Shown here: positions 1 to 64,000 of the stretch, one piece after another
Position numbering within the stretch: position 1 is the stretch's first letter
Layout of the letters: each line of letters starts with the position of its first letter
Assembly: GCA_045542115.1 (NCBI GenBank)
Contig: JAZQKK010000014.1
Span: 338,790 to 402,789, forward strand
Reading direction: 5' to 3'
Length of the DNA: 64,000 bases
From: Eubacteriales bacterium
GTDB taxonomy: Bacteria > Bacillota > Clostridia > Oscillospirales > UBA644
Position numbers and translations under genes: made by a program
Notes under the pieces: generated by a model
Database searches by the model: none
What the model saw: the letters and a program-made list of their open reading frames with translations, nothing else
Told to the model about the DNA's origin: nothing

Positions 1-1949
1 GAGGTGGATTCCGCCACCTGTTGCCGAGCTTTTTTGGTAGTAGAGGATTCTTTTGCGTCGCTTCCACCCAGCGCTTCGGTTTCATCAACCTTTGCCGGCG
101 AGGCCCCGACAGGAGCCACCGGTTGACCGCCGCCGAATTGTGCCGCCAACTGTGCCGTTACGTTCGATCCCTCGTGCTTGTCCACGATCTGTGCAAGCAT
201 CAGCATCTGCTGCATCATCATCTTCATCTGCTGGAACATCGTTCCGTTCTGCTGAACCTTGTTGATTACGGCTTGCTTCCGGTCAAAATCCATAATGTCG
301 AGCAACGCCAACGCCTGATCTGCCATCTGAGGATTGAAAATGCCGAGATTATACAGTTGGATCGCCAATTCATTCTGTGCCATTTTACTGTATGGAGAGG
401 CTTTCTGCACCGAAACCTCAACGTCGAATAGTGGCTTGCGAAAGCCTTGATCTTCACCGAACGCCGTCCCCTGATTCTGAATCCGGATCCGCCTGTTGTC
501 GTAGCTTTCGAACCGGTATTCACCGTCGTCTCCAAGAATTCGGAACTTCCGGGGCGTGTTGTAAAACTGTCGGACCAGCTCGATGATCATCAGGCACATT
601 CTGCGAAATGCCCGATAGGACCCCTTGTTATCGTCTCGGGAGAGCTTACTCCCGGCCTCCTGCATCGCCGCCAGCCCGGCCGCCGCCGTGACACCGCCGG
701 TAGTACCGCCGTTGGAAACGTCCCGGTTTCCGGTGGTCTCCTTCAGTGAGTCGATCCAACTCTGATGCACATTAACGTAGACCGAAGACAGAGGTTTGCC
801 CTGTATCGGAACGATGCTGTCCTCTCGGAACTCCCCGGAAACCTTCACGAATTGCTTGGACTGGTCTGCATATTCGTTTAGGTCAATCTCACTGTTTTCT
901 CTGCAGAAGAACCTCGGCGCCGTGTTGGCAAGCATATTCTCCATAATCGCCTGATTTCCCCGGTCGATATATGCCTGCGTATCTTTGCCGGCATCCATAT
1001 ACCCGAAGCCGGCAGGAGTGCCTTCCACGGGGATTACAACGTCGAAAATGAAGGGATAATCTCCGTGCTCATACCAACCGCGATCCGCACAATTCGGGTC
1101 GTTTTCGCTGGCATACAGAACAATGTCGTTGACGTATTTGCAATAATGCAATACGGTTCTGTTGCCGATACGCTTTTTATAATACCAGTCGACGACGCAG
1201 GATTTCTGTTCCGTGTCCACGTTGTCGTCATAATGGTACCGGGAAACCTTTCCGGTATCGCTCCCCAGTTTTCCCTTCAACTGAGGATACTGCGATTCCA
1301 AAAGGTCATTGTCCCGCAATTCAACGTGATACAGATTCCGGGATTCCTGAATATTGGTAACACCGGGTTCCCAAAACAGATTCAGAAGATCTATTTTCCG
1401 GATTGCAATATCACCAAGCCCATTCAGCTTCGATCCATCCCAAAAGACTCCGTAAACGCCCGTGCCGGCCTTTCCCTTGTACCGCATCACGTCGGAATAA
1501 ACCTGCTCAAAATCGTTCTGCTCCAAAATAACGGGGATAATCGACGTCAGCATTTTCGCCTCGTCTTTATCCCCTTCTTCCCGGGGGAGAACGTTGACGG
1601 AGGGATAGTTATCCATCGCGTCGGCGTGCTTATTCAAAAGGGTATTCAGAAGCCATCCGGAGGTGGGCTTGATTTCGGAATCCCGCCCCTTCATACACTC
1701 CCAATGCCGCAGCTTGAACCACTGCTCGTTTTCGATGATCTTGGCATCAAGATTTGTCTTCCCGTCCTTATACCTCTGTAAATCCTTATCTGCTTTGCGA
1801 ACCTCGTCTGCGCCGATCATCTGCCTTTTTCCGGTAGCATTCTCCGGAGATTTCCCCTGCGGCTTCAGATGCAGAAGGGTCGCAATCCCGGAGCCCTGCG
1901 GATTCTCCGCGGGACCCAGGTCTTTCTTTTTTCGGTCAAAAATCCCCAT
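1..1949 (-). CDS. Phage portal protein (N-terminus complete, C-terminus runs off window)
   Basis: Absent from the ORF track because no stop lies in the window. My reverse-complement translation from ATG 1949-1947 (MGIFDRKKKDLGPAENPQGSG...GWYEHGDYPFIFDVVIPVEG...DAKESSTTKKARQQVAESTS) stays open to nt 1. The ATG lies 14 nt inside the terL 3' end. Portal call is from position after TerS-TerL and size >649 aa. Confidence 0.7.
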   Translation of the reverse strand, partial: MGIFDRKKKDLGPAENPQGSGIATLLHLKPQGKSPENATGKRQMIGADEVRKADKDLQRYKDGKTNLDAKIIENEQWFKLRHWECMKGRDSEIKPTSGWLLNTLLNKHADAMDNYPSVNVLPREEGDKDEAKMLTSIIPVILEQNDFEQVYSDVMRYKGKAGTGVYGVFWDGSKLNGLGDIAIRKIDLLNLFWEPGVTNIQESRNLYHVELRDNDLLESQYPQLKGKLGSDTGKVSRYHYDDNVDTEQKSCVVDWYYKKRIGNRTVLHYCKYVNDIVLYASENDPNCADRGWYEHGDYPFIFDVVIPVEGTPAGFGYMDAGKDTQAYIDRGNQAIMENMLANTAPRFFCRENSEIDLNEYADQSKQFVKVSGEFREDSIVPIQGKPLSSVYVNVHQSWIDSLKETTGNRDVSNGGTTGGVTAAAGLAAMQEAGSKLSRDDNKGSYRAFRRMCLMIIELVRQFYNTPRKFRILGDDGEYRFESYDNRRIRIQNQGTAFGEDQGFRKPLFDVEVSVQKASPYSKMAQNELAIQLYNLGIFNPQMADQALALLDIMDFDRKQAVINKVQQNGTMFQQMKMMMQQMLMLAQIVDKHEGSNVTAQLAAQFGGGQPVAPVGASPAKVDETEALGGSDAKESSTTKKARQQVAEST

Positions 1950-3411
1950 ATCCCTTTACCTCCATTCGTTGGTGTTTCTTTCGGGGTAATATATCCTTTT
2001 TCGGAATATCAAGCGCCGTATAAAGCGGCGATTCGTAATACTTGTCCGGTTCCGTAGGCCGACGGGGATTGATTGGACGAGACATACAGAAATACCGCAT
2101 TTCATCGGCAATATGGTCCTCCCCTTCGGTGTCAAGATCTTCCACACGACTATCGTCATAAATCAATGCGGGAACGGTGCGGATAAAGGACTTGCAATTT
2201 CGAAATACGTACATCATCGGGTACCCGCTTTCATCGAAAGCCATTCGATAATGAACCTGCATCCAGCCCGGAATCCGTTGGTTATCACCGGGAGAGAAAT
2301 AAACGCCACATCGAGATGCAGTCTCCGAGATGGATTCCCCGCCGTCCGCCGCAAAAATCGCGGGATCCGCCACGCCGTAGATGGTCTTTCCCTTCAGCCA
2401 ACGATGCTCCCGCTCCACCTTTGCAATTTCCTTGAACACCTGCGGAGCGTTCCATTTCAAGCCCTCATTCGGTGTCTTTGTGCACCCGTACAGTTCCAGG
2501 ATCCGATAGGCAACGCCGTCGTAATCCACGGCCCACCAACCACAAGAGAAGGGCTTGTTGTAGCCCCAGTCGAAGGAGCGATAGATTCGCCAATTCGGAT
2601 TGATTTCAAAGGGATCAATCACGTGAGTCCAGCGTCGGTCTTGGTAGTGGGTCGGATCGTTCCGCCATTCGGAGAAGAATTGCCCTGAATAGCTGTCCCA
2701 ATCCCCGTATAGCAGGGCCTTCCGCTCCGCTTCTGGCAACGCAGCCAGTCGAGTGAGGTATCCGGGGTCGTTTTTCAACAGAATTTCGTTATCAAATACC
2801 GAAGACGGGACAAAAATCCGGGACTTATATTCCGTCGTTTTTCGCCCGTCCGGGTGTTCCACCGACACCTTTTCCCAGATGGTCGTCATAGGCTCTGCCG
2901 CCGTAATAAAGCGGTCTTTTACCCAACCGTGGCCGATCCCACCGGGGTTTGCCGTGGATCGGATATAGCATCGAGTCCCGGGGCCGTTGGGACGGTTCCG
3001 GGACATCAGATAAATATACTCTTCAAAGGTGAAATGAGTCAACTCGTCAAAGGCGATAAAATCGTAGGCTTTCCCCTGATAATTGATCTTGTCTTTGGCG
3101 TGCTGCATCGAGCCGAACACGATCTTGGCTCCGCTTGGAAACCGCCACGTATGATCCCCGGCGTTATATTTCGCACCAGGAAAGGCCGCAGAGTAATACG
3201 CCAGCGATTTATCAATCAGTTCCGTCAGCTGCGGATAGGTCTTTCGTAGGATCAGCCCCTTATAATGGGAAATCTGCACCTGCCGGGTTGCCTCGATCAC
3301 GAGAGCGTCGCTCTTTCCGCCGCCGGCAGCACCTCCGTATAACGCCTCGTCTTCCGGACGGGACATAAACGCTAACTGCCTCGGCTGAGGAGTCCAGACG
3401 ACGTTATTCAT
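1936..3411 (-). CDS. terL: Terminase large subunit
   Basis: 491 aa. Walker A-like GGAAGGGKSD, Walker B-like AFDELTHF, C-terminal nuclease-type half. Overlaps the small terminase by 8 nt. Confidence 0.9.
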   Translation of the reverse strand: MNNVVWTPQPRQLAFMSRPEDEALYGGAAGGGKSDALVIEATRQVQISHYKGLILRKTYPQLTELIDKSLAYYSAAFPGAKYNAGDHTWRFPSGAKIVFGSMQHAKDKINYQGKAYDFIAFDELTHFTFEEYIYLMSRNRPNGPGTRCYIRSTANPGGIGHGWVKDRFITAAEPMTTIWEKVSVEHPDGRKTTEYKSRIFVPSSVFDNEILLKNDPGYLTRLAALPEAERKALLYGDWDSYSGQFFSEWRNDPTHYQDRRWTHVIDPFEINPNWRIYRSFDWGYNKPFSCGWWAVDYDGVAYRILELYGCTKTPNEGLKWNAPQVFKEIAKVEREHRWLKGKTIYGVADPAIFAADGGESISETASRCGVYFSPGDNQRIPGWMQVHYRMAFDESGYPMMYVFRNCKSFIRTVPALIYDDSRVEDLDTEGEDHIADEMRYFCMSRPINPRRPTEPDKYYESPLYTALDIPKKDILPRKKHQRMEVKGYGDF

Positions 3412-3913
3412 TCTCTTCCTCCGGGGGCTTCAGTTCCTCGGCCACAGGGGGAAGCAAAATGACGCCGCAAGCATTTCCTTTGGTTTCGACCTCTTGCTTT
3501 TCAGTCCAGCCCTCAAAATTGTTGGAGAGGTTGAATTTTGCGCCGTTGCAGGTCTCTTTGGAGTATAGAGCCTCTTCGTTGTATTGTTCAATGCGCGAGC
3601 GCGCACGCGTTACCGTGTCAAGAAACTCCTTCTTGCCCCGATAATTCAGCAAAGCCTGCCGGCTGGTGAATCCAAGGTGCAATGCAAGGCCCGTAACCGT
3701 TGGAGGACGGGGTTTTACGCGGTAAATGATGCCCTTTTTGTTAGTCATCGGCTGGCCGTCTGGCTTGAGAAGCATTTCGCCTTCGCAGATTTTGAAATAT
3801 TCGTCGATTTTCGCCTGCATTTCGCTCGATTTTTTATATTTCGGTGGTCTACCGTACTTTTTTTCGTACTCTTCTTTACGTGCTTTTACGCGTTTCTTTT
3901 CATCCTCGTTCAT
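3404..3913 (-). CDS. terS: Terminase small subunit (gp3-type DNA-packaging protein)
   Basis: 169 aa. PPTVTGLALHLGFTSRQALLNYRGKKEF HTH segment and GAKFNLSNNFEGW tail, typical of this family. Directly upstream of TerL. Confidence 0.8.
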   Translation of the reverse strand: MNEDEKKRVKARKEEYEKKYGRPPKYKKSSEMQAKIDEYFKICEGEMLLKPDGQPMTNKKGIIYRVKPRPPTVTGLALHLGFTSRQALLNYRGKKEFLDTVTRARSRIEQYNEEALYSKETCNGAKFNLSNNFEGWTEKQEVETKGNACGVILLPPVAEELKPPEEENE

Positions 3914-4072
3914 ACCCTAAAACTCTCCTTTCTCCAAATTTGCCATGCAAAAAGCCGCCGGCATTTCTACCAACGGCTCACGGTCTTTTATTTTCTTCCG
4001 TCGAGAAATTCCCCACCTACGGCTTTACCCCGACGTTCCTCGCCCGCCAAAATACGACGCACCCACGGAAGA

Positions 4073-4108
4073 GAAAAAAAACAGCGGCCCGAGATTCTCG
4101 GTCGCTGT
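4073..4108 (-). terminator. Intrinsic terminator between late-regulator gene and terS
   Basis: Minus strand reads ACAGCGACCGAGAATCTCGGGCCGCTGT followed by TTTTTTTT. Confidence 0.7.
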
Positions 4109-4121
4109 TCTTCACAATACC

Positions 4122-4151
4122 ATTATAGCACACCTTTAGGGTGACATACAA
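4122..4151 (-). promoter_or_regulatory. Sigma-70-type promoter placed immediately upstream of the 4073-4108 terminator
   Basis: Minus strand TTGTAT-18 nt-TATAAT. The predicted start is about 10 nt before the terminator hairpin. Confidence 0.45.
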
Positions 4152-4161
4152 TGACATCTTT

Positions 4162-4587
4162 TTATTTTTTTGGCTTGATGTGTGTTAATGCTCTGGCATG
4201 GAACCGCTTTGAGTGGCGTACGGAATAATGCATCTTATAAGCCGCCTGCTCTGCAGTCATTCGGTCGCAATACCGATACAGGATCACGTCCCTCTCCCTC
4301 GGGTCTTTTAACTCATTGGCTGCGGAGCGAATGTTTGCTGAAAGCAATTCCTGTTCCTCGATGGCGGCGGCAAGACGGGCGAGGATTCCGTCCAGTTCTT
4401 TCTCTGTCCGAGCAATGATATCCACGTAGCGAGCGTTCCCCGAGGAATTCCTCGGGGATCTCATCTCATTGGGAGCCATAGACGGCAAAGAGCACCGAAG
4501 TTCTTCCACCCGTCTCTTTTCGCCTTTCAGCCATTGAATATACTCTTCCAGATGGTATATCTGCCGGAGCCACGTTCTCGCATCCAT
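4162..4587 (-). CDS. Putative phage late-gene regulator (sigma-70 region-4-like / RinA-DUF1492-like)
   Basis: 141 aa. C-terminal RDVILYRYCDRMTAEQAAYKMHYSVRHSKRFHARAL resembles a region-4 HTH. Last gene before the packaging genes. Confidence 0.45.
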   Translation of the reverse strand: MDARTWLRQIYHLEEYIQWLKGEKRRVEELRCSLPSMAPNEMRSPRNSSGNARYVDIIARTEKELDGILARLAAAIEEQELLSANIRSAANELKDPRERDVILYRYCDRMTAEQAAYKMHYSVRHSKRFHARALTHIKPKK

Positions 4588-4591
4588 AGGT

Positions 4592-5158
4592 TCACCTCAA
4601 TACTTCTTCTTCATAATCCAAGGGCGGAAGCTTTTCCGTTCTCTTTTCTTCCTGACCGAGAAAATCGTCCACCCCGGACAGAATCATTTCCAGCATCGAA
4701 ACAAAATCTTCCGACGGCGTGATCGGATCAATTTCCGCAATCTCCGAAAGTCCCGCACGGAACACCACCGACGGCTTTCCGAAAGTGTCCCTCTTCAGTA
4801 CGCAAGAAATTTCCCTGTCCTTTGCGAAAGGAGACATATACTTCTCCCGTATCAGATAAACCGTACCGTCCTTTGCCTTAAAAGGAACGACCGTCGCCTC
4901 GGCCTTCAGGTTGAGAGGCAATTCCACCAAGGGCTCGTCTCCCGTCAGCTCAATTTTCCCAAAGATCTCTTCCACGGAAAAACCTTCCTCTGGCTTCAGA
5001 TCATACAAGGCGCACAATCCGCCCATTGTAACGGGAGGAAGCCCGACCAAAGCGTACCGGGCCTGAGCTGCGGCAATGTACTGAGGTCCTTCTTCGGGAG
5101 TGAGCAGAGATAATCCTCCCTCTTTTTTGCAAACGTCTATGATTTTCTTAATTTTCAC
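4592..5158 (-). CDS. Hypothetical phage protein
   Basis: 188-aa ORF, tightly packed in the minus-strand operon. No motif recognised. Confidence 0.6.
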   Translation of the reverse strand: MKIKKIIDVCKKEGGLSLLTPEEGPQYIAAAQARYALVGLPPVTMGGLCALYDLKPEEGFSVEEIFGKIELTGDEPLVELPLNLKAEATVVPFKAKDGTVYLIREKYMSPFAKDREISCVLKRDTFGKPSVVFRAGLSEIAEIDPITPSEDFVSMLEMILSGVDDFLGQEEKRTEKLPPLDYEEEVLR

Positions 5159-5333
5159 CGGACAACCTTCTTTCTTCGATATTCTTCACAGCCTGTCCGT
5201 ACTGACAGCCGCTGCGAGCCATTTCGTCCAACGTTTCCGCCCAGGCAAGCCCTCGGGCGGAGCGGCGGGGATCTCCCCGAGATAACTTCTTCCCGCAATT
5301 CACAACCTCGGCAGGCGGTTTAAGTTTTGGCAT
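5148..5333 (-). CDS. Small hypothetical phage protein
   Basis: Start moved to ATG 5333 (MPKLKPPAEV...), preceded by GGAGGG. The longer track ORF would overlap the upstream gene extensively. Confidence 0.45.
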   Translation of the reverse strand: MPKLKPPAEVVNCGKKLSRGDPRRSARGLAWAETLDEMARSGCQYGQAVKNIEERRLSGEN

Positions 5334-5730
5334 AGTAACCCTCCGCTCCTCTTTCGGGCAACCAAATATCAAACGACCTCTTAAATTCACTTGGACTTAG
5401 GGAAACTTCAGGAATAAAGCTTAGAGAAACAAGATGCATCTTAATCCCATATTCCTCCGCAACCAGCCTTTCAACCTTACATCCAGAATAATTCTCATCG
5501 TCTTCTATGCCGACAAAATAGTCCGCATCTGCCATTTTTGAAATAGCTCTACCCAGAAAAAAAATGCTCGGATTTTTCCCCGTTTCACAGTCCGCATCAA
5601 GAAAACTATCAATCACTTCAAGATCTTCCCCGAATGAGAGCTCCGCAATCTTGTGCATTATTTCTCGTGTTTTAAGAATATTTTTTCGAGTTCTACCTCT
5701 CATCGGACAGCTGATAAAAAGTTTTTTCAT
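5320..5730 (-). CDS. DUF4406 / nucleoside 2-deoxyribosyltransferase-like protein
   Basis: MKKLFISCPMRGRT N-terminus and ADADYFVGIEDDENYSGCKVERLVAEEYG match my recollection of the DUF4406 pattern (ISGPMtG ... cDav..l.gWe.S.Ga..E). Confidence 0.5.
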   Translation of the reverse strand: MKKLFISCPMRGRTRKNILKTREIMHKIAELSFGEDLEVIDSFLDADCETGKNPSIFFLGRAISKMADADYFVGIEDDENYSGCKVERLVAEEYGIKMHLVSLSFIPEVSLSPSEFKRSFDIWLPERGAEGYYAKT

Positions 5731-5788
5731 CTTTCCTTCTCCTTTTTTTGAAATTCTATCAATAAATCCGGCAGATCAGAGATTGGAA

Positions 5789-6292
5789 TTACCCCCCCTC
5801 GGAACGGTCGATCAGGAATTTTGCAAACTCTTTCAAGATTTCCTCCGTGAAGAGATTTCGGTTTTCATTCAACCCTTCTTGAAATGCCTCGTCGGCGTTT
5901 TGTGAAAGGATTTTGTTTTCACTCTGTAATCGTTTAATCTCTGCCTCGGCTTTTTTGAGGTGCATTTTCAGCGAATTCCCCGCCGACCGAAGCGAATCGT
6001 TTTCGACCTTCAAATCCTCAATCTCTGCCTTTTGGCGGTTGAATTGCTCCAACCTATCCAACCAACCCATTTGCCAAGCCCGAAACAGAATGCTATCTAT
6101 CACATTCATGCGGTCTAAATACGGTGGATAATCCTTTATAGGGTTCAATTCTCGATGGGTTCTTTCGTCCTCTTCCAAAAGATGAACGATCTGCAATGCG
6201 ATTCGCTTGGAATTGAGAATCAGTTTTAATTCCCCATTTTCAAAAACTCCATAATCGCATACAACATCACGCACCTCATATTTATCCATCAC
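5789..6292 (-). CDS. Hypothetical phage coiled-coil protein
   Basis: 167 aa. The central AEIEDLKVENDSLRSAGNSLKMHLKKAEAEIKRLQSENK region looks like coiled coil. Confidence 0.6.
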   Translation of the reverse strand: MMDKYEVRDVVCDYGVFENGELKLILNSKRIALQIVHLLEEDERTHRELNPIKDYPPYLDRMNVIDSILFRAWQMGWLDRLEQFNRQKAEIEDLKVENDSLRSAGNSLKMHLKKAEAEIKRLQSENKILSQNADEAFQEGLNENRNLFTEEILKEFAKFLIDRSEGG

Positions 6293-6447
6293 TCCGCACC
6301 GCCTTTCTCTTCACGATGTCCAATGCCAATTCCCATTGTCATGTCGTCTGATTCTTCAACCGCATCTTCTTTATGTCCGATGCCAATACCCAATGAATCC
6401 TCATAATCAACAGTATCATTATCGTCAAAATGGATTCCAATAGACAT
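6289..6447 (-). CDS. 52-aa acidic protein with duplicated GIGIGH motif
   Basis: Own translation: MSIGIHFDDNDTVDYEDSLGIGIGHKEDAVEESDDMTMGIGIGHREEKGGAE. RBS GAGGTGAGTGAGGT precedes it. The stop overlaps the next gene's start (GTGATG). Confidence 0.5.
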   Translation of the reverse strand: MSIGIHFDDNDTVDYEDSLGIGIGHKEDAVEESDDMTMGIGIGHREEKGGAE

Positions 6448-6459
6448 ACCTCACTCACC

Positions 6460-6717
6460 TCATTTCTCGATTTGGTGGTCTTCTTCTCCGAAAAGCAATT
6501 TACACATCAATTTCAACTCAAACTCTGGTAGCATGCCATGTTTGACAAGCGAAAACAATTCAATGATTTTTGCATATACATTGTTGAAATCTTTGTCCTT
6601 TTCAACATCATCAAACCTTGACACCTTATAAAGAGAATTGCTTAAACATCTCAATTCGTCATAATCAAGAGTAACCGTTGCAGATTTGCTATTCGTATTT
6701 ATTTCTCGTATAATCAT
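6460..6717 (-). CDS. Hypothetical phage protein
   Basis: Start moved to ATG 6717 (MIIREINTNSK...), giving an ATGA overlap with the upstream stop. Confidence 0.55.
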   Translation of the reverse strand: MIIREINTNSKSATVTLDYDELRCLSNSLYKVSRFDDVEKDKDFNNVYAKIIELFSLVKHGMLPEFELKLMCKLLFGEEDHQIEK

Positions 6718-7034
6718 TTCTCCGCACCGCCTTTCTCGGTTTCGGGCGGTTCGGTCACACCTCGCATATCTGCTCCGCAATAAGGACAAGTTTCTTCACA
6801 AGATTCTTTATCAACAGAGGGAAATGCGTGCCAACAGTTGGAGCATTTATAAAACTTCTTACCATTACGCACACAGGCAAATCTCCACTCTCCACGCTCC
6901 CGAATCGTCACTCCGTTTGCGATAAGGCTTTCTGAAAAATTCTCCCAATAATCTTCGTTATCAAGAGTCATTGCGTGTCTCTCTGCTTTTCTCAACAACT
7001 CAATCAGCCGTTGTTTCAGTTCTTCTCTCTTCAC
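6714..7034 (-). CDS. Hypothetical zinc-ribbon-like phage protein
   Basis: 106 aa with CSNC...CPYC cysteine pairs. GTG start preceded by AAGGAGG. Confidence 0.6.
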   Translation of the reverse strand: MKREELKQRLIELLRKAERHAMTLDNEDYWENFSESLIANGVTIRERGEWRFACVRNGKKFYKCSNCWHAFPSVDKESCEETCPYCGADMRGVTEPPETEKGGAEK

Positions 7035-7120
7035 GATACTGCCTCCTTACAATGCTCCGGGAGATTTGCCCGGACTAGTTCCGCCGGTACGGGTGGCGTA
7101 TCTACGAACAATTCTTTCAT
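7031..7120 (-). CDS. Possible 29-aa micro-ORF, translationally coupled on both sides
   Basis: Own translation: MKELFVDTPPVPAELVRANLPEHCKEAVS. ATGA overlap with the MTase stop and GTGA overlap with the next start. Confidence 0.3.
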   Translation of the reverse strand: MKELFVDTPPVPAELVRANLPEHCKEAVS

Positions 7121-7887
7121 TCGCACACCGCCTTTAAGCACGGCATTTCGCTTGTTGCCAGATTGTAGAAGTTCCGATCTACTTCGAAACCATATGCCCG
7201 TCTACCCAGCTCAGATGCTGCCTGCAGAGTAGAGCCACTCCCGGCCACCGGATCAATAACGACGTCTCCTTCGTCGGTGAAGATCTCAATCAGGCGTTTC
7301 AATACGGATACCGGTTTTTGCGTGGGATGGATTTTGGGATAGTCTTTCTTACTGTCCCGTTTCCACTCAAACCAGTTGAAGATCATATGTTTTTGTCCGT
7401 TCTCGTCGGTGTTGTTAAATTTGGGCAATTTGTCCCGATACAGAACCACGGCAAATTCCGTAGCCCCGACGATTTTCATATTGGCCTTTAAGACCTGGGC
7501 GGAATAGTTCTTAACAAAGAACAACGGATAGGAATTGACAAATCCATACCGTTTCCCGTATTCGATTACGGTTGGAATCTGCTCGAAGGCGCAGAAGACG
7601 ATCATCGCCGGAGCCTTCCCCCGTTCTTTGGGTTCTTTGATAAGTAAGCGGTTGCAGAAGTGCATATACTCCGCAATTTTGAATTGCCCGTCTGTATTAA
7701 AGAACGAGGTCTTCGCCAGTTTACTCTCCCCGTTTTTGTTGTCCCCGTCCTTGTACCACATTGGATTCGACGCATAGGCATCCACACCGATGTTGTAAGG
7801 AATGTCGGCGATTACCAATTGGGCGCGGGGAATATTATATCGCTTGAAGTTTTGGAAATTGTCGTGATAGAGTTCGACAGACTTCAT
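7117..7887 (-). CDS. Orphan DNA methyltransferase (beta-class N6-adenine/N4-cytosine)
   Basis: DIPYN (motif IV, DPPY-type) lies N-terminal and VIDPVAGSGST (motif I) C-terminal. No adjacent endonuclease. Start set to ATG 7887 (ATGA overlap). Confidence 0.85.
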   Translation of the reverse strand: MKSVELYHDNFQNFKRYNIPRAQLVIADIPYNIGVDAYASNPMWYKDGDNKNGESKLAKTSFFNTDGQFKIAEYMHFCNRLLIKEPKERGKAPAMIVFCAFEQIPTVIEYGKRYGFVNSYPLFFVKNYSAQVLKANMKIVGATEFAVVLYRDKLPKFNNTDENGQKHMIFNWFEWKRDSKKDYPKIHPTQKPVSVLKRLIEIFTDEGDVVIDPVAGSGSTLQAASELGRRAYGFEVDRNFYNLATSEMPCLKAVCE

Positions 7888-8075
7888 TTTCTTTTCCCTC
7901 CCGTTTTCTGCTTGATTTCGCCGCATCGAATCACGGCATTTGTCAAGTCCCTATCAACGACTGCACCGCAAACGTCAAAAAACGGACACCCGCCGCATTT
8001 GTCATCCCAAAACAGATTGTAGCACGAAATCGCAGCCTCGGCGTATTCATTCATATCATCGTATACGATATACAT
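7884..8075 (-). CDS. Small Cys-rich hypothetical phage protein
   Basis: MYIVYDDMNEYAE...CGGCPFFDVCG. GGAGGT RBS upstream of ATG 8075. Confidence 0.5.
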   Translation of the reverse strand: MYIVYDDMNEYAEAAISCYNLFWDDKCGGCPFFDVCGAVVDRDLTNAVIRCGEIKQKTGGKRK

Positions 8076-8076
8076 C

Positions 8077-8307
8077 TCAATTACCTCCAACGCTCTCAAC
8101 GATCAGCCGGCTACGGCAGGCAAGAACACATTCAAATGCCTTGATGGCTTTCCCATCTTTGGTAATCAGAAGTTCACGACGGAAGCCGGCGCAGGTCTTT
8201 CTGCTGCCGATGGTTTCATTGCGCAGGGCTCCGCAGTTGTCACAGGTGTATCCGTCCGGGACTTCACGGGCCGGATCGGTGTAAGTACGTATTTTCATAT
8301 TCGTCAT
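8077..8307 (-). CDS. Small Cys-containing hypothetical phage protein
   Basis: Internal start (MTNMKIRTYTDP...CDNCG...) chosen because the longer ORF overlaps the Rep 3' end. Alternative ATG at 8298. Confidence 0.4.
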   Translation of the reverse strand: MTNMKIRTYTDPAREVPDGYTCDNCGALRNETIGSRKTCAGFRRELLITKDGKAIKAFECVLACRSRLIVESVGGN

Positions 8308-9202
8308 ATCCTCTCGGTTTAAATGAGTCTCCTTCAAAGGGGATGATCTCGGCGGCGTCGGTCTTGTACATAACCACCGACATATACCAAAACCCATTAT
8401 ACTCATCGTATCGTGGGTAGGTGCGCAGAAGCCGGTACCCGGGCGCTTTTGTCTGCCAATATCGGGCATCGTCCATCAGCTTGGTAGCCATCTTCTCTAC
8501 AGTGGCGGCGGAGATTCTTCCGTCCTTTTGAGAGACGTCTGGTTTTTTCATATTTTTGGAGCAGCTGAATTTCTTTTTTCCCCGGGGGCACTTAGACATA
8601 TATCGGGCGGCGGCTTCCGGACCAAACCGTTCCGGCTGGAAATAATCACAGCTTACTTGAACGCCTTTCTTCCAGATTCGCTCCATCGTCCGCGGATCCA
8701 AGCCCCCGGTAATGAACAAATGGGAGTGCCAGTTCGCCCGTCCCCGATACGGGCCCCGCTGGTACGTAATCCGCTCCAGGGTATACGCCGTCTTTATTGG
8801 TTGGCGCAGCCGGCGCCGCTTTGCCATCAGCTCCCGGCGAAGCTCTTTCAGAGAGCTGTCGGGCGGCAATGCCCTTAACTGCTTTTCCACCTTCTTCAGC
8901 TCGGACGCACGTTTGGTTCGAATCCGACGGAAGTAGTTTCCAATGTCTTTCCGAGCCTCTTCCTCTGACTGAGGAGCAGCCTCGGCGGCGTAGGTGATGC
9001 CCATAAAGTAATCCTGCGTGTCAAAATTGGCGTTGATTAACCGCACGAACCGCTTAACCGATTCTCGTTCATTGTACAGCGCCTTTTTTTCGGGGGGCGG
9101 TTTCTTTCTGGGTACCGCACGACCCGACGGGGAGAACACAGGGTAATAATCTATTTCGAGAAGCGGCCCGGACTTGGTACGCTTCTCCCGTATGGTCTGC
9201 AT
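8264..9202 (-). CDS. HUH rolling-circle replication initiator (Rep)
   Basis: 312 aa. Motif 1 FMGITY, HUH motif WHSHLFITG, Tyr motif AARYMSK, in the canonical order. Confidence 0.75.
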   Translation of the reverse strand: MQTIREKRTKSGPLLEIDYYPVFSPSGRAVPRKKPPPEKKALYNERESVKRFVRLINANFDTQDYFMGITYAAEAAPQSEEEARKDIGNYFRRIRTKRASELKKVEKQLRALPPDSSLKELRRELMAKRRRLRQPIKTAYTLERITYQRGPYRGRANWHSHLFITGGLDPRTMERIWKKGVQVSCDYFQPERFGPEAAARYMSKCPRGKKKFSCSKNMKKPDVSQKDGRISAATVEKMATKLMDDARYWQTKAPGYRLLRTYPRYDEYNGFWYMSVVMYKTDAAEIIPFEGDSFKPRGYDEYENTYLHRSGP

Positions 9203-9232
9203 CGGTGCCTCCTTTCGCGTCGGAATGTCTTT

Positions 9233-9289
9233 GGGGTGCCGGGGGAGCAGGGTTCTGTCATCGCCCCTTCCCTACTCCCCCGGCTCCCC
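9233..9289. repeat. GC-rich imperfect inverted repeat (20-nt arms, 17-nt loop) about 30 nt upstream of rep
   Basis: GGGGTGCCGGGGGAGCAGGG (9233-9252) pairs with CCCTACTCCCCCGGCTCCCC (9270-9289); two mismatched positions. Confidence 0.7.
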
Positions 9290-9423
9290 CTCTTCCCTTG
9301 GAGGCGATAGAGAAATAAGAAAAGGGCATTTTTGAATACTTTGCACCCTGAATATCGTCGACTTATAGGGATACATTTCCAGCTCCCTAAGGGGTGGTCA
9401 ATCCCTTGTTTTTTTTAACGACC

Positions 9424-9452
9424 TTGACAAAGCACCGATATTATGTTATAAT
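9424..9452 (+). promoter_or_regulatory. Consensus sigma-70 promoter pointing against the early operon
   Basis: TTGACA (9424-9429), 17-nt spacer, TATAAT (9447-9452). Confidence 0.6.
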
Positions 9453-9458
9453 AAGGAT

Positions 9459-9515
9459 GGTATTTGGTGTGCTTTGTCACATCCGTGGAGTCCGGCTCGT
9501 CCGGGCTCCTTTTTT
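9459..9515 (+). ncRNA. Candidate ~55-nt antisense RNA (promoter plus intrinsic terminator)
   Basis: Starts just after the 9424-9452 promoter. Ends at hairpin GGAGTCCGG-ctcgt-CCGGGCTCC (9487-9509) plus TTTTTT. No credible ORF. Antisense to the leader between ORF 9514-9822 and rep. Confidence 0.4.
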
Positions 9516-9822
9516 ATACGTTCGTTTTGATTTTGTCGGGATCGAAGGTCGAATACTTCGGATAAGCCAGAAAGCATTCTTCCTTGATCCGCACAACGCC
9601 CCCACCGTGTTTAGCAAAACACCAAAGCAGTTGCTCGTCCGTAGGGTATACGTCGAAGATTTCCTGGGTAACGTATTTCGCTCCCTCTTTCCCGGGAGTT
9701 TCGCTCCATATTTCAACCACGTACCGACGACCGATGTCAGCATCTTCTAAGCGTTTGGGAAACTCTACCACATCCACCGTGGGATCGTTATCGAAAAACT
9801 CACCGTCTCTTTTGATAAACAT
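9514..9822 (-). CDS. Hypothetical phage protein
   Basis: Start at ATG 9822 (MFIKRDGEFF...); alternative start at 9846. Confidence 0.55.
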   Translation of the reverse strand: MFIKRDGEFFDNDPTVDVVEFPKRLEDADIGRRYVVEIWSETPGKEGAKYVTQEIFDVYPTDEQLLWCFAKHGGGVVRIKEECFLAYPKYSTFDPDKIKTNV

Positions 9823-9964
9823 TCTGTTCACCCCATTTCTTTTCAAATTTTTCTATCACAGGTGCAATCAGCCAAACAAGACCGTACACCACATAGAACA
9901 AAAGAATCATTCCTCCCAGAAATGCCAAGGTATATCCGAGATCGCTTACCATTACTTCGTTCAT
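9800..9964 (-). CDS. 54-aa single-pass membrane protein
   Basis: Own translation: MNEVMVSDLGYTLAFLGGMILLFYVVYGLVWLIAPVIEKFEKKWGEQNVYQKRR. AGGAGGAA RBS. Below the ORF-track size cutoff. Confidence 0.5.
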   Translation of the reverse strand: MNEVMVSDLGYTLAFLGGMILLFYVVYGLVWLIAPVIEKFEKKWGEQNVYQKRR

Positions 9965-10218
9965 GTTGAATTCCTCCTGTTTTTAGGTCCGGGGCAGTTT
10001 TGATAATGCAGCCGATATGCCAAGCCGTCCGCAACACCCATTCCGATATAAGTGGTACCGCGAATCCTTTGCCCCGTGGAAAGCATCAAAACCTCCCGTC
10101 CGTTTGGAATCTCTCGATAAGGGACCGCCTCTGGGTCACACTTTACCTCGTATCCCTCGGACATTATGTAGATTACCGGAGCTTTGCACCACCGGCACCG
10201 CATATCCTTACTGGCCAT
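9961..10218 (-). CDS. Hypothetical Cys-containing phage protein
   Basis: 85-aa ORF (CRWC ... HYQNC) in the operon. Confidence 0.55.
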   Translation of the reverse strand: MASKDMRCRWCKAPVIYIMSEGYEVKCDPEAVPYREIPNGREVLMLSTGQRIRGTTYIGMGVADGLAYRLHYQNCPGPKNRRNST

Positions 10219-10220
10219 GA

Positions 10221-10466
10221 CTATCTCCTTTCCCGAAGATCCAGCTTGAACAAGTTTTCGATCAAGTCAATCTTGTCATCTCTCGTCCAACGCTGACCGG
10301 CACAGATATCGTTCAGCTCTTTTACCGTCAGTTCCTCAGGGTGCCGCATACGGTCATACAGCTTCGTCTGTCCCATCCCGCCCATGGCGGCGATCTCCGG
10401 TACGCCCTTGCCTCGCAGATCTGCATACTTGCCGACCAGGGCTTTGAATAACGTTCCTTTTTGCAT
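10221..10466 (-). CDS. Hypothetical phage protein (possible HTH)
   Basis: Start at ATG 10466 (MQKGTLFKALVGKYADLRGKG...); the track start is a TTG. Confidence 0.5.
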   Translation of the reverse strand: MQKGTLFKALVGKYADLRGKGVPEIAAMGGMGQTKLYDRMRHPEELTVKELNDICAGQRWTRDDKIDLIENLFKLDLRERR

Positions 10467-10488
10467 CGGATCACATCCTTTCAAATTC

Positions 10489-10677
10489 TTATACGTTTAG
10501 GATTTTGTGACATTCTTCCAGCACCCGTTTTGCCTTGGGAGAAACCAACACGCCCCGAAGGGTGCGGGACATTTCCGACGGCGTCACGTGAAGCCCTCGC
10601 TCCCGCAATTCCAAGATCAGGCTCTCCTGGGTGATCCCTTGACGCCACATCATTTCTCGCATATCTTGATTCGGCAC
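10489..10677 (-). CDS. Small Cro/XRE-like HTH regulator
   Basis: 62 aa. GITQESLILELRERGLHVTPSEMSRTL resembles an HTH. Second gene of the leftward early operon. Confidence 0.5.
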   Translation of the reverse strand: MPNQDMREMMWRQGITQESLILELRERGLHVTPSEMSRTLRGVLVSPKAKRVLEECHKILNV

Positions 10678-10678
10678 C

Positions 10679-11011
10679 TCAACACACTCCTTTCCTACTT
10701 AAATATCCTGCGTAACGCGTATGACAAACCCGATTCCAAAATCCCGGCTTGCACCCGACCTTCCAATACCGATTCCGTCTTGCTCCTTCTTCGGCATACA
10801 TCAGATCTAACTGATCCTCGGACAAACCGTCGTAGATCGTAACGCCCAACCGTTCTTCCAACTCTTTGTTTCGGTTCATTTCCAATCGATCCCGATACGT
10901 AACGACCCGCCCCAACTCCGCTTTCAATTTCCGATTCACAACTCTACTCATATCCAAAGTTCCTTTCTTGACTTTTTTCGATTTATATGTTATACTACGT
11001 TTAGGAAACAT
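10679..11011 (-). CDS. First gene of the leftward early operon, hypothetical
   Basis: ATG 11011 (MFPKRSITYK...) or ATG 10951 (MSRVVNRK...). The upstream part of the 197-aa track ORF crosses the promoter/operator region and is rejected. Confidence 0.45.
   Translation of the reverse strand: MFPKRSITYKSKKVKKGTLDMSRVVNRKLKAELGRVVTYRDRLEMNRNKELEERLGVTIYDGLSEDQLDLMYAEEGARRNRYWKVGCKPGFWNRVCHTRYAGYLSRKGVC
10968..10996 (+). promoter_or_regulatory. Rightward promoter toward the repressor gene
   Basis: TTGACT (10968-10973), 17 nt, TATACT (10991-10996). A weaker TTTACA-17-TAGTGA lies at 11088-11116. Confidence 0.5.
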
Positions 11012-11033
11012 CGTGTTTCCTGTTTGTGGTATC

Positions 11034-11062
11034 ATTATATCACAGAATTTCGGTGATGTCAA
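11034..11062 (-). promoter_or_regulatory. Leftward (lytic/early) consensus promoter whose spacer is operator O1
   Basis: Minus strand TTGACA-17 nt-TATAAT. The 17-nt spacer (11040-11056) is exactly the palindromic site TCACCGAAATTCTGTGA. Confidence 0.65.
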
Positions 11063-11099
11063 TACTATTTCTGTTATTTTCTGTGATTTTACAAAATGT

Positions 11100-11116
11100 T
11101 CACAGAATTTTAGTGA
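11100..11116. promoter_or_regulatory. Operator O2 (second copy of the 17-bp TCAC-N9-GTGA site)
   Basis: TCACAGAATTTTAGTGA versus O1 TCACAGAATTTCGGTGA (15/17 identical), just upstream of the repressor RBS. A half-site TTCTGTGA lies at about 11079-11086. Confidence 0.6.
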
Positions 11117-11130
11117 AAGGATGATCTGCG

Positions 11131-11831
11131 AAATGTTCAATCGAATTAAACACTTGTGCGATACAAAAAAAATTTCCCCTTCAAAATTAGCCATTACACT
11201 CGGATATAGCAAGAACATATTTACCGAATTAAAATCCGGACGCACAAAATCTTTACCCCTTGAAAAAGTCACGAAAATTGCGAATTACTTCGAAGTATCT
11301 CCCCAATACATTCTGTTTGGGGCATCTCCCGATATAATCAAACTCGGCGACGACGCGGCAGAAGTTGTAGGTAAAGAAAAAAGCGTCCGCCAACCCCAAG
11401 GGTCAGCGGACACAAACACCGTTACCGTAATAGATTATTCTGTTATAGGAAAAGTTCGTGCCGGATACGGCGGAATGGCACAGGAAGAATACACCGACGA
11501 GACCTGCCCTATCCCTTCCGAATATATTAAAGGACACGAAAAAGATGAATTCTTCGTTCTGCGGATCTCCGGGAACTCCATGTACCCGAAACTTTTAGAC
11601 GGAGACAAGGTTCTCGTTCAACGTTGCACTTCCGTAGATTCGGGCGCCGTCGCCATCGTTTTGTATGATTCCGAAGAGGCAACCGTCAAAACCGTTCGCT
11701 ATGCCCCGAACCAAGATTGGGTCGAACTAATCCCCACGAACCCCGAATACCAAACCAAACGCATCGAAGGTCCCGACCTTCTCAAAGTGCAAATCCTCGG
11801 CAAAGTCACAAAACTTATTCGAGACATCTAA
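11131..11831 (+). CDS. LexA/CI-like phage repressor (XRE HTH + S24 peptidase)
   Basis: HTH ISPSKLAITLGYSKNIFTELKSGR. C-terminal ISGNSMYPKLLDGDKVLV plus a downstream Lys, typical of S24 self-cleaving repressors. Alternative ATG at 11143. The N-terminal 88 aa of the track ORF is rejected. Confidence 0.85.
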
Positions 11832-11853
11832 ATAAGAAAGAAGGCTCTAAAAA

Positions 11854-13509
11854 ATGGGGGCTTTAATTTTAGTTATATTTATTGCTATCGTTATAATCAT
11901 CTATCTTATAAAAAAAATTAATGAATTATCTTCCGACAATACAAATCTAAGATCCACAAACTTTGAAATTACAAAAAACCTTCGTGAACAAAAAGAACAG
12001 TTTGAAGAGAAAGAAAAACTGTACAAAAATCAAATTTCAAAAAAAGAGATCGAACAAAAAAAATTGCTAAAAACTCTTCTTGTCGCAAAAAAGAAGTGTG
12101 ACATTGAAATAGATGATCAAATTGAATCCCTTATAAAAGAAGACTACTCAATACTCGGAACTTCTACATTTTCAGTCGAAGAACACATAGCCACCCTCAT
12201 GGCTGATTATTATACTGCAGAAATTGAATCAGCGGAACAAACCCTTCGAGAGAACAAAAAAATACACAGGTCTCTCCTTGTTGGAGAGATCCGAAAAGAT
12301 GCTGAGGACAAAATTAAAAAAAGCCATTTTCGATACTACACAACTCATCTTCTGTTGTCAACAATATTACTTGACCACCCGGAAATTGATATTCTAAAAT
12401 ATCAAAACGTAGGGTTCGGTATCGATAATTTAGGTTTTAATATTTGGGAACAAGAACCTCATATCGAGTTTCAGGTTCTACTTGAAAATTACACAAACCA
12501 TATAGACAAATGCATTGGAGCACTGAAGGACTCCGTTGATGAATATAAATCTCAATATAGTTCAAATCTTACCGCTATTCCTTGGATGGCAAGATTTGTG
12601 GCTGATATTTCAACCATAGACCTGGAAAGAATTGCTCTTTCTCTTTCTTGGGGAGAAAACCAAGAGAGAAAAAAGAAAGTTGCCAGTATTAATGAGTTGA
12701 AAAAAGAGACAAGAGATCGTATCGAAAATATGAAGTGGGCAGAATACCAACTCGCATATCTGCTTGAGCTATATCCAGCATTACAAGACGTGATAGAAAC
12801 AGAATTCAACGAACTTTCAGTTTCTTTCAATGAAATAACAGATTATGACCCTGTAAGGAAGTACTTATCACACGAAGAATGGATCAATTTATCAGAGTCA
12901 GAACGAAATCAAATGGCACTGGACCGCTATGTTGAATCTCGAAAAAAATCAAAATGGCAAATTGGTCGAGATTACGAATTGTATTGTGGGTACTGTTATG
13001 AGCAACAGGGGTATGAGGTTCAATATTACGGAACCCTCAAAGGTATTGACGACCTCGGAAGAGATTTAATTGTAACCGATGGAGAAAAGACCATTATAGC
13101 ACAATGCAAATATTGGTCTCAACACAAGGAAATTCACGAAAACCACATTATGCAACTCTACGGATCCATTGTTGAATACAATATCGAAAACAGCGCTAAG
13201 CCAAAAGCAAAGGGAGTTTTAATTACAAACATTTCACTTTCTGAAAGAGCTAAACAATTTGCGGAAGCATTAAATATAACGTATGCCGAAAATATCCCCA
13301 TGAAAAACTTCCCTCGAATCAAATGCAACATCGGAAAAGATGAAAACGGAAAACCCACCCGCATATACCACCTGCCAATGGATTTGAATTATGATCAGAC
13401 TGTTATCTGCAATCCGGGAGAAATGTTAGCAATGACAGTAAAAGAGGCGGAAGATGCAGGTTTTCGCCGAGCGTATAGGTGGCATGGGGGAGAGTCCATC
13501 TCAACCTAA
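11854..13509 (+). CDS. Membrane-anchored coiled-coil protein with C-terminal Mrr-like (PD-(D/E)xK) restriction-endonuclease domain
   Basis: 551 aa. N-terminal TM GALILVIFIAIVIIIYLI and a K/E-rich coiled coil. WQIGRDYELYCGYCYEQQGYEVQYYGTLKGIDDLGRDLIVTDGEKTIIAQCKYW matches the Mrr_cat pattern (G..FE...GY.V...DgGiD....vQcK). Begins 22 nt after the repressor stop. Strongly AT-rich. Confidence 0.65.
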   Translation: MGALILVIFIAIVIIIYLIKKINELSSDNTNLRSTNFEITKNLREQKEQFEEKEKLYKNQISKKEIEQKKLLKTLLVAKKKCDIEIDDQIESLIKEDYSILGTSTFSVEEHIATLMADYYTAEIESAEQTLRENKKIHRSLLVGEIRKDAEDKIKKSHFRYYTTHLLLSTILLDHPEIDILKYQNVGFGIDNLGFNIWEQEPHIEFQVLLENYTNHIDKCIGALKDSVDEYKSQYSSNLTAIPWMARFVADISTIDLERIALSLSWGENQERKKKVASINELKKETRDRIENMKWAEYQLAYLLELYPALQDVIETEFNELSVSFNEITDYDPVRKYLSHEEWINLSESERNQMALDRYVESRKKSKWQIGRDYELYCGYCYEQQGYEVQYYGTLKGIDDLGRDLIVTDGEKTIIAQCKYWSQHKEIHENHIMQLYGSIVEYNIENSAKPKAKGVLITNISLSERAKQFAEALNITYAENIPMKNFPRIKCNIGKDENGKPTRIYHLPMDLNYDQTVICNPGEMLAMTVKEAEDAGFRRAYRWHGGESIST

Positions 13510-13517
13510 CACGTTAG

Positions 13518-13550
13518 CGGCAAGTTACCGGCAAGTTACCGGCAAGTTAA
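13518..13550. repeat. Three tandem 11-bp direct repeats (CGGCAAGTTAC) just upstream of int
   Basis: cggcaagttac cggcaagttac cggcaagttaa, read directly; ends 17 nt before the int ATG. Confidence 0.9.
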
Positions 13551-13567
13551 ATTGAAAGGAGCCGACT

Positions 13568-14602
13568 ATGGCATACAAAATTGAAACACTTCCCTCCGGC
13601 TCCAAGCGGATTCGGATCAGTTACAAGGATGAACTCGGGAACTACAGACAGAAATCCGTTACCGGAAAGACCGAAAAGGAGGCCCTGCAGAAAGCCCTCC
13701 AGTTTGAAGAAGAGGTAAAACACACCGAATCGCCGGACGGAATCTCCGTGATCGACGCCGTGAAGGAATATATCAACCTGAACCGCCACGCCCTCTCCCC
13801 CACCACGATCAGCCAATACGAGAGTATGGTAAAGAACCGTTTTGAAAATCTGAAAAACGTCTCCGTGGATCGGATCACAGATCGCATCGTGCAGAACTGG
13901 ATCAACGATATGATCCTGCGGGGGCTCTCCCCGAAATCCATCAAGAACACCTACGCCCTCCTTCTCCCTGCAATCCAAAGATACACGTCATTCGTCCCCC
14001 GGATCTCTCTCCCTCAAACCCGAGAATTCATTCACCAATACCCCCAAGACTATGAGGTGGAAAAAATCATTACCGCCGCACGGGGAACCCCATTGGAGCT
14101 CCCGATCCTTTTGGCCGCCTTCGGAGGAATGAGAATGTCCGAAGTCCTCGGCCTGAAATGGAGCGACGTCAAAGACGATCATATTATCGTTCAACGGGCG
14201 AGGGTCTACGTAGACGGATTTGAGGTGGAGAAGATTACCAAGTCAAAATCCGGCACCCGATATCTTCCCCTTTTCGCCCCGATCAAAGATGCGCTGGACA
14301 GAACCGACCGAACCGGAGACTATATTGTCAACCGAACCGCCCGCAGCATTAAGAAACGGTACGAAACCCTCCTTAAGAATCTCGACCTTCCGCCCTACCG
14401 CTTCCACGATCTCCGGCACCACGCCGCATCGGTCGGAGCAAAGCTCGGAATCCCCGACGATTACATGAAACAATATATCGGCCACTCCACCGTCAATATG
14501 CTGAAACGATACCAGCATCAAATGGAATCCGCAACATCCCAATACGCCCAGACACTCAACACCTATTTTACCACGGCAAGCACCGGCACCGACGATGAAT
14601 AA
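13568..14602 (+). CDS. int: Tyrosine-type integrase
   Basis: 344 aa. RMSEVLGLKWSD (Arg I), FHDLRHHAAS (H-x-x-R), IGHSTVNMLKRYQH (His...Tyr). Confidence 0.9.
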   Translation: MAYKIETLPSGSKRIRISYKDELGNYRQKSVTGKTEKEALQKALQFEEEVKHTESPDGISVIDAVKEYINLNRHALSPTTISQYESMVKNRFENLKNVSVDRITDRIVQNWINDMILRGLSPKSIKNTYALLLPAIQRYTSFVPRISLPQTREFIHQYPQDYEVEKIITAARGTPLELPILLAAFGGMRMSEVLGLKWSDVKDDHIIVQRARVYVDGFEVEKITKSKSGTRYLPLFAPIKDALDRTDRTGDYIVNRTARSIKKRYETLLKNLDLPPYRFHDLRHHAASVGAKLGIPDDYMKQYIGHSTVNMLKRYQHQMESATSQYAQTLNTYFTTASTGTDDE

Positions 14603-14650
14603 AAAAGCCCCCGAAGATCGTTCCAGAAAAGAACCTCTCCGGGGGTTTCG

Positions 14651-14693
14651 TGTCAGAATTCGTGGCAGAATCGTTCTCCAATATGGCAGAATT
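14651..14693. repeat. Three direct copies of TG(T/G)CAGAAT between int and the tRNA (candidate arm-type sites)
   Basis: tgtcagaat at 14651, tggcagaat at 14663, tggcagaat at 14684. Confidence 0.5.
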
Positions 14694-14765
14694 TCATACA
14701 TTTTTTCGCACTATTTTCCACCCTGCCGGAATCTCGAAAATCCAGCAAACCACTGCAAATACAAG

Positions 14766-14798
14766 AAAATCCCGGAATCGTTGAGATTCCGGGATTTT
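14766..14798. terminator. Hairpin terminator downstream of tRNA-Ala
   Basis: AAAATCCCGGAATC-gttga-GATTCCGGGATTTT. Confidence 0.65.
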
Positions 14799-14804
14799 GT
14801 CTTT

Positions 14805-14880
14805 TGGTGGAGCGTAGGGGATTCGACCCCCTGACCCCAACACTGCCAGTGTTGTGCGCTACCAACTGCGCTAACGCCCC
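14805..14880 (-). tRNA. tRNA-Ala (anticodon GGC), CCA encoded
   Basis: Reverse complement GGGGCGTTAGCGCAGTTGGTAGCGCACAACACTGGCAGTGTTGGGGTCAGGGGGTCGAATCCCCTACGCTCCACCA folds as a cloverleaf. Anticodon loop is CTGGCAG. G3:U70 pair present. Confidence 0.9.
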
Positions 14881-14901
14881 ATATTTAATTATGTAAGCAA
14901 T

Positions 14902-14939
14902 CAAAGCAAAAGACTGACTGAAACGGCAGTCTTTTGCTT
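14902..14939 (-). terminator. Hairpin downstream of tRNA-Ser
   Basis: CAAAGCAAAAGACTG ... CAGTCTTTTGCTTTG. Confidence 0.55.
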
Positions 14940-15030
14940 TGGCGGAGATGGAGAGATTTGAACTCTCGCGCCGGTCTCCCGACCTACACCCTTAGCAGGG
15001 GCGCCTCTTCACCAACTTGAGTACATCTCC
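14940..15030 (-). tRNA. tRNA-Ser (anticodon GCU), long variable arm, CCA encoded
   Basis: Reverse complement GGAGATGTACTCAAGTTGGTGAAGAGGCGCCCCTGCTAAGGGTGTAGGTCGGGAGACCGGCGCGAGAGTTCAAATCTCTCCATCTCCGCCA. Anticodon loop CTGCTAA, T-loop TTCAAAT. Confidence 0.9.
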
Positions 15031-15056
15031 GTACTCTCGACTGCTGATACCCGTAT

Positions 15057-15085
15057 ATTATACCCGATTTTAAGGTTTTTGTCAA
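15057..15085 (-). promoter_or_regulatory. Consensus promoter for the tRNA genes
   Basis: Minus strand TTGACA-17 nt-TATAAT, about 20 nt upstream of tRNA-Ser. Confidence 0.6.
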
Positions 15086-15205
15086 GAGGTTTCGCCCCTT
15101 TATTTGTGACGTTTTTGCAAAACATATTATGGAGCGTTTTGCCAGGCGGTGGTCGTTCCTTCCATTCAGTGCGATTTTCGAAGAAGACCGATTTGATGCA
15201 GGCGG

Positions 15206-16033
15206 CTACGATAATCGCTGCATCGACCGGAATTCTTTGGGGGAACAGGAAAAACGTTCTTTAAAGATACGATTAAAGTAGGAAATATTATTAAAACCGG
15301 AACAAAGGGCAACTTCAAGAATACTGTCATCCGTGGTGGAAAGAAGATTTTTTGCATAATCCAGCCGATGCTGATTGACGTATTGACGAAACGAGATGCC
15401 CATTTCTTTTTTGAAAATACGACCGATATATTTTTCGTTATAATGAAAGATTTCCGCAAGTTGAGAAAGATGGATCTCATAAAGATAATGGGTGTCGGCA
15501 TAGTGTTTTAGGTTGCGGACGAGATAGCCGGACCGGTCGGATTCGGAAGGCGCCGACAGGGGCAAAAGAAGGCGAATATAACTTGCGACGGTTTCGGCAA
15601 CACGGCGGCAATGGGATTTCGATGCGGACGATTCCACCGTATCAAAGAATTGCTCTGCCAATCCGGGGGCGTTTTTTACCCGGAATCGAGCCGGGTCGGG
15701 GACGAAATTCCCCACGTAAACGATGCAGACGACCTGTCCGTCGTATTCCACGGGAACACAGTATTCGTAGATACCGTGGATACAAAATCCACCGAAGGGG
15801 CGGCGTGTATTTCGTGCTTTTTCGTTCGCCCACTTCTTACAACGAATACAACGGGCGTATCCTCCGGGGCGCGCCTTTGCGGCGTCGCAGAAGGGAGAGG
15901 TGTGCATTATCTGGTCAAAATCCAGGGATAGAAGTCCTTTGGATATGGGGGCAAAGCACCATACACTGACGTGGAGTTTGGTCCCGTATTCCAGAGAGGT
16001 GATCAATTCTTTTAAAGGAACAAGATCGGACAA
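15206..16033 (-). CDS. AraC-family regulator with Cys-rich PocR-like sensor domain
   Basis: C-terminal AraC HTH (FNNISYFNRIFKERFSCSPKEFR). The N-terminal half has FC..C..C...C...H cysteines like PocR domains. Confidence 0.75.
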   Translation of the reverse strand: MSDLVPLKELITSLEYGTKLHVSVWCFAPISKGLLSLDFDQIMHTSPFCDAAKARPGGYARCIRCKKWANEKARNTRRPFGGFCIHGIYEYCVPVEYDGQVVCIVYVGNFVPDPARFRVKNAPGLAEQFFDTVESSASKSHCRRVAETVASYIRLLLPLSAPSESDRSGYLVRNLKHYADTHYLYEIHLSQLAEIFHYNEKYIGRIFKKEMGISFRQYVNQHRLDYAKNLLSTTDDSILEVALCSGFNNISYFNRIFKERFSCSPKEFRSMQRLS

Positions 16034-16189
16034 GGATGCAGGCCTCCTTTTTGCTCTTTTGATATTTTATTACTTCTATTATATCATAAAAGTATCTTTT
16101 GTGCAATAGATAATATCAAAAACAGTAGAAATTTAAAGAGATATATGTTATCATAGACGTAAGAATCCAAAAGAAAGGGTTGTTAAACT

Positions 16190-17443
16190 ATGAAAAAATA
16201 CCATCTTATCGTGGTCGGCGGAGGGCTGACGGGAGTTGCGGCGGCGGTTTCGGCGGCAAGGGAAGGATTGAGCGTGCTTTTAGCGGAGCGAAACGGTTGG
16301 TTGGGGGGCGCGATGTCCAACAGCCTTGTCTACCCTTTTATGGGATGGTGGACGCGGGAACAGGGAAATTCGGTGAAAGATTTATCCGACGGAATCTTTA
16401 CCGAAATGCGGGGACGCCTTTCCCAATATAAGAAAACAGACAAAAAAAATCACTACGACCCGGAATACTTTAAATTTGTCTTTGACGATATGGTGGAAGA
16501 AGCCGGGGTGGAAGTATTGTACCACGCCTGTCTCTGTAAGGTAAACACCGAAGAAGATGCCGTCACGTCCCTGGAATTTGCAACGAAAAGCGGTATGATA
16601 GAATTGCAGGCAGAACTTTTTATCGACGCTTCGGGGGACGGCGATTTAATGGCGTTTGCCGGATGTGACTATCAGTTGGGACGGGACGAAGACGGTCTGT
16701 GCCAGCCGATGACCACTTGCTTCCGCCTTTATAACGTAGACGTAAACGCTTTCCGGCAGCAATTACCGGAAATGCAGGCATTGTACACAGAAAAGCAACA
16801 GCGGGGAGAACTTACCAATCCCCGGGAGAATCTTCTTGTTTTTTACGGAATCGGCGACGGCGTGGTCCACTTCAATACTACCCGGGTCATTCGGCACGAC
16901 CCCACCGACCCCTTCGACCTTTCAAAAGCGGAAATTTTGGCAAGAAAACAGATTCGGGAAATGGTAAGATTCCTGAAAGAAAACTTTTCTTCCTGTCAAG
17001 CGGCGGAAATTATGGCCATTGCTCCGGAAATCGGGGTTCGGGAAAGCCGAAAACTGCGAGGCGTTCATATTCTGACCGAAGAAGAATTGAAAAACTGCAC
17101 AAAATTTGAAGATGCCATCGCCTTGGGGAATTATGATATTGACATTCACAATCCCGCCGGCACGGGAACGAGTCACTATTATTTTTCCGATGGGGAGTAT
17201 TACTCCATTCCGTACCGGTCGCTGGTGCCAAAAGAATACGGAAATCTTTTGGTAGCCGGACGGTGCATTTCCGCAACCCACCAGGCCCAGGCCTCCATCC
17301 GCATTATGCCGATTTGTGCCACCTTAGGCCAGGCGGCGGGAACAGCAGCCGCCGTAATGAAGAAAAGCGGCAAGAACAACAAGACCGTAGACGTGAAAGA
17401 AATTCAACGGATTTTGGAAGAACGGGGAGCCGCCATTCGGTAA
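16190..17443 (+). CDS. FAD-dependent oxidoreductase
   Basis: N-terminal dinucleotide-binding motif VVGGGLTGVAAAVSAAREG. Confidence 0.7.
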   Translation: MKKYHLIVVGGGLTGVAAAVSAAREGLSVLLAERNGWLGGAMSNSLVYPFMGWWTREQGNSVKDLSDGIFTEMRGRLSQYKKTDKKNHYDPEYFKFVFDDMVEEAGVEVLYHACLCKVNTEEDAVTSLEFATKSGMIELQAELFIDASGDGDLMAFAGCDYQLGRDEDGLCQPMTTCFRLYNVDVNAFRQQLPEMQALYTEKQQRGELTNPRENLLVFYGIGDGVVHFNTTRVIRHDPTDPFDLSKAEILARKQIREMVRFLKENFSSCQAAEIMAIAPEIGVRESRKLRGVHILTEEELKNCTKFEDAIALGNYDIDIHNPAGTGTSHYYFSDGEYYSIPYRSLVPKEYGNLLVAGRCISATHQAQASIRIMPICATLGQAAGTAAAVMKKSGKNNKTVDVKEIQRILEERGAAIR

Positions 17444-17466
17444 TAAGTAATAATAAGTAAAAAGAA

Positions 17467-17499
17467 AGACCTGATGAACTTCATCAGGTCTGTCTTTTT
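17467..17499. terminator. Bidirectional terminator between convergent genes
   Basis: AGACCTGATGA-act-TCATCAGGTCT followed by a T-rich run. Confidence 0.7.
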
Positions 17500-17510
17500 A
17501 TGTATTACGA

Positions 17511-18404
17511 TTATTTGGATTTCTTCGCTTCGACCATACGCCGCAAGGTCTTGGTAACGGTAGCCATATAGGTAGCGGCGGCCTGGCAGGTTTCCAGATC
17601 TCCCACCGGAATCGAGCCATAGAAGGTATCGGCCTCCAACGTCATATCTCCGGAATAGTTGATGTCGGCAAGGGCCTGGGTGACCTCTTCCCAATCCGTT
17701 TTACTCTGGAACGGGAGGGTATGAAGGTCGGAACAGGTATCGGTATCGTGAACGTGGAGCGCTTGCAGACGGGGCCCTAACTTATGAATCATCTCGGTCA
17801 TATCTGCCCCCACCAAGGTAACGTGACCAATGTCCAGACAGGCAACGATCCAGGGAGAATCAATCATATCCACGTATTCACAAAACTCATCGGGCTGAGA
17901 ACAAGCACTGTCTACGATGCGGTTGCCGGACTTATCGTAATAGCGGCGCCACATATTTTCTACGGCAACTTTGATGTTGAATTTTTCACAATACGGAATC
18001 AGACTGCGGTAAAATTCCCGGTTGATTTCTTTGAGCGCTTCTTTATTCTTATGATAATACAGATGATGCGCGGGATGAACGACAATGATTTTCGCTCCGA
18101 GAATCGAAGAAATCTCCATTTCCCGAATCAGCGATTGGAACCGGGCGGGGTCGGATTCATCCCCCCGAATGGTGGGAAAAACACCGTGGGCCTGATTGCA
18201 AACGATTCCGAGAGAATCGGCGTATTTCCGGATATCCCGGGCAATTTCCCGGAAATCATCCCCGTTAAAGGGGTCGTCCGGCGTGGAGAACAGGTTATAC
18301 AGAGAAATATCGTAGGCTTCAAAACCAGCCTCGGCCAAAATTCGGATAGCTTCTTTTTGTCCGTAATGTTTTGCAAGATAGCCGTTTTGTGTCGACGTGA
18401 GCAT
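17511..18404 (-). CDS. Sugar phosphate isomerase/epimerase (xylose-isomerase-like TIM barrel)
   Basis: 297 aa; general family resemblance (AGFEAYD..., VHPAH..., ENM..., LHVHD). Confidence 0.6.
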   Translation of the reverse strand: MLTSTQNGYLAKHYGQKEAIRILAEAGFEAYDISLYNLFSTPDDPFNGDDFREIARDIRKYADSLGIVCNQAHGVFPTIRGDESDPARFQSLIREMEISSILGAKIIVVHPAHHLYYHKNKEALKEINREFYRSLIPYCEKFNIKVAVENMWRRYYDKSGNRIVDSACSQPDEFCEYVDMIDSPWIVACLDIGHVTLVGADMTEMIHKLGPRLQALHVHDTDTCSDLHTLPFQSKTDWEEVTQALADINYSGDMTLEADTFYGSIPVGDLETCQAAATYMATVTKTLRRMVEAKKSK

Positions 18405-18428
18405 ACTATTTACCTCTCAATGTGTTTT

Positions 18429-19490
18429 TTATTTATTTTCATCAGGATTCAAAGAATCGTAGTAATCACTGAATTCTTCGTCCCGGTCAAAATGCAACGG
18501 AGGAATCTGGTCTTCCTCGGGGGTGGGTTGCAGTAACGGATCGGCAGGGTCCGCATCGGTGGAGAAGGTAAAGACCAGCAAATTAAACGCCAGAAGTGCC
18601 GCCAACAAATAGATACCGAAGGAAGTAAAAATCTCTTTTAATGCAATCTTATTGGGGGTAATTTGTTTATCCGGTTCTCTGCGGGGAAAGAAGAGAAAAT
18701 AAGCGGCAGCAACCCCAAACACCAAACCGATAAGAATCAGAAAATTGACGTAAATAGTGTATTCTTTCCAAGAAGCAATCAGCCACCACACCGAAAGAGA
18801 CAACTGGCTTGCGGCATTCAGAGCCATACAGCACCAGAAATTCCGTACCCGCAGATAAAACCAACCTAAAAGGAATCCGGTAACAAGGCGGATAACGATA
18901 TGATAGGGATGTCCGTCGCTGAACGCGAAAGCAACCGTAGAGACCAAGACCGCGGCAAGGGTATTTTCCTCTTTCATCCCGTTCAATGCAATGCCCCGGA
19001 AGGCAAATTCATAGGAAAAAGAAGAAAGAAAGGTGGACAGAAGAAGGTAGTATCCCATCTGTAACGGGTTGTTTCCCAAATTCGGGACCGTGATGGCGGA
19101 ATGAACCCCCATCCCTTCCAACAGGGACAAGCCGCCGTCGGTCAGTCCGGCAAGACCGATGGTCAGCCCCGAAACCGCCAAAACGCCGAGAAGGGTCCGC
19201 AGAAGAGGATGTTCCGAACGGGGCGTTTCCCGAAACAGGGGTAATACCGGGTCTCTGCGCAGTTTCTGAAATACAAAAAAGGGCAAGATAACTGCCACGG
19301 CGTTGGACACCAGCGTCAGGGCCGTGGAGAGATAGTAATTCAAATAGGGAACGGCAAGGCCGGAAAGTCCGCCCAGAACAAACTGCAACACCCAAACAAA
19401 GACCGTAACCACGAAAATACCACAGTATAAGTCCCGCAAGCGGGTACGATGCGCCTGTTCTTCCAGGGTCAATTCTACACGTTTTTTCAT
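18429..19490 (-). CDS. CPBP-family intramembrane protease (CAAX/Abi-type)
   Basis: Polytopic membrane protein with SYEFAFRG and FAFSDGH motifs resembling the CPBP EExxxR/FxxxH motifs. Confidence 0.6.
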   Translation of the reverse strand: MKKRVELTLEEQAHRTRLRDLYCGIFVVTVFVWVLQFVLGGLSGLAVPYLNYYLSTALTLVSNAVAVILPFFVFQKLRRDPVLPLFRETPRSEHPLLRTLLGVLAVSGLTIGLAGLTDGGLSLLEGMGVHSAITVPNLGNNPLQMGYYLLLSTFLSSFSYEFAFRGIALNGMKEENTLAAVLVSTVAFAFSDGHPYHIVIRLVTGFLLGWFYLRVRNFWCCMALNAASQLSLSVWWLIASWKEYTIYVNFLILIGLVFGVAAAYFLFFPRREPDKQITPNKIALKEIFTSFGIYLLAALLAFNLLVFTFSTDADPADPLLQPTPEEDQIPPLHFDRDEEFSDYYDSLNPDENK

Positions 19491-19714
19491 ATTCTAAAAG
19501 ACCTTTCCCTCATTCTTATTTCAGTATATCACATTTTGCGTTCAATTGCAAGAGGAAATGAAAATTTTATACAATTTAATTTTACGGTTATCCACAAATT
19601 TTTCCACAGTTTTTCGAACGATTGTTCAAAAGTCACACCACCAAAGAATGGAAAAATATGGTACAATAGAACCACGGTGAGAGACGGGCGGATACAGGAG
19701 CAGAAATCAAAACG

Positions 19715-20101
19715 TTGCTCCTTCCCAATCCACCCCAATCCATCGAACACAAGAAAGGAGGGACGGTTCTGAACGAATACGGAACACTGCAACAGCAAAT
19801 CGTTCGGTTGGCATTGGAATATATCAAAGAAATCCTAAGCGACAACACGGCGGACTACGGCGACTACCGGGTAGAAGACGGGGAGTTTCGCTTTTGTCCC
19901 CGGGAAGGAATTCATATTCCCGCCGACCGGGTCAGCGAATGGAACATTTCCAAAAGCGGCGGCGGAAAGATACGCTTTTTCGATAAAGCGGCGGCCATCG
20001 CTCTGGCAAAATCCATCGGTGTTTTTAACCTTACCCAAAGTGAAGAAACGGAAGACCTGAGTGACGATGCCCTGTTCGGTGATTCTGACGCCGAAATATG
20101 A
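19715..20101 (+). CDS. Small-terminase-like protein retaining only the C-terminal (oligomerisation/TerL-binding) part
   Basis: GGGKIRFFDKAAAIALAKSIGVFNL matches the conserved ...KLHDKLKALELLGKHLGMF... tail of Terminase_2-type TerS. No N-terminal HTH. ATGA overlap with TerL. Start uncertain (TTG 19715; AGGAGG at 19756). Confidence 0.55.
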   Translation: MLLPNPPQSIEHKKGGTVLNEYGTLQQQIVRLALEYIKEILSDNTADYGDYRVEDGEFRFCPREGIHIPADRVSEWNISKSGGGKIRFFDKAAAIALAKSIGVFNLTQSEETEDLSDDALFGDSDAEI

Positions 20102-21423
20102 TTAAGAAAAAGACCATTCCTTGGAATTTTTCCGAAAAGCAGAAGACCTATTTAAACCGCTGTCGCACCGCCACGTATAATTTCGCGGAAGGAGCGGTTC
20201 GGTCGGGGAAAACCGTCTGCAACGTTCTGGCCTTTGCCCGAGCCTTGGAGACCACCCCGGACCGGCTTCATTTGGCTACGGGAGTAACCATCGCCGCGGC
20301 AAAACTGAACTTAGGAGACTGTAACGGCTTTGGGCTGGAACATCTGTTTCGGGGACGTTGCCGCTGGGGCAGGTATCACGAAAATCCTGCCCTTTACGTG
20401 GAGACCAAGACCGGTCCGAAAACGGTGCTTTTTGCCGGAGGCGGAAAATCCGACAGTTATAAACGAATTCGGGGAAATTCCTACGGATTATGGATTGCCA
20501 CCGAGGTAAACAAGCATCATCTGGCCGACGACGACACCTGCTTTTTGCAAGAAGCCTTCAATCGTCAGTTGGCGGCAAAACGGCGGCAGGTTTTTTGGGA
20601 TTTCAACCCCGACTACCCAAAACATCCCGTCTACGTGAAATACGTGGATAAATTTCGAAACGACGGACTGGACGTAAATTATATGCATTTCACCATTTTT
20701 GACAACCCCGCCGTTGGAAAATCGCAGTTGGAAAGCATTTTGCGGCAGTATCAAAAGGGGAGCGTGTGGTATCGGCGTTGGATTTTGGGGGAACGGTGTG
20801 CGGCGGAAGGGTTAATATTTCCGGAATTCACGGAGAATTCCAAACGCTGGACCGTACAAACCCCGCCCGAAGACATTGCGTTTATCACCGTAGGCTGTGA
20901 CTACGGGGGGACGATGTCCCGAACGGTCTTTACTGCGGTAGGCATCCGGGAAGAATACCGCGGCGTCTGCGTGCTTGCCTGTCGGCGATTGGAAAAGGGA
21001 AAAGGGAAAATCACCCCCGACGACCTGGAACGGGAGTTTATTCAATTTATTTTTGACGTGGAACGGCGGTTTCATAACCGTCCCCGGTATGCTTTTATGG
21101 ATTCGGAGGGGCAATACCTGACCAACGGGATTCGGGCCGCTTGTGCCAGGGCGGGACTTTCGGTTGCCATATGCGACTGCAAAAAAGTTACCATCGCCGA
21201 CCGTATCGCTTGCAAGATGCGGTTGATGAACGAAGGGAGATGGAGCGTTCTGGAAGACTGCACCGAAGTCATCTCTTCCACGGGAGAATTGGTCTGGGAC
21301 CCCGATGCCCCCGACCGGCGATTGGACAACGGAACCACCGACGTGGATACCGCCGACGCGGAAGAATACGCCTGGTCCTGTTGGCTCAAAGAATTTTTAA
21401 ACCCTCCGAAAGAAAAGAGGTAA
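20098..21423 (+). CDS. terL: Terminase large subunit (PBSX/Terminase_3 type)
   Basis: 441 aa. Walker A AEGAVRSGKT, Walker B-like LWIATEV. Size and layout typical of the type. Confidence 0.85.
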   Translation: MIKKKTIPWNFSEKQKTYLNRCRTATYNFAEGAVRSGKTVCNVLAFARALETTPDRLHLATGVTIAAAKLNLGDCNGFGLEHLFRGRCRWGRYHENPALYVETKTGPKTVLFAGGGKSDSYKRIRGNSYGLWIATEVNKHHLADDDTCFLQEAFNRQLAAKRRQVFWDFNPDYPKHPVYVKYVDKFRNDGLDVNYMHFTIFDNPAVGKSQLESILRQYQKGSVWYRRWILGERCAAEGLIFPEFTENSKRWTVQTPPEDIAFITVGCDYGGTMSRTVFTAVGIREEYRGVCVLACRRLEKGKGKITPDDLEREFIQFIFDVERRFHNRPRYAFMDSEGQYLTNGIRAACARAGLSVAICDCKKVTIADRIACKMRLMNEGRWSVLEDCTEVISSTGELVWDPDAPDRRLDNGTTDVDTADAEEYAWSCWLKEFLNPPKEKR

Positions 21424-21426
21424 TCA

Positions 21427-22833
21427 ATGGAAACCATACTTTCCTATCTGAAAGAACGGTTCGGATATGACAATATCGACCGGGGTTTTTACCGGAAGAT
21501 AAGCGAATGGGACCGCTGGTACACGGGGAACGGCACCGATTTTCACCGTACCCGGGTCAACAACGGACTTTCGGTCATTGAACACGATTTGAGTCAGATG
21601 AATATGGCCAAAAAGGTAGCCGAAGATTGGGCAAACCTTTTGATGAACGAAAAGACCCGTATTGACACCGACAACGCCGCAGCCGCAGAATTTTTGCGGG
21701 GACACAATGGCAAAGGCGGGGTTTTGGGAGAGAACGATTTCTGGACCGGAATCAATCAACTGGTAGAACGGTCCTTTGCCTTGGGAACGGGGGCCGTGGT
21801 GCTTCGATTGGAACAAGCCCGTATCGACGGACAACACCGGCTTCTCCCCTCTCCTGAGGGAAAGATTCGGTTGGAATACGTCACCGCACCCAACATTATT
21901 CCCCTGTCCTGGCAGGGAAACGACGTGACCGAAGCGGCCTTTGCAGGTTCAATGACCCAGGCAGGTCAGAGCTTGACCTATTTGCAGATTCACCGAAAAG
22001 AAGCCGACGGCTACGTTATCGAAAGCGTCTGCTTTTCCAACAAGACCGGGAAAAAAGTTCCCTTACCCGACGGCATCTGCCCTACGGTACGAACGGGAAG
22101 CAATACCCCTTGGTTCGTACTGATAAAACCCAATTTGGTAAACAATCTCACCGACCTTCCGATGGGGATTTCGGTCTTCGCCAACTCCATCGACATCCTG
22201 AAAGGGTTGGATCTGTGTTACGACAGTTTCCATATGGAATTTTATCTGGGCAAAAAGATGGTCTTTCTCCGAAAAGACCTGATGATGCAAGACCAACAGG
22301 GACGGTTGTATGCCCCCCAGGATTGCAATCGCCAACTGTTTATGTACATCGGAGACAAGAACGTGGACGGAGACCTGCTTCCCCAGGAATTCAACCCGGA
22401 ATTGCGAGTCAAGGACCACGCCGACGCCATTCAGCAGCATTTGAATTATCTGTCCTGTAAATGCGGATTCGGAGACCGGTATTATCGGTTTAACGGAAAC
22501 GCCGCACCGGCAACTGCAACGGAAGTTATCTCCACCGACGCCGCCCTGTACCGTTCGGTGCGCAAGCACGAAATTCTCTTGGAGCAACCCCTTCTTCGTC
22601 TGACCGAAGCGATTCTTTCCGTCGGACGGGAGATTTTAGGTCGCCCCATTCCCGAAGAAGTTGCTCTTTCGGTCCACTTCGACGACAGTATCATCGAAGA
22701 CCGGACGGCAGAGCAAAAGCGAGATATGGAGCTGGTTTCTTTGGGATTGATGCTAGATTGGGAATTCCGGATGAAGCATTACGGAGAAACCGAGCAGACT
22801 GCCAAAGCACGGTGTAAGGAGAAACGGCAATGA
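21427..22833 (+). CDS. Portal protein (SPP1 Gp6-like)
   Basis: 468 aa immediately after TerL. The N-terminal ISEWDRWYTGNGTDFH...MNMAKKVAEDWANLLMNEK pattern is typical of Gp6-type portals. Confidence 0.8.
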   Translation: METILSYLKERFGYDNIDRGFYRKISEWDRWYTGNGTDFHRTRVNNGLSVIEHDLSQMNMAKKVAEDWANLLMNEKTRIDTDNAAAAEFLRGHNGKGGVLGENDFWTGINQLVERSFALGTGAVVLRLEQARIDGQHRLLPSPEGKIRLEYVTAPNIIPLSWQGNDVTEAAFAGSMTQAGQSLTYLQIHRKEADGYVIESVCFSNKTGKKVPLPDGICPTVRTGSNTPWFVLIKPNLVNNLTDLPMGISVFANSIDILKGLDLCYDSFHMEFYLGKKMVFLRKDLMMQDQQGRLYAPQDCNRQLFMYIGDKNVDGDLLPQEFNPELRVKDHADAIQQHLNYLSCKCGFGDRYYRFNGNAAPATATEVISTDAALYRSVRKHEILLEQPLLRLTEAILSVGREILGRPIPEEVALSVHFDDSIIEDRTAEQKRDMELVSLGLMLDWEFRMKHYGETEQTAKARCKEKRQ

Positions 22834-23231
22834 GCGAAGAAAACAAGCAAACGCCCCTGTCGGTGGAAGAATTGTCCGCCCTGATTCCCGAAGGGTACGC
22901 CCTGGTGGAAAAGGACGGCTGGATTCCTCGTCAGCAGGCGGAAGAACAACTGCGCAATCTGTCCTTTGACCGACAGATCGACTTAGAATTGACCCGATGC
23001 GGAGCAAAAAGCTTGACGGCCGCCCGGGCGCTTCTGGACCTGAATCACTTACGGGAAAATCCCGACGGAGTTTCCGCTGCCGTGGGCAAGGTCCGAAAAG
23101 AAAACGACTGGCTCTTTCAACAACAGTCCACCTATTCCAGCGGCGGTGTTTTGGCCCCCCGGCGGTCGGTGGACACCGAAACGATGACCGATGCGGAATA
23201 TTACGCCTATCGGAAACAAATGAAAGGATAA
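22830..23231 (+). CDS. Scaffolding protein (GP20-like)
   Basis: 133 aa between the portal and coat genes. GAKSLTAARALLDLNHL resembles the GP20 family motif. Confidence 0.6.
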   Translation: MSEENKQTPLSVEELSALIPEGYALVEKDGWIPRQQAEEQLRNLSFDRQIDLELTRCGAKSLTAARALLDLNHLRENPDGVSAAVGKVRKENDWLFQQQSTYSSGGVLAPRRSVDTETMTDAEYYAYRKQMKG

Positions 23232-23240
23232 AAAACGATT

Positions 23241-24323
23241 ATGAACAACTTTTTGACTACCAAAACTATTGCAAGAGAAGCCCTTCCCATTCTGGAATCC
23301 AATCTGGTCTTCCCTGCGCTTATCTACAAGGATTATTCCGAAGACTTCTCCAAGCAGGGCGACACCATTCAGGTTCGCAAGCCTCCCGTATACAACGCCT
23401 CCGAATTTGACGGAGAAATTGATATCCAGGATATCAACGAAGGGGAAGTTCTCGTCAAGCTGGACAAGATCGCCGACGTATCCGTGGAATTGACCGCCAA
23501 GGAAATGGCCTTGAACGCGGAAGATTTCACCAAGCAGGTGATTGAGCCTGCGATGGTTGCCATTGCAGAAAAAATCAATGCCGACGGCCTTGCCCTTTAC
23601 AAAGACGTTGCCAACATTTACACCCCCGAATCGGGCAAGCCTTCTTCCCTGTCCGATCTTGCAGGCGGTGCCAAGATTTTGAACGACAACAAGGCTCCCC
23701 TCGTGGGCAGAAGCGGCGTTTGGAACACCGAAGCGATTGCAAACTTCCAGGTTCTTCCCGCTCTGGTCAATGCGGAAAAATCCGGTTCCACCGATGCTCT
23801 GAGAGAAGGGTCTGTCGGTCGGGTCTTCGGCGTAGACCACTTCTTCTCTCAGCAGGTTCCCGAACATACGGCGGGGAATTTCTCCGGAAAGGCAACCGTT
23901 GATACCGTAAACGCCTACGGCTACGTTTCCATCTCCGGTGGAAACGGCTCTTTGTACTGCGGAGACATTCTGCAAATCGGAGAGAAGACCTACACCGTAA
24001 CGGAAGACGTGAACAGCGACGGAAATACCGTCACGGTTCCGGTTTCTCCTCAGGCCAAACAGGAGGACGTCGTCGGGAAGGACGTTACGGTCCTTGGAAA
24101 CCATACCGCCAATCTGATGTTCCAGAAGAACGCCTTTGGCTTTGTGACCCGTCCCTTGGAAGCGGCCCGCGGTGCAGACAGCTACGTGACCAATTACAAC
24201 GGTCTTTCCGTCCGTGTCACGATGGACTACAACATCGCCACCAAGAAACAGACTCTTTCCATTGATACGCTGTACGGCTTTAAGACCCTGTACCCCGAAC
24301 TTGCCGTCCGCGTTGTTGGCTAA
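23241..24323 (+). CDS. Major capsid protein (P22-coat-like family)
   Basis: 360 aa. N-terminal TKTIAREALPILESNLVFPALIYKDYS...GDTIQVRKP is characteristic. No protease gene in the cluster. Confidence 0.8.
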   Translation: MNNFLTTKTIAREALPILESNLVFPALIYKDYSEDFSKQGDTIQVRKPPVYNASEFDGEIDIQDINEGEVLVKLDKIADVSVELTAKEMALNAEDFTKQVIEPAMVAIAEKINADGLALYKDVANIYTPESGKPSSLSDLAGGAKILNDNKAPLVGRSGVWNTEAIANFQVLPALVNAEKSGSTDALREGSVGRVFGVDHFFSQQVPEHTAGNFSGKATVDTVNAYGYVSISGGNGSLYCGDILQIGEKTYTVTEDVNSDGNTVTVPVSPQAKQEDVVGKDVTVLGNHTANLMFQKNAFGFVTRPLEAARGADSYVTNYNGLSVRVTMDYNIATKKQTLSIDTLYGFKTLYPELAVRVVG

Positions 24324-24342
24324 GAAAACCGTTTTATATTCT

Positions 24343-24366
24343 GCGTCTCTCCTTCGGGAGAGACGC
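24343..24366 (+). other. Perfect 10-bp stem / TTCG-loop hairpin just after the capsid gene
   Basis: GCGTCTCTCC-ttcg-GGAGAGACGC with no U-tract. Likely an mRNA-stabilising or partial terminator element. Confidence 0.6.
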
Positions 24367-24385
24367 CCAGACAGGAGGCAAACCT

Positions 24386-24742
24386 ATGCAAGCCATTACC
24401 AAAACGGAATTTGACCTGACCCACCGGTCGGAGAATCTGGAAGAAGAGGAATTTGACCTGCTTTCTCAGTTAGCGTTGGACCTGACCAATCTGTTGTGTT
24501 TTGGCCGAGCCGACCGAGACGAAGGCTCCGCCCGGCGCGCAATGAAAGAAATGATCGGCTATTGGGTCGCCCGGGGAGGGATGTCCGCCGTCAGCGGACA
24601 GGCAACCCCCAAAAGCGAGAGAATCGGGAATTATTCAGTAACCAATCGGGAGGAAAATGCCGTTACACTCAACGGCGTCTCCATCGCCCCCCAAGCGCTG
24701 TTGATTCTGGACAATGCAAATCTCCGCAACCGAAACCTGTAA
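24386..24742 (+). CDS. Head-tail connector (gp6-like) candidate
   Basis: 118 aa; call from position after the capsid gene and size. Confidence 0.45.
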   Translation: MQAITKTEFDLTHRSENLEEEEFDLLSQLALDLTNLLCFGRADRDEGSARRAMKEMIGYWVARGGMSAVSGQATPKSERIGNYSVTNREENAVTLNGVSIAPQALLILDNANLRNRNL

Positions 24743-24754
24743 AGGAGGAATGGG

Positions 24755-25120
24755 ATGACCGTAACTATTTTTAACCGTTTGGGAGAGGACGAGCAGGGCA
24801 ACGGAAGATACAAACCCTGCGTCTTCCGAAACGCCTATATCGAGACCAAAAATGCGGCAAATCCCGTCTATTCGGGGGAACGGAACAACGATAACTTCCG
24901 CTTGTATCTGTTCACCGACCGGGGATATCTGCCCGGGGAGGAATTTCGAAACGCGCCGGGAAGCCATTGGACCTTGGAGCCGGGAGACCTTTTGGCGTTG
25001 GGGATTCACAAAGAAATTCCCCAAAACCCGTTTCGAATCAATACAATAAACGTATTTTATGCCCGAGACAAATTTCATCACTGGGAGGTGAGCGGCCGTG
25101 GGCAGTTGCTGGAATCGTAA
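24755..25120 (+). CDS. Head-closure / minor capsid-type protein candidate
   Basis: 121 aa; call from position in the head-tail joining block. Confidence 0.4.
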   Translation: MTVTIFNRLGEDEQGNGRYKPCVFRNAYIETKNAANPVYSGERNNDNFRLYLFTDRGYLPGEEFRNAPGSHWTLEPGDLLALGIHKEIPQNPFRINTINVFYARDKFHHWEVSGRGQLLES

Positions 25121-25526
25121 TTACCGCCAGGCAGTCATCGACTTTTTATCCCCCGTTACCGGTCCTATTGCCACGGAGTATCTTTCCAACGCCGACGGAA
25201 GTGTGGCGATGGAAGAATTGCGGGGAGAACCGAATTTCATCTGCTTCATCGACGGAAGCCGCCTCTCCCGATACGACTTTAATCTTTACGTGCGGACTCA
25301 CGGGCGGGATACCGCATCCCGAAACAAAGCCGTGGACACTCTGATGCGGGCAGCCAACAAATGTGCCGCGGAACGTCCCTTTGAAGGAGCGTATCTGGAA
25401 ATGACCGAGTTTCCCTATTTATTCAACCGCAATATGTCGGGAAACGAAGAATACAAAGCGGAGTTTTCCCTCTTTTTTCGCACCCAAAAGCCCGGAGAAA
25501 ACTCCACACAGGAGGCTGAGGTATGA
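25098..25526 (+). CDS. Minor capsid / tail-completion-type protein candidate
   Basis: 142 aa. GTG start after GGGAGGTGA. Call from position. Confidence 0.4.
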   Translation: MGSCWNRNYRQAVIDFLSPVTGPIATEYLSNADGSVAMEELRGEPNFICFIDGSRLSRYDFNLYVRTHGRDTASRNKAVDTLMRAANKCAAERPFEGAYLEMTEFPYLFNRNMSGNEEYKAEFSLFFRTQKPGENSTQEAEV

Positions 25527-25978
25527 TAGAAAAAAGCGACGACAGAGTCTGGATTTACAGCAATATCAGTAAAAAATATCATTTGCTGGGAGCGGGTATC
25601 ACAAGTCTGCGGGAATCCTATCGGAGCACCCTTTTGGAGACGCCGAATATTCATACCGGATTTTGCGGAAGAGAGATCCTGTATCATACGGGACAATTGG
25701 AATTTGACGGTTTCTGGGTCCAAGACACCGCCCAAGAGGTTTTGCGAAGCAAAGCGCTAAAACGAGGAGTCCAAGAATTGGTCACCGTCATCATCGCCAA
25801 CAACAACGGACACCTCAGCGATACCTATTACGATGCCCGCAGGGTGCGGGGTTACGTCTGTCTGGAAAACCCCGGCTCGGGGGAAAGCCCCTACGGGTCC
25901 CGCATCAAAGGGAAAATCGTATACGCCGAAGCACCGGAGGAAGGAATCTTCAATGAATCGACCCAAAACTTTGGCTGA
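25523..25978 (+). CDS. Major tail (tube) protein candidate
   Basis: 151 aa. LGAGITSLRESYRSTLLETPNIHTG...FDGFW pattern and position directly before the Gp15-like gene. Confidence 0.45.
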   Translation: MIEKSDDRVWIYSNISKKYHLLGAGITSLRESYRSTLLETPNIHTGFCGREILYHTGQLEFDGFWVQDTAQEVLRSKALKRGVQELVTVIIANNNGHLSDTYYDARRVRGYVCLENPGSGESPYGSRIKGKIVYAEAPEEGIFNESTQNFG

Positions 25979-26375
25979 CCTGCTGGACGGAACCTATCTC
26001 CCGAAAACCGTGACGGTAGCAGGGATTTCTTATCCGATACGTTGGGATTTTTCCACGGCGCTCCGCTTTATGGAATACGTGGATACGTCCCGGGATGATG
26101 ACGAAACTTTTTTGAAAACCGTCTTAGAGATATGGTATCCGAAAGTCCCCGAAGATACTGACGAAGCATTGACCCAGGTGATTCGTTTTTACTGTGGCGG
26201 AGATTTGCCGGGAGAAGGATATTACACTCCCCTCTTCCCTCCATCGGAAGACTGTACCCCTCTTTACGGGGAATTTACCCGACAGTTTGGAATCGATTTA
26301 CAAAGAGACCCGGTTCATTGGTGGGTCTTCCGCCGGTTGCTGGGACTTTGGAAAGAAAGGAGCAGAACACTGTGA
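25953..26375 (+). CDS. Phage Gp15-family protein (tail-assembly-chaperone position)
   Basis: ISYPIRWDFSTALRF and LYGEFTRQFGIDLQRDPVHWWVFRRLLGL match my recollection of the Gp15 family (I.TDFR...; IYA.F...YGIDL....LHWWKF.AL..GL). Start moved to ATG 25953. Confidence 0.65.
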   Translation: MNRPKTLADLLDGTYLPKTVTVAGISYPIRWDFSTALRFMEYVDTSRDDDETFLKTVLEIWYPKVPEDTDEALTQVIRFYCGGDLPGEGYYTPLFPPSEDCTPLYGEFTRQFGIDLQRDPVHWWVFRRLLGLWKERSRTL

Positions 26376-26521
26376 AACAAGAACAAACGCCCACACCTTC
26401 CATAGAACGGGTGGAATTACCCCCGTTGACCTTTCGCCGTCCCGACCCCGCCGACGAGACCGACCGCATCGGACGGGAGATCGTGCGAAGAATGATTGAA
26501 GCCGGGGTGGTGGAACCGTGA
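26372..26521 (+). CDS. 49-aa ORF, or -1 frame extension of the Gp15-like chaperone
   Basis: GTG 26372 in a GTGA overlap, preceded by AAAGGAG. The same frame is open from 26318, which is the -1 frame relative to 25953-26375. Confidence 0.35.
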   Translation: MKQEQTPTPSIERVELPPLTFRRPDPADETDRIGREIVRRMIEAGVVEP

Positions 26522-27570
26522 TAACGTTCCGTATCGGAGGGATCGACCACACCGCGGCTCTGCAAGAAGGAACGTTGGTAATTCGCCATTACGGGGCCTT
26601 GCGATCTACCTTCCGGGCCACCCTGTTTTTCCGAAAGATCCCAAGCCAGATTCCGAAAGCGGGGCAGGAAATTCTCGTGTCGGAAGACGGAGCGCTGCTT
26701 TGGGGCGGAATTCTGGTGGAGACCGAACAGGTCTGCCACAGCACCCAAAGTTGTTCGATAACGCTGCGGGGCCAAGGATATGAACAGATCTTACAACGAT
26801 ACTGTCTTCCCGGGATAGTATTATCCCATCAAACCCCGTCCCAAGCCGTGCAATATCTGTTTCAGAATTATCTCAACCCCGCAGATAATCTGATTCTGGG
26901 CGAGGTAGAACCGGGGATTTCCCAAACCTTTCCTTACACCTTTTTCCCCGCAAAAGCCTCTTCGGTTTTGGACCGATTGGCAAAAGAAAACGGGTTCGTA
27001 TGGTGGGTGGATAAAAATAAGACCTTTTATATGAAATCTAAAATCCCCCAATGGAGTCAAACGCTCTCCATTGACCTGACCCAAACCGAGCCCAATCGAA
27101 TCAACGATCTTCAAACCTTCGTCTACCGGGAATCTACGGCGGATTATAAAAACATTCAGCGGATCTATAACCGAGCCAACGGCGTGGAAGGAGCATATCT
27201 CCACGTAGACCGGCTACGGGAAATGGGTCAACGTTACGGAGGCGGAGAGTATGGAGGAGCGGCGGCAAACTCTGCGGTAACCCACCAAGACGAAGCAAAA
27301 GCGGTAGGGGGACAAATGATGGAATCCAGTCCGGGACTGGGAGAAATCGAATTTACCACCGACCTGAGCGGCTTTGCTCCGGGACAGGTGCTGGGGGTCA
27401 CTGCTCCGGTGTGCGGAATGGAAACAAAACGGTATTTCTGTATTACCGAAATTCGCGCCGTCTATTTTTTTGACCGTTTCCGTTATACCGTAACCGCAAA
27501 ACAGACCGATTCCGGCCCCTTGGCAACCACTTGTTGGGAGGCGATATTGGCAGACGGCGCAACCAATTGA
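26518..27570 (+). CDS. Tail hub / distal-tail-type structural protein
   Basis: 350 aa. N-terminal pattern (IGGIDHT...L.I....G..S.F.A.L...P.AGQEILV...G.LLWGGILV) resembles hub/late-control-D-type tail proteins. GTGA coupling to the previous ORF. Confidence 0.4.
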   Translation: MITFRIGGIDHTAALQEGTLVIRHYGALRSTFRATLFFRKIPSQIPKAGQEILVSEDGALLWGGILVETEQVCHSTQSCSITLRGQGYEQILQRYCLPGIVLSHQTPSQAVQYLFQNYLNPADNLILGEVEPGISQTFPYTFFPAKASSVLDRLAKENGFVWWVDKNKTFYMKSKIPQWSQTLSIDLTQTEPNRINDLQTFVYRESTADYKNIQRIYNRANGVEGAYLHVDRLREMGQRYGGGEYGGAAANSAVTHQDEAKAVGGQMMESSPGLGEIEFTTDLSGFAPGQVLGVTAPVCGMETKRYFCITEIRAVYFFDRFRYTVTAKQTDSGPLATTCWEAILADGATN

Positions 27571-27584
27571 AGAGGTGAAAAACG

Positions 27585-28139
27585 ATGATTATCAAACAAT
27601 ACTTACCCTTCCGGGCTTCTCGGGAGGGATGGATTCCCGACCGACTGTACGTGCAGTTTATCCCACAGGATGCAACGCAGCTGTCCGAAGAATTGACTCG
27701 GCGCACAAAAACCGTCCATTACCATTTAAGCAATGACGGCACGGTAACTGCATTAACTCCCCTGTCTGCCGCCGCAACTTATCTGAACCAAACGGAAGAC
27801 ACGGAAGATTCCCCCGCAAAACGGGGAATCTTGGTGATGATTCAGGGGGAAAAAATTACCGAAGAACAACGGGAACCTCTGCTTCGGCTGTTGAAGGGAA
27901 TCCAAAAGGAGATTTTACGTATCTACGGGGAAGCCTTTCCCTTTTGCCGGGAACGAATCCGTTCCGACCGGGAGCTTTCTCCGGAAATTCTGGAATTGGG
28001 GTATTTGGAGCCGAAAAATCCCCTGCTTTTCCGGGTTCAGACCGGAAATTACCGTACTCGAAAAGACGCGGAAGATAGCGTGGAACGTCTGCAAAAAGCG
28101 GGAATCGCAGCCTACATTACGGAGGTGAGATGCTCGTGA
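27585..28139 (+). CDS. Tail-associated protein with C-terminal SPOR-like peptidoglycan-binding domain
   Basis: LFRVQTGNYRTRKDAEDSVERLQKAGIAAYITEV resembles the SPOR motif (yrVQvGaf..r.nAe....L...G..a.i). The N-terminal part is weakly amidase_2-like (VHYHLSNDGTVTALTP). Confidence 0.5.
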   Translation: MIIKQYLPFRASREGWIPDRLYVQFIPQDATQLSEELTRRTKTVHYHLSNDGTVTALTPLSAAATYLNQTEDTEDSPAKRGILVMIQGEKITEEQREPLLRLLKGIQKEILRIYGEAFPFCRERIRSDRELSPEILELGYLEPKNPLLFRVQTGNYRTRKDAEDSVERLQKAGIAAYITEVRCS

Positions 28140-28594
28140 TACAAACCTTATATCTCACCTTGTCCGGGGGATTTTCCGAGGAAGAAGCCTTTGCGGTTAA
28201 GTCCGACAAAGACCTTTCCACCTTGCGATGCGTTCTGCGGGGATACCGATACGCCCCCTACGACACCGCCTTACTGCGGGCAACGAAACCCGACGGGACG
28301 GTCTGCTATCTTTCGGGCATCAACGACGGAGAAAACGCGTTTCGTTTCACCCTGACCGAGCAGATGACCACCGTTACGGGAGACGTTTTATGTGACGTCA
28401 GCGTCTGTCGGGGGACGGGAACGGTTTCCAGTGACCAATTTATTATCAAAGTGCGCCCCCCTTCGGCGGCGGGGGCGATGACCGCCAGTGAAAGTGAATA
28501 TTTGGGATTTTCGGATTTGATTCTCAACACCGTAGCGGCGGAAGAAATTTCGAACCAAGAAATCAATTCTATATGGGAGGAGGTTGAAGTATGA
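28130..28594 (+). CDS. BppU-N-like baseplate / receptor-binding-module protein
   Basis: 154 aa. ...KPDGTVCYL...FRFTLTEQMTTVTGDVLCDVSV...SDQFIIKV pattern resembles BppU_N (DUF2479). Confidence 0.4.
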   Translation: MLVIQTLYLTLSGGFSEEEAFAVKSDKDLSTLRCVLRGYRYAPYDTALLRATKPDGTVCYLSGINDGENAFRFTLTEQMTTVTGDVLCDVSVCRGTGTVSSDQFIIKVRPPSAAGAMTASESEYLGFSDLILNTVAAEEISNQEINSIWEEVEV

Positions 28595-28728
28595 AATATT
28601 TGAGCGAAAGCGGATTGCGTCATCTTATCAGCAAGATTATGGCGAAATTTACAGAACTGGAAAACACTTCCGGCGGCACGGAAATTTCCACCAGTGAAAT
28701 CGATACGATGTGGGAGGATGCAGCGTAA
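28591..28728 (+). CDS. 45-aa ORF made of fibre N-terminal and C-terminal motifs
   Basis: Own translation: MKYLSESGLRHLISKIMAKFTELENTSGGTEISTSEIDTMWEDAA. ATGA and TAATG coupling to its neighbours. Confidence 0.45.
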   Translation: MKYLSESGLRHLISKIMAKFTELENTSGGTEISTSEIDTMWEDAA

Positions 28729-29858
28729 TGAAATATCTTGGCGAAACCGGTGTAAAACACCTGATTGAAAAAATGAAACGGGAAATCCGGGACTTACAGG
28801 ATTTGATTCTTCCGGAAGAAGACCCCCTTCCCTCCGACCCCATCCAACCCGTAGAATCCTGGTCGGAAGTCAAGTCCATCGTACAAAGCGGACTTGCTCC
28901 TTCTACCTTTGCTTTGGGAGATTTGTTTCAATGCGAACACCAGAAGTTTGGAACACTGACCTGGCAAATCGTAGGATTTGACCAAGAGTCGATTGCAATG
29001 GGAACCGGCACGGAGCACAGTATGACGCTCCAATTGGTCGATCCGTTGCCTTCAATGCCCTTTAACTCCCCCCACGTTCTCCACGAAAATCTGTACACCG
29101 TATCCCCCGGAACTTATACGACTCAACTTCCCAGCGGATATTTTCCTTCCAATAACGTATCCTTCGTTTTAGACCGGGAAATTCCCCCGAACAGCAAATT
29201 TATTCTTCGGGTTCCCGACGACGAGAATCTGTCAGAAGTGAAAATGTACATTCATACGTCCAACGACGAAATTTTTCATTATCCCGTCACGTGGGAGAAC
29301 AGCGGAATCGCATTGGAAATGATGGCGTTTGACGAACGGGCTTATTGGGGATGGAATTTTTGGATTGATTGCGATATCGACCAATATCTGAACTCGTACG
29401 AAAGTGCGGGAAACGTCTGGAATCAACTGCAATATCCCTTTGGATGGCCCTTGTGGAAAAACACGGAAGACGGATTTATCCGGGGATTGGAATCCTCGTT
29501 CTGCGATGTTTTGGCCAACGTCAAACAACCTTTTTACGACCAAGACCTGGGGGCTGTGGATTCGAACCAGAGCAGAATGTTCTATCTTCCTACCCTAACG
29601 CAGGTATATGGGGCGAGCACCGATGATTACCATCCCTGCCCCGCCTATTCCTATTACACCACAGATACAATTCCCGGAGACTCGGAACAGGAAAACCGGA
29701 AAAAGACCCGGGACGGCCAGCCCTGCGCCTGGTGGCTGAGAACGCCCGTATCCGGGAAAAATACCCATCTTTATGTCGTGGATACGGACGGCTCGATTGT
29801 TGAAAAACCCGCGTCCAACGATTCGGTAGGCATTGCACCGATGTGCTGTATCGCATAA
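28728..29858 (+). CDS. Tail fibre / receptor-binding protein with WWLR(T/S)P-type C-terminal domain (DUF6273-like)
   Basis: MKYLGETGVKHLIEKMK N-terminus is typical of phage fibres. C-terminal ...PCAWWLRTPVSG...VGIAPMCCIA. Start moved to ATG 28728. Confidence 0.55.
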   Translation: MKYLGETGVKHLIEKMKREIRDLQDLILPEEDPLPSDPIQPVESWSEVKSIVQSGLAPSTFALGDLFQCEHQKFGTLTWQIVGFDQESIAMGTGTEHSMTLQLVDPLPSMPFNSPHVLHENLYTVSPGTYTTQLPSGYFPSNNVSFVLDREIPPNSKFILRVPDDENLSEVKMYIHTSNDEIFHYPVTWENSGIALEMMAFDERAYWGWNFWIDCDIDQYLNSYESAGNVWNQLQYPFGWPLWKNTEDGFIRGLESSFCDVLANVKQPFYDQDLGAVDSNQSRMFYLPTLTQVYGASTDDYHPCPAYSYYTTDTIPGDSEQENRKKTRDGQPCAWWLRTPVSGKNTHLYVVDTDGSIVEKPASNDSVGIAPMCCIA

Positions 29859-29872
29859 AAGGAGAGGAATCA

Positions 29873-30028
29873 ATGTTTCACTATCAACAAAATCTTTCCT
29901 TTCGGGCAAAATTGCTGAAAGAAAAGAAGCGGAAAAAAGCAGCCTTAAAACAACGGTTGGAAAAGGCGAAGACCGTAAAGCAGCTCCGTGGAATTCTGAT
30001 GCAAGCCCTGGAAGAAGGAATCTTATGA
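29873..30028 (+). CDS. Small basic coiled-coil protein
   Basis: 51 aa (MFHYQQNLSFRAKLLKEKKRKK...). AAGGAGAGG RBS. Confidence 0.4.
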   Translation: MFHYQQNLSFRAKLLKEKKRKKAALKQRLEKAKTVKQLRGILMQALEEGIL

Positions 30029-30288
30029 TTTGGCAATCCATCATCACCGCAGCGGCGGTGGTCAGCGGACTGACGGTCCTGGGTGCCGCGGCAGTCAAAA
30101 TCGTTCGATTTTGGCTGGACCAAAAAAATCAGGACCGGGAAATTGACCAGGTCAAACGGGAGATGGGGCTAATTTGTTACGGCGTTTTGGCCTGTCTGGA
30201 CGGATTAAAGCAAATGGGTTGCGACGGAAACGTGACCCAGGCAAAAAACGACCTGGAAAAGTATCTGAACAAAACCGCCCATCAATAA
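30025..30288 (+). CDS. Membrane protein of the lysis cassette (XhlA/holin-accessory-like)
   Basis: 87 aa with one N-terminal TM (IWQSIITAAAVVSGLTVLGAAAV). ATGA coupling. Position before the holin and lysin. Confidence 0.45.
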   Translation: MIWQSIITAAAVVSGLTVLGAAAVKIVRFWLDQKNQDREIDQVKREMGLICYGVLACLDGLKQMGCDGNVTQAKNDLEKYLNKTAHQ

Positions 30289-30304
30289 GAAAGGAGTTTC
30301 TTCG

Positions 30305-30517
30305 ATGAAAGAATGGCTTTACCGGGCATTGCGAACCTTCGGACAGGCAATGCTGGGGTATTTGGCCGCCAATCTGTTGGCGGTAGTGACCCAAGCCGAC
30401 GTGAGTGACCCCACCGGGTTTGCAAATACCCTGTTGGGGTTGTTTGCGGCGGCAGTGGCGGCAGGACTTGCCGCGCTAATGAACCGAGGAAAAGGAGAAC
30501 ACACCGATGACCAATAA
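30305..30517 (+). CDS. Phage holin
   Basis: 70 aa, two TM segments, charged C-terminus. The N-terminal WLYRALRTFGQAMLGYL pattern is common in Firmicute phage holins. Confidence 0.65.
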   Translation: MKEWLYRALRTFGQAMLGYLAANLLAVVTQADVSDPTGFANTLLGLFAAAVAAGLAALMNRGKGEHTDDQ

Positions 30518-31268
30518 AGAATTCGTGGCAAAATTGCTGGACATTGCAAAGAATCACAAGACCGTCTATATGATGGGTACCTTTGGGGCTCCGGTCAGCG
30601 AAAATCTGATCGTGCAGAAAACCAAACAGTATCCCGATTATTATTCGGCGGGTCGGCGAACTCTTCTGAAAGGAAAAATCCCCTTAGGAGCTTGGGGATT
30701 TGACTGCGTTGGCCTCATCAAAGGTGTGCTCTGGGGCTGGACGGGGAATCGGAACGCCTCGTTCGGCGGTGCAAAATACCGGTCCAACGACGTTCCCGAC
30801 ATCTGTGCCAATACGATGGCAAAACGTTGTCTGGACCGAACAGAGACAATGGAACACCTTCTCCCCGGAGAAGCGGTTTATATGAACCGGCACATCGGCA
30901 TTTACGTGGGAGACGGGAAGGTGGTGGAATCCACGCTGATTGGAAAATACGACGGCGTGGTAATCACGGACCTGTCCTTCCGTAAGTGGCTTGGCCACGG
31001 AAAATTGCCTTGGATTACCTATGAACCGGAAGATGAATCCACCGATTCCGAAGCAGAAAACACACCCATTCAAGTAGGTGACACCGTCATCTTTTCCGGG
31101 GGAAAACATTACGTTTCTTCCAACGGAAGTTTGGGATACAAGGCAAAACCCGGCCCCGCAAAGGTCACAAAATACCTTCCCGGAAGGAAACATCCCTATC
31201 ACTTGATTCACACCGATAAAACTTCTAACGTTTACGGCTGGGTCAACGAGGAAACCGTTTCCAAATAA
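30507..31268 (+). CDS. Endolysin: NlpC/P60 cysteine peptidase + C-terminal SH3-like wall-binding domain
   Basis: FDCVGLIKGV (catalytic Cys) and HIGIYVGDGKVVES (His). C-terminal VGDTVIFSGGKHYVSS...VYGWVNEETV. Confidence 0.8.
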   Translation: MTNKEFVAKLLDIAKNHKTVYMMGTFGAPVSENLIVQKTKQYPDYYSAGRRTLLKGKIPLGAWGFDCVGLIKGVLWGWTGNRNASFGGAKYRSNDVPDICANTMAKRCLDRTETMEHLLPGEAVYMNRHIGIYVGDGKVVESTLIGKYDGVVITDLSFRKWLGHGKLPWITYEPEDESTDSEAENTPIQVGDTVIFSGGKHYVSSNGSLGYKAKPGPAKVTKYLPGRKHPYHLIHTDKTSNVYGWVNEETVSK

Positions 31269-31274
31269 TCGGTC

Positions 31275-31301
31275 GGGGCGGTCTGAATTTCAGACCGCCC
31301 C
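31275..31301 (+). terminator. Stem-loop closing the phage-like cluster
   Basis: GGGGCGGTCTGA-att-TCAGACCGCCCC; weak U-tract. Confidence 0.55.
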
Positions 31302-31306
31302 ACGAC

Positions 31307-31335
31307 TTGACAAGAAAGAAAAAAAAGGGTATAAT
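31307..31335 (+). promoter_or_regulatory. Consensus promoter of the ygjP-like gene
   Basis: TTGACA-17 nt-TATAAT. Confidence 0.6.
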
Positions 31336-31347
31336 AAAAAAAACGAG

Positions 31348-31866
31348 GTGATTTTTGTGGAATACCGATTGCTTCGCAGCAGACGAAAAACCATTGCTTT
31401 GCGGGTCTGTCCCGACGGAACGGCAGAAGTGCGGGCTCCCTTGACAATGAGCCGAAAACAGATTGACGCCTTTGTACAAAAGCATCAGGAATGGTGGAGC
31501 AAAACGATTCAATCCACCCAACGGCGAAGGGTTTTCGAACGGGAAATCGACGAAAAAGAACCTTTTCTGCGAAAACAGGCGGAAGAATACCTTCCCCGAC
31601 GGACGGCAGAATGGGCGGCCGTGATGGGAGTACGTCCCACAGGAATCAAAATCACCTCGGCAAAGACCCGGTTTGGGTCTTGCAGTCCGAAAAACGGCAT
31701 TTGCTATTCCTGGCGGCTGATGGCTTACCCCCTCAAAGGGGTGGATTACGTCATCGTGCACGAATTAGCCCATATTTTACAAAAAAATCACTCGGCAAAG
31801 TTTTACGCCGTCGTTCAAAAATACCTTCCCGATTGGAAAGAACGAAGGAAATTATTGCAAAAATAG
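31348..31866 (+). CDS. YgjP-like (DUF45) M48-family metallohydrolase
   Basis: VIVHELAHILQKNHSAKFYAVVQKYLPDWKERRKLL is the family signature (HExxH...NHS..F). Confidence 0.8.
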   Translation: MIFVEYRLLRSRRKTIALRVCPDGTAEVRAPLTMSRKQIDAFVQKHQEWWSKTIQSTQRRRVFEREIDEKEPFLRKQAEEYLPRRTAEWAAVMGVRPTGIKITSAKTRFGSCSPKNGICYSWRLMAYPLKGVDYVIVHELAHILQKNHSAKFYAVVQKYLPDWKERRKLLQK

Positions 31867-31898
31867 AACGCGAAAGAATTTCTCTTTCGCGGTCTATT

Positions 31899-32090
31899 TT
31901 AATTCTGGTTTTGCACGCTTTTGTATTCGTCATACCAACGAAAATAGGGACAGGTCGAACCGGGACGGGCGTAATGCAACGCCTCGTCTTCGTCCAAGGT
32001 CAGACTGCAAGCCATACAGTCGAAGGCTTCGTCGAATTCGTAATACAAACAACATTCACAACGGCTTTGGAGCTTTTTCTTTTCCGACAT
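31899..32090 (-). CDS. Small Cys-rich acidic protein (zinc-ribbon-like)
   Basis: 63 aa. CECC...C..C...CPYF and a DEY tail. Confidence 0.5.
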   Translation of the reverse strand: MSEKKKLQSRCECCLYYEFDEAFDCMACSLTLDEDEALHYARPGSTCPYFRWYDEYKSVQNQN

Positions 32091-32105
32091 CGTATCCCCC
32101 GAATT

Positions 32106-33605
32106 TTACAGATTTTCCCGAACGAAGGCTTCAAAGGCGGAGGCACCGGCGGAATCTTCGGAAAAGACGGCGGTGTTTTTGAGAATTTCAAAGCAAACTT
32201 CGTTGATTCTTTGACGGATAGCCTCTTTTGCGGCGTCTTCCGAGAGTTGATTTCCGTGGCGTTCCAGCAACAGAGAAATCATATCGGCGTGAACCTTCAT
32301 ATCCTCCGCCAATTCTTCGGGACGATAGGGTTTTCCGCAGAGATACTGTACCGCTTCCCGGAACAGCTGGCGGTTGAGGCGGGCAGGGAGAATATACAAC
32401 CCCATCGCTTCAATTAAACCGATGCTTTCTTTTTTGACGTTATGGTATTGGGGATGGGCGTGGAAGATCCCGTCGGGGAATTCTTCGGAAAACCGGTTGT
32501 TTCGCAAAATCAGATCGATAATGTAACCGGATTCTGTCTTGCGAACCACGGGAGAGCAGGAGTTATGCAATTCCCCGTTACTTTCAGCCAAAATCCCCAA
32601 GGCAGGATTACTGTACCCCTTCCAAGCCTCCACAAACTTACAGGCCGCCAAAAGGATAGCGTCCCGGTCGTCGGATTCCAAACGGACGGTGGAGTTCAAC
32701 CATTCCAAAATGCTGACCTTTACCGGGGCATTGGGAGCGGAAAGAACGATGCGGTCGGCGGCAAAATGCATCGGCATTTTTTCCAAACCGCCCTGATAAT
32801 GGTCGTGAACCAAAAGAGAACCGCCAATCCGGGGCAGTGCGGCATTGGAGCCGATAAAATAATGGGGATATTCATCTACGAAATCCATCAACCGGCGAAG
32901 GGCGGTGGCGTTGACGATCATCGGCGTGTGTTCCGTGTTGATGATGATCGCGTGTTGATAGTAATATGCATAGGGAGAAAACTGCCAGAAGCAAGGCTGG
33001 CCGTCCAACGTCACGTCCATCGTCCGCAAGGTATCCCGGACGGTTCCGTGGCCGGAAAACCCTTCATTCTGCCGACAAATGACGCAGGACGGATATCCGC
33101 TGGGTTTTTGTTTCAAAGCGGCGGCGGATTTTTTATTATCCACCTCGGGCTTGGAAAGATTGACGGTGATGACCAGATTCCGCTTTCCGTCGGTAGCGTC
33201 CCACCGCAGATTTTTGGCAATAGCGGAGCGTTTTACATAATCGTTCTTTTCGCAGTAATCGTGGAACCAATCGGTGGCTTCTTTCACGTCAACCGCCTTT
33301 TTGGCCTGAAAAATTTCCTGTAACTGAGAAGGCCGCAGAGATACCGTATCCATCACCTGAGCACAAAAGGCTTCGGTCTGCCCTTCTTCAATGATATTAT
33401 GCTGCAAGGCATACTCCACAAGGGGAGCCAATATGGAATCCGGACCGGTCAGACCTTCCACGGAAGGAACCGGCTCGTCACTGCCGCAATCGTCTAACTG
33501 AAACAAAAACAGAAGACGGTTAAACGTATAATATTCATCCCGTTCCGGGAGCAAGAGATATGCTTTGGCATACTGAATAAGTTGTTTGAGATAGGTTTGA
33601 ATCAT
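32106..33605 (-). CDS. galT: Galactose-1-phosphate uridylyltransferase (type 2, about 500 aa)
   Basis: SGYPSCVICRQNEGF..., FSPYAYYYQHAIIIN..., GGSLLVHDHYQGG are motifs of Firmicute GalT. Confidence 0.85.
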   Translation of the reverse strand: MIQTYLKQLIQYAKAYLLLPERDEYYTFNRLLFLFQLDDCGSDEPVPSVEGLTGPDSILAPLVEYALQHNIIEEGQTEAFCAQVMDTVSLRPSQLQEIFQAKKAVDVKEATDWFHDYCEKNDYVKRSAIAKNLRWDATDGKRNLVITVNLSKPEVDNKKSAAALKQKPSGYPSCVICRQNEGFSGHGTVRDTLRTMDVTLDGQPCFWQFSPYAYYYQHAIIINTEHTPMIVNATALRRLMDFVDEYPHYFIGSNAALPRIGGSLLVHDHYQGGLEKMPMHFAADRIVLSAPNAPVKVSILEWLNSTVRLESDDRDAILLAACKFVEAWKGYSNPALGILAESNGELHNSCSPVVRKTESGYIIDLILRNNRFSEEFPDGIFHAHPQYHNVKKESIGLIEAMGLYILPARLNRQLFREAVQYLCGKPYRPEELAEDMKVHADMISLLLERHGNQLSEDAAKEAIRQRINEVCFEILKNTAVFSEDSAGASAFEAFVRENL

Positions 33606-33755
33606 CGGAACAATCTTCCTTTCGTTAATACCTTTTTATTATACCGCACTTTTCTCCGTTTGTCAACGGAAAACAGAATATTTTTTTGATTTTTCCAAAA
33701 GAAAAAGGAGACGCTCCGTCAAGAAGCGTCTCCCTCGAAAACCATTTTATTAAAA

Positions 33756-35456
33756 TCAGTCTTTATTCCGGTTGGAAAGGAAGGTAATAAACCAAAGAAC
33801 CACCAGCATCAGCACCAGGCTGACTCCGAGAACGACCCAGACGTTCTGAACGAATCCGGCCAACAGATAACCGACCAAAGAAACGCCCGCCACCGTCAGC
33901 ACATAAGGCAACTGGGTGGAAACGTGGGTCACGTGGTCACACTGAGCACCGGTGGACGACATAATGGTGGTATCGGAGATGGGAGAACAGTGGTCTCCGC
34001 AAACCGCACCGGCCAAGCAAGCAGAGATGCAGATGATAACCATCGCAGGAATTCCGCCCGCATCGGAAACGGAGGCAAGGTCGGCTTCAAACACACCGGT
34101 AACGATGGGAATGAGGATTCCGAACGTGCCCCAAGAGGTACCGGTAGCAAAGGACAGAAGCACGGCCACCAGGAACAAAATCGCGGGAAGAAGAATACGG
34201 ATAGCAGTAAACTGTTCCACGACGCCGGCAACGAAGGTGGATGCCCCCAAAAGACCGGTCATACTCTTCAAGCCCCAAGCGAAGGTCAGAATCAGAATTG
34301 CGGGAACCATCTGCTTAAATCCTTCGGGAATCGAAGCCATACACTCCTTGAAGGAAAGAACCTTCCGGCACAGGAAATAGATAACGTTGAGAATCAACGC
34401 CGCAACCGACCCCAGAGCAAGACCGTAGGATGCGTCGCAATTTGCAAAGGCGTCAATCAGAGAAACGTCTCCGCCGAACAGCCCGCCGGAGTACAACATC
34501 CCGGCAACGCAGAAGATAATCAGAATGACCACCGGAAGAATCAGGTCGATGACCTTTCCCTTGGCGTTGGCGTTGGCGTGTTCGTCTTCGGTAACGTCTG
34601 CGTGAATTCCGGAGAAAATATCTCCCTTCTTAGCATTCAGCTCGTGCTTCCGCATCGGTCCGAAGTCTTTCCCGGAAAGAGCAATAAACAGAACCATTGC
34701 AATGGTCAAAAGTGCATACAAATTATAGGGAATGGTACGGATAAACAGGGCAATCCCGTTGATGTCCGCCCCGTTGGCATCCTGCACGGTTCCGCTGACG
34801 GCGGCCGCCCAGGAAGAGATGGGAGCAATAATACAGATGGGAGCGGCGGTGGCATCGATGAGATACGCCAGCTTTGCCCGAGAAACGTTCTGCTTGTCGG
34901 TCAAAGGACGCATCACGCTACCCACGGTCAGACAGTTAAAGTAGTCGTCTACGAAAATCAATGCGCCAAGGCCGAAGGTGGACACTTGCGCGCCTCTCCG
35001 GGACTTGATACGCTTCGAGGCCCATTCCCCATAGGCCCGGCTTCCCCCGGCCCGGTTCATCATCACGACGATGATGCCCAAGACCACGAGGAAAATCAAA
35101 ATCCCCACGTTGTACGAATCGGACAGGTTCGCAATAAGTCCATCGTTCAAAATAGCATTAAACGCTTTTTCTCCGTCAAAGCCCGTATTGGAAATACCAT
35201 ACAAAATCCCCCCGGACACGATTCCGATAAACAGGGACGAGTAGGCTTCTTTGGTAATCAAAGCCAGGGCAATAGCAATAATGGGAGGCAAAAGAGCCAA
35301 CGCGGTTTCATTGAATCGGCTTTGATATTCTGCGGTTTCTTCGGCGACGACCGCTTCGGAGTCGATCACTTCATCGGCGGAAAAGGTCAATGCAAACGAG
35401 CCGACGAGGGCAAGACACAAAAGCAGGATCCCGAAAATGCGGGTCAGTTTTTTCAT
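33756..35456 (-). CDS. NhaC-family Na+/H+ antiporter-type transporter (candidate lysine-linked transporter)
   Basis: Polytopic membrane protein of NhaC-like composition. Start moved to ATG 35456 (MKKLTRIFG...) after GGAGGG. Preceded by a lysine riboswitch. Confidence 0.75.
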   Translation of the reverse strand: MKKLTRIFGILLLCLALVGSFALTFSADEVIDSEAVVAEETAEYQSRFNETALALLPPIIAIALALITKEAYSSLFIGIVSGGILYGISNTGFDGEKAFNAILNDGLIANLSDSYNVGILIFLVVLGIIVVMMNRAGGSRAYGEWASKRIKSRRGAQVSTFGLGALIFVDDYFNCLTVGSVMRPLTDKQNVSRAKLAYLIDATAAPICIIAPISSWAAAVSGTVQDANGADINGIALFIRTIPYNLYALLTIAMVLFIALSGKDFGPMRKHELNAKKGDIFSGIHADVTEDEHANANAKGKVIDLILPVVILIIFCVAGMLYSGGLFGGDVSLIDAFANCDASYGLALGSVAALILNVIYFLCRKVLSFKECMASIPEGFKQMVPAILILTFAWGLKSMTGLLGASTFVAGVVEQFTAIRILLPAILFLVAVLLSFATGTSWGTFGILIPIVTGVFEADLASVSDAGGIPAMVIICISACLAGAVCGDHCSPISDTTIMSSTGAQCDHVTHVSTQLPYVLTVAGVSLVGYLLAGFVQNVWVVLGVSLVLMLVVLWFITFLSNRNKD

Positions 35457-35477
35457 ACGGTTCCCTCCAAAATAAAT

Positions 35478-35693
35478 TTCAAACAAAACGTGCCGCGAAG
35501 ATGCTCCGCGACACGTTATTTTTGCAAAATCACGATAGCTCTCCACAAATACTGTGACAGTACGGCACATCTTCTGTACCGTCCCGGAAGCGGCTGAAAG
35601 GCTCTCACCGCAACCTCGGCGATTCCTCTCTTCTGCGCACCCGCCTCGGGCGTTTTTTCGCAGTCGGTAGAAACCGCACCTCTATCTTCGGCC
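35478..35693 (-). promoter_or_regulatory. Lysine riboswitch (L-box) with intrinsic terminator
   Basis: Minus strand begins CCGAAGATAGAGGTGCG (compare B. subtilis lysC GAAGATAGAGGTGCG). Contains GCCGAGG and ends ACTGTCACAG. Then AACGTGTCGCG-gagcatctt-CGCGGCACGTT plus TTGTTTG (35478-35517). Confidence 0.75.
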
Positions 35694-35708
35694 TATTCTG
35701 TTTTTATT

Positions 35709-35738
35709 AGTATACCATTGATAGCCACAACTTGTCAA
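35709..35738 (-). promoter_or_regulatory. Promoter of the riboswitch-nhaC unit
   Basis: Minus strand TTGACA-18 nt-TATACT. Confidence 0.55.
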
Positions 35739-35860
35739 GCCCATTCGGGGGATTATAACATTTTTTTCACATTTAAAACGGAGGACTCGAATGAACCGGG
35801 GAAACACCCTTGATTTTTAGAAGGGATTGTGTTATAATGAACCCATAAGGAAGTGAGATT

Positions 35861-36337
35861 ATGGTCAAGACCAATGCAATGCGGATGCTGGATAAGGCGA
35901 AAATTGCCTATGAGCCGAAAGAATACATTCCCGACGAAAACGACCTGCGGGGCGTTCATATCGCCCAGCAAATCGGTCTTCCGGCAGAGCAATGCTTTAA
36001 AACCATCGTGACCAGGGGGGACAAGACCGGACCGGTGGTCTTTTGTATTCCCGCAGACCGGGAAATCGACCTGAAAAAAGCAGCCAAGATTACGGGGAAT
36101 AAAAAAGTAGAACCGTTGCACGTAAAAGACTTACCGGGACTGACGGGATACGTGCGGGGAGCGTGTTCCCCTTTGGGAATGAAGAAAAAATTTCCCACCT
36201 ATTTCGACGAAGCCTGTCTGAAATTTGAAAACATCACCGTCAGCGCCGGAATCAAAGGGTGTCAGTTATTATTAAAAAGCACCGACGTTATCGCCTGTGT
36301 TGGGGCGACGGTGTGTGATTTGACGGTCACAAAATAA
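35861..36337 (+). CDS. ybaK: Cys-tRNA(Pro)/Cys-tRNA(Cys) deacylase YbaK
   Basis: 158 aa. MVKTNAMRMLDKAKI...FKTIV...GYVRGACSPLGMKKKFPTY is typical YbaK. Confidence 0.85.
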   Translation: MVKTNAMRMLDKAKIAYEPKEYIPDENDLRGVHIAQQIGLPAEQCFKTIVTRGDKTGPVVFCIPADREIDLKKAAKITGNKKVEPLHVKDLPGLTGYVRGACSPLGMKKKFPTYFDEACLKFENITVSAGIKGCQLLLKSTDVIACVGATVCDLTVTK

Positions 36338-36363
36338 AAACAGGTTGGAAGGAACAAAGCAAA

Positions 36364-37566
36364 ATGGAAGCTCTTTATCAGGCGTGGAACGCCGCGTTTT
36401 CCCGCTTTTTCTGCCCGGAAACGGAATTGTTCTACGAGTTTATTCCCGAAGGAGATTTCTCCGCTTGGTCTCATCTTCCATCCGTGAAAGAAATACGAAA
36501 CAACATACCAAACCCTTGTGGATGGGGTACGGGAATGGAGGATTCGACCCTGAACGGCGCCAGCGCATTGGATGCGGTGATCTGCGCGTACGAACTGACC
36601 GGGGATCCAAAACTCAAACCCCTTGCAAACGCACTGTTCCGTGGGCTTCTCCGGTGCTCTCTGCCCAACGGTTTTATTGCCCGCAGCATTTCGCCCGTGG
36701 ACGGCCAAGCGCACTATATCGAAAGCTCGCGGGATCAGTATACCCATTGGGTCTTTGGAGCATTACGGTTGTACGAATCTTCCCTGTGTGACCAAGAACA
36801 GAAAGCTGAAATCAAACGGGTTTTAACCGAAATCGCGGCTCGTTGCGAAAAAGACACGGACGAGAATGGAGAATGTCATTTACTGCGGGAAGACGGTTCG
36901 GTCGGAAAGGTCGGAAAACTTTGGGATGACGTTTCCGTTCACGAATGGTTTCGTCTGCCTATGTTTTATCTAGCCGCGTATCACGTTTCCAAGGATCCCC
37001 ATTGGAAAGAACTTTATCTCCGTTACCGGGACAAAGCTTTTTCCAATTCTCTTTCACCGATCCCCGAACGCTATAAGTGCTACGCGATTCTTCAAATGCA
37101 ATATTCCCTGGGGGCAGCGTATGACTGCGAAGACGATCCGGTCTTCCGGGGAAAACTTCTGAAAAGGATGCAAATACTCGCTCAGATCGGGGAACAAAAA
37201 GCACTTGCCGCGGCGGAATATATGCGCAAAGAAGAACATAGAAACACCGTTTACTATTCTTTCCGAAAATGGGACGAGATTTCCCCCTTGTACTGCGAAG
37301 ATTTCAACGGATACCGTTACGAAAATCCCGGGCAAAGCGAACGAAAAGAAAATGCGGCGTTCTACCCTATCCGCTCCGTGGGAGAGGGTGCTTGCATTGC
37401 CGCCCTCTGCCCCGGATATACCGTTTCGGAAGGTCTTTTTGAATCTTTAAGTTTTCTCTTGAATGAACTGGATTTTTCCAGATATCCAAACGTGTACGCC
37501 CCCCTTCTGCTCTCCTGCGGATACATCACCTGTCTAAAACACAGAAAAAGCAGCACAACCCCTTGA
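36364..37566 (+). CDS. Hypothetical cytoplasmic protein (possibly glycoside-hydrolase-like helical barrel)
   Basis: 400-aa ORF, no signal peptide, no firm motif. Confidence 0.6.
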   Translation: MEALYQAWNAAFSRFFCPETELFYEFIPEGDFSAWSHLPSVKEIRNNIPNPCGWGTGMEDSTLNGASALDAVICAYELTGDPKLKPLANALFRGLLRCSLPNGFIARSISPVDGQAHYIESSRDQYTHWVFGALRLYESSLCDQEQKAEIKRVLTEIAARCEKDTDENGECHLLREDGSVGKVGKLWDDVSVHEWFRLPMFYLAAYHVSKDPHWKELYLRYRDKAFSNSLSPIPERYKCYAILQMQYSLGAAYDCEDDPVFRGKLLKRMQILAQIGEQKALAAAEYMRKEEHRNTVYYSFRKWDEISPLYCEDFNGYRYENPGQSERKENAAFYPIRSVGEGACIAALCPGYTVSEGLFESLSFLLNELDFSRYPNVYAPLLLSCGYITCLKHRKSSTTP

Positions 37567-37591
37567 CAAACGATGAAAAGCGTGATATAAT
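37563..37591 (+). promoter_or_regulatory. Consensus promoter of the ileS leader
   Basis: TTGACA-17 nt-TATAAT. Confidence 0.6.
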
Positions 37592-37597
37592 ATATGA

Positions 37598-37880
37598 TAT
37601 ATTTTTAAAATTAAAAAACTGAACCGAAAAGCTGTGACGAAGACAGTAATTTCACACGGAAATGGAAAGCGAGCCGGGGACGGTGTGAGCCCGGTGCAGA
37701 GTACCGTGAAACGAAGATCCCTTCCGAGCTGCGTGCCCAACGGGTCGCAAACCTGTGACCTCAGTAAGTTCCGCCGGAATCCCACCGTAAAGGGGAAGCA
37801 TATGCACGTATGTGAAATGGGTGGTTAAGCGAAGTTTCCCTTCGTCCCGTTGCTGCGGGGCGAAGGATTTTTGTTTTTCG
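37598..37880 (+). promoter_or_regulatory. T-box leader (tRNA-sensing riboswitch) of ileS
   Basis: T-box sequence AAATGGGTGGTTAAGCG (37815-37831), then terminator CCCTTCGTCCCG-ttgctg-CGGGGCGAAGG plus TTTTTGTTTTT. Stem I elements (TGACGAAG, AGTA) lie upstream. Confidence 0.8.
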
Positions 37881-37910
37881 GGAAGGTTAAACGACTACGG
37901 AGGAAATGCT

Positions 37911-40900
37911 ATGTACGAAAAAGTCTCGGGCGATTTGAATTTCGTCGACAGAGAAAAGAAAATCGAAGAATTTTGGGCGAAGAACCAGATCTTCGAAAAA
38001 AGCGTGGACCAGCGGAAGGACGGAGAATATTTCACCTTCTACGACGGCCCCCCCACCGCCAACGGCAAACCCCATATCGGTCACGTTTTGACCCGGGTCA
38101 TCAAAGACACCATTCCCCGCTACAAGGCAATGAAGGGGAATTTCACCGTCCGGAAAGCCGGATGGGATACCCACGGTCTGCCCGTAGAATTGGAAGTGGA
38201 AAAGAAGCTTGGTCTGGATGGCAAAGAACAGATTGAAGAATACGGTCTGGAACCTTTCATCAAAGAATGTAAGGAAAGCGTCTGGAAATATAAGGGAATG
38301 TGGGAAGATTTCTCCGATACCGTCGGCTATTGGGCGGATATGAAGGACCCCTACGTAACCTACGACAACAACTTCATCGAATCCGAATGGTGGGCGTTGA
38401 AGCAGATTTGGGAAAAGGGCCTTTTGTATAAAGGCTTTAAAATCGTGCCCTACTGCCCCCGTTGCGGAACCCCCCTGTCCAGCCACGAGGTCGCACAGGG
38501 ATATAAGAGCGTAAAAGAACGGTCCGCCGTGGTCCGCTTTAAGGCGGTAGGAGAAGACGCCTATTTCTTGGCCTGGACCACCACTCCCTGGACGTTGCCT
38601 TCTAACGTTGCTTTATGTGTCAACCCCGACGACACCTACTGCAAGGTCAAGGCCGCCGACGGTTACGTTTATTATATGGCCGAGGCTCTGTTGGATACGG
38701 TTTTGGGCAAACTGTCAGAAGACGGTCCTGCCTATGAAGTTCTGGAAACCTATCAGGGCAAAGACCTGGAATACAAGGAATACGAACCCCTCTTCGCCTG
38801 TGCCGCCAACCTTGCGGAAAAACAGCATAAGAAGGGCCACTATATCACCTGTGACGGCTACGTTACGATGGCCGACGGTACGGGTATCGTTCATATCGCT
38901 CCCGCCTTCGGGGAAGACGACGCCAAAGTCGGTCGCAAATACGACCTGCCCTTTGTTCAGTTTGTAGACGGTGCCGGGAATATGACCGAAGACACCCCCT
39001 ATGCCGGGAAATTCGTCAAAGACGCCGACCCCTTGGTTTTGATGGATCTGGACAAAGAAGGAAAACTCTTCGACGCTCCCAAATTTGAGCACGAATATCC
39101 CTTCTGCTGGCGGTGTGACACCCCGTTGATCTACTATGCTCGGGAATCTTGGTTCATCAAGATGACCGCCGTAAAAGACGACCTTCTGAAAAACAACGCC
39201 ACCATCAATTGGATGCCCGAAAATATCGGCACCGGTCGGTTTGGAGATTGGTTGAAGAACGTTCAGGACTGGGGTATCAGCCGGAACCGTTATTGGGGAA
39301 CGCCCCTCAACATTTGGACCTGTGACTGCGGCCACCAACACGCCATCGGCTCCATTGAAGAATTGAAATCTCTGTCGGACAACTGTCCCGACGACGTGGA
39401 ACTGCACCGTCCTTATATTGACGCTGTGACCATCAAATGTCCCCATTGCGGCAAAGAAATGCACCGGGTGCCCGAAGTTATCGACTGTTGGTTCGACTCG
39501 GGGGCAATGCCCTTCGCCCAATGGCACTATCCCTTTGAAAACAAAGAAATCTTCGATAAGACCTTCCCTGCTGATTTTATCAGTGAAGGGGTGGACCAGA
39601 CCCGTGGGTGGTTCTATTCCCTGCTGGCTATCTCTACCCTGTTGTTCAACAAGGCCCCCTACAAGAACGTTATCGTTCTGGGACACGTACAGGATGCGGA
39701 CGGTCAGAAGATGTCCAAATCCAAGGGCAACGCCGTAGACCCCTTCGACGCCCTGCAAAAGCACGGGGCCGACGCCATTCGTTGGTATTTCTATTCCAAC
39801 TCCGCGCCCTGGCTTCCCAACCGGTTCCACCACGCCGCCGTCACCGAAGGACAGCGGAAATTTATGGGAACGCTTTGGAACACCTACGCATTCTTTGTTC
39901 TTTACGCCAACATCGACGGCTTTGACGCCACCAAGTATACCTTGGATTACGACAAACTGAGCGTAATGGATAAGTGGATGATTTCCAAATTGAATACCTT
40001 AATCAAGACCACCGACGATTATATGAGCAACTACAAAATTACCGAAGTTGCCCGGGCAATGCAATCGTTTGTGGACGATATGAGTAACTGGTACGTCCGC
40101 CGCAGCCGGGAACGGTTCTGGGCTAAGGGTATGGAACAGGATAAGATCAACGCTTATATGACCTTGTACACCGTTCTTACCACCTTCTGCAAGCTGGCGG
40201 CTCCCCTGGTTCCCTTCGTCACCGAAGATATTTATCAAAATCTGGTCCGCAGCATTGACAAGACCGCTCCCGAAAGTATCCATCTGTGCGATTATCCCGT
40301 GGCCAACGAGGCTTGGATCAACGCCGATATGGAAGGAGAAATGGACGAAGTTCTTCAAGTGGTCACTTTGGGCAGAAACTGCCGGAACGCCGCAAACATC
40401 AAGAACCGTCAGCCCATCGCCGCAATGTACGTGAAGGGCGACCGGGAACTGGGCGAAGATTACAAGGCCATCGTTGCCGATGAATTGAACGTTCGGGAAG
40501 TGAAGATGGCGGAAAACGTGAAGCAATTCCTCTCGTATTCCTTCAAGCCCCAGTTGAAGACCGTCGGTCCCAAATACGGCAAATTCCTCAACGGGATCCG
40601 CACCGCATTGACGGAACTGAACGGTTCCGAAGCAATGGAGGAACTGGAAGCAAATGACTGTCTGAAATTGCATCTGGACGGCACGGAGATCGTACTGACG
40701 CGAGATGACCTTCTGATTGAATCGGCTCAGACGGCGGGGTACGAATCCTGTACCGACAACGGCGTTACCGTGGTTCTCGACACGACGCTGACGCCGGAAC
40801 TGATCGAAGAAGGCTTTGTCCGGGAAATCATCAGTAAAGTTCAGACGATGCGGAAAGAATCGGGCTTTGAAGTGACCGACCATATCGCCGTTTACGTCTT

Positions 40901-41063
40901 CGGAAACGACACCATCGCCGACCTGTTCCAAAAGAACGAAGAAACCGTGAAGGGTGAAGTTCTCGCGGAAGAAGTCCGGTACACCGAACCCACGGCCGAG
41001 GAACACGCAAAGGCCTGGAACATCAACGGAGAAAACGTGACTCTGGGCGTAAAAGTAATCTAA
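37911..41063 (+). CDS. ileS: Isoleucyl-tRNA synthetase (type 2)
   Basis: PPTANGKPHIGH (HIGH) and KMSKSKGN (KMSKS). 1050 aa. Start moved to ATG 37911 after GGAGG. Confidence 0.95.
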   Translation: MYEKVSGDLNFVDREKKIEEFWAKNQIFEKSVDQRKDGEYFTFYDGPPTANGKPHIGHVLTRVIKDTIPRYKAMKGNFTVRKAGWDTHGLPVELEVEKKLGLDGKEQIEEYGLEPFIKECKESVWKYKGMWEDFSDTVGYWADMKDPYVTYDNNFIESEWWALKQIWEKGLLYKGFKIVPYCPRCGTPLSSHEVAQGYKSVKERSAVVRFKAVGEDAYFLAWTTTPWTLPSNVALCVNPDDTYCKVKAADGYVYYMAEALLDTVLGKLSEDGPAYEVLETYQGKDLEYKEYEPLFACAANLAEKQHKKGHYITCDGYVTMADGTGIVHIAPAFGEDDAKVGRKYDLPFVQFVDGAGNMTEDTPYAGKFVKDADPLVLMDLDKEGKLFDAPKFEHEYPFCWRCDTPLIYYARESWFIKMTAVKDDLLKNNATINWMPENIGTGRFGDWLKNVQDWGISRNRYWGTPLNIWTCDCGHQHAIGSIEELKSLSDNCPDDVELHRPYIDAVTIKCPHCGKEMHRVPEVIDCWFDSGAMPFAQWHYPFENKEIFDKTFPADFISEGVDQTRGWFYSLLAISTLLFNKAPYKNVIVLGHVQDADGQKMSKSKGNAVDPFDALQKHGADAIRWYFYSNSAPWLPNRFHHAAVTEGQRKFMGTLWNTYAFFVLYANIDGFDATKYTLDYDKLSVMDKWMISKLNTLIKTTDDYMSNYKITEVARAMQSFVDDMSNWYVRRSRERFWAKGMEQDKINAYMTLYTVLTTFCKLAAPLVPFVTEDIYQNLVRSIDKTAPESIHLCDYPVANEAWINADMEGEMDEVLQVVTLGRNCRNAANIKNRQPIAAMYVKGDRELGEDYKAIVADELNVREVKMAENVKQFLSYSFKPQLKTVGPKYGKFLNGIRTALTELNGSEAMEELEANDCLKLHLDGTEIVLTRDDLLIESAQTAGYESCTDNGVTVVLDTTLTPELIEEGFVREIISKVQTMRKESGFEVTDHIAVYVFGNDTIADLFQKNEETVKGEVLAEEVRYTEPTAEEHAKAWNINGENVTLGVKVI

Positions 41064-41069
41064 ACGTCT

Positions 41070-41100
41070 CTCCCCCGGCCAATTGACCGGGGGAGTTTTT
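41070..41100 (+). terminator. ileS terminator
   Basis: CTCCCCCGG-ccaattga-CCGGGGGAG plus TTTTT. Confidence 0.75.
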
Positions 41101-41115
41101 CCAAAGGAGAAGGCT

Positions 41116-42096
41116 ATGCCAAAATCCAGAAATCAAAAATTAAAATTGCCTTGCCTGATTCGGATTTTGAAAGAAAAAACCGATGAAGACCACGGTCTTT
41201 CCGCAGAAGAATTGATTCGAGAATTAAACCGATATGGTATAGAAGCGGAACGAAAAAGCATCTACGACGATATCGCACTGCTGCAAGACGGCCTTGGAAT
41301 GGTCATCGAACACGACCGGGCCAAGGGGTATCGGTTGGTCGAACAGGAATTGGATCTTCCGGAATTGAAAATGCTGGTGGATGCGGTGCAGTCCAGCAAG
41401 TTTATTTCGGTCTCCAAAAGCGAAGATCTGATTCGAAAACTGAAAGGGCTGACAAGCGAGCACAAGGCCCGGCAGTTGCAACGGCAAGTCACCGTAAAAA
41501 ACCGCATCAAATCAATGAATAATACCACCGTCTATTCCATAGATACCATCCACAACGCCATCTTAAACGACCGGCAAATTACCTTCCAATATTGGGGCTG
41601 GACCCCAAACAAAGAGCAAGCGGCTCGCCACGGAGGGAAAAAATACCGGATTTCCCCCTGGATGCTGTTATGGGACGACGAATATTACTATTTGGTGGCC
41701 TACGATGAAGAAAAGGCACAAATTCGCCATTACCGTGTAGATCGGATGCGAACCGTCACCCAAACGGAGCAACGCCGAAACGGCCGGGAGGCATTTGAAA
41801 AAATCGACGTTGCAGAATATTCCAGCGGCGTGTTCGGAATGTTCGGAGGCGAAATTACCCACGTAACCTTCCGTTGCAAAGATTCGATGGCCGACGTTGT
41901 CCTGGACCGATTCGGCCAAGACGTGATGATGACACCGCAACAAGACGGATTTCAATTCCACGCGGACATCAACGTTTCCCCGCAATTCTTCGGGTGGGTG
42001 GCATCCTTCGGCGGAGATATTCAGATCACCGCTCCGAAAACGACCGTAGACGCCTTCCGGCAACATCTGGCCGAGGCTCTGAATCAATATCAATAA
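41116..42096 (+). CDS. WYL-domain transcriptional regulator (HTH-WYL-WCX)
   Basis: N-terminal winged HTH (LIRILKEKTDEDHGLSAEELIREL). Central ...YRISPWMLLWDDEYYYLVAYDEEKAQIRHYRVDRM is a WYL-domain signature. Confidence 0.8.
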   Translation: MPKSRNQKLKLPCLIRILKEKTDEDHGLSAEELIRELNRYGIEAERKSIYDDIALLQDGLGMVIEHDRAKGYRLVEQELDLPELKMLVDAVQSSKFISVSKSEDLIRKLKGLTSEHKARQLQRQVTVKNRIKSMNNTTVYSIDTIHNAILNDRQITFQYWGWTPNKEQAARHGGKKYRISPWMLLWDDEYYYLVAYDEEKAQIRHYRVDRMRTVTQTEQRRNGREAFEKIDVAEYSSGVFGMFGGEITHVTFRCKDSMADVVLDRFGQDVMMTPQQDGFQFHADINVSPQFFGWVASFGGDIQITAPKTTVDAFRQHLAEALNQYQ

Positions 42097-42140
42097 AGAA
42101 AAACTCCGCAAGAACGAATCTTGCGGAGTTTTTTACGATC

Positions 42141-43112
42141 TTAGTAACCGACTTTTTCCCAACATTCAAAGGGTGCAGCCAATTCTTCGGAAATGTAGAC
42201 CTGCGTTTTCTTGGTCTGCAACATCGAAGAAGGAACGTAAGGCGTGACGGGACCGTGGGTAACCAGACGAGAAGTCATTCTCTGCCAGGAAGAGAAGGTT
42301 CCGTTGGTGGCCAGGGCGTGAACTTCAATGCGTTCTTTCGCCCGCATTACGTCGATAGGACCGATGGTTGCGGCCTTAGGAGGCACGTTGGCGATATCCC
42401 CGGACTGGCCAAAGGTACCGTTCAAAGAGTTCTGCAAAATGGTCATCGGATGCAGGGTAACCAACTTGGCGGGCTGATTCAGCCATTCTTCAATGTCGCC
42501 GCTGCCGATAAATTCGGGGATGGGGTCGACGAAAGCCACGTGGCCGGTCCAACCGGGAGAGGTGGAGATAATGTCCGCACCGCCGCCGGAAATATCGTTG
42601 ATAATCTTGGAATAATCGTTGATATTCTTATTGGTGGGGTAGTGAACGTTTTCCATCGGCATCCGCAGTTTGGGGTCGATCTGCATCACCAAATACTTAA
42701 TCATCGAATGAACGAAGCCGGCTTCATAGGTTTCGGGGGCAATGTTGCCGTCCTGGTCGGCCCATTCGTCTTCGGCAAAGATATGAACCTTGGAGCAGTC
42801 CACCTGGAAATAGTTGATAAGCTGAGCCAGGGGGATATAGGTGTCGGGTTCGGGGTTGCCGAGAATCATCGTGAAAGTCTTCCCTGCTTCGGAAGCCGCT
42901 TTCAGGCGGGAGAACAGGGTGGCGATCAATACGGGATGGGGATTCATCATTACCTTGACGTCAAATTCGGGATGCCACCAGGGTTCACGAATCTCCAATT
43001 CTTTTCCGCTCATTTTCCGGACCCGTTCGCAGACTTCCTTGTCTTTGAAGGGGACGAAATCCGCGGGGTTAAAATTAAACTTTCCGGCGGGTTCAAAAAT
43101 AATGTTACTCAT
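42141..43112 (-). CDS. Glucosamine-6-phosphate deaminase/isomerase-family protein (NagB-like, long form)
   Basis: 323 aa; family-level resemblance and context next to a NagA-like gene. Confidence 0.55.
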   Translation of the reverse strand: MSNIIFEPAGKFNFNPADFVPFKDKEVCERVRKMSGKELEIREPWWHPEFDVKVMMNPHPVLIATLFSRLKAASEAGKTFTMILGNPEPDTYIPLAQLINYFQVDCSKVHIFAEDEWADQDGNIAPETYEAGFVHSMIKYLVMQIDPKLRMPMENVHYPTNKNINDYSKIINDISGGGADIISTSPGWTGHVAFVDPIPEFIGSGDIEEWLNQPAKLVTLHPMTILQNSLNGTFGQSGDIANVPPKAATIGPIDVMRAKERIEVHALATNGTFSSWQRMTSRLVTHGPVTPYVPSSMLQTKKTQVYISEELAAPFECWEKVGY

Positions 43113-44251
43113 ACTTGAAACTCTCCTTTTAATATTACATTGTGTACTTTCATTCGATAATCGACTACAACAAGGTCGGCCCGTTTTCCTACGGCGATCT
43201 CGCCCCGGTCGGAAAAACCAACGGCGGTTGCGGGGTTATACGACGCGAAACGGAATACGTCTACCAGAGATGCACCGGTGTGCTTTATCATATTCCGACA
43301 GGAAATATCCAGTGTCATTTTCGACCCGGCGATTTCTCCCGCGTGGTCGAAATTGATGTCGTCCACCCCTTCGTATCCCGGAGGAATGGGGCCGTCACAG
43401 GCATAGGCGTCGGAAATCAGAATGATACGGTCATCCCCCTTGATCTTACGCACCAGACGGAGCATATAGGGATCCACGTGAATCCCACGGCTGTCGCAAA
43501 TCAACTCTGCGTAGATTTCCCGGTTATAATTGACGGCTTCATCCACACAGACCCCGCGACATTCCGGATATTTCACCCGGTCACCCGTGGCGTTGGTGTG
43601 ATGGGTCCCGATGCGAAGACCGTACGGCATCAAAGCCTCAATCTGTTGGGGGGATGCCTCACTGTGGGCTACGGTAAATACTGCGGAGGGATTTTTCGCT
43701 TTCACGTCCAGCACAAATTGGAGAATGTTTTCCCGTTCCGGAGCTACGGCCCACACCTTGGCGATATCCCAGGCAGCGTCAATGACCGGAGCGTATTTTT
43801 CCCGGTTGACCGGGTCTTTCCAAGGATTGGACTCCCGTTCACACCCGAATTTGGGATTGAGATATGGACCTTCCATATAGACCCCGGCGATGTTTTTGCA
43901 TTGGGGGTGGTTCATTGCTTCCCGGATAATTCCGGCGTTTTTCACGTATCCGGCAGTATCCCGATTGAAATACAACGCAGGCAATACCGTCGTCGTTCCG
44001 TGTTTCAGATGATGCTGAGCCGCACGAACGGGGTCTTCTTCAAAAAACACCGTTCCGTCGGAGTGGGTATGGATATCCACAAAGCCCGGGCCGACGTACA
44101 ACCCTTCGGCATCAAAAACCTCGCATCCTTCGGGAATCGGGAGATTTCGCATTTCGTCAAAAGCGACGATAACGCCGTTTTCCACCAGCAACACGGCATC
44201 GGGAATAAAGTGGTCCCGCATTACCAACGTTGCATTCTTAATGGCAAGCAT
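43109..44251 (-). CDS. nagA: N-acetylglucosamine-6-phosphate deacetylase-like amidohydrolase
   Basis: GPGFVDIHTHSDG metal-binding motif. Start moved to ATG 44251 after AAAGGAGG. Confidence 0.7.
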   Translation of the reverse strand: MLAIKNATLVMRDHFIPDAVLLVENGVIVAFDEMRNLPIPEGCEVFDAEGLYVGPGFVDIHTHSDGTVFFEEDPVRAAQHHLKHGTTTVLPALYFNRDTAGYVKNAGIIREAMNHPQCKNIAGVYMEGPYLNPKFGCERESNPWKDPVNREKYAPVIDAAWDIAKVWAVAPERENILQFVLDVKAKNPSAVFTVAHSEASPQQIEALMPYGLRIGTHHTNATGDRVKYPECRGVCVDEAVNYNREIYAELICDSRGIHVDPYMLRLVRKIKGDDRIILISDAYACDGPIPPGYEGVDDINFDHAGEIAGSKMTLDISCRNMIKHTGASLVDVFRFASYNPATAVGFSDRGEIAVGKRADLVVVDYRMKVHNVILKGEFQV

Positions 44252-44332
44252 CCGAATACCTCCTTTCGGGTACGAAAATGAATCAAACGTGAGCAAGCCA
44301 AGAGATTCCGGGCCTGCTCACGAAAAAATCAA

Positions 44333-45355
44333 TTAAACTTCGGGGTATTTAATTTGGATGGGCATATGCTTCTGGGCAGATTCTACGGTAGCAACGGCTA
44401 CGGCAACGGTAGAAGCGCCTTCCATCGAAGAAACGGGCATATCCGAACCGGCCATCAGAGCTTCGACGAAAGCGTCGATTTCAGCAGTGATGTTGTGGTT
44501 GTTGACTTCTACGTCCAGTTCCTGAGGCTTGGTAAAGCTCTTCGGTTCTCCTTCCACTTCCTGGAAGAGGGTGATTTTGGGAGAGGTGTTATCGCAGATA
44601 ATGGTACCCTTCGTGCCGTAGAAGACGGAGCGCATCGTGTAGTCACGCTTACAACCGATAGAAACGAAAACCTTACCCATCACGTTGTTGGGGAACTGAT
44701 AAATAGCAATGGCGGTATCGTCTACGGGCCAATCGTTCAGAATCTTGTGATTGGCGTAAGAATATACTTCCGTGGGGTTGCCGGCAATCCAGCGCAAAAG
44801 GTCGATAGCGTGGCAGCCACCGCCGATAACGCCGTGACGGTCGGGGTCTACGCGCCAATCGTCTACACCGCGGGCTCTCTGATAGCAGTGGGCGTATTCG
44901 CTTTCCACAAAGGTCAATTCACCGATGGTGCCCTTGTCGATCATATCCTTCACCATAACGAAGGAAGGAGTGCAACGGCAGACCTGACCGATCATCAGTT
45001 TGCGGCCGGTTTCTTTTTCCACCCGCATCATATGTTCACATTCTTCCACGGTCAAAGCCATCGGCTTTTCGCAGAGGACGTCTTTTCCTGCCCGCAGGAA
45101 AGCTTCGGTCATTTCCAGATGCAGTTTGTCGGGAGTAACGATAACCGCAGCGTCGATCGCGGGGTCGTTAACCAATTCCCGGTAATCCTTCACGGCAATC
45201 TTTACGTCAAACTGCTTTTGTCTTTCTTCCAAATATTCTTCGTGGGGGTCGCAGATGGCATACAGGTTTGCACCCTTATTGACAACACCCTGCATATGCA
45301 GACTGCCCATATGGCTACAACCGATAACCGCAATGTTCAGTTTTTTTTGTTCCAT
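44333..45355 (-). CDS. Gfo/Idh/MocA-family oxidoreductase
   Basis: LNIAVIGCSHMGSLH Rossmann N-terminus and EKPMAL motif. Confidence 0.8.
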   Translation of the reverse strand: MEQKKLNIAVIGCSHMGSLHMQGVVNKGANLYAICDPHEEYLEERQKQFDVKIAVKDYRELVNDPAIDAAVIVTPDKLHLEMTEAFLRAGKDVLCEKPMALTVEECEHMMRVEKETGRKLMIGQVCRCTPSFVMVKDMIDKGTIGELTFVESEYAHCYQRARGVDDWRVDPDRHGVIGGGCHAIDLLRWIAGNPTEVYSYANHKILNDWPVDDTAIAIYQFPNNVMGKVFVSIGCKRDYTMRSVFYGTKGTIICDNTSPKITLFQEVEGEPKSFTKPQELDVEVNNHNITAEIDAFVEALMAGSDMPVSSMEGASTVAVAVATVESAQKHMPIQIKYPEV

Positions 45356-45497
45356 TTTGTTGACTTCCTTTCGGCAGTTTATTTCTTGCACTTCATTATA
45401 ACACGATTTCTTGTTTATCGCAACCTTGATTTATGTGTTGTTTTCTTCATTTTGTTTGGTATAATGTTTTTTTGCAGAGAGAATCTTTGGGTGGAAA

Positions 45498-46211
45498 TTA
45501 AATCTCAAAAGTATATTTTCGTCCACAGGCGTTGCAATACGTCACGATTTTCCCGTTTTCCGAAAGGTCTTCCCGTTCTTCCGGGGGAAGGGAGGAAACG
45601 AAACGCATCAACGCTCCGCGGGAACAGGTACAACCGAAACGAAGTGGGGAAGATTCCAAAAAGGAAAAACTTTCTTCCGGTTCTTCTTTGGGAAGGGACA
45701 ACGATGCTTGCCGGCACAGTCCGGCAAGGTCGCAGGGGGCCCCGGGTAATTGTTCCGCAACAATGCAAAAAAACCCGCCGTTTTCTTCAAAAACATTGCA
45801 GACGGCGGCAATTTGCAGCGATTGGGCAAAATAAGCGGAAAACAGTCCGTCCAGACCGACGCCGGTCACCATTCCCGTGTAATTTCCCCGAAGGGGCAAC
45901 TGCAAGGTGACCTCCAAGGTGTCTTCTACTCCGTCGCAGGATTCCTCTTTCCGCCCCCGGATGATACCGTCCCGGTCCGCAGTTGCGGAAAAGCACCCTT
46001 CTTCGGGCAAAGACAACCGAACGGTAACCGAGGCTCGCTCGTCTTTTTGCAGGGCAGCGATGCAACAGGCGAAGACTTCCAATTTTCCTAAAATCGTCTT
46101 ATCGTTGCCCGCAAGCCCGTTCAATTCGGCGGAACGTTCTACCGCCCGGTCAAGAAAAACACAGAAAATACGGGCGTTTTGTACCATATATTTGGATACT
46201 TGCTCGGTCAT
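45498..46211 (-). CDS. hslO: Hsp33-family redox chaperone
   Basis: C-terminal zinc centre CTCS...CNACG (CxC...CxxC). Start at ATG 46211 (ATGA overlap). Confidence 0.7.
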   Translation of the reverse strand: MTEQVSKYMVQNARIFCVFLDRAVERSAELNGLAGNDKTILGKLEVFACCIAALQKDERASVTVRLSLPEEGCFSATADRDGIIRGRKEESCDGVEDTLEVTLQLPLRGNYTGMVTGVGLDGLFSAYFAQSLQIAAVCNVFEENGGFFCIVAEQLPGAPCDLAGLCRQASLSLPKEEPEESFSFLESSPLRFGCTCSRGALMRFVSSLPPEEREDLSENGKIVTYCNACGRKYTFEI

Positions 46212-46903
46212 AACGGTCTCCTTACAATAACGATTTTTCTTCCCTGATACGAAAGGGTCTTTACGGGGACGAATCCCACCTGTTTCAAATATTGCTTTAA
46301 CTCGGAAACGTCGTACCACCGTTCCCAGATTTCTTCCTCTTCCCGACGGTAGGTATCCCCTTCCTTCCGGAACACCGTTAGGGTCTGCCCCGCATACGTG
46401 CCGTCAAAGGTCTTTTGTAAAATCAGAACCCGGCCGTCCCGTTCTTCGGTCTGGGGAGCGGTATCGGAAAACAATTTTTTATCTTTCAGGTCAAAAATAA
46501 AATAACCGGAAGGTTCGGTGAAATTGTAAATACGGCGGAAAAACCGCTTCACGTCCCGCTTGTCCAACAAATGATTCACCGTGTCCATCGACGAAAATAC
46601 GGCGTGATAGGCTCCGTACAAATCAATCTCCGGAAGGGATTGACACATCAAGTGAGGGACGATACCGGCATCGCTCAACTTTTCAAAGGCAGCGTCCAGC
46701 ATCTGCTCCGACACGTCCACACCGCTGCAATCAAACCCTCGGCGGGACAATTCCAGCATCAAAGACCCCGTACCGCAGCCGCAGTCCAAGGCCAAAGGGG
46801 TCTCGGGCAGGGAGAGGTGGGGTAAAATCCGGTCTAAGTAATGACGGTAATCAAATCCGGAATTGAACCGGTCGTACTCCCGGGCTATGACGTCGTAATC
46901 CAT
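46208..46903 (-). CDS. Class I SAM-dependent methyltransferase
   Basis: LDCGCGTGS motif I. Confidence 0.75.
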   Translation of the reverse strand: MDYDVIAREYDRFNSGFDYRHYLDRILPHLSLPETPLALDCGCGTGSLMLELSRRGFDCSGVDVSEQMLDAAFEKLSDAGIVPHLMCQSLPEIDLYGAYHAVFSSMDTVNHLLDKRDVKRFFRRIYNFTEPSGYFIFDLKDKKLFSDTAPQTEERDGRVLILQKTFDGTYAGQTLTVFRKEGDTYRREEEEIWERWYDVSELKQYLKQVGFVPVKTLSYQGRKIVIVRRPL

Positions 46904-47011
46904 AAAACCTCTTATACAAATCAAAATGTTACAGTTTTTTCAAAAAACACCCTTTTCATTCGGGGGCGGATATGTTATAATAGAATATATACACAACAAC
47001 GGAGGAATGAA

Positions 47012-48352
47012 ATGAAACATTCTCTCAGGCTCCTGGTCAGAATCTTGGCCTTTGCCCTGGTGCTTCCCTTATGGAGCGTTTTTGCCCGGGCGGAAGAAGA
47101 ACCGAAAGAAGAGTTCCCGGACATCGGGTCAGAATACGCGGTAATCTTCAACGCCGATGACGGAGGGGAAATTTTATACGGAAAAAATGAAACGAAACCG
47201 GTCTACTGCGGCTTTTTGCCCAGAGTAATGACCTGCATCCTCATTGCTGAAAGCGGAAAATGGGAAGAAACCGTCACCGTGACCCGAGGAATGTTGGTCA
47301 ACACTCCGCAAATCTCCAACGCCAAATTAGAAGCGGGCGACACGCTGACCTACGGCGACTTGGTGTCCTGCATTTTGGTGGCAAATTCCCAAGAAGCGGC
47401 GGTAGCCGCGGCTACGACCCTGGGCGGAGATTTAAAGACCTTCGTCCGGAAGATGAACGAGCGGGCCAAAGAATTGCAGGCAAACGACACGTTATTCACT
47501 AACGTAACAGGGAATTTCGTTTCCAATACCAAACAGATTTCTACCTTGTCCGACTGTGCTAAAATCATCAGCGCGGCACTGAACATAGAAGAAATCGCGA
47601 AAGCGGCTTCGGCAAGGACGGCACAAATCACCGTCAACGGAAAAACCAGAAATATTTACACGCGCAATATGCTCATCGAAGGAATGAACGCAAACTACAA
47701 CTCCGCCGCAAAAGGATTGTTTATCTACTCCCAGGAGAGCAGTAATTCCTCCATCGCCACGTGCCGAAAGGATTCCGACCGGAATATTATTTCGATGGCA
47801 ATAACCACAAAAGGCCTGGACGCCTTGTATCAAGACGCGGGAGTTCTTTTGGGATACTCCAAAAACCGCTATGTGTCCCGCACGTTAATCGCCCGCGGCA
47901 GTACCTTGGCGGAAGTCACGGTGAAAAACGGAAAAGACGTGGACTATGCGGTCTTATCTGCGGCTGAAACCGTCACGGCGATGATTCCCAAGATCTACGG
48001 AGACGCAGACCCGGTGTTGACCTTCAACCTCCCGGAATCGGTGGATGCTCCCATCGAACGGGGAACGGTGCTGGGAACCGTTACGGTATCCTGCGGGGGA
48101 AAAGAATACGGCACGGTGGAATTAAAGACCGAAAAAACGGTGGAATTGGACCACTTTGAACTGTATTCTTCCAAACTGATGCAATTCTTCTCCAACCCCT
48201 GGCTTTGGGGTATTTTGGGCGGTCTTCTGTTCTTGGTGGCAGGATATATTTTCCTTGCCTATCGAATGAATAACCCGAAGAAAAAGAAAACTCCCGCATC
48301 CCACACCGGCGGCCGCATCCGGGTCTCCGGCGGGGACGATGACGACGAATAA
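47012..48352 (+). CDS. PBP5/S11 D-Ala-D-Ala carboxypeptidase homologue with degenerate active-site motifs; signal peptide and C-terminal TM anchor
   Basis: Family-like layout, but the SxxK position reads FLPR (CGFLPRVMT versus PASLTKMMT) and the SxN region reads VANSQEAA. Confidence 0.6.
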   Translation: MKHSLRLLVRILAFALVLPLWSVFARAEEEPKEEFPDIGSEYAVIFNADDGGEILYGKNETKPVYCGFLPRVMTCILIAESGKWEETVTVTRGMLVNTPQISNAKLEAGDTLTYGDLVSCILVANSQEAAVAAATTLGGDLKTFVRKMNERAKELQANDTLFTNVTGNFVSNTKQISTLSDCAKIISAALNIEEIAKAASARTAQITVNGKTRNIYTRNMLIEGMNANYNSAAKGLFIYSQESSNSSIATCRKDSDRNIISMAITTKGLDALYQDAGVLLGYSKNRYVSRTLIARGSTLAEVTVKNGKDVDYAVLSAAETVTAMIPKIYGDADPVLTFNLPESVDAPIERGTVLGTVTVSCGGKEYGTVELKTEKTVELDHFELYSSKLMQFFSNPWLWGILGGLLFLVAGYIFLAYRMNNPKKKKTPASHTGGRIRVSGGDDDDE

Positions 48353-48364
48353 AAAATTTTCAGA

Positions 48365-48396
48365 GAAACACTCCGCTGAGCGGAGTGTTTCTTTTT
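48365..48396. terminator. Bidirectional terminator
   Basis: GAAACACTCCG-ctgag-CGGAGTGTTTC plus TTTTT. Confidence 0.7.
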
Positions 48397-49192
48397 ATCG
48401 GTCGCAACCGATAATATCTTTTACGCTGTCCAAAATCACGTCGGGATGGACGTCAAATTTTTCAATATCTTCTACCGTGCCTTCCCCGGACAGTACGAAA
48501 ACCGAGGTGATTCCGGCGTTCAGGCCGCACTTCACGTCGGTATAGAGCCGGTCTCCCACCAAAGCCGTTTTAGCAGGGTCTCCCCCCTTAAATTTGATGG
48601 CGGCGAGGGCCATTTCCTTTCGGGGTTTTCCGATATAGAAGGGGGCTTTTCCCGTGGCCCGTTCCAGCATATCGCACATCGTGTGGCAGTCGGGCAGATA
48701 CTTGCCCTTTTGTGCCGGGCATACCCAGTCGGGGTTGGTGGCATAAAAAGGAACGTCCCGGGTGAGAAGTTCACAAGCGACCACCAATTTTTGATAGGTC
48801 AGCTCCGTATCGTACCCCACCAACAGAAAATCAATATCGTCTTCCAGTCCTTCCGCAACCACAAAGCCGTTGGCCCGCAGTTCCGCTTTCAATGATTCGG
48901 TTCCCACCACGTACAGTTTTGCACCGGGCTTCAAATCGTTCAGAAAAATACAAGCCGCCTGACCGGAAGTAAACATATTAGACCGGTCGGCAGGAATATT
49001 CAGGCGAGCCAATTTTTCCAGATAGGCGTCAGCGGATTTGGAAGAATTGTTGGTCAAAAATACGTAATCCCGTCCCGTATCCCGCAACCACTGAATAAAG
49101 TCAGCGGCTCCGTCAATCAGGTCGTTTTCCAGGTAAATGGTTCCATCCATATCCAAAAGATACAGCGTTTTGTCAGCCAAAGGATGCTTCAT
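48395..49192 (-). CDS. HAD-IIA family hydrolase (NagD-like)
   Basis: LLDMDGTIY motif I and FLTNNSSKS motif. Confidence 0.8.
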   Translation of the reverse strand: MKHPLADKTLYLLDMDGTIYLENDLIDGAADFIQWLRDTGRDYVFLTNNSSKSADAYLEKLARLNIPADRSNMFTSGQAACIFLNDLKPGAKLYVVGTESLKAELRANGFVVAEGLEDDIDFLLVGYDTELTYQKLVVACELLTRDVPFYATNPDWVCPAQKGKYLPDCHTMCDMLERATGKAPFYIGKPRKEMALAAIKFKGGDPAKTALVGDRLYTDVKCGLNAGITSVFVLSGEGTVEDIEKFDVHPDVILDSVKDIIGCDR

Positions 49193-49220
49193 CGTCTTAC
49201 TTCCTATTCTATATAATGAT

Positions 49221-49733
49221 TTATGTTTTATCGGTTTTAAACCCCTGTTGTTCCAACTGTGTCAAAACCTTCCCGATGCAAGAGTGCAAAGAGCGGTTGT
49301 TGGTCACCCGGGCATCAGCGATAGATTCGTACAACGGAATCCGTCGGCGGGCGATGGGATAGATGCGGTTGGGGTCGTCGTGAAATACGGGGCGTTTGTC
49401 GGTATTCAGCGTGGTGAGAATCGACCGGGGATGACGAACGACGTAAAGGACCTTCTCCTTGCGGAGCAATTCCACGTTTTCCGGACGTTCCACGATGCCG
49501 CCGCCGGTAGCAACCACACACCGGTCCAGGGTTTCGTTGACCCATTTCAAAGCGGCGGTCTCTTTCTCCCGGAAGGAATTTTCATCCTGATACAATTCCC
49601 GGATCGTCTTCCCTTCCCGTTGGATAATCAGGCGGTCTAAATCCACAAACCGTAAATTGAGCCGGCGAGCAACAATACGCCCGACCGTGGTCTTTCCGGC
49701 ACCGGGAAGTCCCACCAAATACAGATTTGCCAT
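49221..49733 (-). CDS. aroK: Shikimate kinase
   Basis: MANLYLVGLPGAGKTTVGR P-loop, ATGGG motif, 170 aa. Confidence 0.85.
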   Translation of the reverse strand: MANLYLVGLPGAGKTTVGRIVARRLNLRFVDLDRLIIQREGKTIRELYQDENSFREKETAALKWVNETLDRCVVATGGGIVERPENVELLRKEKVLYVVRHPRSILTTLNTDKRPVFHDDPNRIYPIARRRIPLYESIADARVTNNRSLHSCIGKVLTQLEQQGFKTDKT

Positions 49734-49803
49734 ACACCTCCGCCTTTCTTTCTCTTGTAAGTATAGTATACAATAAAATAGAAGAATTGTCAAGTAAAAA
49801 CGG

Positions 49804-49839
49804 CAAAAAGAATCTCCCCACTTTTTTCGTGGGGAGATT
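49804..49839 (-). terminator. Terminator of the FN3-protein gene
   Basis: AATCTCCCCAC ... GTGGGGAGATT, followed on the minus strand by a T run. Confidence 0.7.
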
Positions 49840-49858
49840 GCATTTCATTTAAAACGAA

Positions 49859-51304
49859 TTATTCTTCGTCTTTCTTTTCTTCTTCGGCGGGAGCGGCTTC
49901 TTCAACAGGAGCAGCTTCTTCAACAGGAGCAGCTTCTACTGCGGGAGCAGCTTCTACTGCGGGAGCGGCTTCTGCGGCAGGAGCTTCTACTGCGGGAGCA
50001 GCCTTTTTCTTCTTACCGAGGACAAGAATCAAAACAACGACGACTACGATTACCACGACGGCAGCAGCGGCGATGATGATCCACAGGAGCATCGAAGAAT
50101 CCTTCTTATCGGCAGGCTTCTTATTGTTGTTATCGTCGCCAACCGTGGGGGCGTCGGTCTTCACGTCGGACTTATCGTCTTCCTTATCGGAAGTCTTATC
50201 GTTGTCAACCTTGGGAGCCTTGGGGGTCTTAAAGGTTACGAGTTCAGACTGAGCAGATTCCTTCCCGGCGGAGGTAACGCTGGTAATGGTCAGGTCGTAC
50301 AGAGTGCTGGGTTCCAGACCGGTAATGGTGAACTTGGTGTCGGTTACGGGTTCGTCGTTAATCTTTTCGGCTTCTCCGTCAGCGGCACTTTCCTTCAAGT
50401 AGAGGTTGTAGCTGACAGCGTTCTTGGCAGCGTCCCAAGTAACGTTGGTATCGGTAGTGTCTTTTCCAACCTTTTCGGTGATGATGTTGGCGGGAGGATT
50501 ACCGTTGGGGTTACCTACGGTCTTGCCTTCTGCTTCGTGATAAGTAATGGTGGGATACTGAACCAGGCAGGTACCCTTAGAACCGTTGGTGCCACCGTAA
50601 GGCATAACCAAAAGACGGATCTTATCGCCTTCCTTAACTTTGAAGGAGGGATAGGAAACCTCGAAGGGTTCGGACTGGCTGGTGTTGTGAGAACCGATGT
50701 GGTTCAGTTCCGGGTCAGCATCCGCAACGGGGAATACCTGATTGTCATTCACGTACAGGTAAACCAAGTTACCCCAGGTATCGGGGGAAGTTTCAGGGTC
50801 GGTGGTTCCGTAGCAGTACAGAGAAGCATCGTAGGAGATGGTACCGGTGGCGGGAACGATATAGGTTACAGCCGGACCGGCAGCAGAACCGGGATGCAGA
50901 TACTTACCGGCAGACATAATGGAGCAGTAAGAATAGCCGGATTGTACCCAAGCGGATTCCGCAAAGGCGGTGTAGATGTTGTTCCAAGTACCGTGGACCC
51001 AACCTTCTTGTTTGTCTTTGAAGTAGGCCGTCATCGGTTCGAAGCCTTCGATTTCGGGATCCCAGAATTCATAGGTCCAAAGTCCGTTGGCCAGATAGAA
51101 GCCTTCAATGTAGTCGAAGGAGCCGTAGTCTTCGGAGATTTCGACTTCTCCGTCACCGTGGGTGCCGACATCTGTCAGGGCATCCTCGTAGGTGTAAGTT
51201 TCTTCAACCCAGTCTTGTTCTTCCGCGAACGTAGTAACCCCAAAGCCAACGATGCAGGACAGCACCATTGCCAGGGTCATAAGCAGCGCAAGTGTTTTCT
51301 TCAT
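49859..51304 (-). CDS. Secreted, C-terminally membrane-anchored protein with FN3 domain and Ala/Pro/Glu repeat tail
   Basis: Signal peptide MKKTLALLMTLAMVLS. FN3-like VTWDAAKNAVSYNLYL...LEPSTLYDLTITSV. TM LLWIIIAAAAVVVIVVVVVLILV. AAPAVE/AAPVEE repeats. Confidence 0.7.
   Translation of the reverse strand: MKKTLALLMTLAMVLSCIVGFGVTTFAEEQDWVEETYTYEDALTDVGTHGDGEVEISEDYGSFDYIEGFYLANGLWTYEFWDPEIEGFEPMTAYFKDKQEGWVHGTWNNIYTAFAESAWVQSGYSYCSIMSAGKYLHPGSAAGPAVTYIVPATGTISYDASLYCYGTTDPETSPDTWGNLVYLYVNDNQVFPVADADPELNHIGSHNTSQSEPFEVSYPSFKVKEGDKIRLLVMPYGGTNGSKGTCLVQYPTITYHEAEGKTVGNPNGNPPANIITEKVGKDTTDTNVTWDAAKNAVSYNLYLKESAADGEAEKINDEPVTDTKFTITGLEPSTLYDLTITSVTSAGKESAQSELVTFKTPKAPKVDNDKTSDKEDDKSDVKTDAPTVGDDNNNKKPADKKDSSMLLWIIIAAAAVVVIVVVVVLILVLGKKKKAAPAVEAPAAEAAPAVEAAPAVEAAPVEEAAPVEEAAPAEEEKKDEE
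49886..50003. repeat. Tandem 18-nt coding repeats (AAPAVE / AAPVEE units)
   Basis: ggagcagcttcttcaaca and ggagcagcttctactgcg units, read directly. Confidence 0.85.
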
Positions 51305-51499
51305 AAAGATTCTCCTTTTACGTGAGATTTTTTGATATAAATATTATATACTATTTTCTCGGGATTGTCAAGAAGATGTTTTTTCGGAAATTTTCTTTAA
51401 AAATTCCATTTTTCCTTGATATTATCGCGTTTTTTTGAAGTTTTTGCCTTTGTTGGGCAAGTGCGACAAAAAATCAGCCTGTTTTTTGTGCAATATTAC

Positions 51500-51533
51500 A
51501 AAAAAAATCGTGGGGAGCCCTGTCGCTCCCCAC
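51500..51533 (-). terminator. Terminator of the kinase gene
   Basis: GTGGGGAGC ... GCTCCCCAC with a T run on the minus strand. Confidence 0.7.
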
Positions 51534-51552
51534 ATTTTGTTCTTTCCAAACG

Positions 51553-52641
51553 TTATTTTGCGTATTTTCTTACGATTGCCTGCATTTCATCGAACCGTTC
51601 TTCCATCTGCGCAACCAATTTCATCTGGGTATGAGTACGGTCGAGATTGTGCTCCGGATAATCGGTATGGAAGTACCGGTCGCCGTCGATATAATCCAAC
51701 AAGAACCGGCAACCGCATTCCAGAGTCATAATGATGCAACCCCAGACCATACTGTCCAATTCCGCTTCGGTGAAAAAGCCGTCCGCACCGCCGATAAATC
51801 CTTTGGTAAAGGCCTCGAATTTATCCATACAGAAATAGACCTTCGACAGGTCTTTTTCGTCTTCTGCGGCGGAATTGGCGCAGAAGCGAATCGCGTCCCC
51901 GAAATCGTAAGCGGCAAGGCCGGGCATAATGGTGTCCAAATCAATGACACACAGAGGCTTATGCGTCGCTTCGTCGATTAGAATATTGTTGAATTTCGTA
52001 TCGTTGTGGGTAACTCGAAGGGGAAGTTCGCCCTTTTCGATCTGTTCCACAAGGCGGTTGGCCGTTTCGGTACGGGCCCGGAAAAATTCCACTTCCTCCA
52101 AAACGTTTTGCAAACGACCGGATTCGTTCCGGGCAATGCCTGCTTCCATATTTGCGTAGCGTTGACGGGTATTGTGGAAATTGACGATGGTTTCGGCCAG
52201 GGTCGAGCCGTCGTAATCGGAAAGAAGTTTCTGGAAATTTCCAAACGCTTCCCCGGCGTCGGTCAAAATTTGAAGGTCGTCGGCAATGCTGTACGACAGG
52301 GCTTTATCCACGTAATCGTACACCCGCCAATACTTGCCTTCTGCGTCCTTCCAGTAGCCTTTTCCGCTGTCGCCCCGGTAGAAGTGCAACACCTCCCGGT
52401 TCGGGTCTCCGCCCCGCTCCGCGACTTTTTTCCGGAGATGTTCGGTCACCGAAAGGATATTCCCCATTACGCCTTCCGCATCGGGGAACACGTAAGTATT
52501 GATGGTCTGAACCGTGTAAGACTTCCCATCCACGCAAACCACGTAGGTCTGATTGATGTGACCGGTCTTAATGGGACGGACCGACTGAATCGCTCCCTCA
52601 ATGCCAAAATGAGAAATCACCTGGGAAAGAATCTGTTCCAT
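51553..52641 (-). CDS. APH-family phosphotransferase, N-acetylhexosamine-1-kinase-like
   Basis: VTHNDTKFNNILID catalytic loop and VIDLDT motif. 362 aa. Confidence 0.65.
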   Translation of the reverse strand: MEQILSQVISHFGIEGAIQSVRPIKTGHINQTYVVCVDGKSYTVQTINTYVFPDAEGVMGNILSVTEHLRKKVAERGGDPNREVLHFYRGDSGKGYWKDAEGKYWRVYDYVDKALSYSIADDLQILTDAGEAFGNFQKLLSDYDGSTLAETIVNFHNTRQRYANMEAGIARNESGRLQNVLEEVEFFRARTETANRLVEQIEKGELPLRVTHNDTKFNNILIDEATHKPLCVIDLDTIMPGLAAYDFGDAIRFCANSAAEDEKDLSKVYFCMDKFEAFTKGFIGGADGFFTEAELDSMVWGCIIMTLECGCRFLLDYIDGDRYFHTDYPEHNLDRTHTQMKLVAQMEERFDEMQAIVRKYAK

Positions 52642-52656
52642 AATGAAATTCCTTTC

Positions 52657-53877
52657 TTATTCGGACGTTCCCTCTTCCCCGTCGGGACGGGCGGAAGAGC
52701 CGAACGTAATAATATGTTTTCCAAACCGTCCCCGAAGCCGGTCCATTGCAAGTTCCACTTTTTCCTGCTTTTCACTGGTTCGGTCGGTATCCGAAGGGAC
52801 GAGAGAATACTGCAACGGAAACTCCCCTTCCTCGGAAAGGTCGCTGACCGTGACGGTCAAAGAGCGAATGGGGGAAGAGCCTATTTTCCAATTCTGCTCC
52901 AACAATTCCATCGCAACGGCGGCAATCTCTTTTGCCAGATGGGTGGGACGTTCCAATTTTTTCTGCCGCTGCAAAGTCGTAAGCATCGTATCTTTCACGG
53001 AAATCTGAACGGTGCGACCCTTTTTCCCTTCTTTCCGAAGGCGGCCGGCTACCGAATCGGACAACGCCAAAAGATTGGAATAAATCTCGCTTCGGTCGGT
53101 AAGGTCGTGGGGGTAAGTCACGCCGTTCCCCACGGATTTGACCGGTTCCCGTTGGGTTCGCACGGGAGAATCGTCCAGCCCCCGGGCATAAAGGGAGAGG
53201 GTCTGCCCTGCTTTTCCGAACCGGCGGGCCAAAAATTCCGGGTCTGCCGCAGCCAAGTGACCAATGGTGCGAAGGCCCAACCGTTCCAATTCCGCTTTCA
53301 TTTTCCGTCCAACCCCGAACAAATCTCCTACGGGAAGGGGATAGACGATGGTGGGAACGTCTTGGGAGAAAATGACGGTAGTGGCGTCGGGCTTCTTGTA
53401 ATCGCTTCCCAATTTTGCAAAGATTTTGTTGTAAGAAACCCCCACGGAAATGGTGACGCCGATTTTTTCTTTCACTTCCCGGCGAAGTTTATCCGCAATG
53501 GTTTTTCCATCCCCGAACAACCGCTGGCTTCCGGTGACGTCGAGCCAGGATTCGTCGATGCTGAACGGCTCCACAAGGTCGGTATAATTCCGATAGATCT
53601 CATTGATACGAAGGCTGACTTCTTCGTATTTTTCGTGGTGCGGAGGCACCAACAGAAGGTCGGGACATTTTCGCTGGGCCTGCCAGATGGTCTCCGCCGT
53701 CTGCACGCCGAAGGCTTTCGCCTTTTCGTTCTTAGCCAAAATGATGCCGTGACGCCGGGAGGGGTCTCCCGCTACCGCCATCGGTACGGAACGGTATTCC
53801 GGATGGTCGATGGATTCCACGGAGGCAAAAAAATTATTGCAATCGCAATGAAGGATGACCCGATGTTCCATTCTCAT
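52657..53877 (-). CDS. dinB: DNA polymerase IV (Y-family)
   Basis: ILHCDCNNFFASVE, SIDESWLDVT and related motifs. Start at ATG 53877 (ATGA overlap). Confidence 0.9.
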   Translation of the reverse strand: MRMEHRVILHCDCNNFFASVESIDHPEYRSVPMAVAGDPSRRHGIILAKNEKAKAFGVQTAETIWQAQRKCPDLLLVPPHHEKYEEVSLRINEIYRNYTDLVEPFSIDESWLDVTGSQRLFGDGKTIADKLRREVKEKIGVTISVGVSYNKIFAKLGSDYKKPDATTVIFSQDVPTIVYPLPVGDLFGVGRKMKAELERLGLRTIGHLAAADPEFLARRFGKAGQTLSLYARGLDDSPVRTQREPVKSVGNGVTYPHDLTDRSEIYSNLLALSDSVAGRLRKEGKKGRTVQISVKDTMLTTLQRQKKLERPTHLAKEIAAVAMELLEQNWKIGSSPIRSLTVTVSDLSEEGEFPLQYSLVPSDTDRTSEKQEKVELAMDRLRGRFGKHIITFGSSARPDGEEGTSE

Positions 53878-54401
53878 TCTCCGGAAATCCGACCGGAAAG
53901 AGCCTTCTCCAAGGACGTTTGCAAGGCAAGGTCTTCCCCGGTAATTTCCCGGATATACCACGCCCCGTCTTGCTCAGTCACTAAAATCTCGCTTCCGTTG
54001 GCATAGAAGGGGTCGTTATATCCCTGACGAGTCACGGACAGGGTGACGGTAACGGTAAATTCTCCGTTCTTCTTGGCCACCTTTAACCGGGAAAAACCGT
54101 TCAGGTAGGTATTGTCGTTCTTTTTCAGGTCCGAAATCCGGTCGGTCCACGCCGTCCGAAGAGCATCGGTTTTTTCCACCGCACCCGCCTCGGAGTAAAG
54201 AAAAACACGGTCGAAGGCGTCGTCCAAACGTTGTTTTTCCACATCTTTCAAAAAATCGGAAACAGCCCAACGGAGCCGAAAACACTCGTAAGAAAACGAA
54301 GTATTATCCCGGGGAATAAAAAATAGCACGCCGGTGACGATAAGTCCCACAACAAGGACTGCTCCTACCAAAGCAAAAATGGGTTTTAACCGCCGATTCA
54401 T
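53874..54401 (-). CDS. Membrane-anchored hypothetical protein
   Basis: Start at ATG 54401 (MNRRLKPIFALVGAVLVVGLIV...). Confidence 0.55.
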   Translation of the reverse strand: MNRRLKPIFALVGAVLVVGLIVTGVLFFIPRDNTSFSYECFRLRWAVSDFLKDVEKQRLDDAFDRVFLYSEAGAVEKTDALRTAWTDRISDLKKNDNTYLNGFSRLKVAKKNGEFTVTVTLSVTRQGYNDPFYANGSEILVTEQDGAWYIREITGEDLALQTSLEKALSGRISGE

Positions 54402-54614
54402 AACAAAACTCCTCTTGGGTATTTTATCACGGTCGTTCGTAAAAGACAAGAGATAAAAAATTCTCCTTTATGGAGAAATCGACCGGGATAACGAACTTTC
54501 TACCGAGAGTATACCATATTTTTTTCGTTGTTGCAAGTAGATTGGGATATTTTTTATAAAAAAGACCGAAACGGGGCGAAATCGGGGGTTATTATGACAT
54601 TTCTGAAACATTGG

Positions 54615-54643
54615 TTGACTTTCCGGGGGAAGTATGCTATAAT
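54615..54643 (+). promoter_or_regulatory. Consensus promoter of the corC/hlyC-type gene leader
   Basis: TTGACT-17 nt-TATAAT. Confidence 0.6.
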
Positions 54644-54649
54644 TGAAGA

Positions 54650-54779
54650 AATTCTGAGAAAAGCGAAGTGAACGATTCCGTGGGCGACCACCCTCGAAGT
54701 AGTCAGACTGACCCGGTAATTGAAGATTGTGTAAGTCACATAGGACGGTTTTGATCAAAAGCGTCTTATGTGTTTTTTT
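54650..54779 (+). promoter_or_regulatory. Unclassified ~130-nt leader ending in an intrinsic terminator (candidate riboswitch/attenuator)
   Basis: Terminator CACATAGGACG-14 nt-CGTCTTATGTG plus TTTTTTT (54737-54779), 50 nt before the ATG. Internal hairpins GTGG-GCGA-CCAC and GTCAG-a-CTGAC. Confidence 0.45.
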
Positions 54780-54829
54780 GCTTTTTTTGAAAATTTGAAT
54801 GATAAAACAAGACAGGAGTTTTTCGTATT

Positions 54830-56149
54830 ATGTCCGACCCGTACCCTCAAACCGTGATAGCGGTACTTCTTCTTTTGCTCAATGCATTGTTTGCCTTGGG
54901 AGGAGAATCCTTTAAAACGTTGAACAAAGCCATTTTGAACCGGAAGGCCGAGGAAGGCGATCCCACCGCCCGGAAAATCACGAAAGTGATGGAACGCCCC
55001 GACCTGTTCCGAGCCGCTCTTTCCACGGGAAGAGCCTTGTGCAAAGCCGGAGCCGTCGCATTGATCTTTGCTGCATATCAGTCTCCCCTGACCGCCGCGT
55101 TGGGAACGGAATCTTGGGTTGCCCCGGTCTCCGCATTGATTTTAGCGGTAGCCACGGTCCTGGTCTTCGTGTTTTTGGGAGAAATCCTGCCCATCCGCGT
55201 AGCGGAACAGAAATCCGACGGAATCATTTACCCCGTTTGGGGCACCCTTCGGTTTTTTGCATTTCTGTTCTACCCCGTTGCCATCCCCGTTAACGTTGCA
55301 ACCACCCTGCTGATTCAACTGTTTGGGCTGAAACAGACCGCGGACGAAGCCCTTTCCAAGGAAGAGATTCAAACCTTGGTGGAAGAGAGCAGTGACAGCG
55401 GACTTCTGGAAGAACACGAACGGGATATGCTGGAAGGAATCTTTGACTTTAACGAAAAGACCGCCGACCAGGTAATGACCCCCCGGACGGAAGTTTTTCT
55501 GATTGACGCAGACGCGCCCCTCTCCGAGTATCTGGAAGAAATGCTCAACGAAAAATATTCCCGTATCCCCGTCTACCGGGAAAAGGTGGACAACATCATC
55601 GGGATTCTTTATTTGAAAGATTTTCTCTGCGAAGCCTATCGGGTGGGATTTGACAACGTCGATATCGCCCGGTGTATGCACGACGTCTATTTCGTTCCCG
55701 AACGCAAGCGGCTGGACGACCTGTATCGGGAATTGCAGAAGTCCAAAAACCATATGGCGGTACTCATCGATGAATACGGCGGATTTTCCGGCGTAGTCAC
55801 CATCGAAGACCTGATTGAAGAGGTTATGGGCGACATCGACGACGAATACGACGAGGAAGAAGAAGAGATCCGTTCGGAAGACGACGGAACGTTTTTGGCA
55901 GAAGGGTCTGCCACCATTGCCGAAATCAACGAACATCTTGGCTTGGAATTGGACGAAGATAGCGAAGATTACGACACGGTAGGCGGTCTTATCATCAAAC
56001 TTTTGGGATATATCCCCGAAGAAGGAGAAGACCTTTCCCTGGAATATGAAGGCTGTTCCTTCCAAGTGGAAAAGATTTCCGACCGTCGCATTGAATCGGT
56101 CCGCATCCGGAAATTGGAACAACCGGAAGAATCCGAAGAAAAAGAATAA
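54830..56149 (+). CDS. HlyC/CorC-family transporter (DUF21 - CBS pair - CorC_HlyC)
   Basis: N-terminal TM DUF21 region. CBS region (QVMTPRTEVF...IPVYRE...IGILYLKD). C-terminal ...VGGLIIKLLGYIPEEGE.... Confidence 0.8.
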   Translation: MSDPYPQTVIAVLLLLLNALFALGGESFKTLNKAILNRKAEEGDPTARKITKVMERPDLFRAALSTGRALCKAGAVALIFAAYQSPLTAALGTESWVAPVSALILAVATVLVFVFLGEILPIRVAEQKSDGIIYPVWGTLRFFAFLFYPVAIPVNVATTLLIQLFGLKQTADEALSKEEIQTLVEESSDSGLLEEHERDMLEGIFDFNEKTADQVMTPRTEVFLIDADAPLSEYLEEMLNEKYSRIPVYREKVDNIIGILYLKDFLCEAYRVGFDNVDIARCMHDVYFVPERKRLDDLYRELQKSKNHMAVLIDEYGGFSGVVTIEDLIEEVMGDIDDEYDEEEEEIRSEDDGTFLAEGSATIAEINEHLGLELDEDSEDYDTVGGLIIKLLGYIPEEGEDLSLEYEGCSFQVEKISDRRIESVRIRKLEQPEESEEKE

Positions 56150-56161
56150 CTTATACGCCAA

Positions 56162-56198
56162 GGCCGGAAACGGGATTCTCCGTTTCCGGCCTATTTTT
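56162..56198. terminator. Bidirectional terminator
   Basis: GGCCGGAAACGG-gattct-CCGTTTCCGGCC plus TATTTTT. Confidence 0.7.
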
Positions 56199-56204
56199 CT
56201 TTAT

Positions 56205-58133
56205 TTAGGGAAGAAGCTCAATTCCCGCAAATTCGTAAGGATACAGAACCGTCGTTAAAACGACCTTTCCGTTTTGGAAGGTTCCTTCGCAGTTGATAAA
56301 CCGTGCCGAAGAATACGTTCCGTTGATTCGAATGGACAAATCGGAAATCTTGTCTTCAAACAAATTCCAAACGCCCACGCTTAGGGACGCCGCATCTTTT
56401 TTTACAAGGGTGTAAAGATAAGGGTGATTTCCCTCCGCATAGGCATCCAGGGGCGCCCGATTTAACCATTCTACCTGCGCGAGAAGCATCCGGCGAAGGG
56501 CATATCCGTTCAGATATCCGGCATTTTCCATTCCTCGCTGGGAAAGTTGCTGACTTTCCACCAAGAAAATCAAAAACCGCTGCCCGTCTTCATTTTCATA
56601 ACGGACCCAACCGGGAAGGCGGACATCGTTGGAAACGAATTCCGTCAATACCCGAGCATTTTCTTTGAGAGAAACGGTTCTGGGACAAACTTTGCCGCTG
56701 ACCCGAACGTACTCGTCTTCCTCCCGAAAATACTGCTGCATTCCTCCCAGATAGGAAATCTTCAACGTTCCTTCCTCGTCTGAGGGAAGGATTCCCACGT
56801 CGATTCCCCGTTCTATGAGGATCTCTGCCGCGGTAATATCCAAAATACAACCGCTGTTCAATTCCTTCGCGGGAATATGGCGGGCGTGTTCTCCAAATAT
56901 AATCTTTGCACCGGTGCCGCCGTACGCCGTGGGAAGGTTATTCATCACGGGAAGCGTAAACGACGGCTTATACCCGCCGGAACCGTAATGCAAAACCTTA
57001 AAATTCGGCTGCTCTGCCGCATTTTTCAAATCTCCGTCCCGAAGAATATGTTCCGCAAGATAGGGAACGACCCCCACGGCTCGTTTTTCGGAAAAGGATT
57101 TTGAAATAGCGGAATAAAGATTTAAATTCCGGTGCCAAGCATCGGCATAGCCCCGTTCATAATACACGTCGGAGCAATAGTCCAGGGCATATTTTAAAAT
57201 TCCGTTTGCCTTTCCGTCGGCCCGCAAGACCTGGTCAAAACATTCCAAATAGGAGGCCGGGCAATAGAATCTGGGACGGGGATAGGTATCCCCTTCCGTA
57301 ATCAATTCAATCTCCCAATCCCGGCACCATTCTATCTGGCAACGTTCCATTTCCAAGGACATTCCCAAGGTACATTTTCCATCGTTGTAGCTGTGATACG
57401 GCGCTCCGAACGTCCGCAGGAACGGTTTCGTTTTCCCCGCGAGAATCTGAATCAGCCGTTGCGCACGAATGCCGTCTGCATCCCACAAATAATAGGAGGC
57501 ACAGACCCCCATCCGTTGGTTTGGATTCACTTCATCCACCGCGTTCCGCAACGCCGTAGCCAACCGATAGAGGGTTTCTCCCTGAACCTTTATCCAAACG
57601 TCCCGATACGGGTTTGCCCCGCCCTGAAAGGCCTTCATTTTCCATTCTTCTGCCGTTAAAGTCTCACCGATCTCACGGTTCATCCATTCCACGTGGGTGG
57701 AACAGCAGCAGCCGCCGTTCAGTCGAAAATCGTCGTCAAGCATAATCAGGTCGGGGCGCATTTGGGCGACCTTACCGACCCAACGGCAAAGCCCCTGGGT
57801 AAACCGTTCGTCCGTGGGACAAAAGGAGGCAACCGTCCCTTTGTTCGGCAGTTGCATTCGGCGGTACGGCTCTTCCCAGCCTTGGGGATATTGGGTAACC
57901 TGGTCGTGTCCCAGCGTCTCGCCGATCCAAACCACGACCTCGAATCCCTTTTCCTGAGAAAGAGCGATAAGACGTTGTAATTTTTCTAAATTTTCAGGAG
58001 AAGAAAACTCATAATCCAACTCCCGATTCAAGGCAAAAGCTACCCGGTCCGCTTTACAGCGTTGCAATTCTTCAAATAAATGCTCTTCCTGAAAATGAGT
58101 ATCTACAATAATCGGCACCGTAGTTGTATACAT
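56205..58133 (-). CDS. Large hypothetical cytoplasmic protein
   Basis: 642-aa ORF, no signal peptide, no motif recognised. Confidence 0.6.
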   Translation of the reverse strand: MYTTTVPIIVDTHFQEEHLFEELQRCKADRVAFALNRELDYEFSSPENLEKLQRLIALSQEKGFEVVVWIGETLGHDQVTQYPQGWEEPYRRMQLPNKGTVASFCPTDERFTQGLCRWVGKVAQMRPDLIMLDDDFRLNGGCCCSTHVEWMNREIGETLTAEEWKMKAFQGGANPYRDVWIKVQGETLYRLATALRNAVDEVNPNQRMGVCASYYLWDADGIRAQRLIQILAGKTKPFLRTFGAPYHSYNDGKCTLGMSLEMERCQIEWCRDWEIELITEGDTYPRPRFYCPASYLECFDQVLRADGKANGILKYALDYCSDVYYERGYADAWHRNLNLYSAISKSFSEKRAVGVVPYLAEHILRDGDLKNAAEQPNFKVLHYGSGGYKPSFTLPVMNNLPTAYGGTGAKIIFGEHARHIPAKELNSGCILDITAAEILIERGIDVGILPSDEEGTLKISYLGGMQQYFREEDEYVRVSGKVCPRTVSLKENARVLTEFVSNDVRLPGWVRYENEDGQRFLIFLVESQQLSQRGMENAGYLNGYALRRMLLAQVEWLNRAPLDAYAEGNHPYLYTLVKKDAASLSVGVWNLFEDKISDLSIRINGTYSSARFINCEGTFQNGKVVLTTVLYPYEFAGIELLP

Positions 58134-58134
58134 A

Positions 58135-59148
58135 TCAAAACAAATCCTTTACTTTATTGAAGATTCCGCCCCGTAAATGAGCTTCGTGGGTCTGATCGGA
58201 TATCAGATGAAGCGGTGCAACGATCCGCTCAAACACACCGGGACCGCCGGGCATTCCTTCTGAGAGAATCACGTTGTTCGTTTGTCCTTCCTTGAATCCA
58301 ATCTTAAAATCCGTTACGATCGACCGGAATTTTCCCTCGGTCCGAAATGCGGTATGGCAGTCCCCCAAGGGAGAGTACCACATACAGTAACAAGAGCTAT
58401 ACATACTGTGGATGTCGTTGTTTTCCCGGTATCCGTAATAGAAGTTGTCGCTGTAACAGACGTTGAACCAATTCGTTCCCCGGTCGTCGAAAAATCCGCA
58501 GCTTCCTTCAAACTCGTTAAAATCCAGAGTAAACAGAGGATGGATATTTCGAAGAATGTTCCCGGCAGAATGAATCACCACCCCTTGATAAACGTTGGCG
58601 ATTCTCATATTGGTAAAGGTATTGTCAAACCCTTCCACCAAAACTCCGATGGCATCCTTCGTTCCGTTTCCCACAATGTTCACGTTCGTAATATCCGCAT
58701 CGGAGGAACCGTTGTTGGCTCCGAATTTCACGTGGAGTCCCACCGTGGTATTCTTAATGGAAACCTGTTTGACCACGGTTTCTCTTCCGCCGTCGATGGA
58801 AATTCCCTTTGCCCTTCCCATTCCGTCCAAGATTCCGCCGGTAAAGGAATAATTACTGCCGACCGTTTCAATATCGTTGGCGGGATGCGTAGCCCCGAGA
58901 CGAATCATCGCCTCCGTGCTGTCATAGCGGTCCGAAGGACGGATCACCGCGTAATTGGAAAGTTGCAGATCGACGCTCTTTTCCGGATGAGCAGGAGTTA
59001 ATATCGGCCGGTCCAGCCGGTATTCTCCGTCCGGGAAATAAATCGTTCGGTTTGGATTTTTATCAATAACCTCTTGTATTATCCCGGAAACGTCTCCGGA
59101 ATAATTCTCCGGAATATAATCCGACAGGTTGATATATCCGTAAATCAT
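58135..59148 (-). CDS. Right-handed beta-helix (pectate-lyase-superfamily) protein
   Basis: Repetitive ...GISIDGG..., VSIKNTTVGLHV, ITNVNIVGNG, FTNMRIANVYQGVVIHS coils. Start at ATG 59148. Confidence 0.6.
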   Translation of the reverse strand: MIYGYINLSDYIPENYSGDVSGIIQEVIDKNPNRTIYFPDGEYRLDRPILTPAHPEKSVDLQLSNYAVIRPSDRYDSTEAMIRLGATHPANDIETVGSNYSFTGGILDGMGRAKGISIDGGRETVVKQVSIKNTTVGLHVKFGANNGSSDADITNVNIVGNGTKDAIGVLVEGFDNTFTNMRIANVYQGVVIHSAGNILRNIHPLFTLDFNEFEGSCGFFDDRGTNWFNVCYSDNFYYGYRENNDIHSMYSSCYCMWYSPLGDCHTAFRTEGKFRSIVTDFKIGFKEGQTNNVILSEGMPGGPGVFERIVAPLHLISDQTHEAHLRGGIFNKVKDLF

Positions 59149-59339
59149 AAAAGGCTCCTCGCTTCTCCACAATAGTTCACTTCATTGTAGCATAAACGAA
59201 ATTGGTTGTCAACCCATATTACAAAAAAATAAACCGGAGCAAAACCGTTCCCGGAAACGTCTGCATCGTGCATTTTCCGAGAAAACGCGGCATAGATTGG
59301 AATATCAACGATATTCAACGAAAAAAACGAGGTGCCGCT

Positions 59340-60845
59340 ATGAATCCCGAAATGAACCGTCTGCAACTGCTTTCCTTAGCTCCGGACAAAAAGGGAGAAG
59401 CCGGGGCGGAATGTGAAATCATTCTTCCCGATTATTGCCCCAACATTTTACGCATCTTACAATGCACCGCCCATCCCACGCTCCACTCTGCGGTACGGTC
59501 GTCCGACCGCGTGAAAGTGGAAGGAAGCGTGGAGTACAAGGTTTTGTATCTGGCGGAAGACGGATGCACCGTACAATCGGTGTGTCAGCAAGCCCCTTTC
59601 TCCTGCTCCCCCGAAGTAAACTGCCACCAGGATGCGGAGATTCGAGTGACGCTGACCCCGAAAAATTGCATTGCAAGAGCCTTAAATCCACAAAAGATCC
59701 ACGCCCGCTGTTCGGTGCAAATCGCCATTAAAATCAATCAAACCAGTGCCGTTCCGTTGCCCGAGCTTCCGGGGGAATGTGAGCGGAAAACCTGCAAAAA
59801 GAAGGCAACGAAACATCTTTGCTCCGCCCGAAAACCATTGCGGATTTCCGACGAATGGGAGACCGATGCACCCCCGGTCATCGCGTCGGTACTGCAAACC
59901 GAAGTCCGTTTCCGGGAGACCGAACAAAAGCCTCTGACCGACAAACTTATCGTCAAGGGAGATATGATATTCCATCTGCTTTGCGCTTCGGATGACCATC
60001 GTCTGTTCCCGGTACAAAAGGTTTTCCCCATTTCCCAAATCCTGGACCTTCCCGGAGTGGGACCGGGGGTCGTTTGCCGGACGGAATTTGAGTTACTATC
60101 CGCCTCTGTCACTCTGCGGGAAGAGACGGCGGAACAGAATCGTGCCATCGTCTACGACGTGGAAATTCAGGTCTCCGCCGAGGCCTACGAAACCGAAACG
60201 GCGGAATGGACCGAAGACGTTTATTCGGTAAAGAAGACCTTGGATTGCACCCGGGAAGCGGTCTATACGGAACGGTTCACCCAAATCAGCGAATCCGATT
60301 CTTTCCGGGAAACGGCGGAAATCGGTACCTGCACCGAAATTCTGTGGGTAGATGCAAAACCGGAATTACGAGGAACCTATTACCGGGAAGAAGACGATAA
60401 ACTCATCTGCGAAGGCATTTGGGATTGCCGGATTCTGATGACCGACGGAGACGGAACGCCGCTTTGCACCTTGCGAGAGATCCCCTTTACCTTGCAGACC
60501 CCGGCAAACGGCTGCAAAAATCCCGTGCGAAACGACACGGTCTTAACTCTGTCAGAATTGTCCTGGTCGCTGATTGACGCAACCCACGGAGAATTCCGGG
60601 GAACCTACCACTGGAACGGTCTGATTTTCGGACGAGAACGGGGCGAAACGGTGGTCACCGTTACCGAAAAAGAAGACCGTCCAAAAAACCTCGACGGTAT
60701 CGTTCTGTACTATGCAAGCAAGGGAGAATCCGCTTGGGACATCGCGAAAGACCACGGCTGCCCCTACGAAGAATTGATTCACGCCAACCGGTTGGAACAA
60801 GACGAAATTAACGAGGACAAAATGCTTACGATTCTTTGCTGTTAA
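59340..60845 (+). CDS. DUF3794-like repeat protein with C-terminal LysM (SipL-like sporulation protein candidate)
   Basis: C-terminal IVLYYASKGESAWDIAKDHGCPYEELIHANRL is LysM-like. Start at ATG 59340. Confidence 0.5.
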   Translation: MNPEMNRLQLLSLAPDKKGEAGAECEIILPDYCPNILRILQCTAHPTLHSAVRSSDRVKVEGSVEYKVLYLAEDGCTVQSVCQQAPFSCSPEVNCHQDAEIRVTLTPKNCIARALNPQKIHARCSVQIAIKINQTSAVPLPELPGECERKTCKKKATKHLCSARKPLRISDEWETDAPPVIASVLQTEVRFRETEQKPLTDKLIVKGDMIFHLLCASDDHRLFPVQKVFPISQILDLPGVGPGVVCRTEFELLSASVTLREETAEQNRAIVYDVEIQVSAEAYETETAEWTEDVYSVKKTLDCTREAVYTERFTQISESDSFRETAEIGTCTEILWVDAKPELRGTYYREEDDKLICEGIWDCRILMTDGDGTPLCTLREIPFTLQTPANGCKNPVRNDTVLTLSELSWSLIDATHGEFRGTYHWNGLIFGRERGETVVTVTEKEDRPKNLDGIVLYYASKGESAWDIAKDHGCPYEELIHANRLEQDEINEDKMLTILCC

Positions 60846-60853
60846 CAAAAAAA

Positions 60854-60888
60854 AGAGAGACGAAGAACCTTCGTCTCTCTTATCTTTT
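60854..60888. terminator. Bidirectional terminator
   Basis: AGAGAGACGAAG-aac-CTTCGTCTCTCT plus TATCTTTT. Confidence 0.7.
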
Positions 60889-60894
60889 GAGATA

Positions 60895-62160
60895 TCAAAC
60901 TTCTTTTTTTCGCTTCTGGGTCAGGGCGGCGATCAACCCAATCAGAACGATGCCCGCCCACAGAAGAACGACGCCGGTCCAATTCAAGTACTGTGCCACG
61001 AACCCGAACACCAAATTGCAAAGAGCGGCGACGATATAGCCGGAGCAGTCCAAAATTCCGTTGATGCTGGATACCCGCCCGGTCTTCCCCATTCCAGGGA
61101 TGTAGATGCTCCATAAAAGGGCGGAAGCGCAACCGGTGGACATCAACGCCAACGCCAGCAAAATCACGTTTACCCAGGGCATCGATACAAAGGCAGCGCC
61201 CACATAAAACAGCGTGGCAAGGGCGAAGAAGATTCGCATCAACAAAATATCGTTTTCTTTGGTCATCCGGAAGAGGGCCAGCGACAGGAATGGCATCATC
61301 CCCTTGCAGAAACAAATAACCGCATAAATGGAATTGGCAAACTCCGCAGCAAATCCCAACCGTTGAGTCAGATAGGTGGGAACCCAGAAGGCAACGGCGG
61401 TAATCGCAGTCTCGATCACCGCGCCAACGATCATATAAAAGGAGAACCGTTCAATTTTAAAGACGCTTAAAACACCCTTGATTCCGTCTTTCTTCCCGGA
61501 GCGATAGGTAATCTGCCCTTTCTTTTCAAAGCGGGTAATAACCGCAAGGGCGCAGATGCAGATCACAAGGGTCATACAGCCGGCGGCAACAAAAACCCAT
61601 TCCCAATCGAAAAGAATGGAAAGGATGCTTGCCACAAAAGGACCGGCAAAAGAAGCGACGGAGAAGAAGGTACAAATGGTGCGGGAATGATTTTGGCTGG
61701 TGTTTTCGGAAATAATTTTTACCAACGGACCGCGAAGCATCGAAAGAGAAAAACCAAGCAGCGCATAGCAGACCAGCCGCATCCAAACGAAGGGAAATAA
61801 GGGAAAGAAGATGCTGGTAATCGAAGTTCCAAAAAGACCGCAGGCAATCAACTTTTTCGGATTGAGAATATCTCCCAGAATTCCGTTAAACAACTGCCCG
61901 GCGGCATACGTAACCATAAAAACGGAAGAAAGAAGGCCCACAAACCCTTCGGTATAAAGACCGGCTGCAATCATACTCGGAGAGGTAACGCCCAACAGTT
62001 GACGGCTGTAATAACTGACCAAGTACGAAAAAATGCAGACGATTCCAATGGAAACCGCGTGTTTAACCTGAGGAGAAACTTTTCCGCTCACAACAATCGC
62101 TCCTTCAAAAGAATCACTTTTAACTTGAACATTATAGCGAATCGTCGAAGATTTGTCCAT
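60895..62160 (-). CDS. MFS transporter
   Basis: Polytopic membrane protein with GQLFNGILGD-type loop. Start tentatively ATG 62160. Confidence 0.7.
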   Translation of the reverse strand: MDKSSTIRYNVQVKSDSFEGAIVVSGKVSPQVKHAVSIGIVCIFSYLVSYYSRQLLGVTSPSMIAAGLYTEGFVGLLSSVFMVTYAAGQLFNGILGDILNPKKLIACGLFGTSITSIFFPLFPFVWMRLVCYALLGFSLSMLRGPLVKIISENTSQNHSRTICTFFSVASFAGPFVASILSILFDWEWVFVAAGCMTLVICICALAVITRFEKKGQITYRSGKKDGIKGVLSVFKIERFSFYMIVGAVIETAITAVAFWVPTYLTQRLGFAAEFANSIYAVICFCKGMMPFLSLALFRMTKENDILLMRIFFALATLFYVGAAFVSMPWVNVILLALALMSTGCASALLWSIYIPGMGKTGRVSSINGILDCSGYIVAALCNLVFGFVAQYLNWTGVVLLWAGIVLIGLIAALTQKRKKEV

Positions 62161-62302
62161 AGATTCGAGAGAAAAAAACGGAGATTTCGTAAAAAATTCA
62201 AACTTTTTCCAAACAAAAAGATGATTTTCAAAACACGATGAAGAGCCGGCTCTCCTTGGCAGATATTTCCGAAAAGTTCGAAAAAAATTCGTAATATACA
62301 CT

Positions 62303-62330
62303 TTACAAACGGGTATTATTATGTTATAAT
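62303..62330 (+). promoter_or_regulatory. rpsO promoter
   Basis: TTTACA-16 nt-TATAAT. Confidence 0.5.
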
Positions 62331-62432
62331 ATACAAGATGCCGAAAATCAGTTGACGGACAACTCCAACCGCAACTTATTTTCCGGTGAATTATTTTAAT
62401 TGCCGCAGCAAAGCGGCGTAGGAGGAAGCATT

Positions 62433-62696
62433 ATGCTGAAAGAAACCAAGACCCAAGTAATTGAAGCGAACCGCAGAAGTGACGTTGACACCGGTTCTCC
62501 CGAAGTGCAGGTTGCCATTCTGACCGCTCGCATCAAAGAACTCACCGAACACTTGAAGGCCAACCCCAAGGATTTCCATTCCCGTCGTGGCCTGCAAAAG
62601 ATGGTCGGTCAGCGGAGAAATATGTTGAACTATCTGCAAAAGAAGGACATCACCCGCTACCGTGCGATCATCGCAAAGCTCGGTCTGAGAAAGTAA
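62433..62696 (+). CDS. rpsO: 30S ribosomal protein S15
   Basis: [42 protein letters not shown]...; start after GGAGGAA. Confidence 0.95.
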
Positions 62697-62746
62697 TTCG
62701 GTCCGTTTCTGACAGAAGAGGAGCAATCCTCTCCTGTCGGGCAGAG

Positions 62747-62778
62747 CAAAGTCATCCCGGCGGATGGCTTTGTTTTTT
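62747..62778 (+). terminator. rpsO terminator / pnp leader hairpin
   Basis: CAAAGTCATCC-cggc-GGATGGCTTTG plus TTTTTT. A second hairpin lies at 62711-62738. Confidence 0.7.
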
Positions 62779-62949
62779 GCCACAATACCCCAAAAGAGTA
62801 CAAAAAAACGCGAAAACAAAAAACAAAGAAATCAAATCTGGTCTCCCTTGCATTCTGGATTCAGCAGTTATGAAAGTTTCCCAGCCGTGGGGAATTTTGA
62901 TAACTGCCGGAACAGAGGGGAGTCCACGAAAACAGAAAGGACAAGCCCT

Positions 62950-64000
62950 ATGAACATTTACGAAAACTATCGCAAATTCGAGACGACGGTAGCCGGCCGT
63001 CCTCTGGTGGTCGAAACCGGAAAATTTGCAGGTCTTGCCAACGGCTCCGCAATGATTCGTTACGGGGAAACTTGCGTTTTGGCCTGCGCCACCGCATCGG
63101 AAAAGCCCCGGGACGGAATCGACTTCTTCCCCTTGGCTGTCGACTATGAAGAAAAACTTTACTCCATCGGCCGCATCCCCGGTTCTTTTATGAAGCGGGA
63201 AGGCAAACCCACCGAAAAAGCAATTCTTACCGCCCGCGTCATCGACCGTCCCATCCGTCCCTTGTTCCCCAAGGATATGCGCAACGACGTTGTAGTCAGC
63301 CTGACGCTGATGGCCGTTGACCCCGATTGCTCTCCCGAAATCACCGCGATGATCGGTGCTTCCGTAGCAATCTCCATTTCCGATATTCCCTGGAAAGGCC
63401 CCATCGGCGGCGTGCTTCTGGGCTACGTTGACGGTCAGTACGTCATCAACCCCACCGAAGAACAGCGTGCCGTTTCCGAAATGTCGGTCACCGTGGCCGC
63501 TTCCGCCGACAAAATCGTTATGATTGAAGCCGGCGCCAACGAAATTCCCGACGACGTAATGTACGACGGAATCCTGGAAGCCCACAAGGAAATCAAGAAA
63601 ATCGTTGAATTCATTGAAGGCATCAAAGCCGAAATCGGCAAGCCCAAGTTTGAATACGAAGCTCACACTCTGCCCGAAGGAATGTTGGAAGACATCATTG
63701 CCTTCGCCGGCGAAAAGATTAAAGTGGCAATGAAGACCGACGACAAAGACGTCCGGGACGCTCAGGTTGCCGCAGTCACCGCTGAAATCGAAGCGGAATT
63801 CGGCGAAAAATATCCCGATTCTTCCGCCGCCATCGGTGAAGCGGTCTACAAAATTGAAAAAATGATTGTCCGGGATATGATTATCAACGACCACGAACGT
63901 GTAGACGGCCGCGGACTGGAAGATATCCGTCCCTTGTATGCCGAAGCCGGGATTCTTCCCCGGGTACACGGTTCCGGTTTGTTCAGCCGGGGACAGACTC
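62950..64000 (+). CDS. pnp: Polynucleotide phosphorylase (N-terminal part; runs off window end)
   Basis: Own translation from ATG 62950: MNIYENYRKFETTVAGRPLVVETGKFAGLANGSAMIRYGETCVLA...DGRGLEDIRPL...HGSGLFSRGQT. No stop in the window, so absent from the ORF track. Confidence 0.95.
   Translation, partial: MNIYENYRKFETTVAGRPLVVETGKFAGLANGSAMIRYGETCVLACATASEKPRDGIDFFPLAVDYEEKLYSIGRIPGSFMKREGKPTEKAILTARVIDRPIRPLFPKDMRNDVVVSLTLMAVDPDCSPEITAMIGASVAISISDIPWKGPIGGVLLGYVDGQYVINPTEEQRAVSEMSVTVAASADKIVMIEAGANEIPDDVMYDGILEAHKEIKKIVEFIEGIKAEIGKPKFEYEAHTLPEGMLEDIIAFAGEKIKVAMKTDDKDVRDAQVAAVTAEIEAEFGEKYPDSSAAIGEAVYKIEKMIVRDMIINDHERVDGRGLEDIRPLYAEAGILPRVHGSGLFSRGQT

Follow-up and report, generated by a model that had tools for sequence, protein, structure and literature searches.

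Between the repressor and the integrase of a prophage in the window, by which we mean the whole 64,000-nt stretch of DNA that was analysed, lies a gene for a predicted membrane-tethered nuclease of the Mrr type. The prophage encodes the large and small terminase subunits and we therefore assign it to a tailed phage; the same two subunits rule out an inovirus-like element, a candidate prompted by a REP_ORF2-G2P-like Rep. This end of the prophage carries the following features:

10968..10996, + strand: promoter-like site TTGACT-17-TATACT with a TG, upstream of the repressor (consensus scan, a pattern match only)
11034..11062, - strand: promoter-like site TTGACA-17-TATAAT, a perfect consensus, leftward to the early lytic genes (consensus scan)
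11040-11056 and 11100-11116, no strand assigned: operator-like pair TCAC-N9-GTGA (repeat search)
11068-11086, - strand: TCACAGAA half-site within the operator-like region 11040..11116 (repeat search)
11133..11831, + strand: CI/LexA-like repressor with Cro/C1 HTH and S24 autopeptidase (Pfam, PHROG)
11854..13509, + strand: the gene under study, a predicted 551-aa membrane-tethered Mrr-type nuclease (ORF with ATG start)
13518..13549, + strand: three tandem copies of CGGCAAGTTA, 11 nt apart, between the nuclease stop and the integrase start (repeats)
13568..14602, + strand: tyrosine integrase (Pfam Phage_integrase 2e-15; phrog_1 4e-49)
14766..14798, no strand assigned: strong bidirectional terminator-like hairpin (consensus match only)
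14805..14880, - strand: tRNA-Ala(GGC) at the prophage end (ARAGORN, Rfam)

Our coordinates agree with those of the initial annotation, which had described a 551-aa reading frame on the strand of the repressor and followed by int: the repressor ends at 11831, a gap of 22 nt precedes the nuclease ORF, and a further 58 nt separate that ORF from the integrase start at 13568. The repressor, which matches Peptidase_S24 (8e-23) and HTH_26 (2e-7) in Pfam and the transcriptional repressor phrog_4 (2e-32), probably starts at the ATG at 11133 or 11121, the mechanical ORF opening at 10866. Relative to the promoters, the operator-like sites are placed at the leftward one (11034-11062) and just to its right, and to the right of the rightward one (10968-10996); judging from this repeat pattern the region 11040..11116 appears to be the genetic switch of the phage. 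The rightward site is a candidate promoter for a repressor-nuclease-integrase transcript, and by consensus matches the first convincing + strand terminator past the repressor is the hairpin at 14766, with none earlier. Co-transcription of the nuclease gene with the repressor is probable, and for this reason the protein would be expected in the lysogen. The tRNA-Ala(GGC) gene is the probable integration target of the prophage, whose own methyltransferase is encoded 4 kb off, in the lytic operon and on the opposite strand.

The nuclease ORF has a GC fraction of 0.36, lower than that of the repressor (0.45), the integrase (0.52) and the window as a whole (0.495), and its GC3 is 0.33 against 0.65 for the integrase; the counts by which its composition was originally said to stand out, 14 G+C in 12001-12060 against 28 in 13601-13660, are exact. 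The separate acquisition suggested at the time is supported both by related prophages and by the family at large, in which the gene is more AT-rich than its flanks in 140/143 loci. For instance, a sister prophage (L166) at the same chromosomal site, with an integrase 99% identical, carries an unrelated 210-aa gene in the slot, and DNA homology between the two picks up again at 13554. The slot of a second prophage (L168) is occupied by two small genes and that of a third (L003) by another member of the nuclease family. The repressor-to-integrase slot holds variable cargo, and the gene has the marks of a moron: its composition is atypical, it sits between repressor and integrase, and related prophages differ in what they carry there. 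The cargo genes of the sister prophages gave no match in PADLOC, and no close relatives of the integrase were present in IMG/VR, its relatives having come from the protein database.

The reading frame is not a chance ORF, as more than 1,200 homologues of its product were found, with E-values as low as 1e-172. From the N- to the C-terminus, the protein consists of the following parts:

11857..11916, + strand: N-terminal TM helix, residues about 2-21 (mean Kyte-Doolittle 3.36; predicted N-out/C-in)
11920..12561, + strand: variable K/E-rich helical stalk, residues 23-236 (long helices in the AF2 model)
12163-12393, + strand: degenerate first copy of the helical module, within the stalk, residues about 104-180 (hhalign)
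12562..12951, + strand: conserved helical module and pre-nuclease helices, residues 237-366 (55-63% pairwise identity)
12952..13287, + strand: Mrr_cat PD-(D/E)xK nuclease domain, residues 367-478 (Pfam PF04471, Foldseek)
13303..13494, + strand: putative sunset domain, residues 484-547, IKCNIG...IYHLP.D..YD...EAE.AGFRR (NCBIfam NF051437)

The architecture originally outlined, with a TM anchor, a coiled coil, an Mrr_cat nuclease and a C-terminal tail domain, holds in each of these elements. The anchor is common to the family, a TM helix being predicted in 104/119 homologues, and the mean number of K+R residues across the family is 3.9 in the C-terminal flank of the helix as compared to 0.3 in the N-terminal one; the positive-inside rule is followed in 101 of the 104 TM-bearing homologues, where K+R is higher on the C-terminal side. 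The protein would thus be a single-pass inner-membrane protein with few residues outside and the remainder in the cytoplasm. The stalk is poorly conserved (21% pairwise identity), the N-terminal region ranges from 81 to 319 aa in the family, and its matches to ATP synthase b, DivIVA and FtsL are generic. The initial annotation had assigned about 270 residues to one unknown helical domain; the region is indeed helical, but it is not a single unit, being made up of the stalk (23-236) and the module region (237-366).

The helical module itself is a repeatable unit of ~75 aa, present in two copies in the protein. BLASTP found no internal repeat; the duplication emerged by profile-profile comparison, in which hhalign matched the stalk copy to the conserved one with 97.5% probability (E=7.5e-12). 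Residues 237-370 gave no Pfam match even at E<=10. At least 836 representative clusters contain the module, which practically always accompanies the nuclease. Its occurrence in other architectures was considered and rejected: the 24 representatives without a nuclease among the 141 best are all short, and most visibly end within or just after the module, which in practice is exclusive to the family. The tail motif reported earlier is probably the sunset domain of NCBIfam, whose model NF051437 matches 37/37 aligned family members at E<=0.01 (best 4.3e-7) and the query itself at 20.4 bits (E=4e-4), below the 27-bit cut-off; its pairwise identity is 69%. A Foldseek search with an AF2 model of the sunset domain on its own found no PDB fold match below E=1. 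A relationship to the Ada zinc-binding domain was rejected, since hhalign aligned 13 columns only (7.6%) and both a PDB profile search and Foldseek came back empty. A PDB sequence search gave no match with the protein alone, and with the family profile it gave coiled-coil noise only.

In the nuclease domain, Pfam Mrr_cat (PF04471) matches residues 371-474 with E=1e-10 and 42.2 bits against a cut-off of 21. The Mrr_cat core that had been recognised from the motifs GRDYE...DLGRDLI...QCKYW is present, and E375 (12976), D400 (13051), D404 (13063) and Q417-C418-K419 (13102-13110) are invariant in 37 homologues; we take E375, D400/D404 and Q417-C-K419 to be the catalytic residues by reference to the known D...QxK motif of Mrr and MspJI. 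The AF2 model has a pLDDT of 82-97 over most of the domain and a restriction-endonuclease-like alpha/beta fold, for which Foldseek returned MspJI, AF1548 (1y88) and EndoMS at E-values of 6e-5 to 9e-4 and probability 1.0, with NucS and AspBHI as further fold matches. With its catalytic residues intact and a modelled fold that matches known enzymes, the nuclease looks catalytically active.

These matches bring up the first of several alternatives to the membrane-based defence role that we come to below. The protein might be a type IV-like restriction enzyme, cutting DNA with a host-foreign modification for which either the helical module or the sunset domain would serve as a new kind of reader, the anchor being secondary. 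The modification-dependent enzymes MspJI and AspBHI are its best fold matches, Mrr_cat is the catalytic domain of Mrr, and the only PADLOC match to the protein, in whose domain combination the initial annotation had recognised no named defence system, is to mREase_IV (E=0.013), although this match is weak and limited to the catalytic core. With the Mrr and MspJI-type enzymes the protein shares the catalytic fold, the D...QxK motif and the lack of a cognate methyltransferase, which also sets it apart from type II restriction-modification: in about 78 loci, no methyltransferase recurs among the neighbours up to four genes away. However, a modified-DNA reader domain (SRA, YTH or the Mrr_N winged helix) was found by none of Pfam, NCBIfam, PADLOC and Foldseek, and whereas the known type IV enzymes are soluble, this protein has a conserved anchor, kept in most homologues, together with a stalk, a helical module and a sunset domain. 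We consider this alternative unlikely as the principal explanation. The type IV reading and the membrane-tethering model can, for that matter, both hold.

A multi-gene system was rejected, an all-against-all clustering of neighbours within four genes having returned, apart from HTH regulators and integrases, no more than a few Fic genes. Since no methyltransferase or other partner recurs beside the gene, we regard it as encoding an orphan nuclease. Of the closest genome loci, which are mostly from Clostridia, 22/39 have an integrase no more than 2.5 kb downstream and 23/38 are closely preceded by an HTH gene; for IMG/VR contigs we counted 28/54 and 44/66, respectively. Where present, these genes mostly share the strand of the nuclease gene: 64/72 of the HTH genes upstream do so, and 60/65 of the integrases. 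One cultured carrier, Ruminococcus intestinalis NSJ-71 (NZ_JACOPS010000006.1), likewise has the gene placed between an HTH gene and an integrase. The partners themselves are of several types, with tyrosine and serine integrases on the one side and S24, ImmA/M78 and plain-HTH repressors on the other. Homologues thus show a strong enrichment in the prophage slot flanked by repressor and integrase, as the initial annotation would have it, and its notion of defence islands also finds support, since non-prophage copies lie near genes for SoFic (4), PDC-S04, PDC-S13/AbiH (3), OLD/GajA-like proteins and DpdF.

The proximity of some copies to AbiH and SoFic genes could alternatively point to abortive infection, in which an auto-inhibited membrane nuclease would be freed or activated by an infection cue, for example a phage protein or a disturbance of the membrane, and would degrade DNA indiscriminately, so that the cell is killed or arrested. 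Avs, Lamassu and NLR-like systems use Mrr_cat as an effector, and in Foldseek the nuclease fold also resembles that of the effector nucleases Cdn1, Can2 and Card1. Moreover Epona, from a cassette of the Vibrio cholerae superintegron, combines Mrr_cat with a holin-like 2-TM domain and is experimentally active against phages (bioRxiv 10.1101/2024.07.02.601686). Like the query, Epona is a single gene in which an Mrr_cat nuclease is joined to a membrane-spanning part; by its description it differs in having two TM helices, with no coiled-coil stalk, helical module or sunset domain reported. Against abortive infection, no recognisable sensor or ligand-binding domain (CARF, SAVED, STAND) was found in the protein, a single TM helix is neither a pore nor a holin, and a prophage-borne Abi nuclease would, unless specific, endanger the induction of its own prophage; we find this alternative quite unlikely. 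We note that a membrane anchor is compatible with other mechanisms too, Epona being an example.

The family as a whole comprises at least 836 clusters at 50% identity from many phyla, including CPR, Bacteroidota, Melainabacteria and Proteobacteria, and its sole annotation is “restriction endonuclease”. Of 185,579 species genomes, 536 have a confirmed locus, which is a minimum figure; most of the protein clusters of the family have 1-6 members. Its AT-richness relative to the flanks and its sporadic occurrence among genomes are signs of mobility. None of the 50,697 sequenced phage genomes in INPHARED carries the family, and in a plasmid search only 4 Hymenobacter records do so. The core is 40-57% identical between phyla, which is unusually high, and in CPR/Patescibacteria many copies are found beside tRNA synthetases, FtsZ and DNA pol III alpha; the two together could mean a more general role in DNA handling. 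A non-defence membrane nuclease, for the salvage of taken-up DNA in CPR, for membrane DNA resolution or anchoring, or for lytic degradation of host DNA, would be in keeping with this conservation, with the housekeeping neighbours and with the scarcity of phage genes in loci beyond the closest, mostly clostridial set (integrase nearby in 5/31, HTH gene in 2/31), but it is improbable in view of the sporadic spread and AT-richness of the gene, its place on the repressor's strand in a lysogeny module as opposed to a lytic operon, and the sister prophage that lacks it.

The lysogeny modules of other phages hold known superinfection-exclusion or defence genes, such as lambda rexAB and sieB, lactococcal Sie2009 and S. 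thermophilus Ltp. Sie2009 and Ltp act by keeping DNA from entering, and RexB is an ion channel partner; to our knowledge, none of these products is a nuclease. The gene described here resembles them in its position by the repressor and integrase, in its presumed expression in the lysogen and in the predicted membrane association of its product, whereas there is no sequence relationship. The initial comparison with rexAB stands for position only, RexAB not being a nuclease.

A closer parallel in mechanism may be SNIPE, or PD-lambda-1, of E. coli, which cuts phage DNA during injection and spares the induced resident prophage (Saxton et al., Nature 2026; PMC13190303). As described in 2026, SNIPE distinguishes self from non-self purely by having its nuclease sit where phage DNA enters, and its hallmarks include an association with the tape measure protein or with entry proteins. 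Such a mechanism would suit a gene carried by a prophage, because SNIPE leaves the induced resident prophage unaffected, and the SNIPE gene, which we recovered for comparison via a published primer, is itself located in a lambdoid prophage. Both are single prophage-borne genes whose products have an N-out TM helix at the extreme N-terminus (predicted for the query), a poorly conserved coiled-coil N-terminal region of variable length, a conserved middle domain and a C-terminal cytoplasmic nuclease, which in the query is the best conserved part. In SNIPE, as in the query, the N-terminal region gives generic matches, to ATP synthase b, DivIVA and FtsB/FtsL (PMC13190303, Supplementary Table 3). 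The two differ in the nuclease, which is Mrr_cat PD-(D/E)xK in the query and GIY-YIG/T5orf172 in SNIPE, in the middle domain (a family-specific helical module as compared to DUF4041), in the additional C-terminal sunset domain of the query, and in their hosts, which are mostly Gram-positive Clostridia plus many other phyla for the query family and E. coli for SNIPE. Homology to SNIPE or DUF4041 was rejected, with a 5% probability for the family profile against SNIPE in hhalign and no Pfam match for the helical module, and the PADLOC PD-Lambda-1 models, which match SNIPE at 1.9e-198 as a positive control, do not match the query. SNIPE is thus an analogue and not a homologue, and with neither sequence homology nor DUF4041 a SNIPE-like mechanism is argued from analogy only.

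We favor, with a probability of roughly 45%, the reading that the gene is a defence gene expressed in the lysogen, whose nuclease, tethered on the cytoplasmic side of the membrane, cuts entering DNA in the manner of SNIPE. We see the gene as a moron, accessory to the lysogeny module of a tailed temperate phage that has integrated beside tRNA-Ala. The variable coiled-coil stalk would carry a conserved unit, consisting of the helical module, the Mrr-type PD-(D/E)xK DNase and the sunset domain, and would probably also dimerise it. Tethering to the membrane would separate the nuclease from the nucleoid and the resident prophage and place it at the entry point of foreign DNA, so that superinfecting phage DNA, and perhaps other incoming DNA, might be cut during entry. 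The analysis gave no indication of a membrane partner or of one among the components of the injection machinery.

This leads us to a broader and more tentative suggestion, again by analogy: the family may be an independent, non-homologous counterpart of SNIPE, with an adaptor module of its own, that cuts DNA as it crosses the membrane and has been spread by prophages in gut Clostridia. If this were true, evolution would have arrived on two or more occasions at a purely location-based discrimination of self from non-self, which would represent a general strategy in bacteria, including Gram-positive and ultra-small ones; the strategy of SNIPE would be convergent and widespread, and not a peculiarity of E. 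coli. An uncharacterised family of at least 836 clusters would then be a common superinfection-immunity gene in the prophages of gut Clostridia, for which there is very little experimental phage biology. The helical module and the sunset domain represent two new domains for study, and the repressor-to-integrase slot is a hotspot that could yield further defence genes.

The gene under study belongs to a genuine tailed prophage. Genes for a rolling-circle-type Rep, a DNA methyltransferase and both terminase subunits, small and large, lie left of the switch region and continue past the window's left edge, and a tRNA-Ala and a tRNA-Ser adjoin the integrase. The initial annotation had assigned the gene a rex-like position, and we find this arrangement: the ORF starts 22 nt past the stop of a Cro/C1-type HTH plus Peptidase_S24 ORF, the repressor (Peptidase_S24 Pfam 8e-23; phrog_4 "transcriptional repressor", 2e-32), and ends 58 nt ahead of a tyrosine integrase (Pfam 2e-15; phrog_1, 4e-49).

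Features of the prophage around the nuclease gene (window coordinates)
5320-5730, 7117-7926, - strand: DNA methyltransferase (phrog_67, 3e-51) and weak nucleoside 2-deoxyribosyltransferase-like protein (phrog_355, 9e-6), lytic operon
8264-9202, - strand: rolling-circle-type replication initiator (phrog_3584, 4e-51; REP_ORF2-G2P weak)
10968-11116, divergent: genetic switch with promoter-like and operator-like sites (pattern matches)
11854-13509, + strand: nuclease ORF, 551 aa, ATG start
13518-13549: three exact tandem copies of CGGCAAGTTA, 11 nt apart, in the gap from nuclease stop codon to integrase start

The compositional contrast noted earlier was reproduced, down to the exact G+C counts of 14/60 and 28/60, with a GC of 36% in the ORF as compared to 45% in the repressor, 52% in the integrase and 49.5% in the window, and a GC3 of 33% against 65% in the integrase. 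Within the switch, the leftward promoter-like site is a perfect TTGACA-17-TATAAT, and operator-like TCAC-N9-GTGA sites occupy 11040-11056 and 11100-11116, while a TCACAGAA half-site falls between them at 11068-11086; the repressor ORF as called mechanically (start 10866) is over-extended, and its true start is probably the ATG at 11133. Since no convincing + strand terminator was found between repressor, ORF and integrase, the first strong hairpin falling at 14766-14798, co-transcription of the ORF with the repressor is plausible, going by promoter and terminator pattern matches only.

Domain layout of the nuclease (residues)
2-21: strongly hydrophobic helix, preceded by no basic residue and followed by KK
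23-236: variable stalk of long K/E-rich helices (AF2 model, mean pLDDT 77.7)
237-366: helical region, unmatched in Pfam even with E<=10 allowed
367-478: Mrr_cat nuclease (Pfam 1e-10)
484-547: NCBIfam "sunset" domain, query score just under the cut-off, domain detected in 37/37 aligned homologues

The TM helix, coiled coil, Mrr_cat core and tail motif described from the sequence were thus recovered, the tail being the sunset domain. Model score, catalytic residues and fold all place the query in the Mrr_cat superfamily. Among the 37 aligned homologues the nuclease residues E375, D400, D404 and Q417-C418-K419 never vary, and the same goes for the sunset residues H506, D510 and G536-F-R-R539; the enzyme looks catalytically intact. 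The conserved module at 237-312 has a degenerate copy inside the stalk, at residues ~104-180 (hhalign probability 97.5%, E=7.5e-12), a duplication revealed by profile-profile comparison and missed by pairwise BLASTP.

Clustered at 90%, the homologues number more than 1,200; public databases annotate the family only as "restriction endonuclease", and full-text searches found no account of it. Against 1.84 billion representatives, a search with the helical module alone returned at least 836 clusters at 50% identity; 117 of the best 141 matches also carry nuclease and sunset, and the remaining 24 are short without exception and mostly show a visible truncation inside the module or shortly past it. 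The conserved unit is therefore helical module, Mrr_cat and sunset, and the module is family-specific. Two or three module copies occur in 48 of these 141, some proteins having three. Conservation climbs from the N- to the C-terminus, with pairwise identities of 21% for TM helix and stalk, 55% for the module, 64% for Mrr_cat and 69% for sunset, and the length ahead of the core ranges from 81 to 319 aa. An N-terminal TM helix is present in 104/119 complete homologues; because basic residues concentrate on its C-terminal side (mean 3.9 after as compared to 0.3 before, C-flank richer in 101/104), the positive-inside rule predicts a cytoplasmic nuclease. In some members of the family alignment (P0100 and P0106) extra N-terminal domains, among them SWIM zinc finger PF04434, RNase_Y_N and FtsL_2-like regions, replace part of the stalk. 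At least 536 species-representative genomes carry a relative, with core identities of 38-59%; they come from Clostridia, Gastranaerophilales/Melainabacteria, many CPR lineages, Bacteroidota, Proteobacteria, Elusimicrobia, Omnitrophota, Spirochaetes and Verrucomicrobia.

Enrichment of homologues beside repressors and integrases, a check suggested by the initial annotation, was evident both in the genome loci nearest the query and in viral contigs. We called ORFs in 165 fetched loci, clustered the neighbours and counted with HMMs built on those clusters.

Integrase within 2.5 kb downstream and HTH gene just upstream of the family gene
About 46 genome loci nearest the query, mostly Clostridia MAGs: integrase 22/39, HTH gene 23/38
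Other phyla: integrase 5/31, HTH gene 2/31
IMG/VR viral contigs (159 with a relative): integrase 28/54, HTH gene 44/66

By our own rough estimate, a random gene of a 40-kb prophage would be expected in the repressor-integrase slot in only a few per cent of cases. HTH regulators usually occupy position -1 or -2, and +1 or +2 is the usual place of tyrosine integrases and large serine recombinases; the strand is shared with the HTH gene in 64/72 loci and with the integrase in 60/65. Beyond these, no gene recurred among the clustered neighbours, methyltransferases included. Repressors of several kinds (S24 in 8, ImmA/M78-associated in 6, plain HTH) and two unrelated integrase families are involved, so that capture in this slot has evidently happened repeatedly. 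It is AT-richer than its 5-kb flanks in 140/143 loci (mean gap 8.5 GC points, maximum 28). One related locus, L003, mirrors the window (Rep, small genes, Cro-like gene, S24 repressor, family member, integrase), and the sister prophage L166, with a similar Rep, a 99% identical integrase and the same chromosomal site, carries an unrelated 210-aa gene in the slot, DNA similarity to the window restarting exactly at 13554. A further locus, L168 (integrase 77% identical), has two small genes in the slot.

Alternative cargo genes in the repressor-to-integrase slot
L166, 6279-6911: 210 aa
L168, 6126-6820: 136 and 95 aa

These have no Pfam or PADLOC match and are further candidates of the same hotspot. 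Non-prophage loci have mixed neighbours, housekeeping genes as well as SoFic (4), AbiH / PDC-S13 (3), PDC-S04 (3-4), OLD/GajA-like ATPases (2), DpdF, ResIII helicases and Bro-N. In L001, L006, L047 and L061, from Clostridia and CPR bacteria, a Fic-domain gene (PADLOC SoFic, best E=1e-106) is no more than three genes away from the family member, and AbiH lies directly downstream in three loci.

Since the enzyme looks intact, has no cognate methylase and lies in a module with predicted expression in the lysogen, it would need a way to spare host and prophage DNA, and besides the catalytic unit the sole feature kept family-wide is a membrane anchor on a variable stalk. A tested precedent exists in SNIPE (PD-lambda-1), which is located constitutively at the membrane; its N-out TM helix is followed by a variable N-terminal region, then a DNA-binding middle domain and, at the C-terminus, the nuclease (PMC13190303). 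It cuts lambda DNA during injection, associating with ManYZ and the tape measure protein, leaves an induced resident prophage unaffected, and becomes toxic and binds the nucleoid once its TM helix is removed (PMC13190303). On this precedent we propose that the protein is an Mrr-type DNase, tethered to the membrane and probably dimeric, which would cut DNA as it enters the cell and which the prophage would carry as superinfection immunity. The proposal draws on architecture and context, with expression, activity and defence all predicted; we put the probability of some form of defence or exclusion gene at about 0.7, and hold the specific injection-site mechanism more tentatively, at somewhat under even odds. 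The earlier interpretation stands as far as computation reaches. The family is large, unstudied and concentrated in gut prophages, and the hypothesis is testable with experimental tools already applied to SNIPE.

The AF2 model resembles the nuclease domains of MspJI, AF1548, EndoMS/NucS and AspBHI, and more weakly Cdn1, Can2 and Card1. A type IV restriction enzyme is a live alternative on account of the fold matches; however, a search for a reader domain of modified DNA found none. Given the methyltransferase and deoxyribosyltransferase-like genes of the lytic operon, the phage may modify its own DNA, a point relevant to whether the nuclease responds to modification.

Membership of SNIPE itself can be dismissed (hhalign of the family profile against SNIPE, probability 5%). 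We retrieved the SNIPE gene via a published primer as WP_000195116.1, "DUF4041 domain-containing protein".

Published SNIPE locus
L169, 4001-5503: SNIPE gene in a lambdoid prophage of E. coli CFSAN061770, NZ_CP023142.1

There it is flanked on one side by ren/replication protein P and on the other, by the nin region, by a P22AR C-terminal domain gene, and it occurs in 130/5,426 complete E. coli genomes, chromosomal in all. The PADLOC check proposed earlier agrees, PD-Lambda-1 models scoring SNIPE at 1.9e-198 and leaving the query unmatched. The N-terminal stretches in homologues of SNIPE match ATP synthase b, FtsB, DivIVA and PspB (PMC13190303), much as stalks of the query family match ATP synthase b, DivIVA and FtsL; in both cases the hits are of the generic sort that marks membrane-anchored coiled coils. 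Epona, from Vibrio integron cassettes, is the other Mrr_cat defence protein with a membrane link in the literature; it is set apart by its description as Mrr_cat fused to a holin-like 2-TM domain. The tethered nuclease proposed here is best described as a SNIPE-like design assembled from unrelated parts.

The rolling-circle-type Rep inside a tailed prophage is kept in the related prophages L003 (1665-2483) and L166 (2839-3777), the latter with 71% DNA identity. The CGGCAAGTTA repeats, which have no further exact copies in the window and end 5 nt before similarity to L166 restarts, could be a regulatory site, a recombinase-binding site or a scar where two modules join. Window positions 18471-24813 share 73-76% DNA identity with a region of another locus, L167, encoding Rce1-like and SPP1-portal-, scaffold- and P22-coat-like proteins; there that region directly adjoins an integrase 82% identical to that of the window, whereas in the window tRNAs and three host-like genes intervene, and this stretch may represent a rearranged prophage end or else a second region of phage origin. 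Among BFVD matches, "Siphoviridae sp." metagenomic phages of the gut carry "restriction endonucleases" that are far shorter (210-400 aa); their predicted structures align to the query over a long helix and the nuclease, a hint that helix-tethered Mrr nucleases form a wider class in phages (PHROGs 17577, 19856, 33422).

Follow-up and report, generated by a model that had tools for sequence, protein, structure and literature searches.

An 11.6-kb phage-derived operon at a fixed locus of uncultured gut Clostridia is a strong candidate for encoding GTA-like particles of a new family

What keeps a compact run of phage-particle and lysis genes in a bacterial chromosome when nothing in it appears able to integrate, replicate or maintain lysogeny? 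We addressed this question for an operon at 19715-31268 (+ strand) of the window, the 64-kb stretch of DNA analysed here. The original prediction had read it as 21 open reading frames for a phage particle and its lysis functions, and as a gene transfer agent (GTA)- or PBSX-like domesticated element. Co-directional, tightly packed structural and lysis genes are indeed present, with HMM and fold support for nearly every label, and in our view the 11.6-kb operon is a strong candidate source of GTA-like particles of a new family, for which DNA packaging and transfer are inferred. The gene count had to be corrected to 19 tightly coupled co-directional genes: three ORFs (19449-19772, 26194-26499 and 26496-26783) were rejected as overlapping-frame artefacts, and one 49-aa gene had been missed. 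Overlaps or gaps of at most about 60 nt had been proposed for most of the genes, and the junctions do run from -26 to +62 nt, with the exception of a single 166-nt gap that remains after orthologues placed the start of g17 at the ATG at 30025.

Packaging and head functions occupy the first part of the operon, in which, as throughout, every gene lies on the + strand. The label of a TerS-like first gene (g01, 19715-20101) is supported by alignment to group-2 proteins, from a sister clade of the element, that match Pfam Terminase_2. These homologues match only profile positions ~46-137 of 141, and g01 is, as judged from its sequence, a small terminase core without an N-terminal DNA-binding domain, the N-terminal third of the Terminase_2 profile being missing; its start is uncertain, and a conserved RBS (19754-19762) lies just ahead of an in-frame CTG codon at 19769. 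The large terminase TerL (g02, 20098-21423; phrog_2, E = 2e-28) keeps its acidic ATPase and nuclease residues (E136, D268, D335 and D401-D420) across 52 homologues and matches the PBSX-family model TIGR01547 weakly (59.9 bits against a cut-off of 105). It is followed by a portal of SPP1/A118 type (g03, 21427-22833; phrog_533, E = 6e-91; PF05133; SPP1_portal; TIGR01542 below cut-off) and by a scaffolding protein (g04, 22830-23231), for which a weak PF06810 match below cut-off (E = 1.6e-7) is accompanied by phrog_194 and by precomputed Pfam matches in orthologues. The major capsid protein is of the P22-coat type (g05, 23241-24323; PF11651, E = 2e-46; phrog_283, E = 5e-82) and gave no NCBIfam match to the N4-gp56 family. 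Three neck genes encode a head-tail adaptor (g06, 24386-24742; phrog_541, E = 3e-12), a protein in head-closure position (g07, 24755-25120; phrog_3366, E = 5e-11) and a tail-completion-like protein (g08, 25098-25526; phrog_3266, E = 8e-4).

The tail genes are fewer than those of a siphophage tail module (tube, G/Gp15 chaperone, tape measure, Dit and Tal), with tube, Gp15 and hub present and tape measure and Dit absent. Neither the tube (g09, 25523-25978) nor the baseplate hub (g12, 26518-27570) had an HMM match, yet AlphaFold2 models searched with Foldseek support both of these predicted labels. The tube model (pLDDT 85) matched the monocin, 80alpha, lambda gpV, SPP1 and RcGTA tubes with E values of 1e-6 to 1e-3, while the hub model (pLDDT 88, pTM 0.83), which has the gp27 / Mu gp44 / Tal N-terminal fold, matched the MuSo2 and Mu gp44 hubs, VgrG, and the monocin and 80alpha tail tips with E ~1e-18; a profile search with the hub retrieved 741 relatives. 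Between them lies a Gp15-type tail assembly chaperone (g10, 25953-26375; PF06854, E = 1e-14; phrog_706), whose counterpart in related phages stands directly 5' of the tape measure. The tape-measure position is occupied here by the conserved 49-aa protein g11 (26372-26521), found in 12 group-1 loci, the set to which the window belongs, with its own RBS and linked to g10 and to g12 via GTGA overlaps. The protein contains the motif FRRPxPxDExDRIGREIVRRMIEAGV; its likeness to tape measures is confined to a weak C-terminal motif and does not reach significance, and g11 may be a vestigial tape measure or a hub plug. We know of no characterised precedent for a tail of tube and hub without tape measure or Dit.

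Downstream of the hub, g13 (27585-28139) combines a degenerate amidase-like domain with a SPOR peptidoglycan-binding domain (SPOR, E = 3e-4); its homologue in locus L020 is Amidase_2 plus SPOR. A fibre cassette follows, comprising g14 (28130-28594; weak BppU_N match), the 45-aa g15 (28591-28728) and the fibre-type protein g16 (28710-29858; DUF6273). Among orthologous elements this cassette is present, absent or just 27-29% identical, and such turnover alongside a conserved core is expected if the particles still must bind cells. The operon closes with two holin-type proteins, g17 (30025-30288; 87 aa, with an N-terminal transmembrane segment) and g18 (30305-30517; 70 aa, hydrophobic), identified by hydropathy and orthologue lengths and matching phrog_4316, and with an NlpC/P60 endolysin carrying a C-terminal endolysin-type binding domain (g19, 30507-31268; PF00877, E = 2e-5; phrog_20388, E = 2e-19).

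Equally informative is what the operon lacks. Pfam and PHROG scans of all genes recovered neither an integrase nor a repressor, replication gene, tape measure or Dit from the cluster, in line with the absences already proposed for all of these but Dit, and precomputed Pfam tables listed none for the orthologous clusters; nor did any cluster gene match a contractile sheath, an HTH repressor or a prohead protease. The missing tail parts could lie elsewhere in the genome, beyond the window. An integrase (13568-14602) and a CI/S24 repressor (10866-11831) do occur in the window and were rejected as parts of the cluster: they belong to a separate prophage (window 1-14.8 kb) inserted at tRNA-Ala, which has its own TerL and lies 5 kb upstream, separated from the cluster by four host genes.

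We then turned to inheritance. The immediate neighbours are, as predicted, ordinary host genes, namely CPBP (18429-19490, - strand) and a YgjP-like gene (31348-31866) with a perfect TTGACA-17-TATAAT promoter. The original prediction had proposed synteny, selection and the completeness of homologues as checks, and each came out in favour of domestication. The module occupies the same interval, with CPBP on one side and YgjP/GalT on the other, in 13 or more divergent lineages (the shared locus was seen in L005, L009-L013, L016-L019 and L169), with portals 67-88% identical to the window's and with identical synteny down to 67% portal identity; no att-like flanking repeats were found. Distances within the element follow those of its flanks (r = 0.72, Mantel p ~8e-4). 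Every gene is intact. Synonymous divergence has reached saturation (dS 1-3) while each gene has a dN of 0.04-0.5, and dN/dS is ~0.05-0.25, equal to or below that of flanking host genes. TerL has a dN of 0.06-0.13 compared to 0.19-0.46 for the neighbouring CPBP, and TerS, TerL and portal rank with the most tightly constrained genes (dN 0.06-0.2). Integrase, replication and tape-measure genes are missing from every relative whose portal is 50% identical or more. The element is known only from uncultured MAGs. Two criteria for a GTA are thereby met, a phage-derived chromosomal cluster without self-replication, integration/excision or lysogeny genes, and vertical inheritance under purifying selection; the classic criterion is a head capacity smaller than the coding locus. 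For packaging of essentially random host DNA, in pieces too short to contain that locus, the small terminase without its DNA-binding domain is the sole and indirect support.

The probable ancestry of the element was inferred in part from its more distant relatives. In IMG/VR, portals at least 50% identical occur in only three short fragments, genuine phage contigs do not exceed 44%, and full siphophages, with tape measure, Dit and Tal after Gp15, appear only among relatives at or below 44% portal identity. These group-3 Clostridia phages are SPP1/A118-like (e.g. L035, L041 and L170), and share with the element homologous TerL, portal (38-44%), P22-type coat (44-51%), tube and Gp15 in the same gene order; tube phrog_3099 was matched in phage L041 and in the group-2 locus L006. 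Unlike the element, they reside on 20-100-kb viral contigs; their tape measure (380-838 aa), Dit and Tal, along with additional tail genes and other phage genes, have all been lost from the element. We favour, at a probability of roughly 0.6, a reading in which the cluster is a vertically inherited, domesticated remnant of an SPP1/A118-like siphophage, cut down to one host-controlled operon whose products assemble minimally tailed heads filled with DNA before lysing the producer cell, a GTA-like 'viriform'.

Inspection of the region upstream of the operon (19491-19714, + strand) bears on the question of host control. A promoter scan placed a -35 element, TTGCAA, at 19546-19551 and a -10 element, TACAAT, at 19570-19575, followed on the same strand by tandem DnaA-box-like repeats (TTATCCACA at 19588-19596 and TTTTCCACA at 19600-19608), a LexA/Cheo-like box (CGAACGATTGTTC, 19615-19627) recognised by conservation and motif similarity, and an extended -10 (TGGTACAAT, 19659-19667). 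These blocks are invariant in an alignment of 10 orthologous upstream regions despite saturated synonymous sites. The scan covered 12 distinct group-1 loci, and in each of them the LexA-like box is positioned -478 to -484, and the pair of tandem repeats -493 to -511, relative to the TerL start; L001 keeps this box spacing although its upstream gene differs. The LexA pattern occurs once in the window where ~5 occurrences are expected by chance, so its count is not above chance; in L169, the deepest branch, the left half-site is degenerate, and group 2 has a different promoter and no LexA-like box. The conserved box and the two DnaA-box-like repeats suggest host SOS control, an assignment to LexA that comes from motif similarity and conservation only, without binding or expression data.

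How the element relates to characterised systems was assessed next. The original prediction knew of no precedent for this arrangement, which no longer stands given that FpGTA of Faecalibacterium prausnitzii, from the same bacterial group, was published in 2026 (Borodovich et al., Nat Commun 2026; PMC12946183); what survives is that the FpGTA gene set differs. FpGTA forms tail-less-looking 40-nm particles that hold 8.4-8.9 kb of host DNA, from a comparably small gene set whose small terminase lacks a DNA-binding domain, and other gut Clostridia, for which the gene cluster is unidentified, showed GTA-like packaging too (PMC12946183). Both are GTA-like elements of strictly anaerobic gut Clostridia without integrase or replication genes, both have TerL, portal, scaffold, capsid, baseplate/fibre, holin and endolysin together with a TerS lacking a DNA-binding domain, a test that our element meets, and in both the tail is apparently very short or absent. 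However, the FpGTA capsid (RCH50849.1) is named as N4-gp56 family (PMC12946183, supplementary file 4) whereas the coat described here is of P22 type, and FpGTA includes a Prp-like protease and is split between two loci ~125 kb apart, one for head and packaging and one for baseplate, fibre and lysis, as opposed to one 11.6-kb operon. A siphophage tube, Gp15 chaperone, gp27-type hub and LexA-like operator further set the element apart from FpGTA.

RcGTA of Rhodobacter capsulatus, with the related alphaproteobacterial GTAs (Rhodogtaviriformidae), offers a second likeness, in that a ~15-kb head-to-tail structural operon is vertically inherited under host regulators, LexA being one influence on it. 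Its TerS likewise lacks a DNA-binding domain, and its tube and hub are shared with the element at fold level only. RcGTA has an HK97-type capsid, prohead protease, tape measure, Dit and 'megatron', with lysis and fibre genes at other loci, whereas the element has a P22-type coat with scaffold, no protease, tape measure or Dit, and lysis genes in the same operon; its host phylum also differs, and the domestication was therefore independent. PBSX of Bacillus subtilis is, similarly, a defective phage-like Firmicutes element that is SOS-inducible, packages host DNA and has its own lysis genes, and the TerL proteins are distantly related. PBSX, however, spans ~28 kb and possesses a contractile sheath, a tape measure and an Xre repressor of its own, and the element lacks all three, so that of the GTA-/PBSX-like proposal the domestication holds, on the grounds of locus, selection and co-divergence, and the PBSX-like anatomy does not. 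Our best reading is thus of a GTA-like, independently domesticated element distinct from FpGTA, RcGTA and PBSX, its packaging and transfer function being inferred.

The reduced tail nonetheless leaves room for other interpretations. DNA delivery is uncertain because the tail has no tape measure or Dit, and by analogy with PBSX the particles might be unable to inject DNA. The operon could instead be kept, in the manner of PBSX or a bacteriocin, for SOS-triggered lysis and for particles that bind or kill competitors or, as altruistic lysis, free DNA and nutrients, with packaged DNA incidental and undelivered. We regard this as unlikely without dismissing it, given that domestication and host-type control fit it equally well, that DNA ejection may be impaired, that the element encodes a SPOR protein for cell-wall binding and a receptor-binding cassette that varies, and that the same doubt has been voiced on FpGTA with the remark that PBSX injects no DNA (PMC12946183). 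Killing would nevertheless have to be accounted for without a sheath or other membrane-puncturing device, and the constraint on TerS, TerL and portal is sensible only if DNA packaging itself matters.

Dependence on a helper is a poorer prospect still. Capsid-forming phage satellites (cf-PICIs) are likewise compact, and the element's TerS, TerL, portal, coat, connectors and lysis genes, without a complete tail, resemble their content; a similar 12.7-kb candidate from Butyricicoccaceae has been likened to them (bioRxiv 10.64898/2026.07.08.737213). Such an element would build its own heads, bring its own packaging genes and draw on a resident helper phage for induction or for tail parts such as the missing tape measure and Dit, and the tRNA-Ala prophage would be at hand. 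However, cf-PICIs are mobile, with integrase, att sites, and replication and regulatory modules, whereas no copy of the element has an integrase, excisionase, primase/replication gene or regulator, and its position is fixed and co-diverges with the flanks. It also encodes tube, hub, fibres and lysis functions itself, and no prophage is adjacent at the loci with annotated neighbours (L001, L005 and L169). As for a recently decayed, functionless prophage left by deletion of lysogeny, replication and tape-measure regions, a tape-measure-sized gap does fall exactly where related phages carry tape measure and Dit. This explanation is effectively refuted by the comparative data and we give it next to no weight: none of the 19 genes is disrupted in the window or in its orthologous copies, dN/dS stays far under 1 at saturated dS, synteny and the promoter/operator are conserved, and the sister clade is conserved independently.

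Returning to a domesticated GTA-like element, we can outline how it may operate. DNA damage or replication stress would lift repression at the LexA-like and DnaA-box-like operator region, and the operon would be transcribed as one unit, with gene overlaps that permit translational coupling. Homology predicts proheads built from scaffold, P22-type coat and portal, and by analogy with RcGTA and FpGTA, TerL and a TerS without a sequence-reading domain would load available chromosomal DNA into the heads; the element has no replication or excision functions that could enrich its own DNA. Adaptor, closure and completion proteins would then seal the heads. With tape measure and Dit both missing, the g09 tube, aided by the Gp15-type chaperone, would form a very short tail with g11 and the gp27-type hub, the SPOR protein and swappable fibre cassette presumably making contact with the cell wall and receptor. 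Release would fall to the two holin-type proteins and the NlpC/P60 endolysin, again as inferred from homology.

The sister clade (group 2) is more compact, at 8-9 kb, and is common in human-gut assemblies. A broader and more tentative proposal is that the window's clade and this sister clade may together represent a GTA family of uncultured gut Clostridia that was domesticated independently and had gone unrecognised, with stub-tailed particles (tube, 49-aa peptide and hub, no tape measure) that are the source of some of the small-fragment host DNA in gut viromes of taxa without known GTA genes. Induction by host SOS or replication stress is proposed for the window's clade because the sister clade has no LexA-like box.

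GTA families that arose by independent domestication number, to our knowledge, no more than a handful, and PBSX was the sole Gram-positive example until 2026. Our comparative data add another, separate domestication, in uncultured Clostridia of the ruminant and human gut, for which the evolutionary support, from fixed locus, flank co-divergence and strong purifying selection, is unusually clean. A tube and hub without tape measure or Dit could show the smallest functional siphophage-derived tail. Gut viromes contain abundant GTA-like packaging in Oscillospiraceae, Christensenellaceae and Butyricicoccaceae for which the genes are mostly unidentified (PMC12946183; bioRxiv 10.64898/2026.07.08.737213), and the portal, coat and hub profiles built here provide search handles for them. 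Finally, the conserved LexA-like operator gives a direct hypothesis, that particle production is induced by DNA damage.

The phage-particle and lysis cluster consists of co-directional genes across window positions 19715-31268 (+), with junctions of -26 to +62 nt and many ATGA/GTGA overlaps. The original prediction had counted 21 ORFs; three of these are overlapping-frame artefacts and one real gene, encoding 49 aa at 26372-26521, had been overlooked, which revises the total to 19. Profile searches identified a large terminase (TerL; phrog_2, E = 2e-28), an SPP1/A118-type portal (phrog_533, E = 6e-91), a scaffold with a weak match to PF06810, a P22-type coat (PF11651, E = 2e-46), a head-tail adaptor (phrog_541) accompanied by two more neck proteins, a Gp15-type tail chaperone (PF06854, E = 1e-14), a SPOR-domain protein, a BppU_N-like protein, a DUF6273 protein, a small hydrophobic protein (phrog_4316) and an NlpC/P60 lysin with an endolysin-type C-terminus, all encoded on the plus strand. 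Neither g12 nor g09 gave an HMM match, and PDB sequence searches with them returned nothing useful, so a fold search was required. The predicted model of g12 (350 aa, pLDDT 88) matched the gp27/Mu gp44/VgrG-type baseplate hub in Foldseek (E ~1e-18), and that of g09 (151 aa, pLDDT 85) matched the tubes of monocin, 80alpha, lambda V, SPP1 and RcGTA; on the strength of these models we assign g12 as a baseplate hub of this type and g09 as the tail-tube protein. No product resembling an integrase, repressor, replication protein, tape measure, Dit or sheath was found among the cluster genes, in agreement with the earlier claim that the first four were absent.

The homologues to which the first gene, g01, aligns cover the Pfam Terminase_2 profile only from position ~46 on, indicating that g01 encodes the core of a small terminase and lacks the DNA-binding part at the N-terminus. 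Within 19754-19771, its conserved ribosome-binding site AAAGGAGGG is followed 6-7 nt downstream by an in-frame CTG, not by ATG, GTG or TTG, and there is no conservation of the TTG at 19715, upstream of this site; translation of g01 may start from a non-canonical codon. The SPOR-domain gene g13 (27585-28139) is a homologue of the Amidase_2-SPOR lysins of a sister clade (group 2, below) that no longer matches the Amidase_2 profile and apparently lacks the first zinc-binding histidine, and its product may be a catalytically dead amidase kept as a cell-wall-binding tail accessory.

Relatives were collected by portal searches together with a scan in which each GTDB species was represented by one genome, and were divided into three tiers of portal identity to the window. 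Group 1 (67-88%) is made up of MAGs derived from ruminant guts and other guts, whose only label is 'Clostridia/Eubacteriales bacterium' and in which the module stands in identical order, flanked by CPBP and YgjP/GalT. The recurrence at one locus that the original prediction proposed to look for is thereby seen in this tier; in one lineage the upstream neighbour is different and the module's own upstream region is kept. Variation within group 1 is confined to the fibre cassette g14-g16, which is present, absent or 27-29% identical. The operon's only sizeable gap, 166 non-coding nt between this cassette and the first holin-type gene (29859-30024), coincides with the right-hand end of the segment that some relatives have and others lack, and is therefore probably a cassette-exchange junction.

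Group 2 (portals 50-56% identical; loci L006-L008 and L020-L034, human-gut (Hadza) MAGs among them) occupies its own conserved host locus, different from that of group 1, and one of its portal clusters was found in 109 data blocks. Its module is even smaller than that of group 1, at 8-9 kb (for example 8312-16343 of L006), and encodes a truncated small terminase, TerL, portal, scaffold, coat, neck proteins, tube, hub and holin/amidase; Gp15, tape measure, integrase and fibre cassette are absent. Homologous modules with a full set of tail genes appear only in group 3, at portal identities of at most 44%; the members of this tier are ordinary siphophages that encode, directly after Gp15, a tape measure of 380-838 aa as well as Dit and Tal. 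In IMG/VR, portal identities of at least 50% occurred in three short fragments only, with every substantial viral contig at or below 44%, and none of 50,697 phage genomes matched in a megablast of the whole cluster.

When the window was compared with ten group-1 orthologues, dS was saturated (1-3), dN lay between 0.04 and 0.5, and dN/dS was ~0.05-0.25 for every gene, such that the relaxed selection that would have refuted the original prediction was not borne out. TerL, the portal, g07 and the holin-like genes are conserved above the neighbouring host genes CPBP and YgjP, and TerL retains the acidic residues common to its phage homologues. Pairwise distances between concatenated element proteins correlate with those between flanking host proteins (Pearson r = 0.72, Mantel p ~8e-4). 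Together, these findings exclude a remnant in decay, and they are strong evidence against an element that is mobile. No integrase was detected near group-1 or group-2 elements in 88 related loci, a weak test that used phmmer with the window's integrase as single query, and direct repeats bracketing the cluster amounted to short chance-level att-like matches only.

That integrase belongs to the end of a separate canonical prophage, inserted at tRNA-Ala, at window 1-14880, which lies 5 kb from the cluster with host genes between. The prophage carries a Terminase_6N-type TerL unrelated to that of the cluster (1936-3411, -), an N6/N4 DNA methylase (7117-7926, -), a repressor with CI-like HTH and Peptidase_S24 domains (10866-11831), a Mrr-type nuclease in a 38-41% GC patch (11854-13509) and a tyrosine integrase (13568-14602) adjoining tRNA-Ala (14805-14880) and tRNA-Ser (14940-15030). 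We considered whether its integrase and repressor (10.8-14.6 kb) might be part of the element and rejected this, given the prophage's own TerL and tRNA-Ala site and the synteny of the intervening host genes in other species. The upstream neighbours of the cluster are genes for a TIM-barrel protein, an FAD oxidoreductase and an AraC regulator, besides a divergent CPBP/Rce1-like gene; on the downstream side it is followed by a YgjP-like gene under a perfect sigma-70 promoter, then by GalT and an antiporter gene. The last of these, of the Na+/H+ antiporter family (33756-35570), is controlled by an upstream lysine riboswitch (35528-35692, -; Rfam RF00168, 68.7 bits), and the Rfam scan of the window revealed no RNA element associated with the cluster. 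Elsewhere, a protein with SipL/SPOCS and LysM domains (59202-60845), typical of clostridial spore-coat morphogenesis, suggests that the host is a spore-former. The analysis shows the gene identities, the lack of genes for propagation, the fixed locus and the purifying selection, and we place the probability that the cluster is domesticated at roughly 0.9.

Within the 220 bp upstream of the cluster, several blocks do not vary between species although silent sites are saturated. They are a promoter, TTGCAA-N18-TACAAT; two tandem TTWTCCACA repeats, TTATCCACA and TTTTCCACA, perfect or near-perfect 9-mers of the DnaA-box consensus; a LexA-like box, CGAACGATTGTTC, that starts 7 nt past these repeats (all three within 19588-19627) and fits the Gram-positive LexA ('Cheo') box CGAAC-N4-GTTC; an extended -10, TGGTACAAT; and a strong ribosome-binding site. 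The DnaA-like and LexA-like boxes keep fixed distances to TerL in each of the 12 distinct group-1 loci that were scanned, one of which has another upstream gene, indicating that they are part of the element. Across the 64-kb window the LexA pattern is present a single time, a count not above chance, so that its support comes from positional conservation and not from enrichment. In the deepest group-1 branch the left half-site of the LexA-like box is degenerate; group 2 has a different promoter, and its L021/L027-L033 sublineage shows a TGTGATATTAT extended -10 and a conserved leader without a LexA-like box. The occurrence of DnaA-type and LexA-type sites together upstream of a phage-derived operon is unusual. 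Control by the host SOS or replication-stress response is a well-motivated inference from these motifs and has not been demonstrated.

The overlooked 49-aa gene, g11, lies between the Gp15-type chaperone and the hub with GTGA overlaps at both ends. It is conserved in 12 related loci with an invariant C-terminal motif, DRIGREIVRRMIEAGV, and is missing from group 2 and from the deepest group-1 branch (L169). A jackhmmer search returned group-1 orthologues only, and when it was compared by hhalign with seven tape measures of related phages, every probability stayed under 1%. The C-terminus of one of the tape measures, from locus L035, shares the short pattern R[LI]GR[KE]I ... A(R)G[IV] with g11, but this likeness was not significant. 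That g11 is a vestigial tape-measure or hub plug is thus speculative, with a negative profile comparison and only a weak C-terminal likeness behind it. A -1 frameshift T extension of the chaperone was rejected as the main reading, there being no conserved slippery site and a separate ribosome-binding site and start codon in every orthologue.

Among published systems, the closest analogue is FpGTA of Faecalibacterium, whose 40-nm particles, without visible tails, contain 8.4-8.9 kb of host DNA and are encoded by a 10.5-kb head operon and a 5.5-kb baseplate/lysis operon (PMC12946183). The architectures are analogous; however, compared by annotation and family assignment only, the cluster is not an FpGTA member, as FpGTA has an N4-gp56-family capsid, a Prp-like protease and two operons, whereas the cluster has a P22-type coat without an NCBIfam N4-gp56 match and all functions at one locus. 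RcGTA differs in capsid type and in possessing a tape measure, PBSX in capsid type and in its tape measure, sheath and own repressor, all absent here, and cf-PICIs are mobile, unlike the cluster. A 12.7-kb candidate from Butyricicoccaceae mentioned in a 2026 preprint (bioRxiv 10.64898/2026.07.08.737213) may be similar, although no sequence comparison was made.

Under the mechanism that we propose, stress would induce transcription of the single coupled operon and proheads would assemble, into which TerL and a small terminase without sequence recognition would package DNA non-specifically by a headful mechanism. After head completion, a stub tail of tube, g11 and hub trimer would be attached, the trimer carrying the SPOR protein and exchangeable fibres, and holin and endolysin would lyse the cell. 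How the operon is induced, what DNA is packaged, what the tail looks like and whether DNA is delivered are all matters of inference, and we favour this full GTA-like mechanism only somewhat over its not holding. The gene cluster described in the original prediction is confirmed, and its interpretation is supported as far as sequence analysis reaches: the cluster is an independently domesticated, compact GTA-like operon without a tape measure, conserved across an uncultured clostridial lineage. In literature searches we came across no account of this operon family, whose sister clade includes human-gut MAGs.
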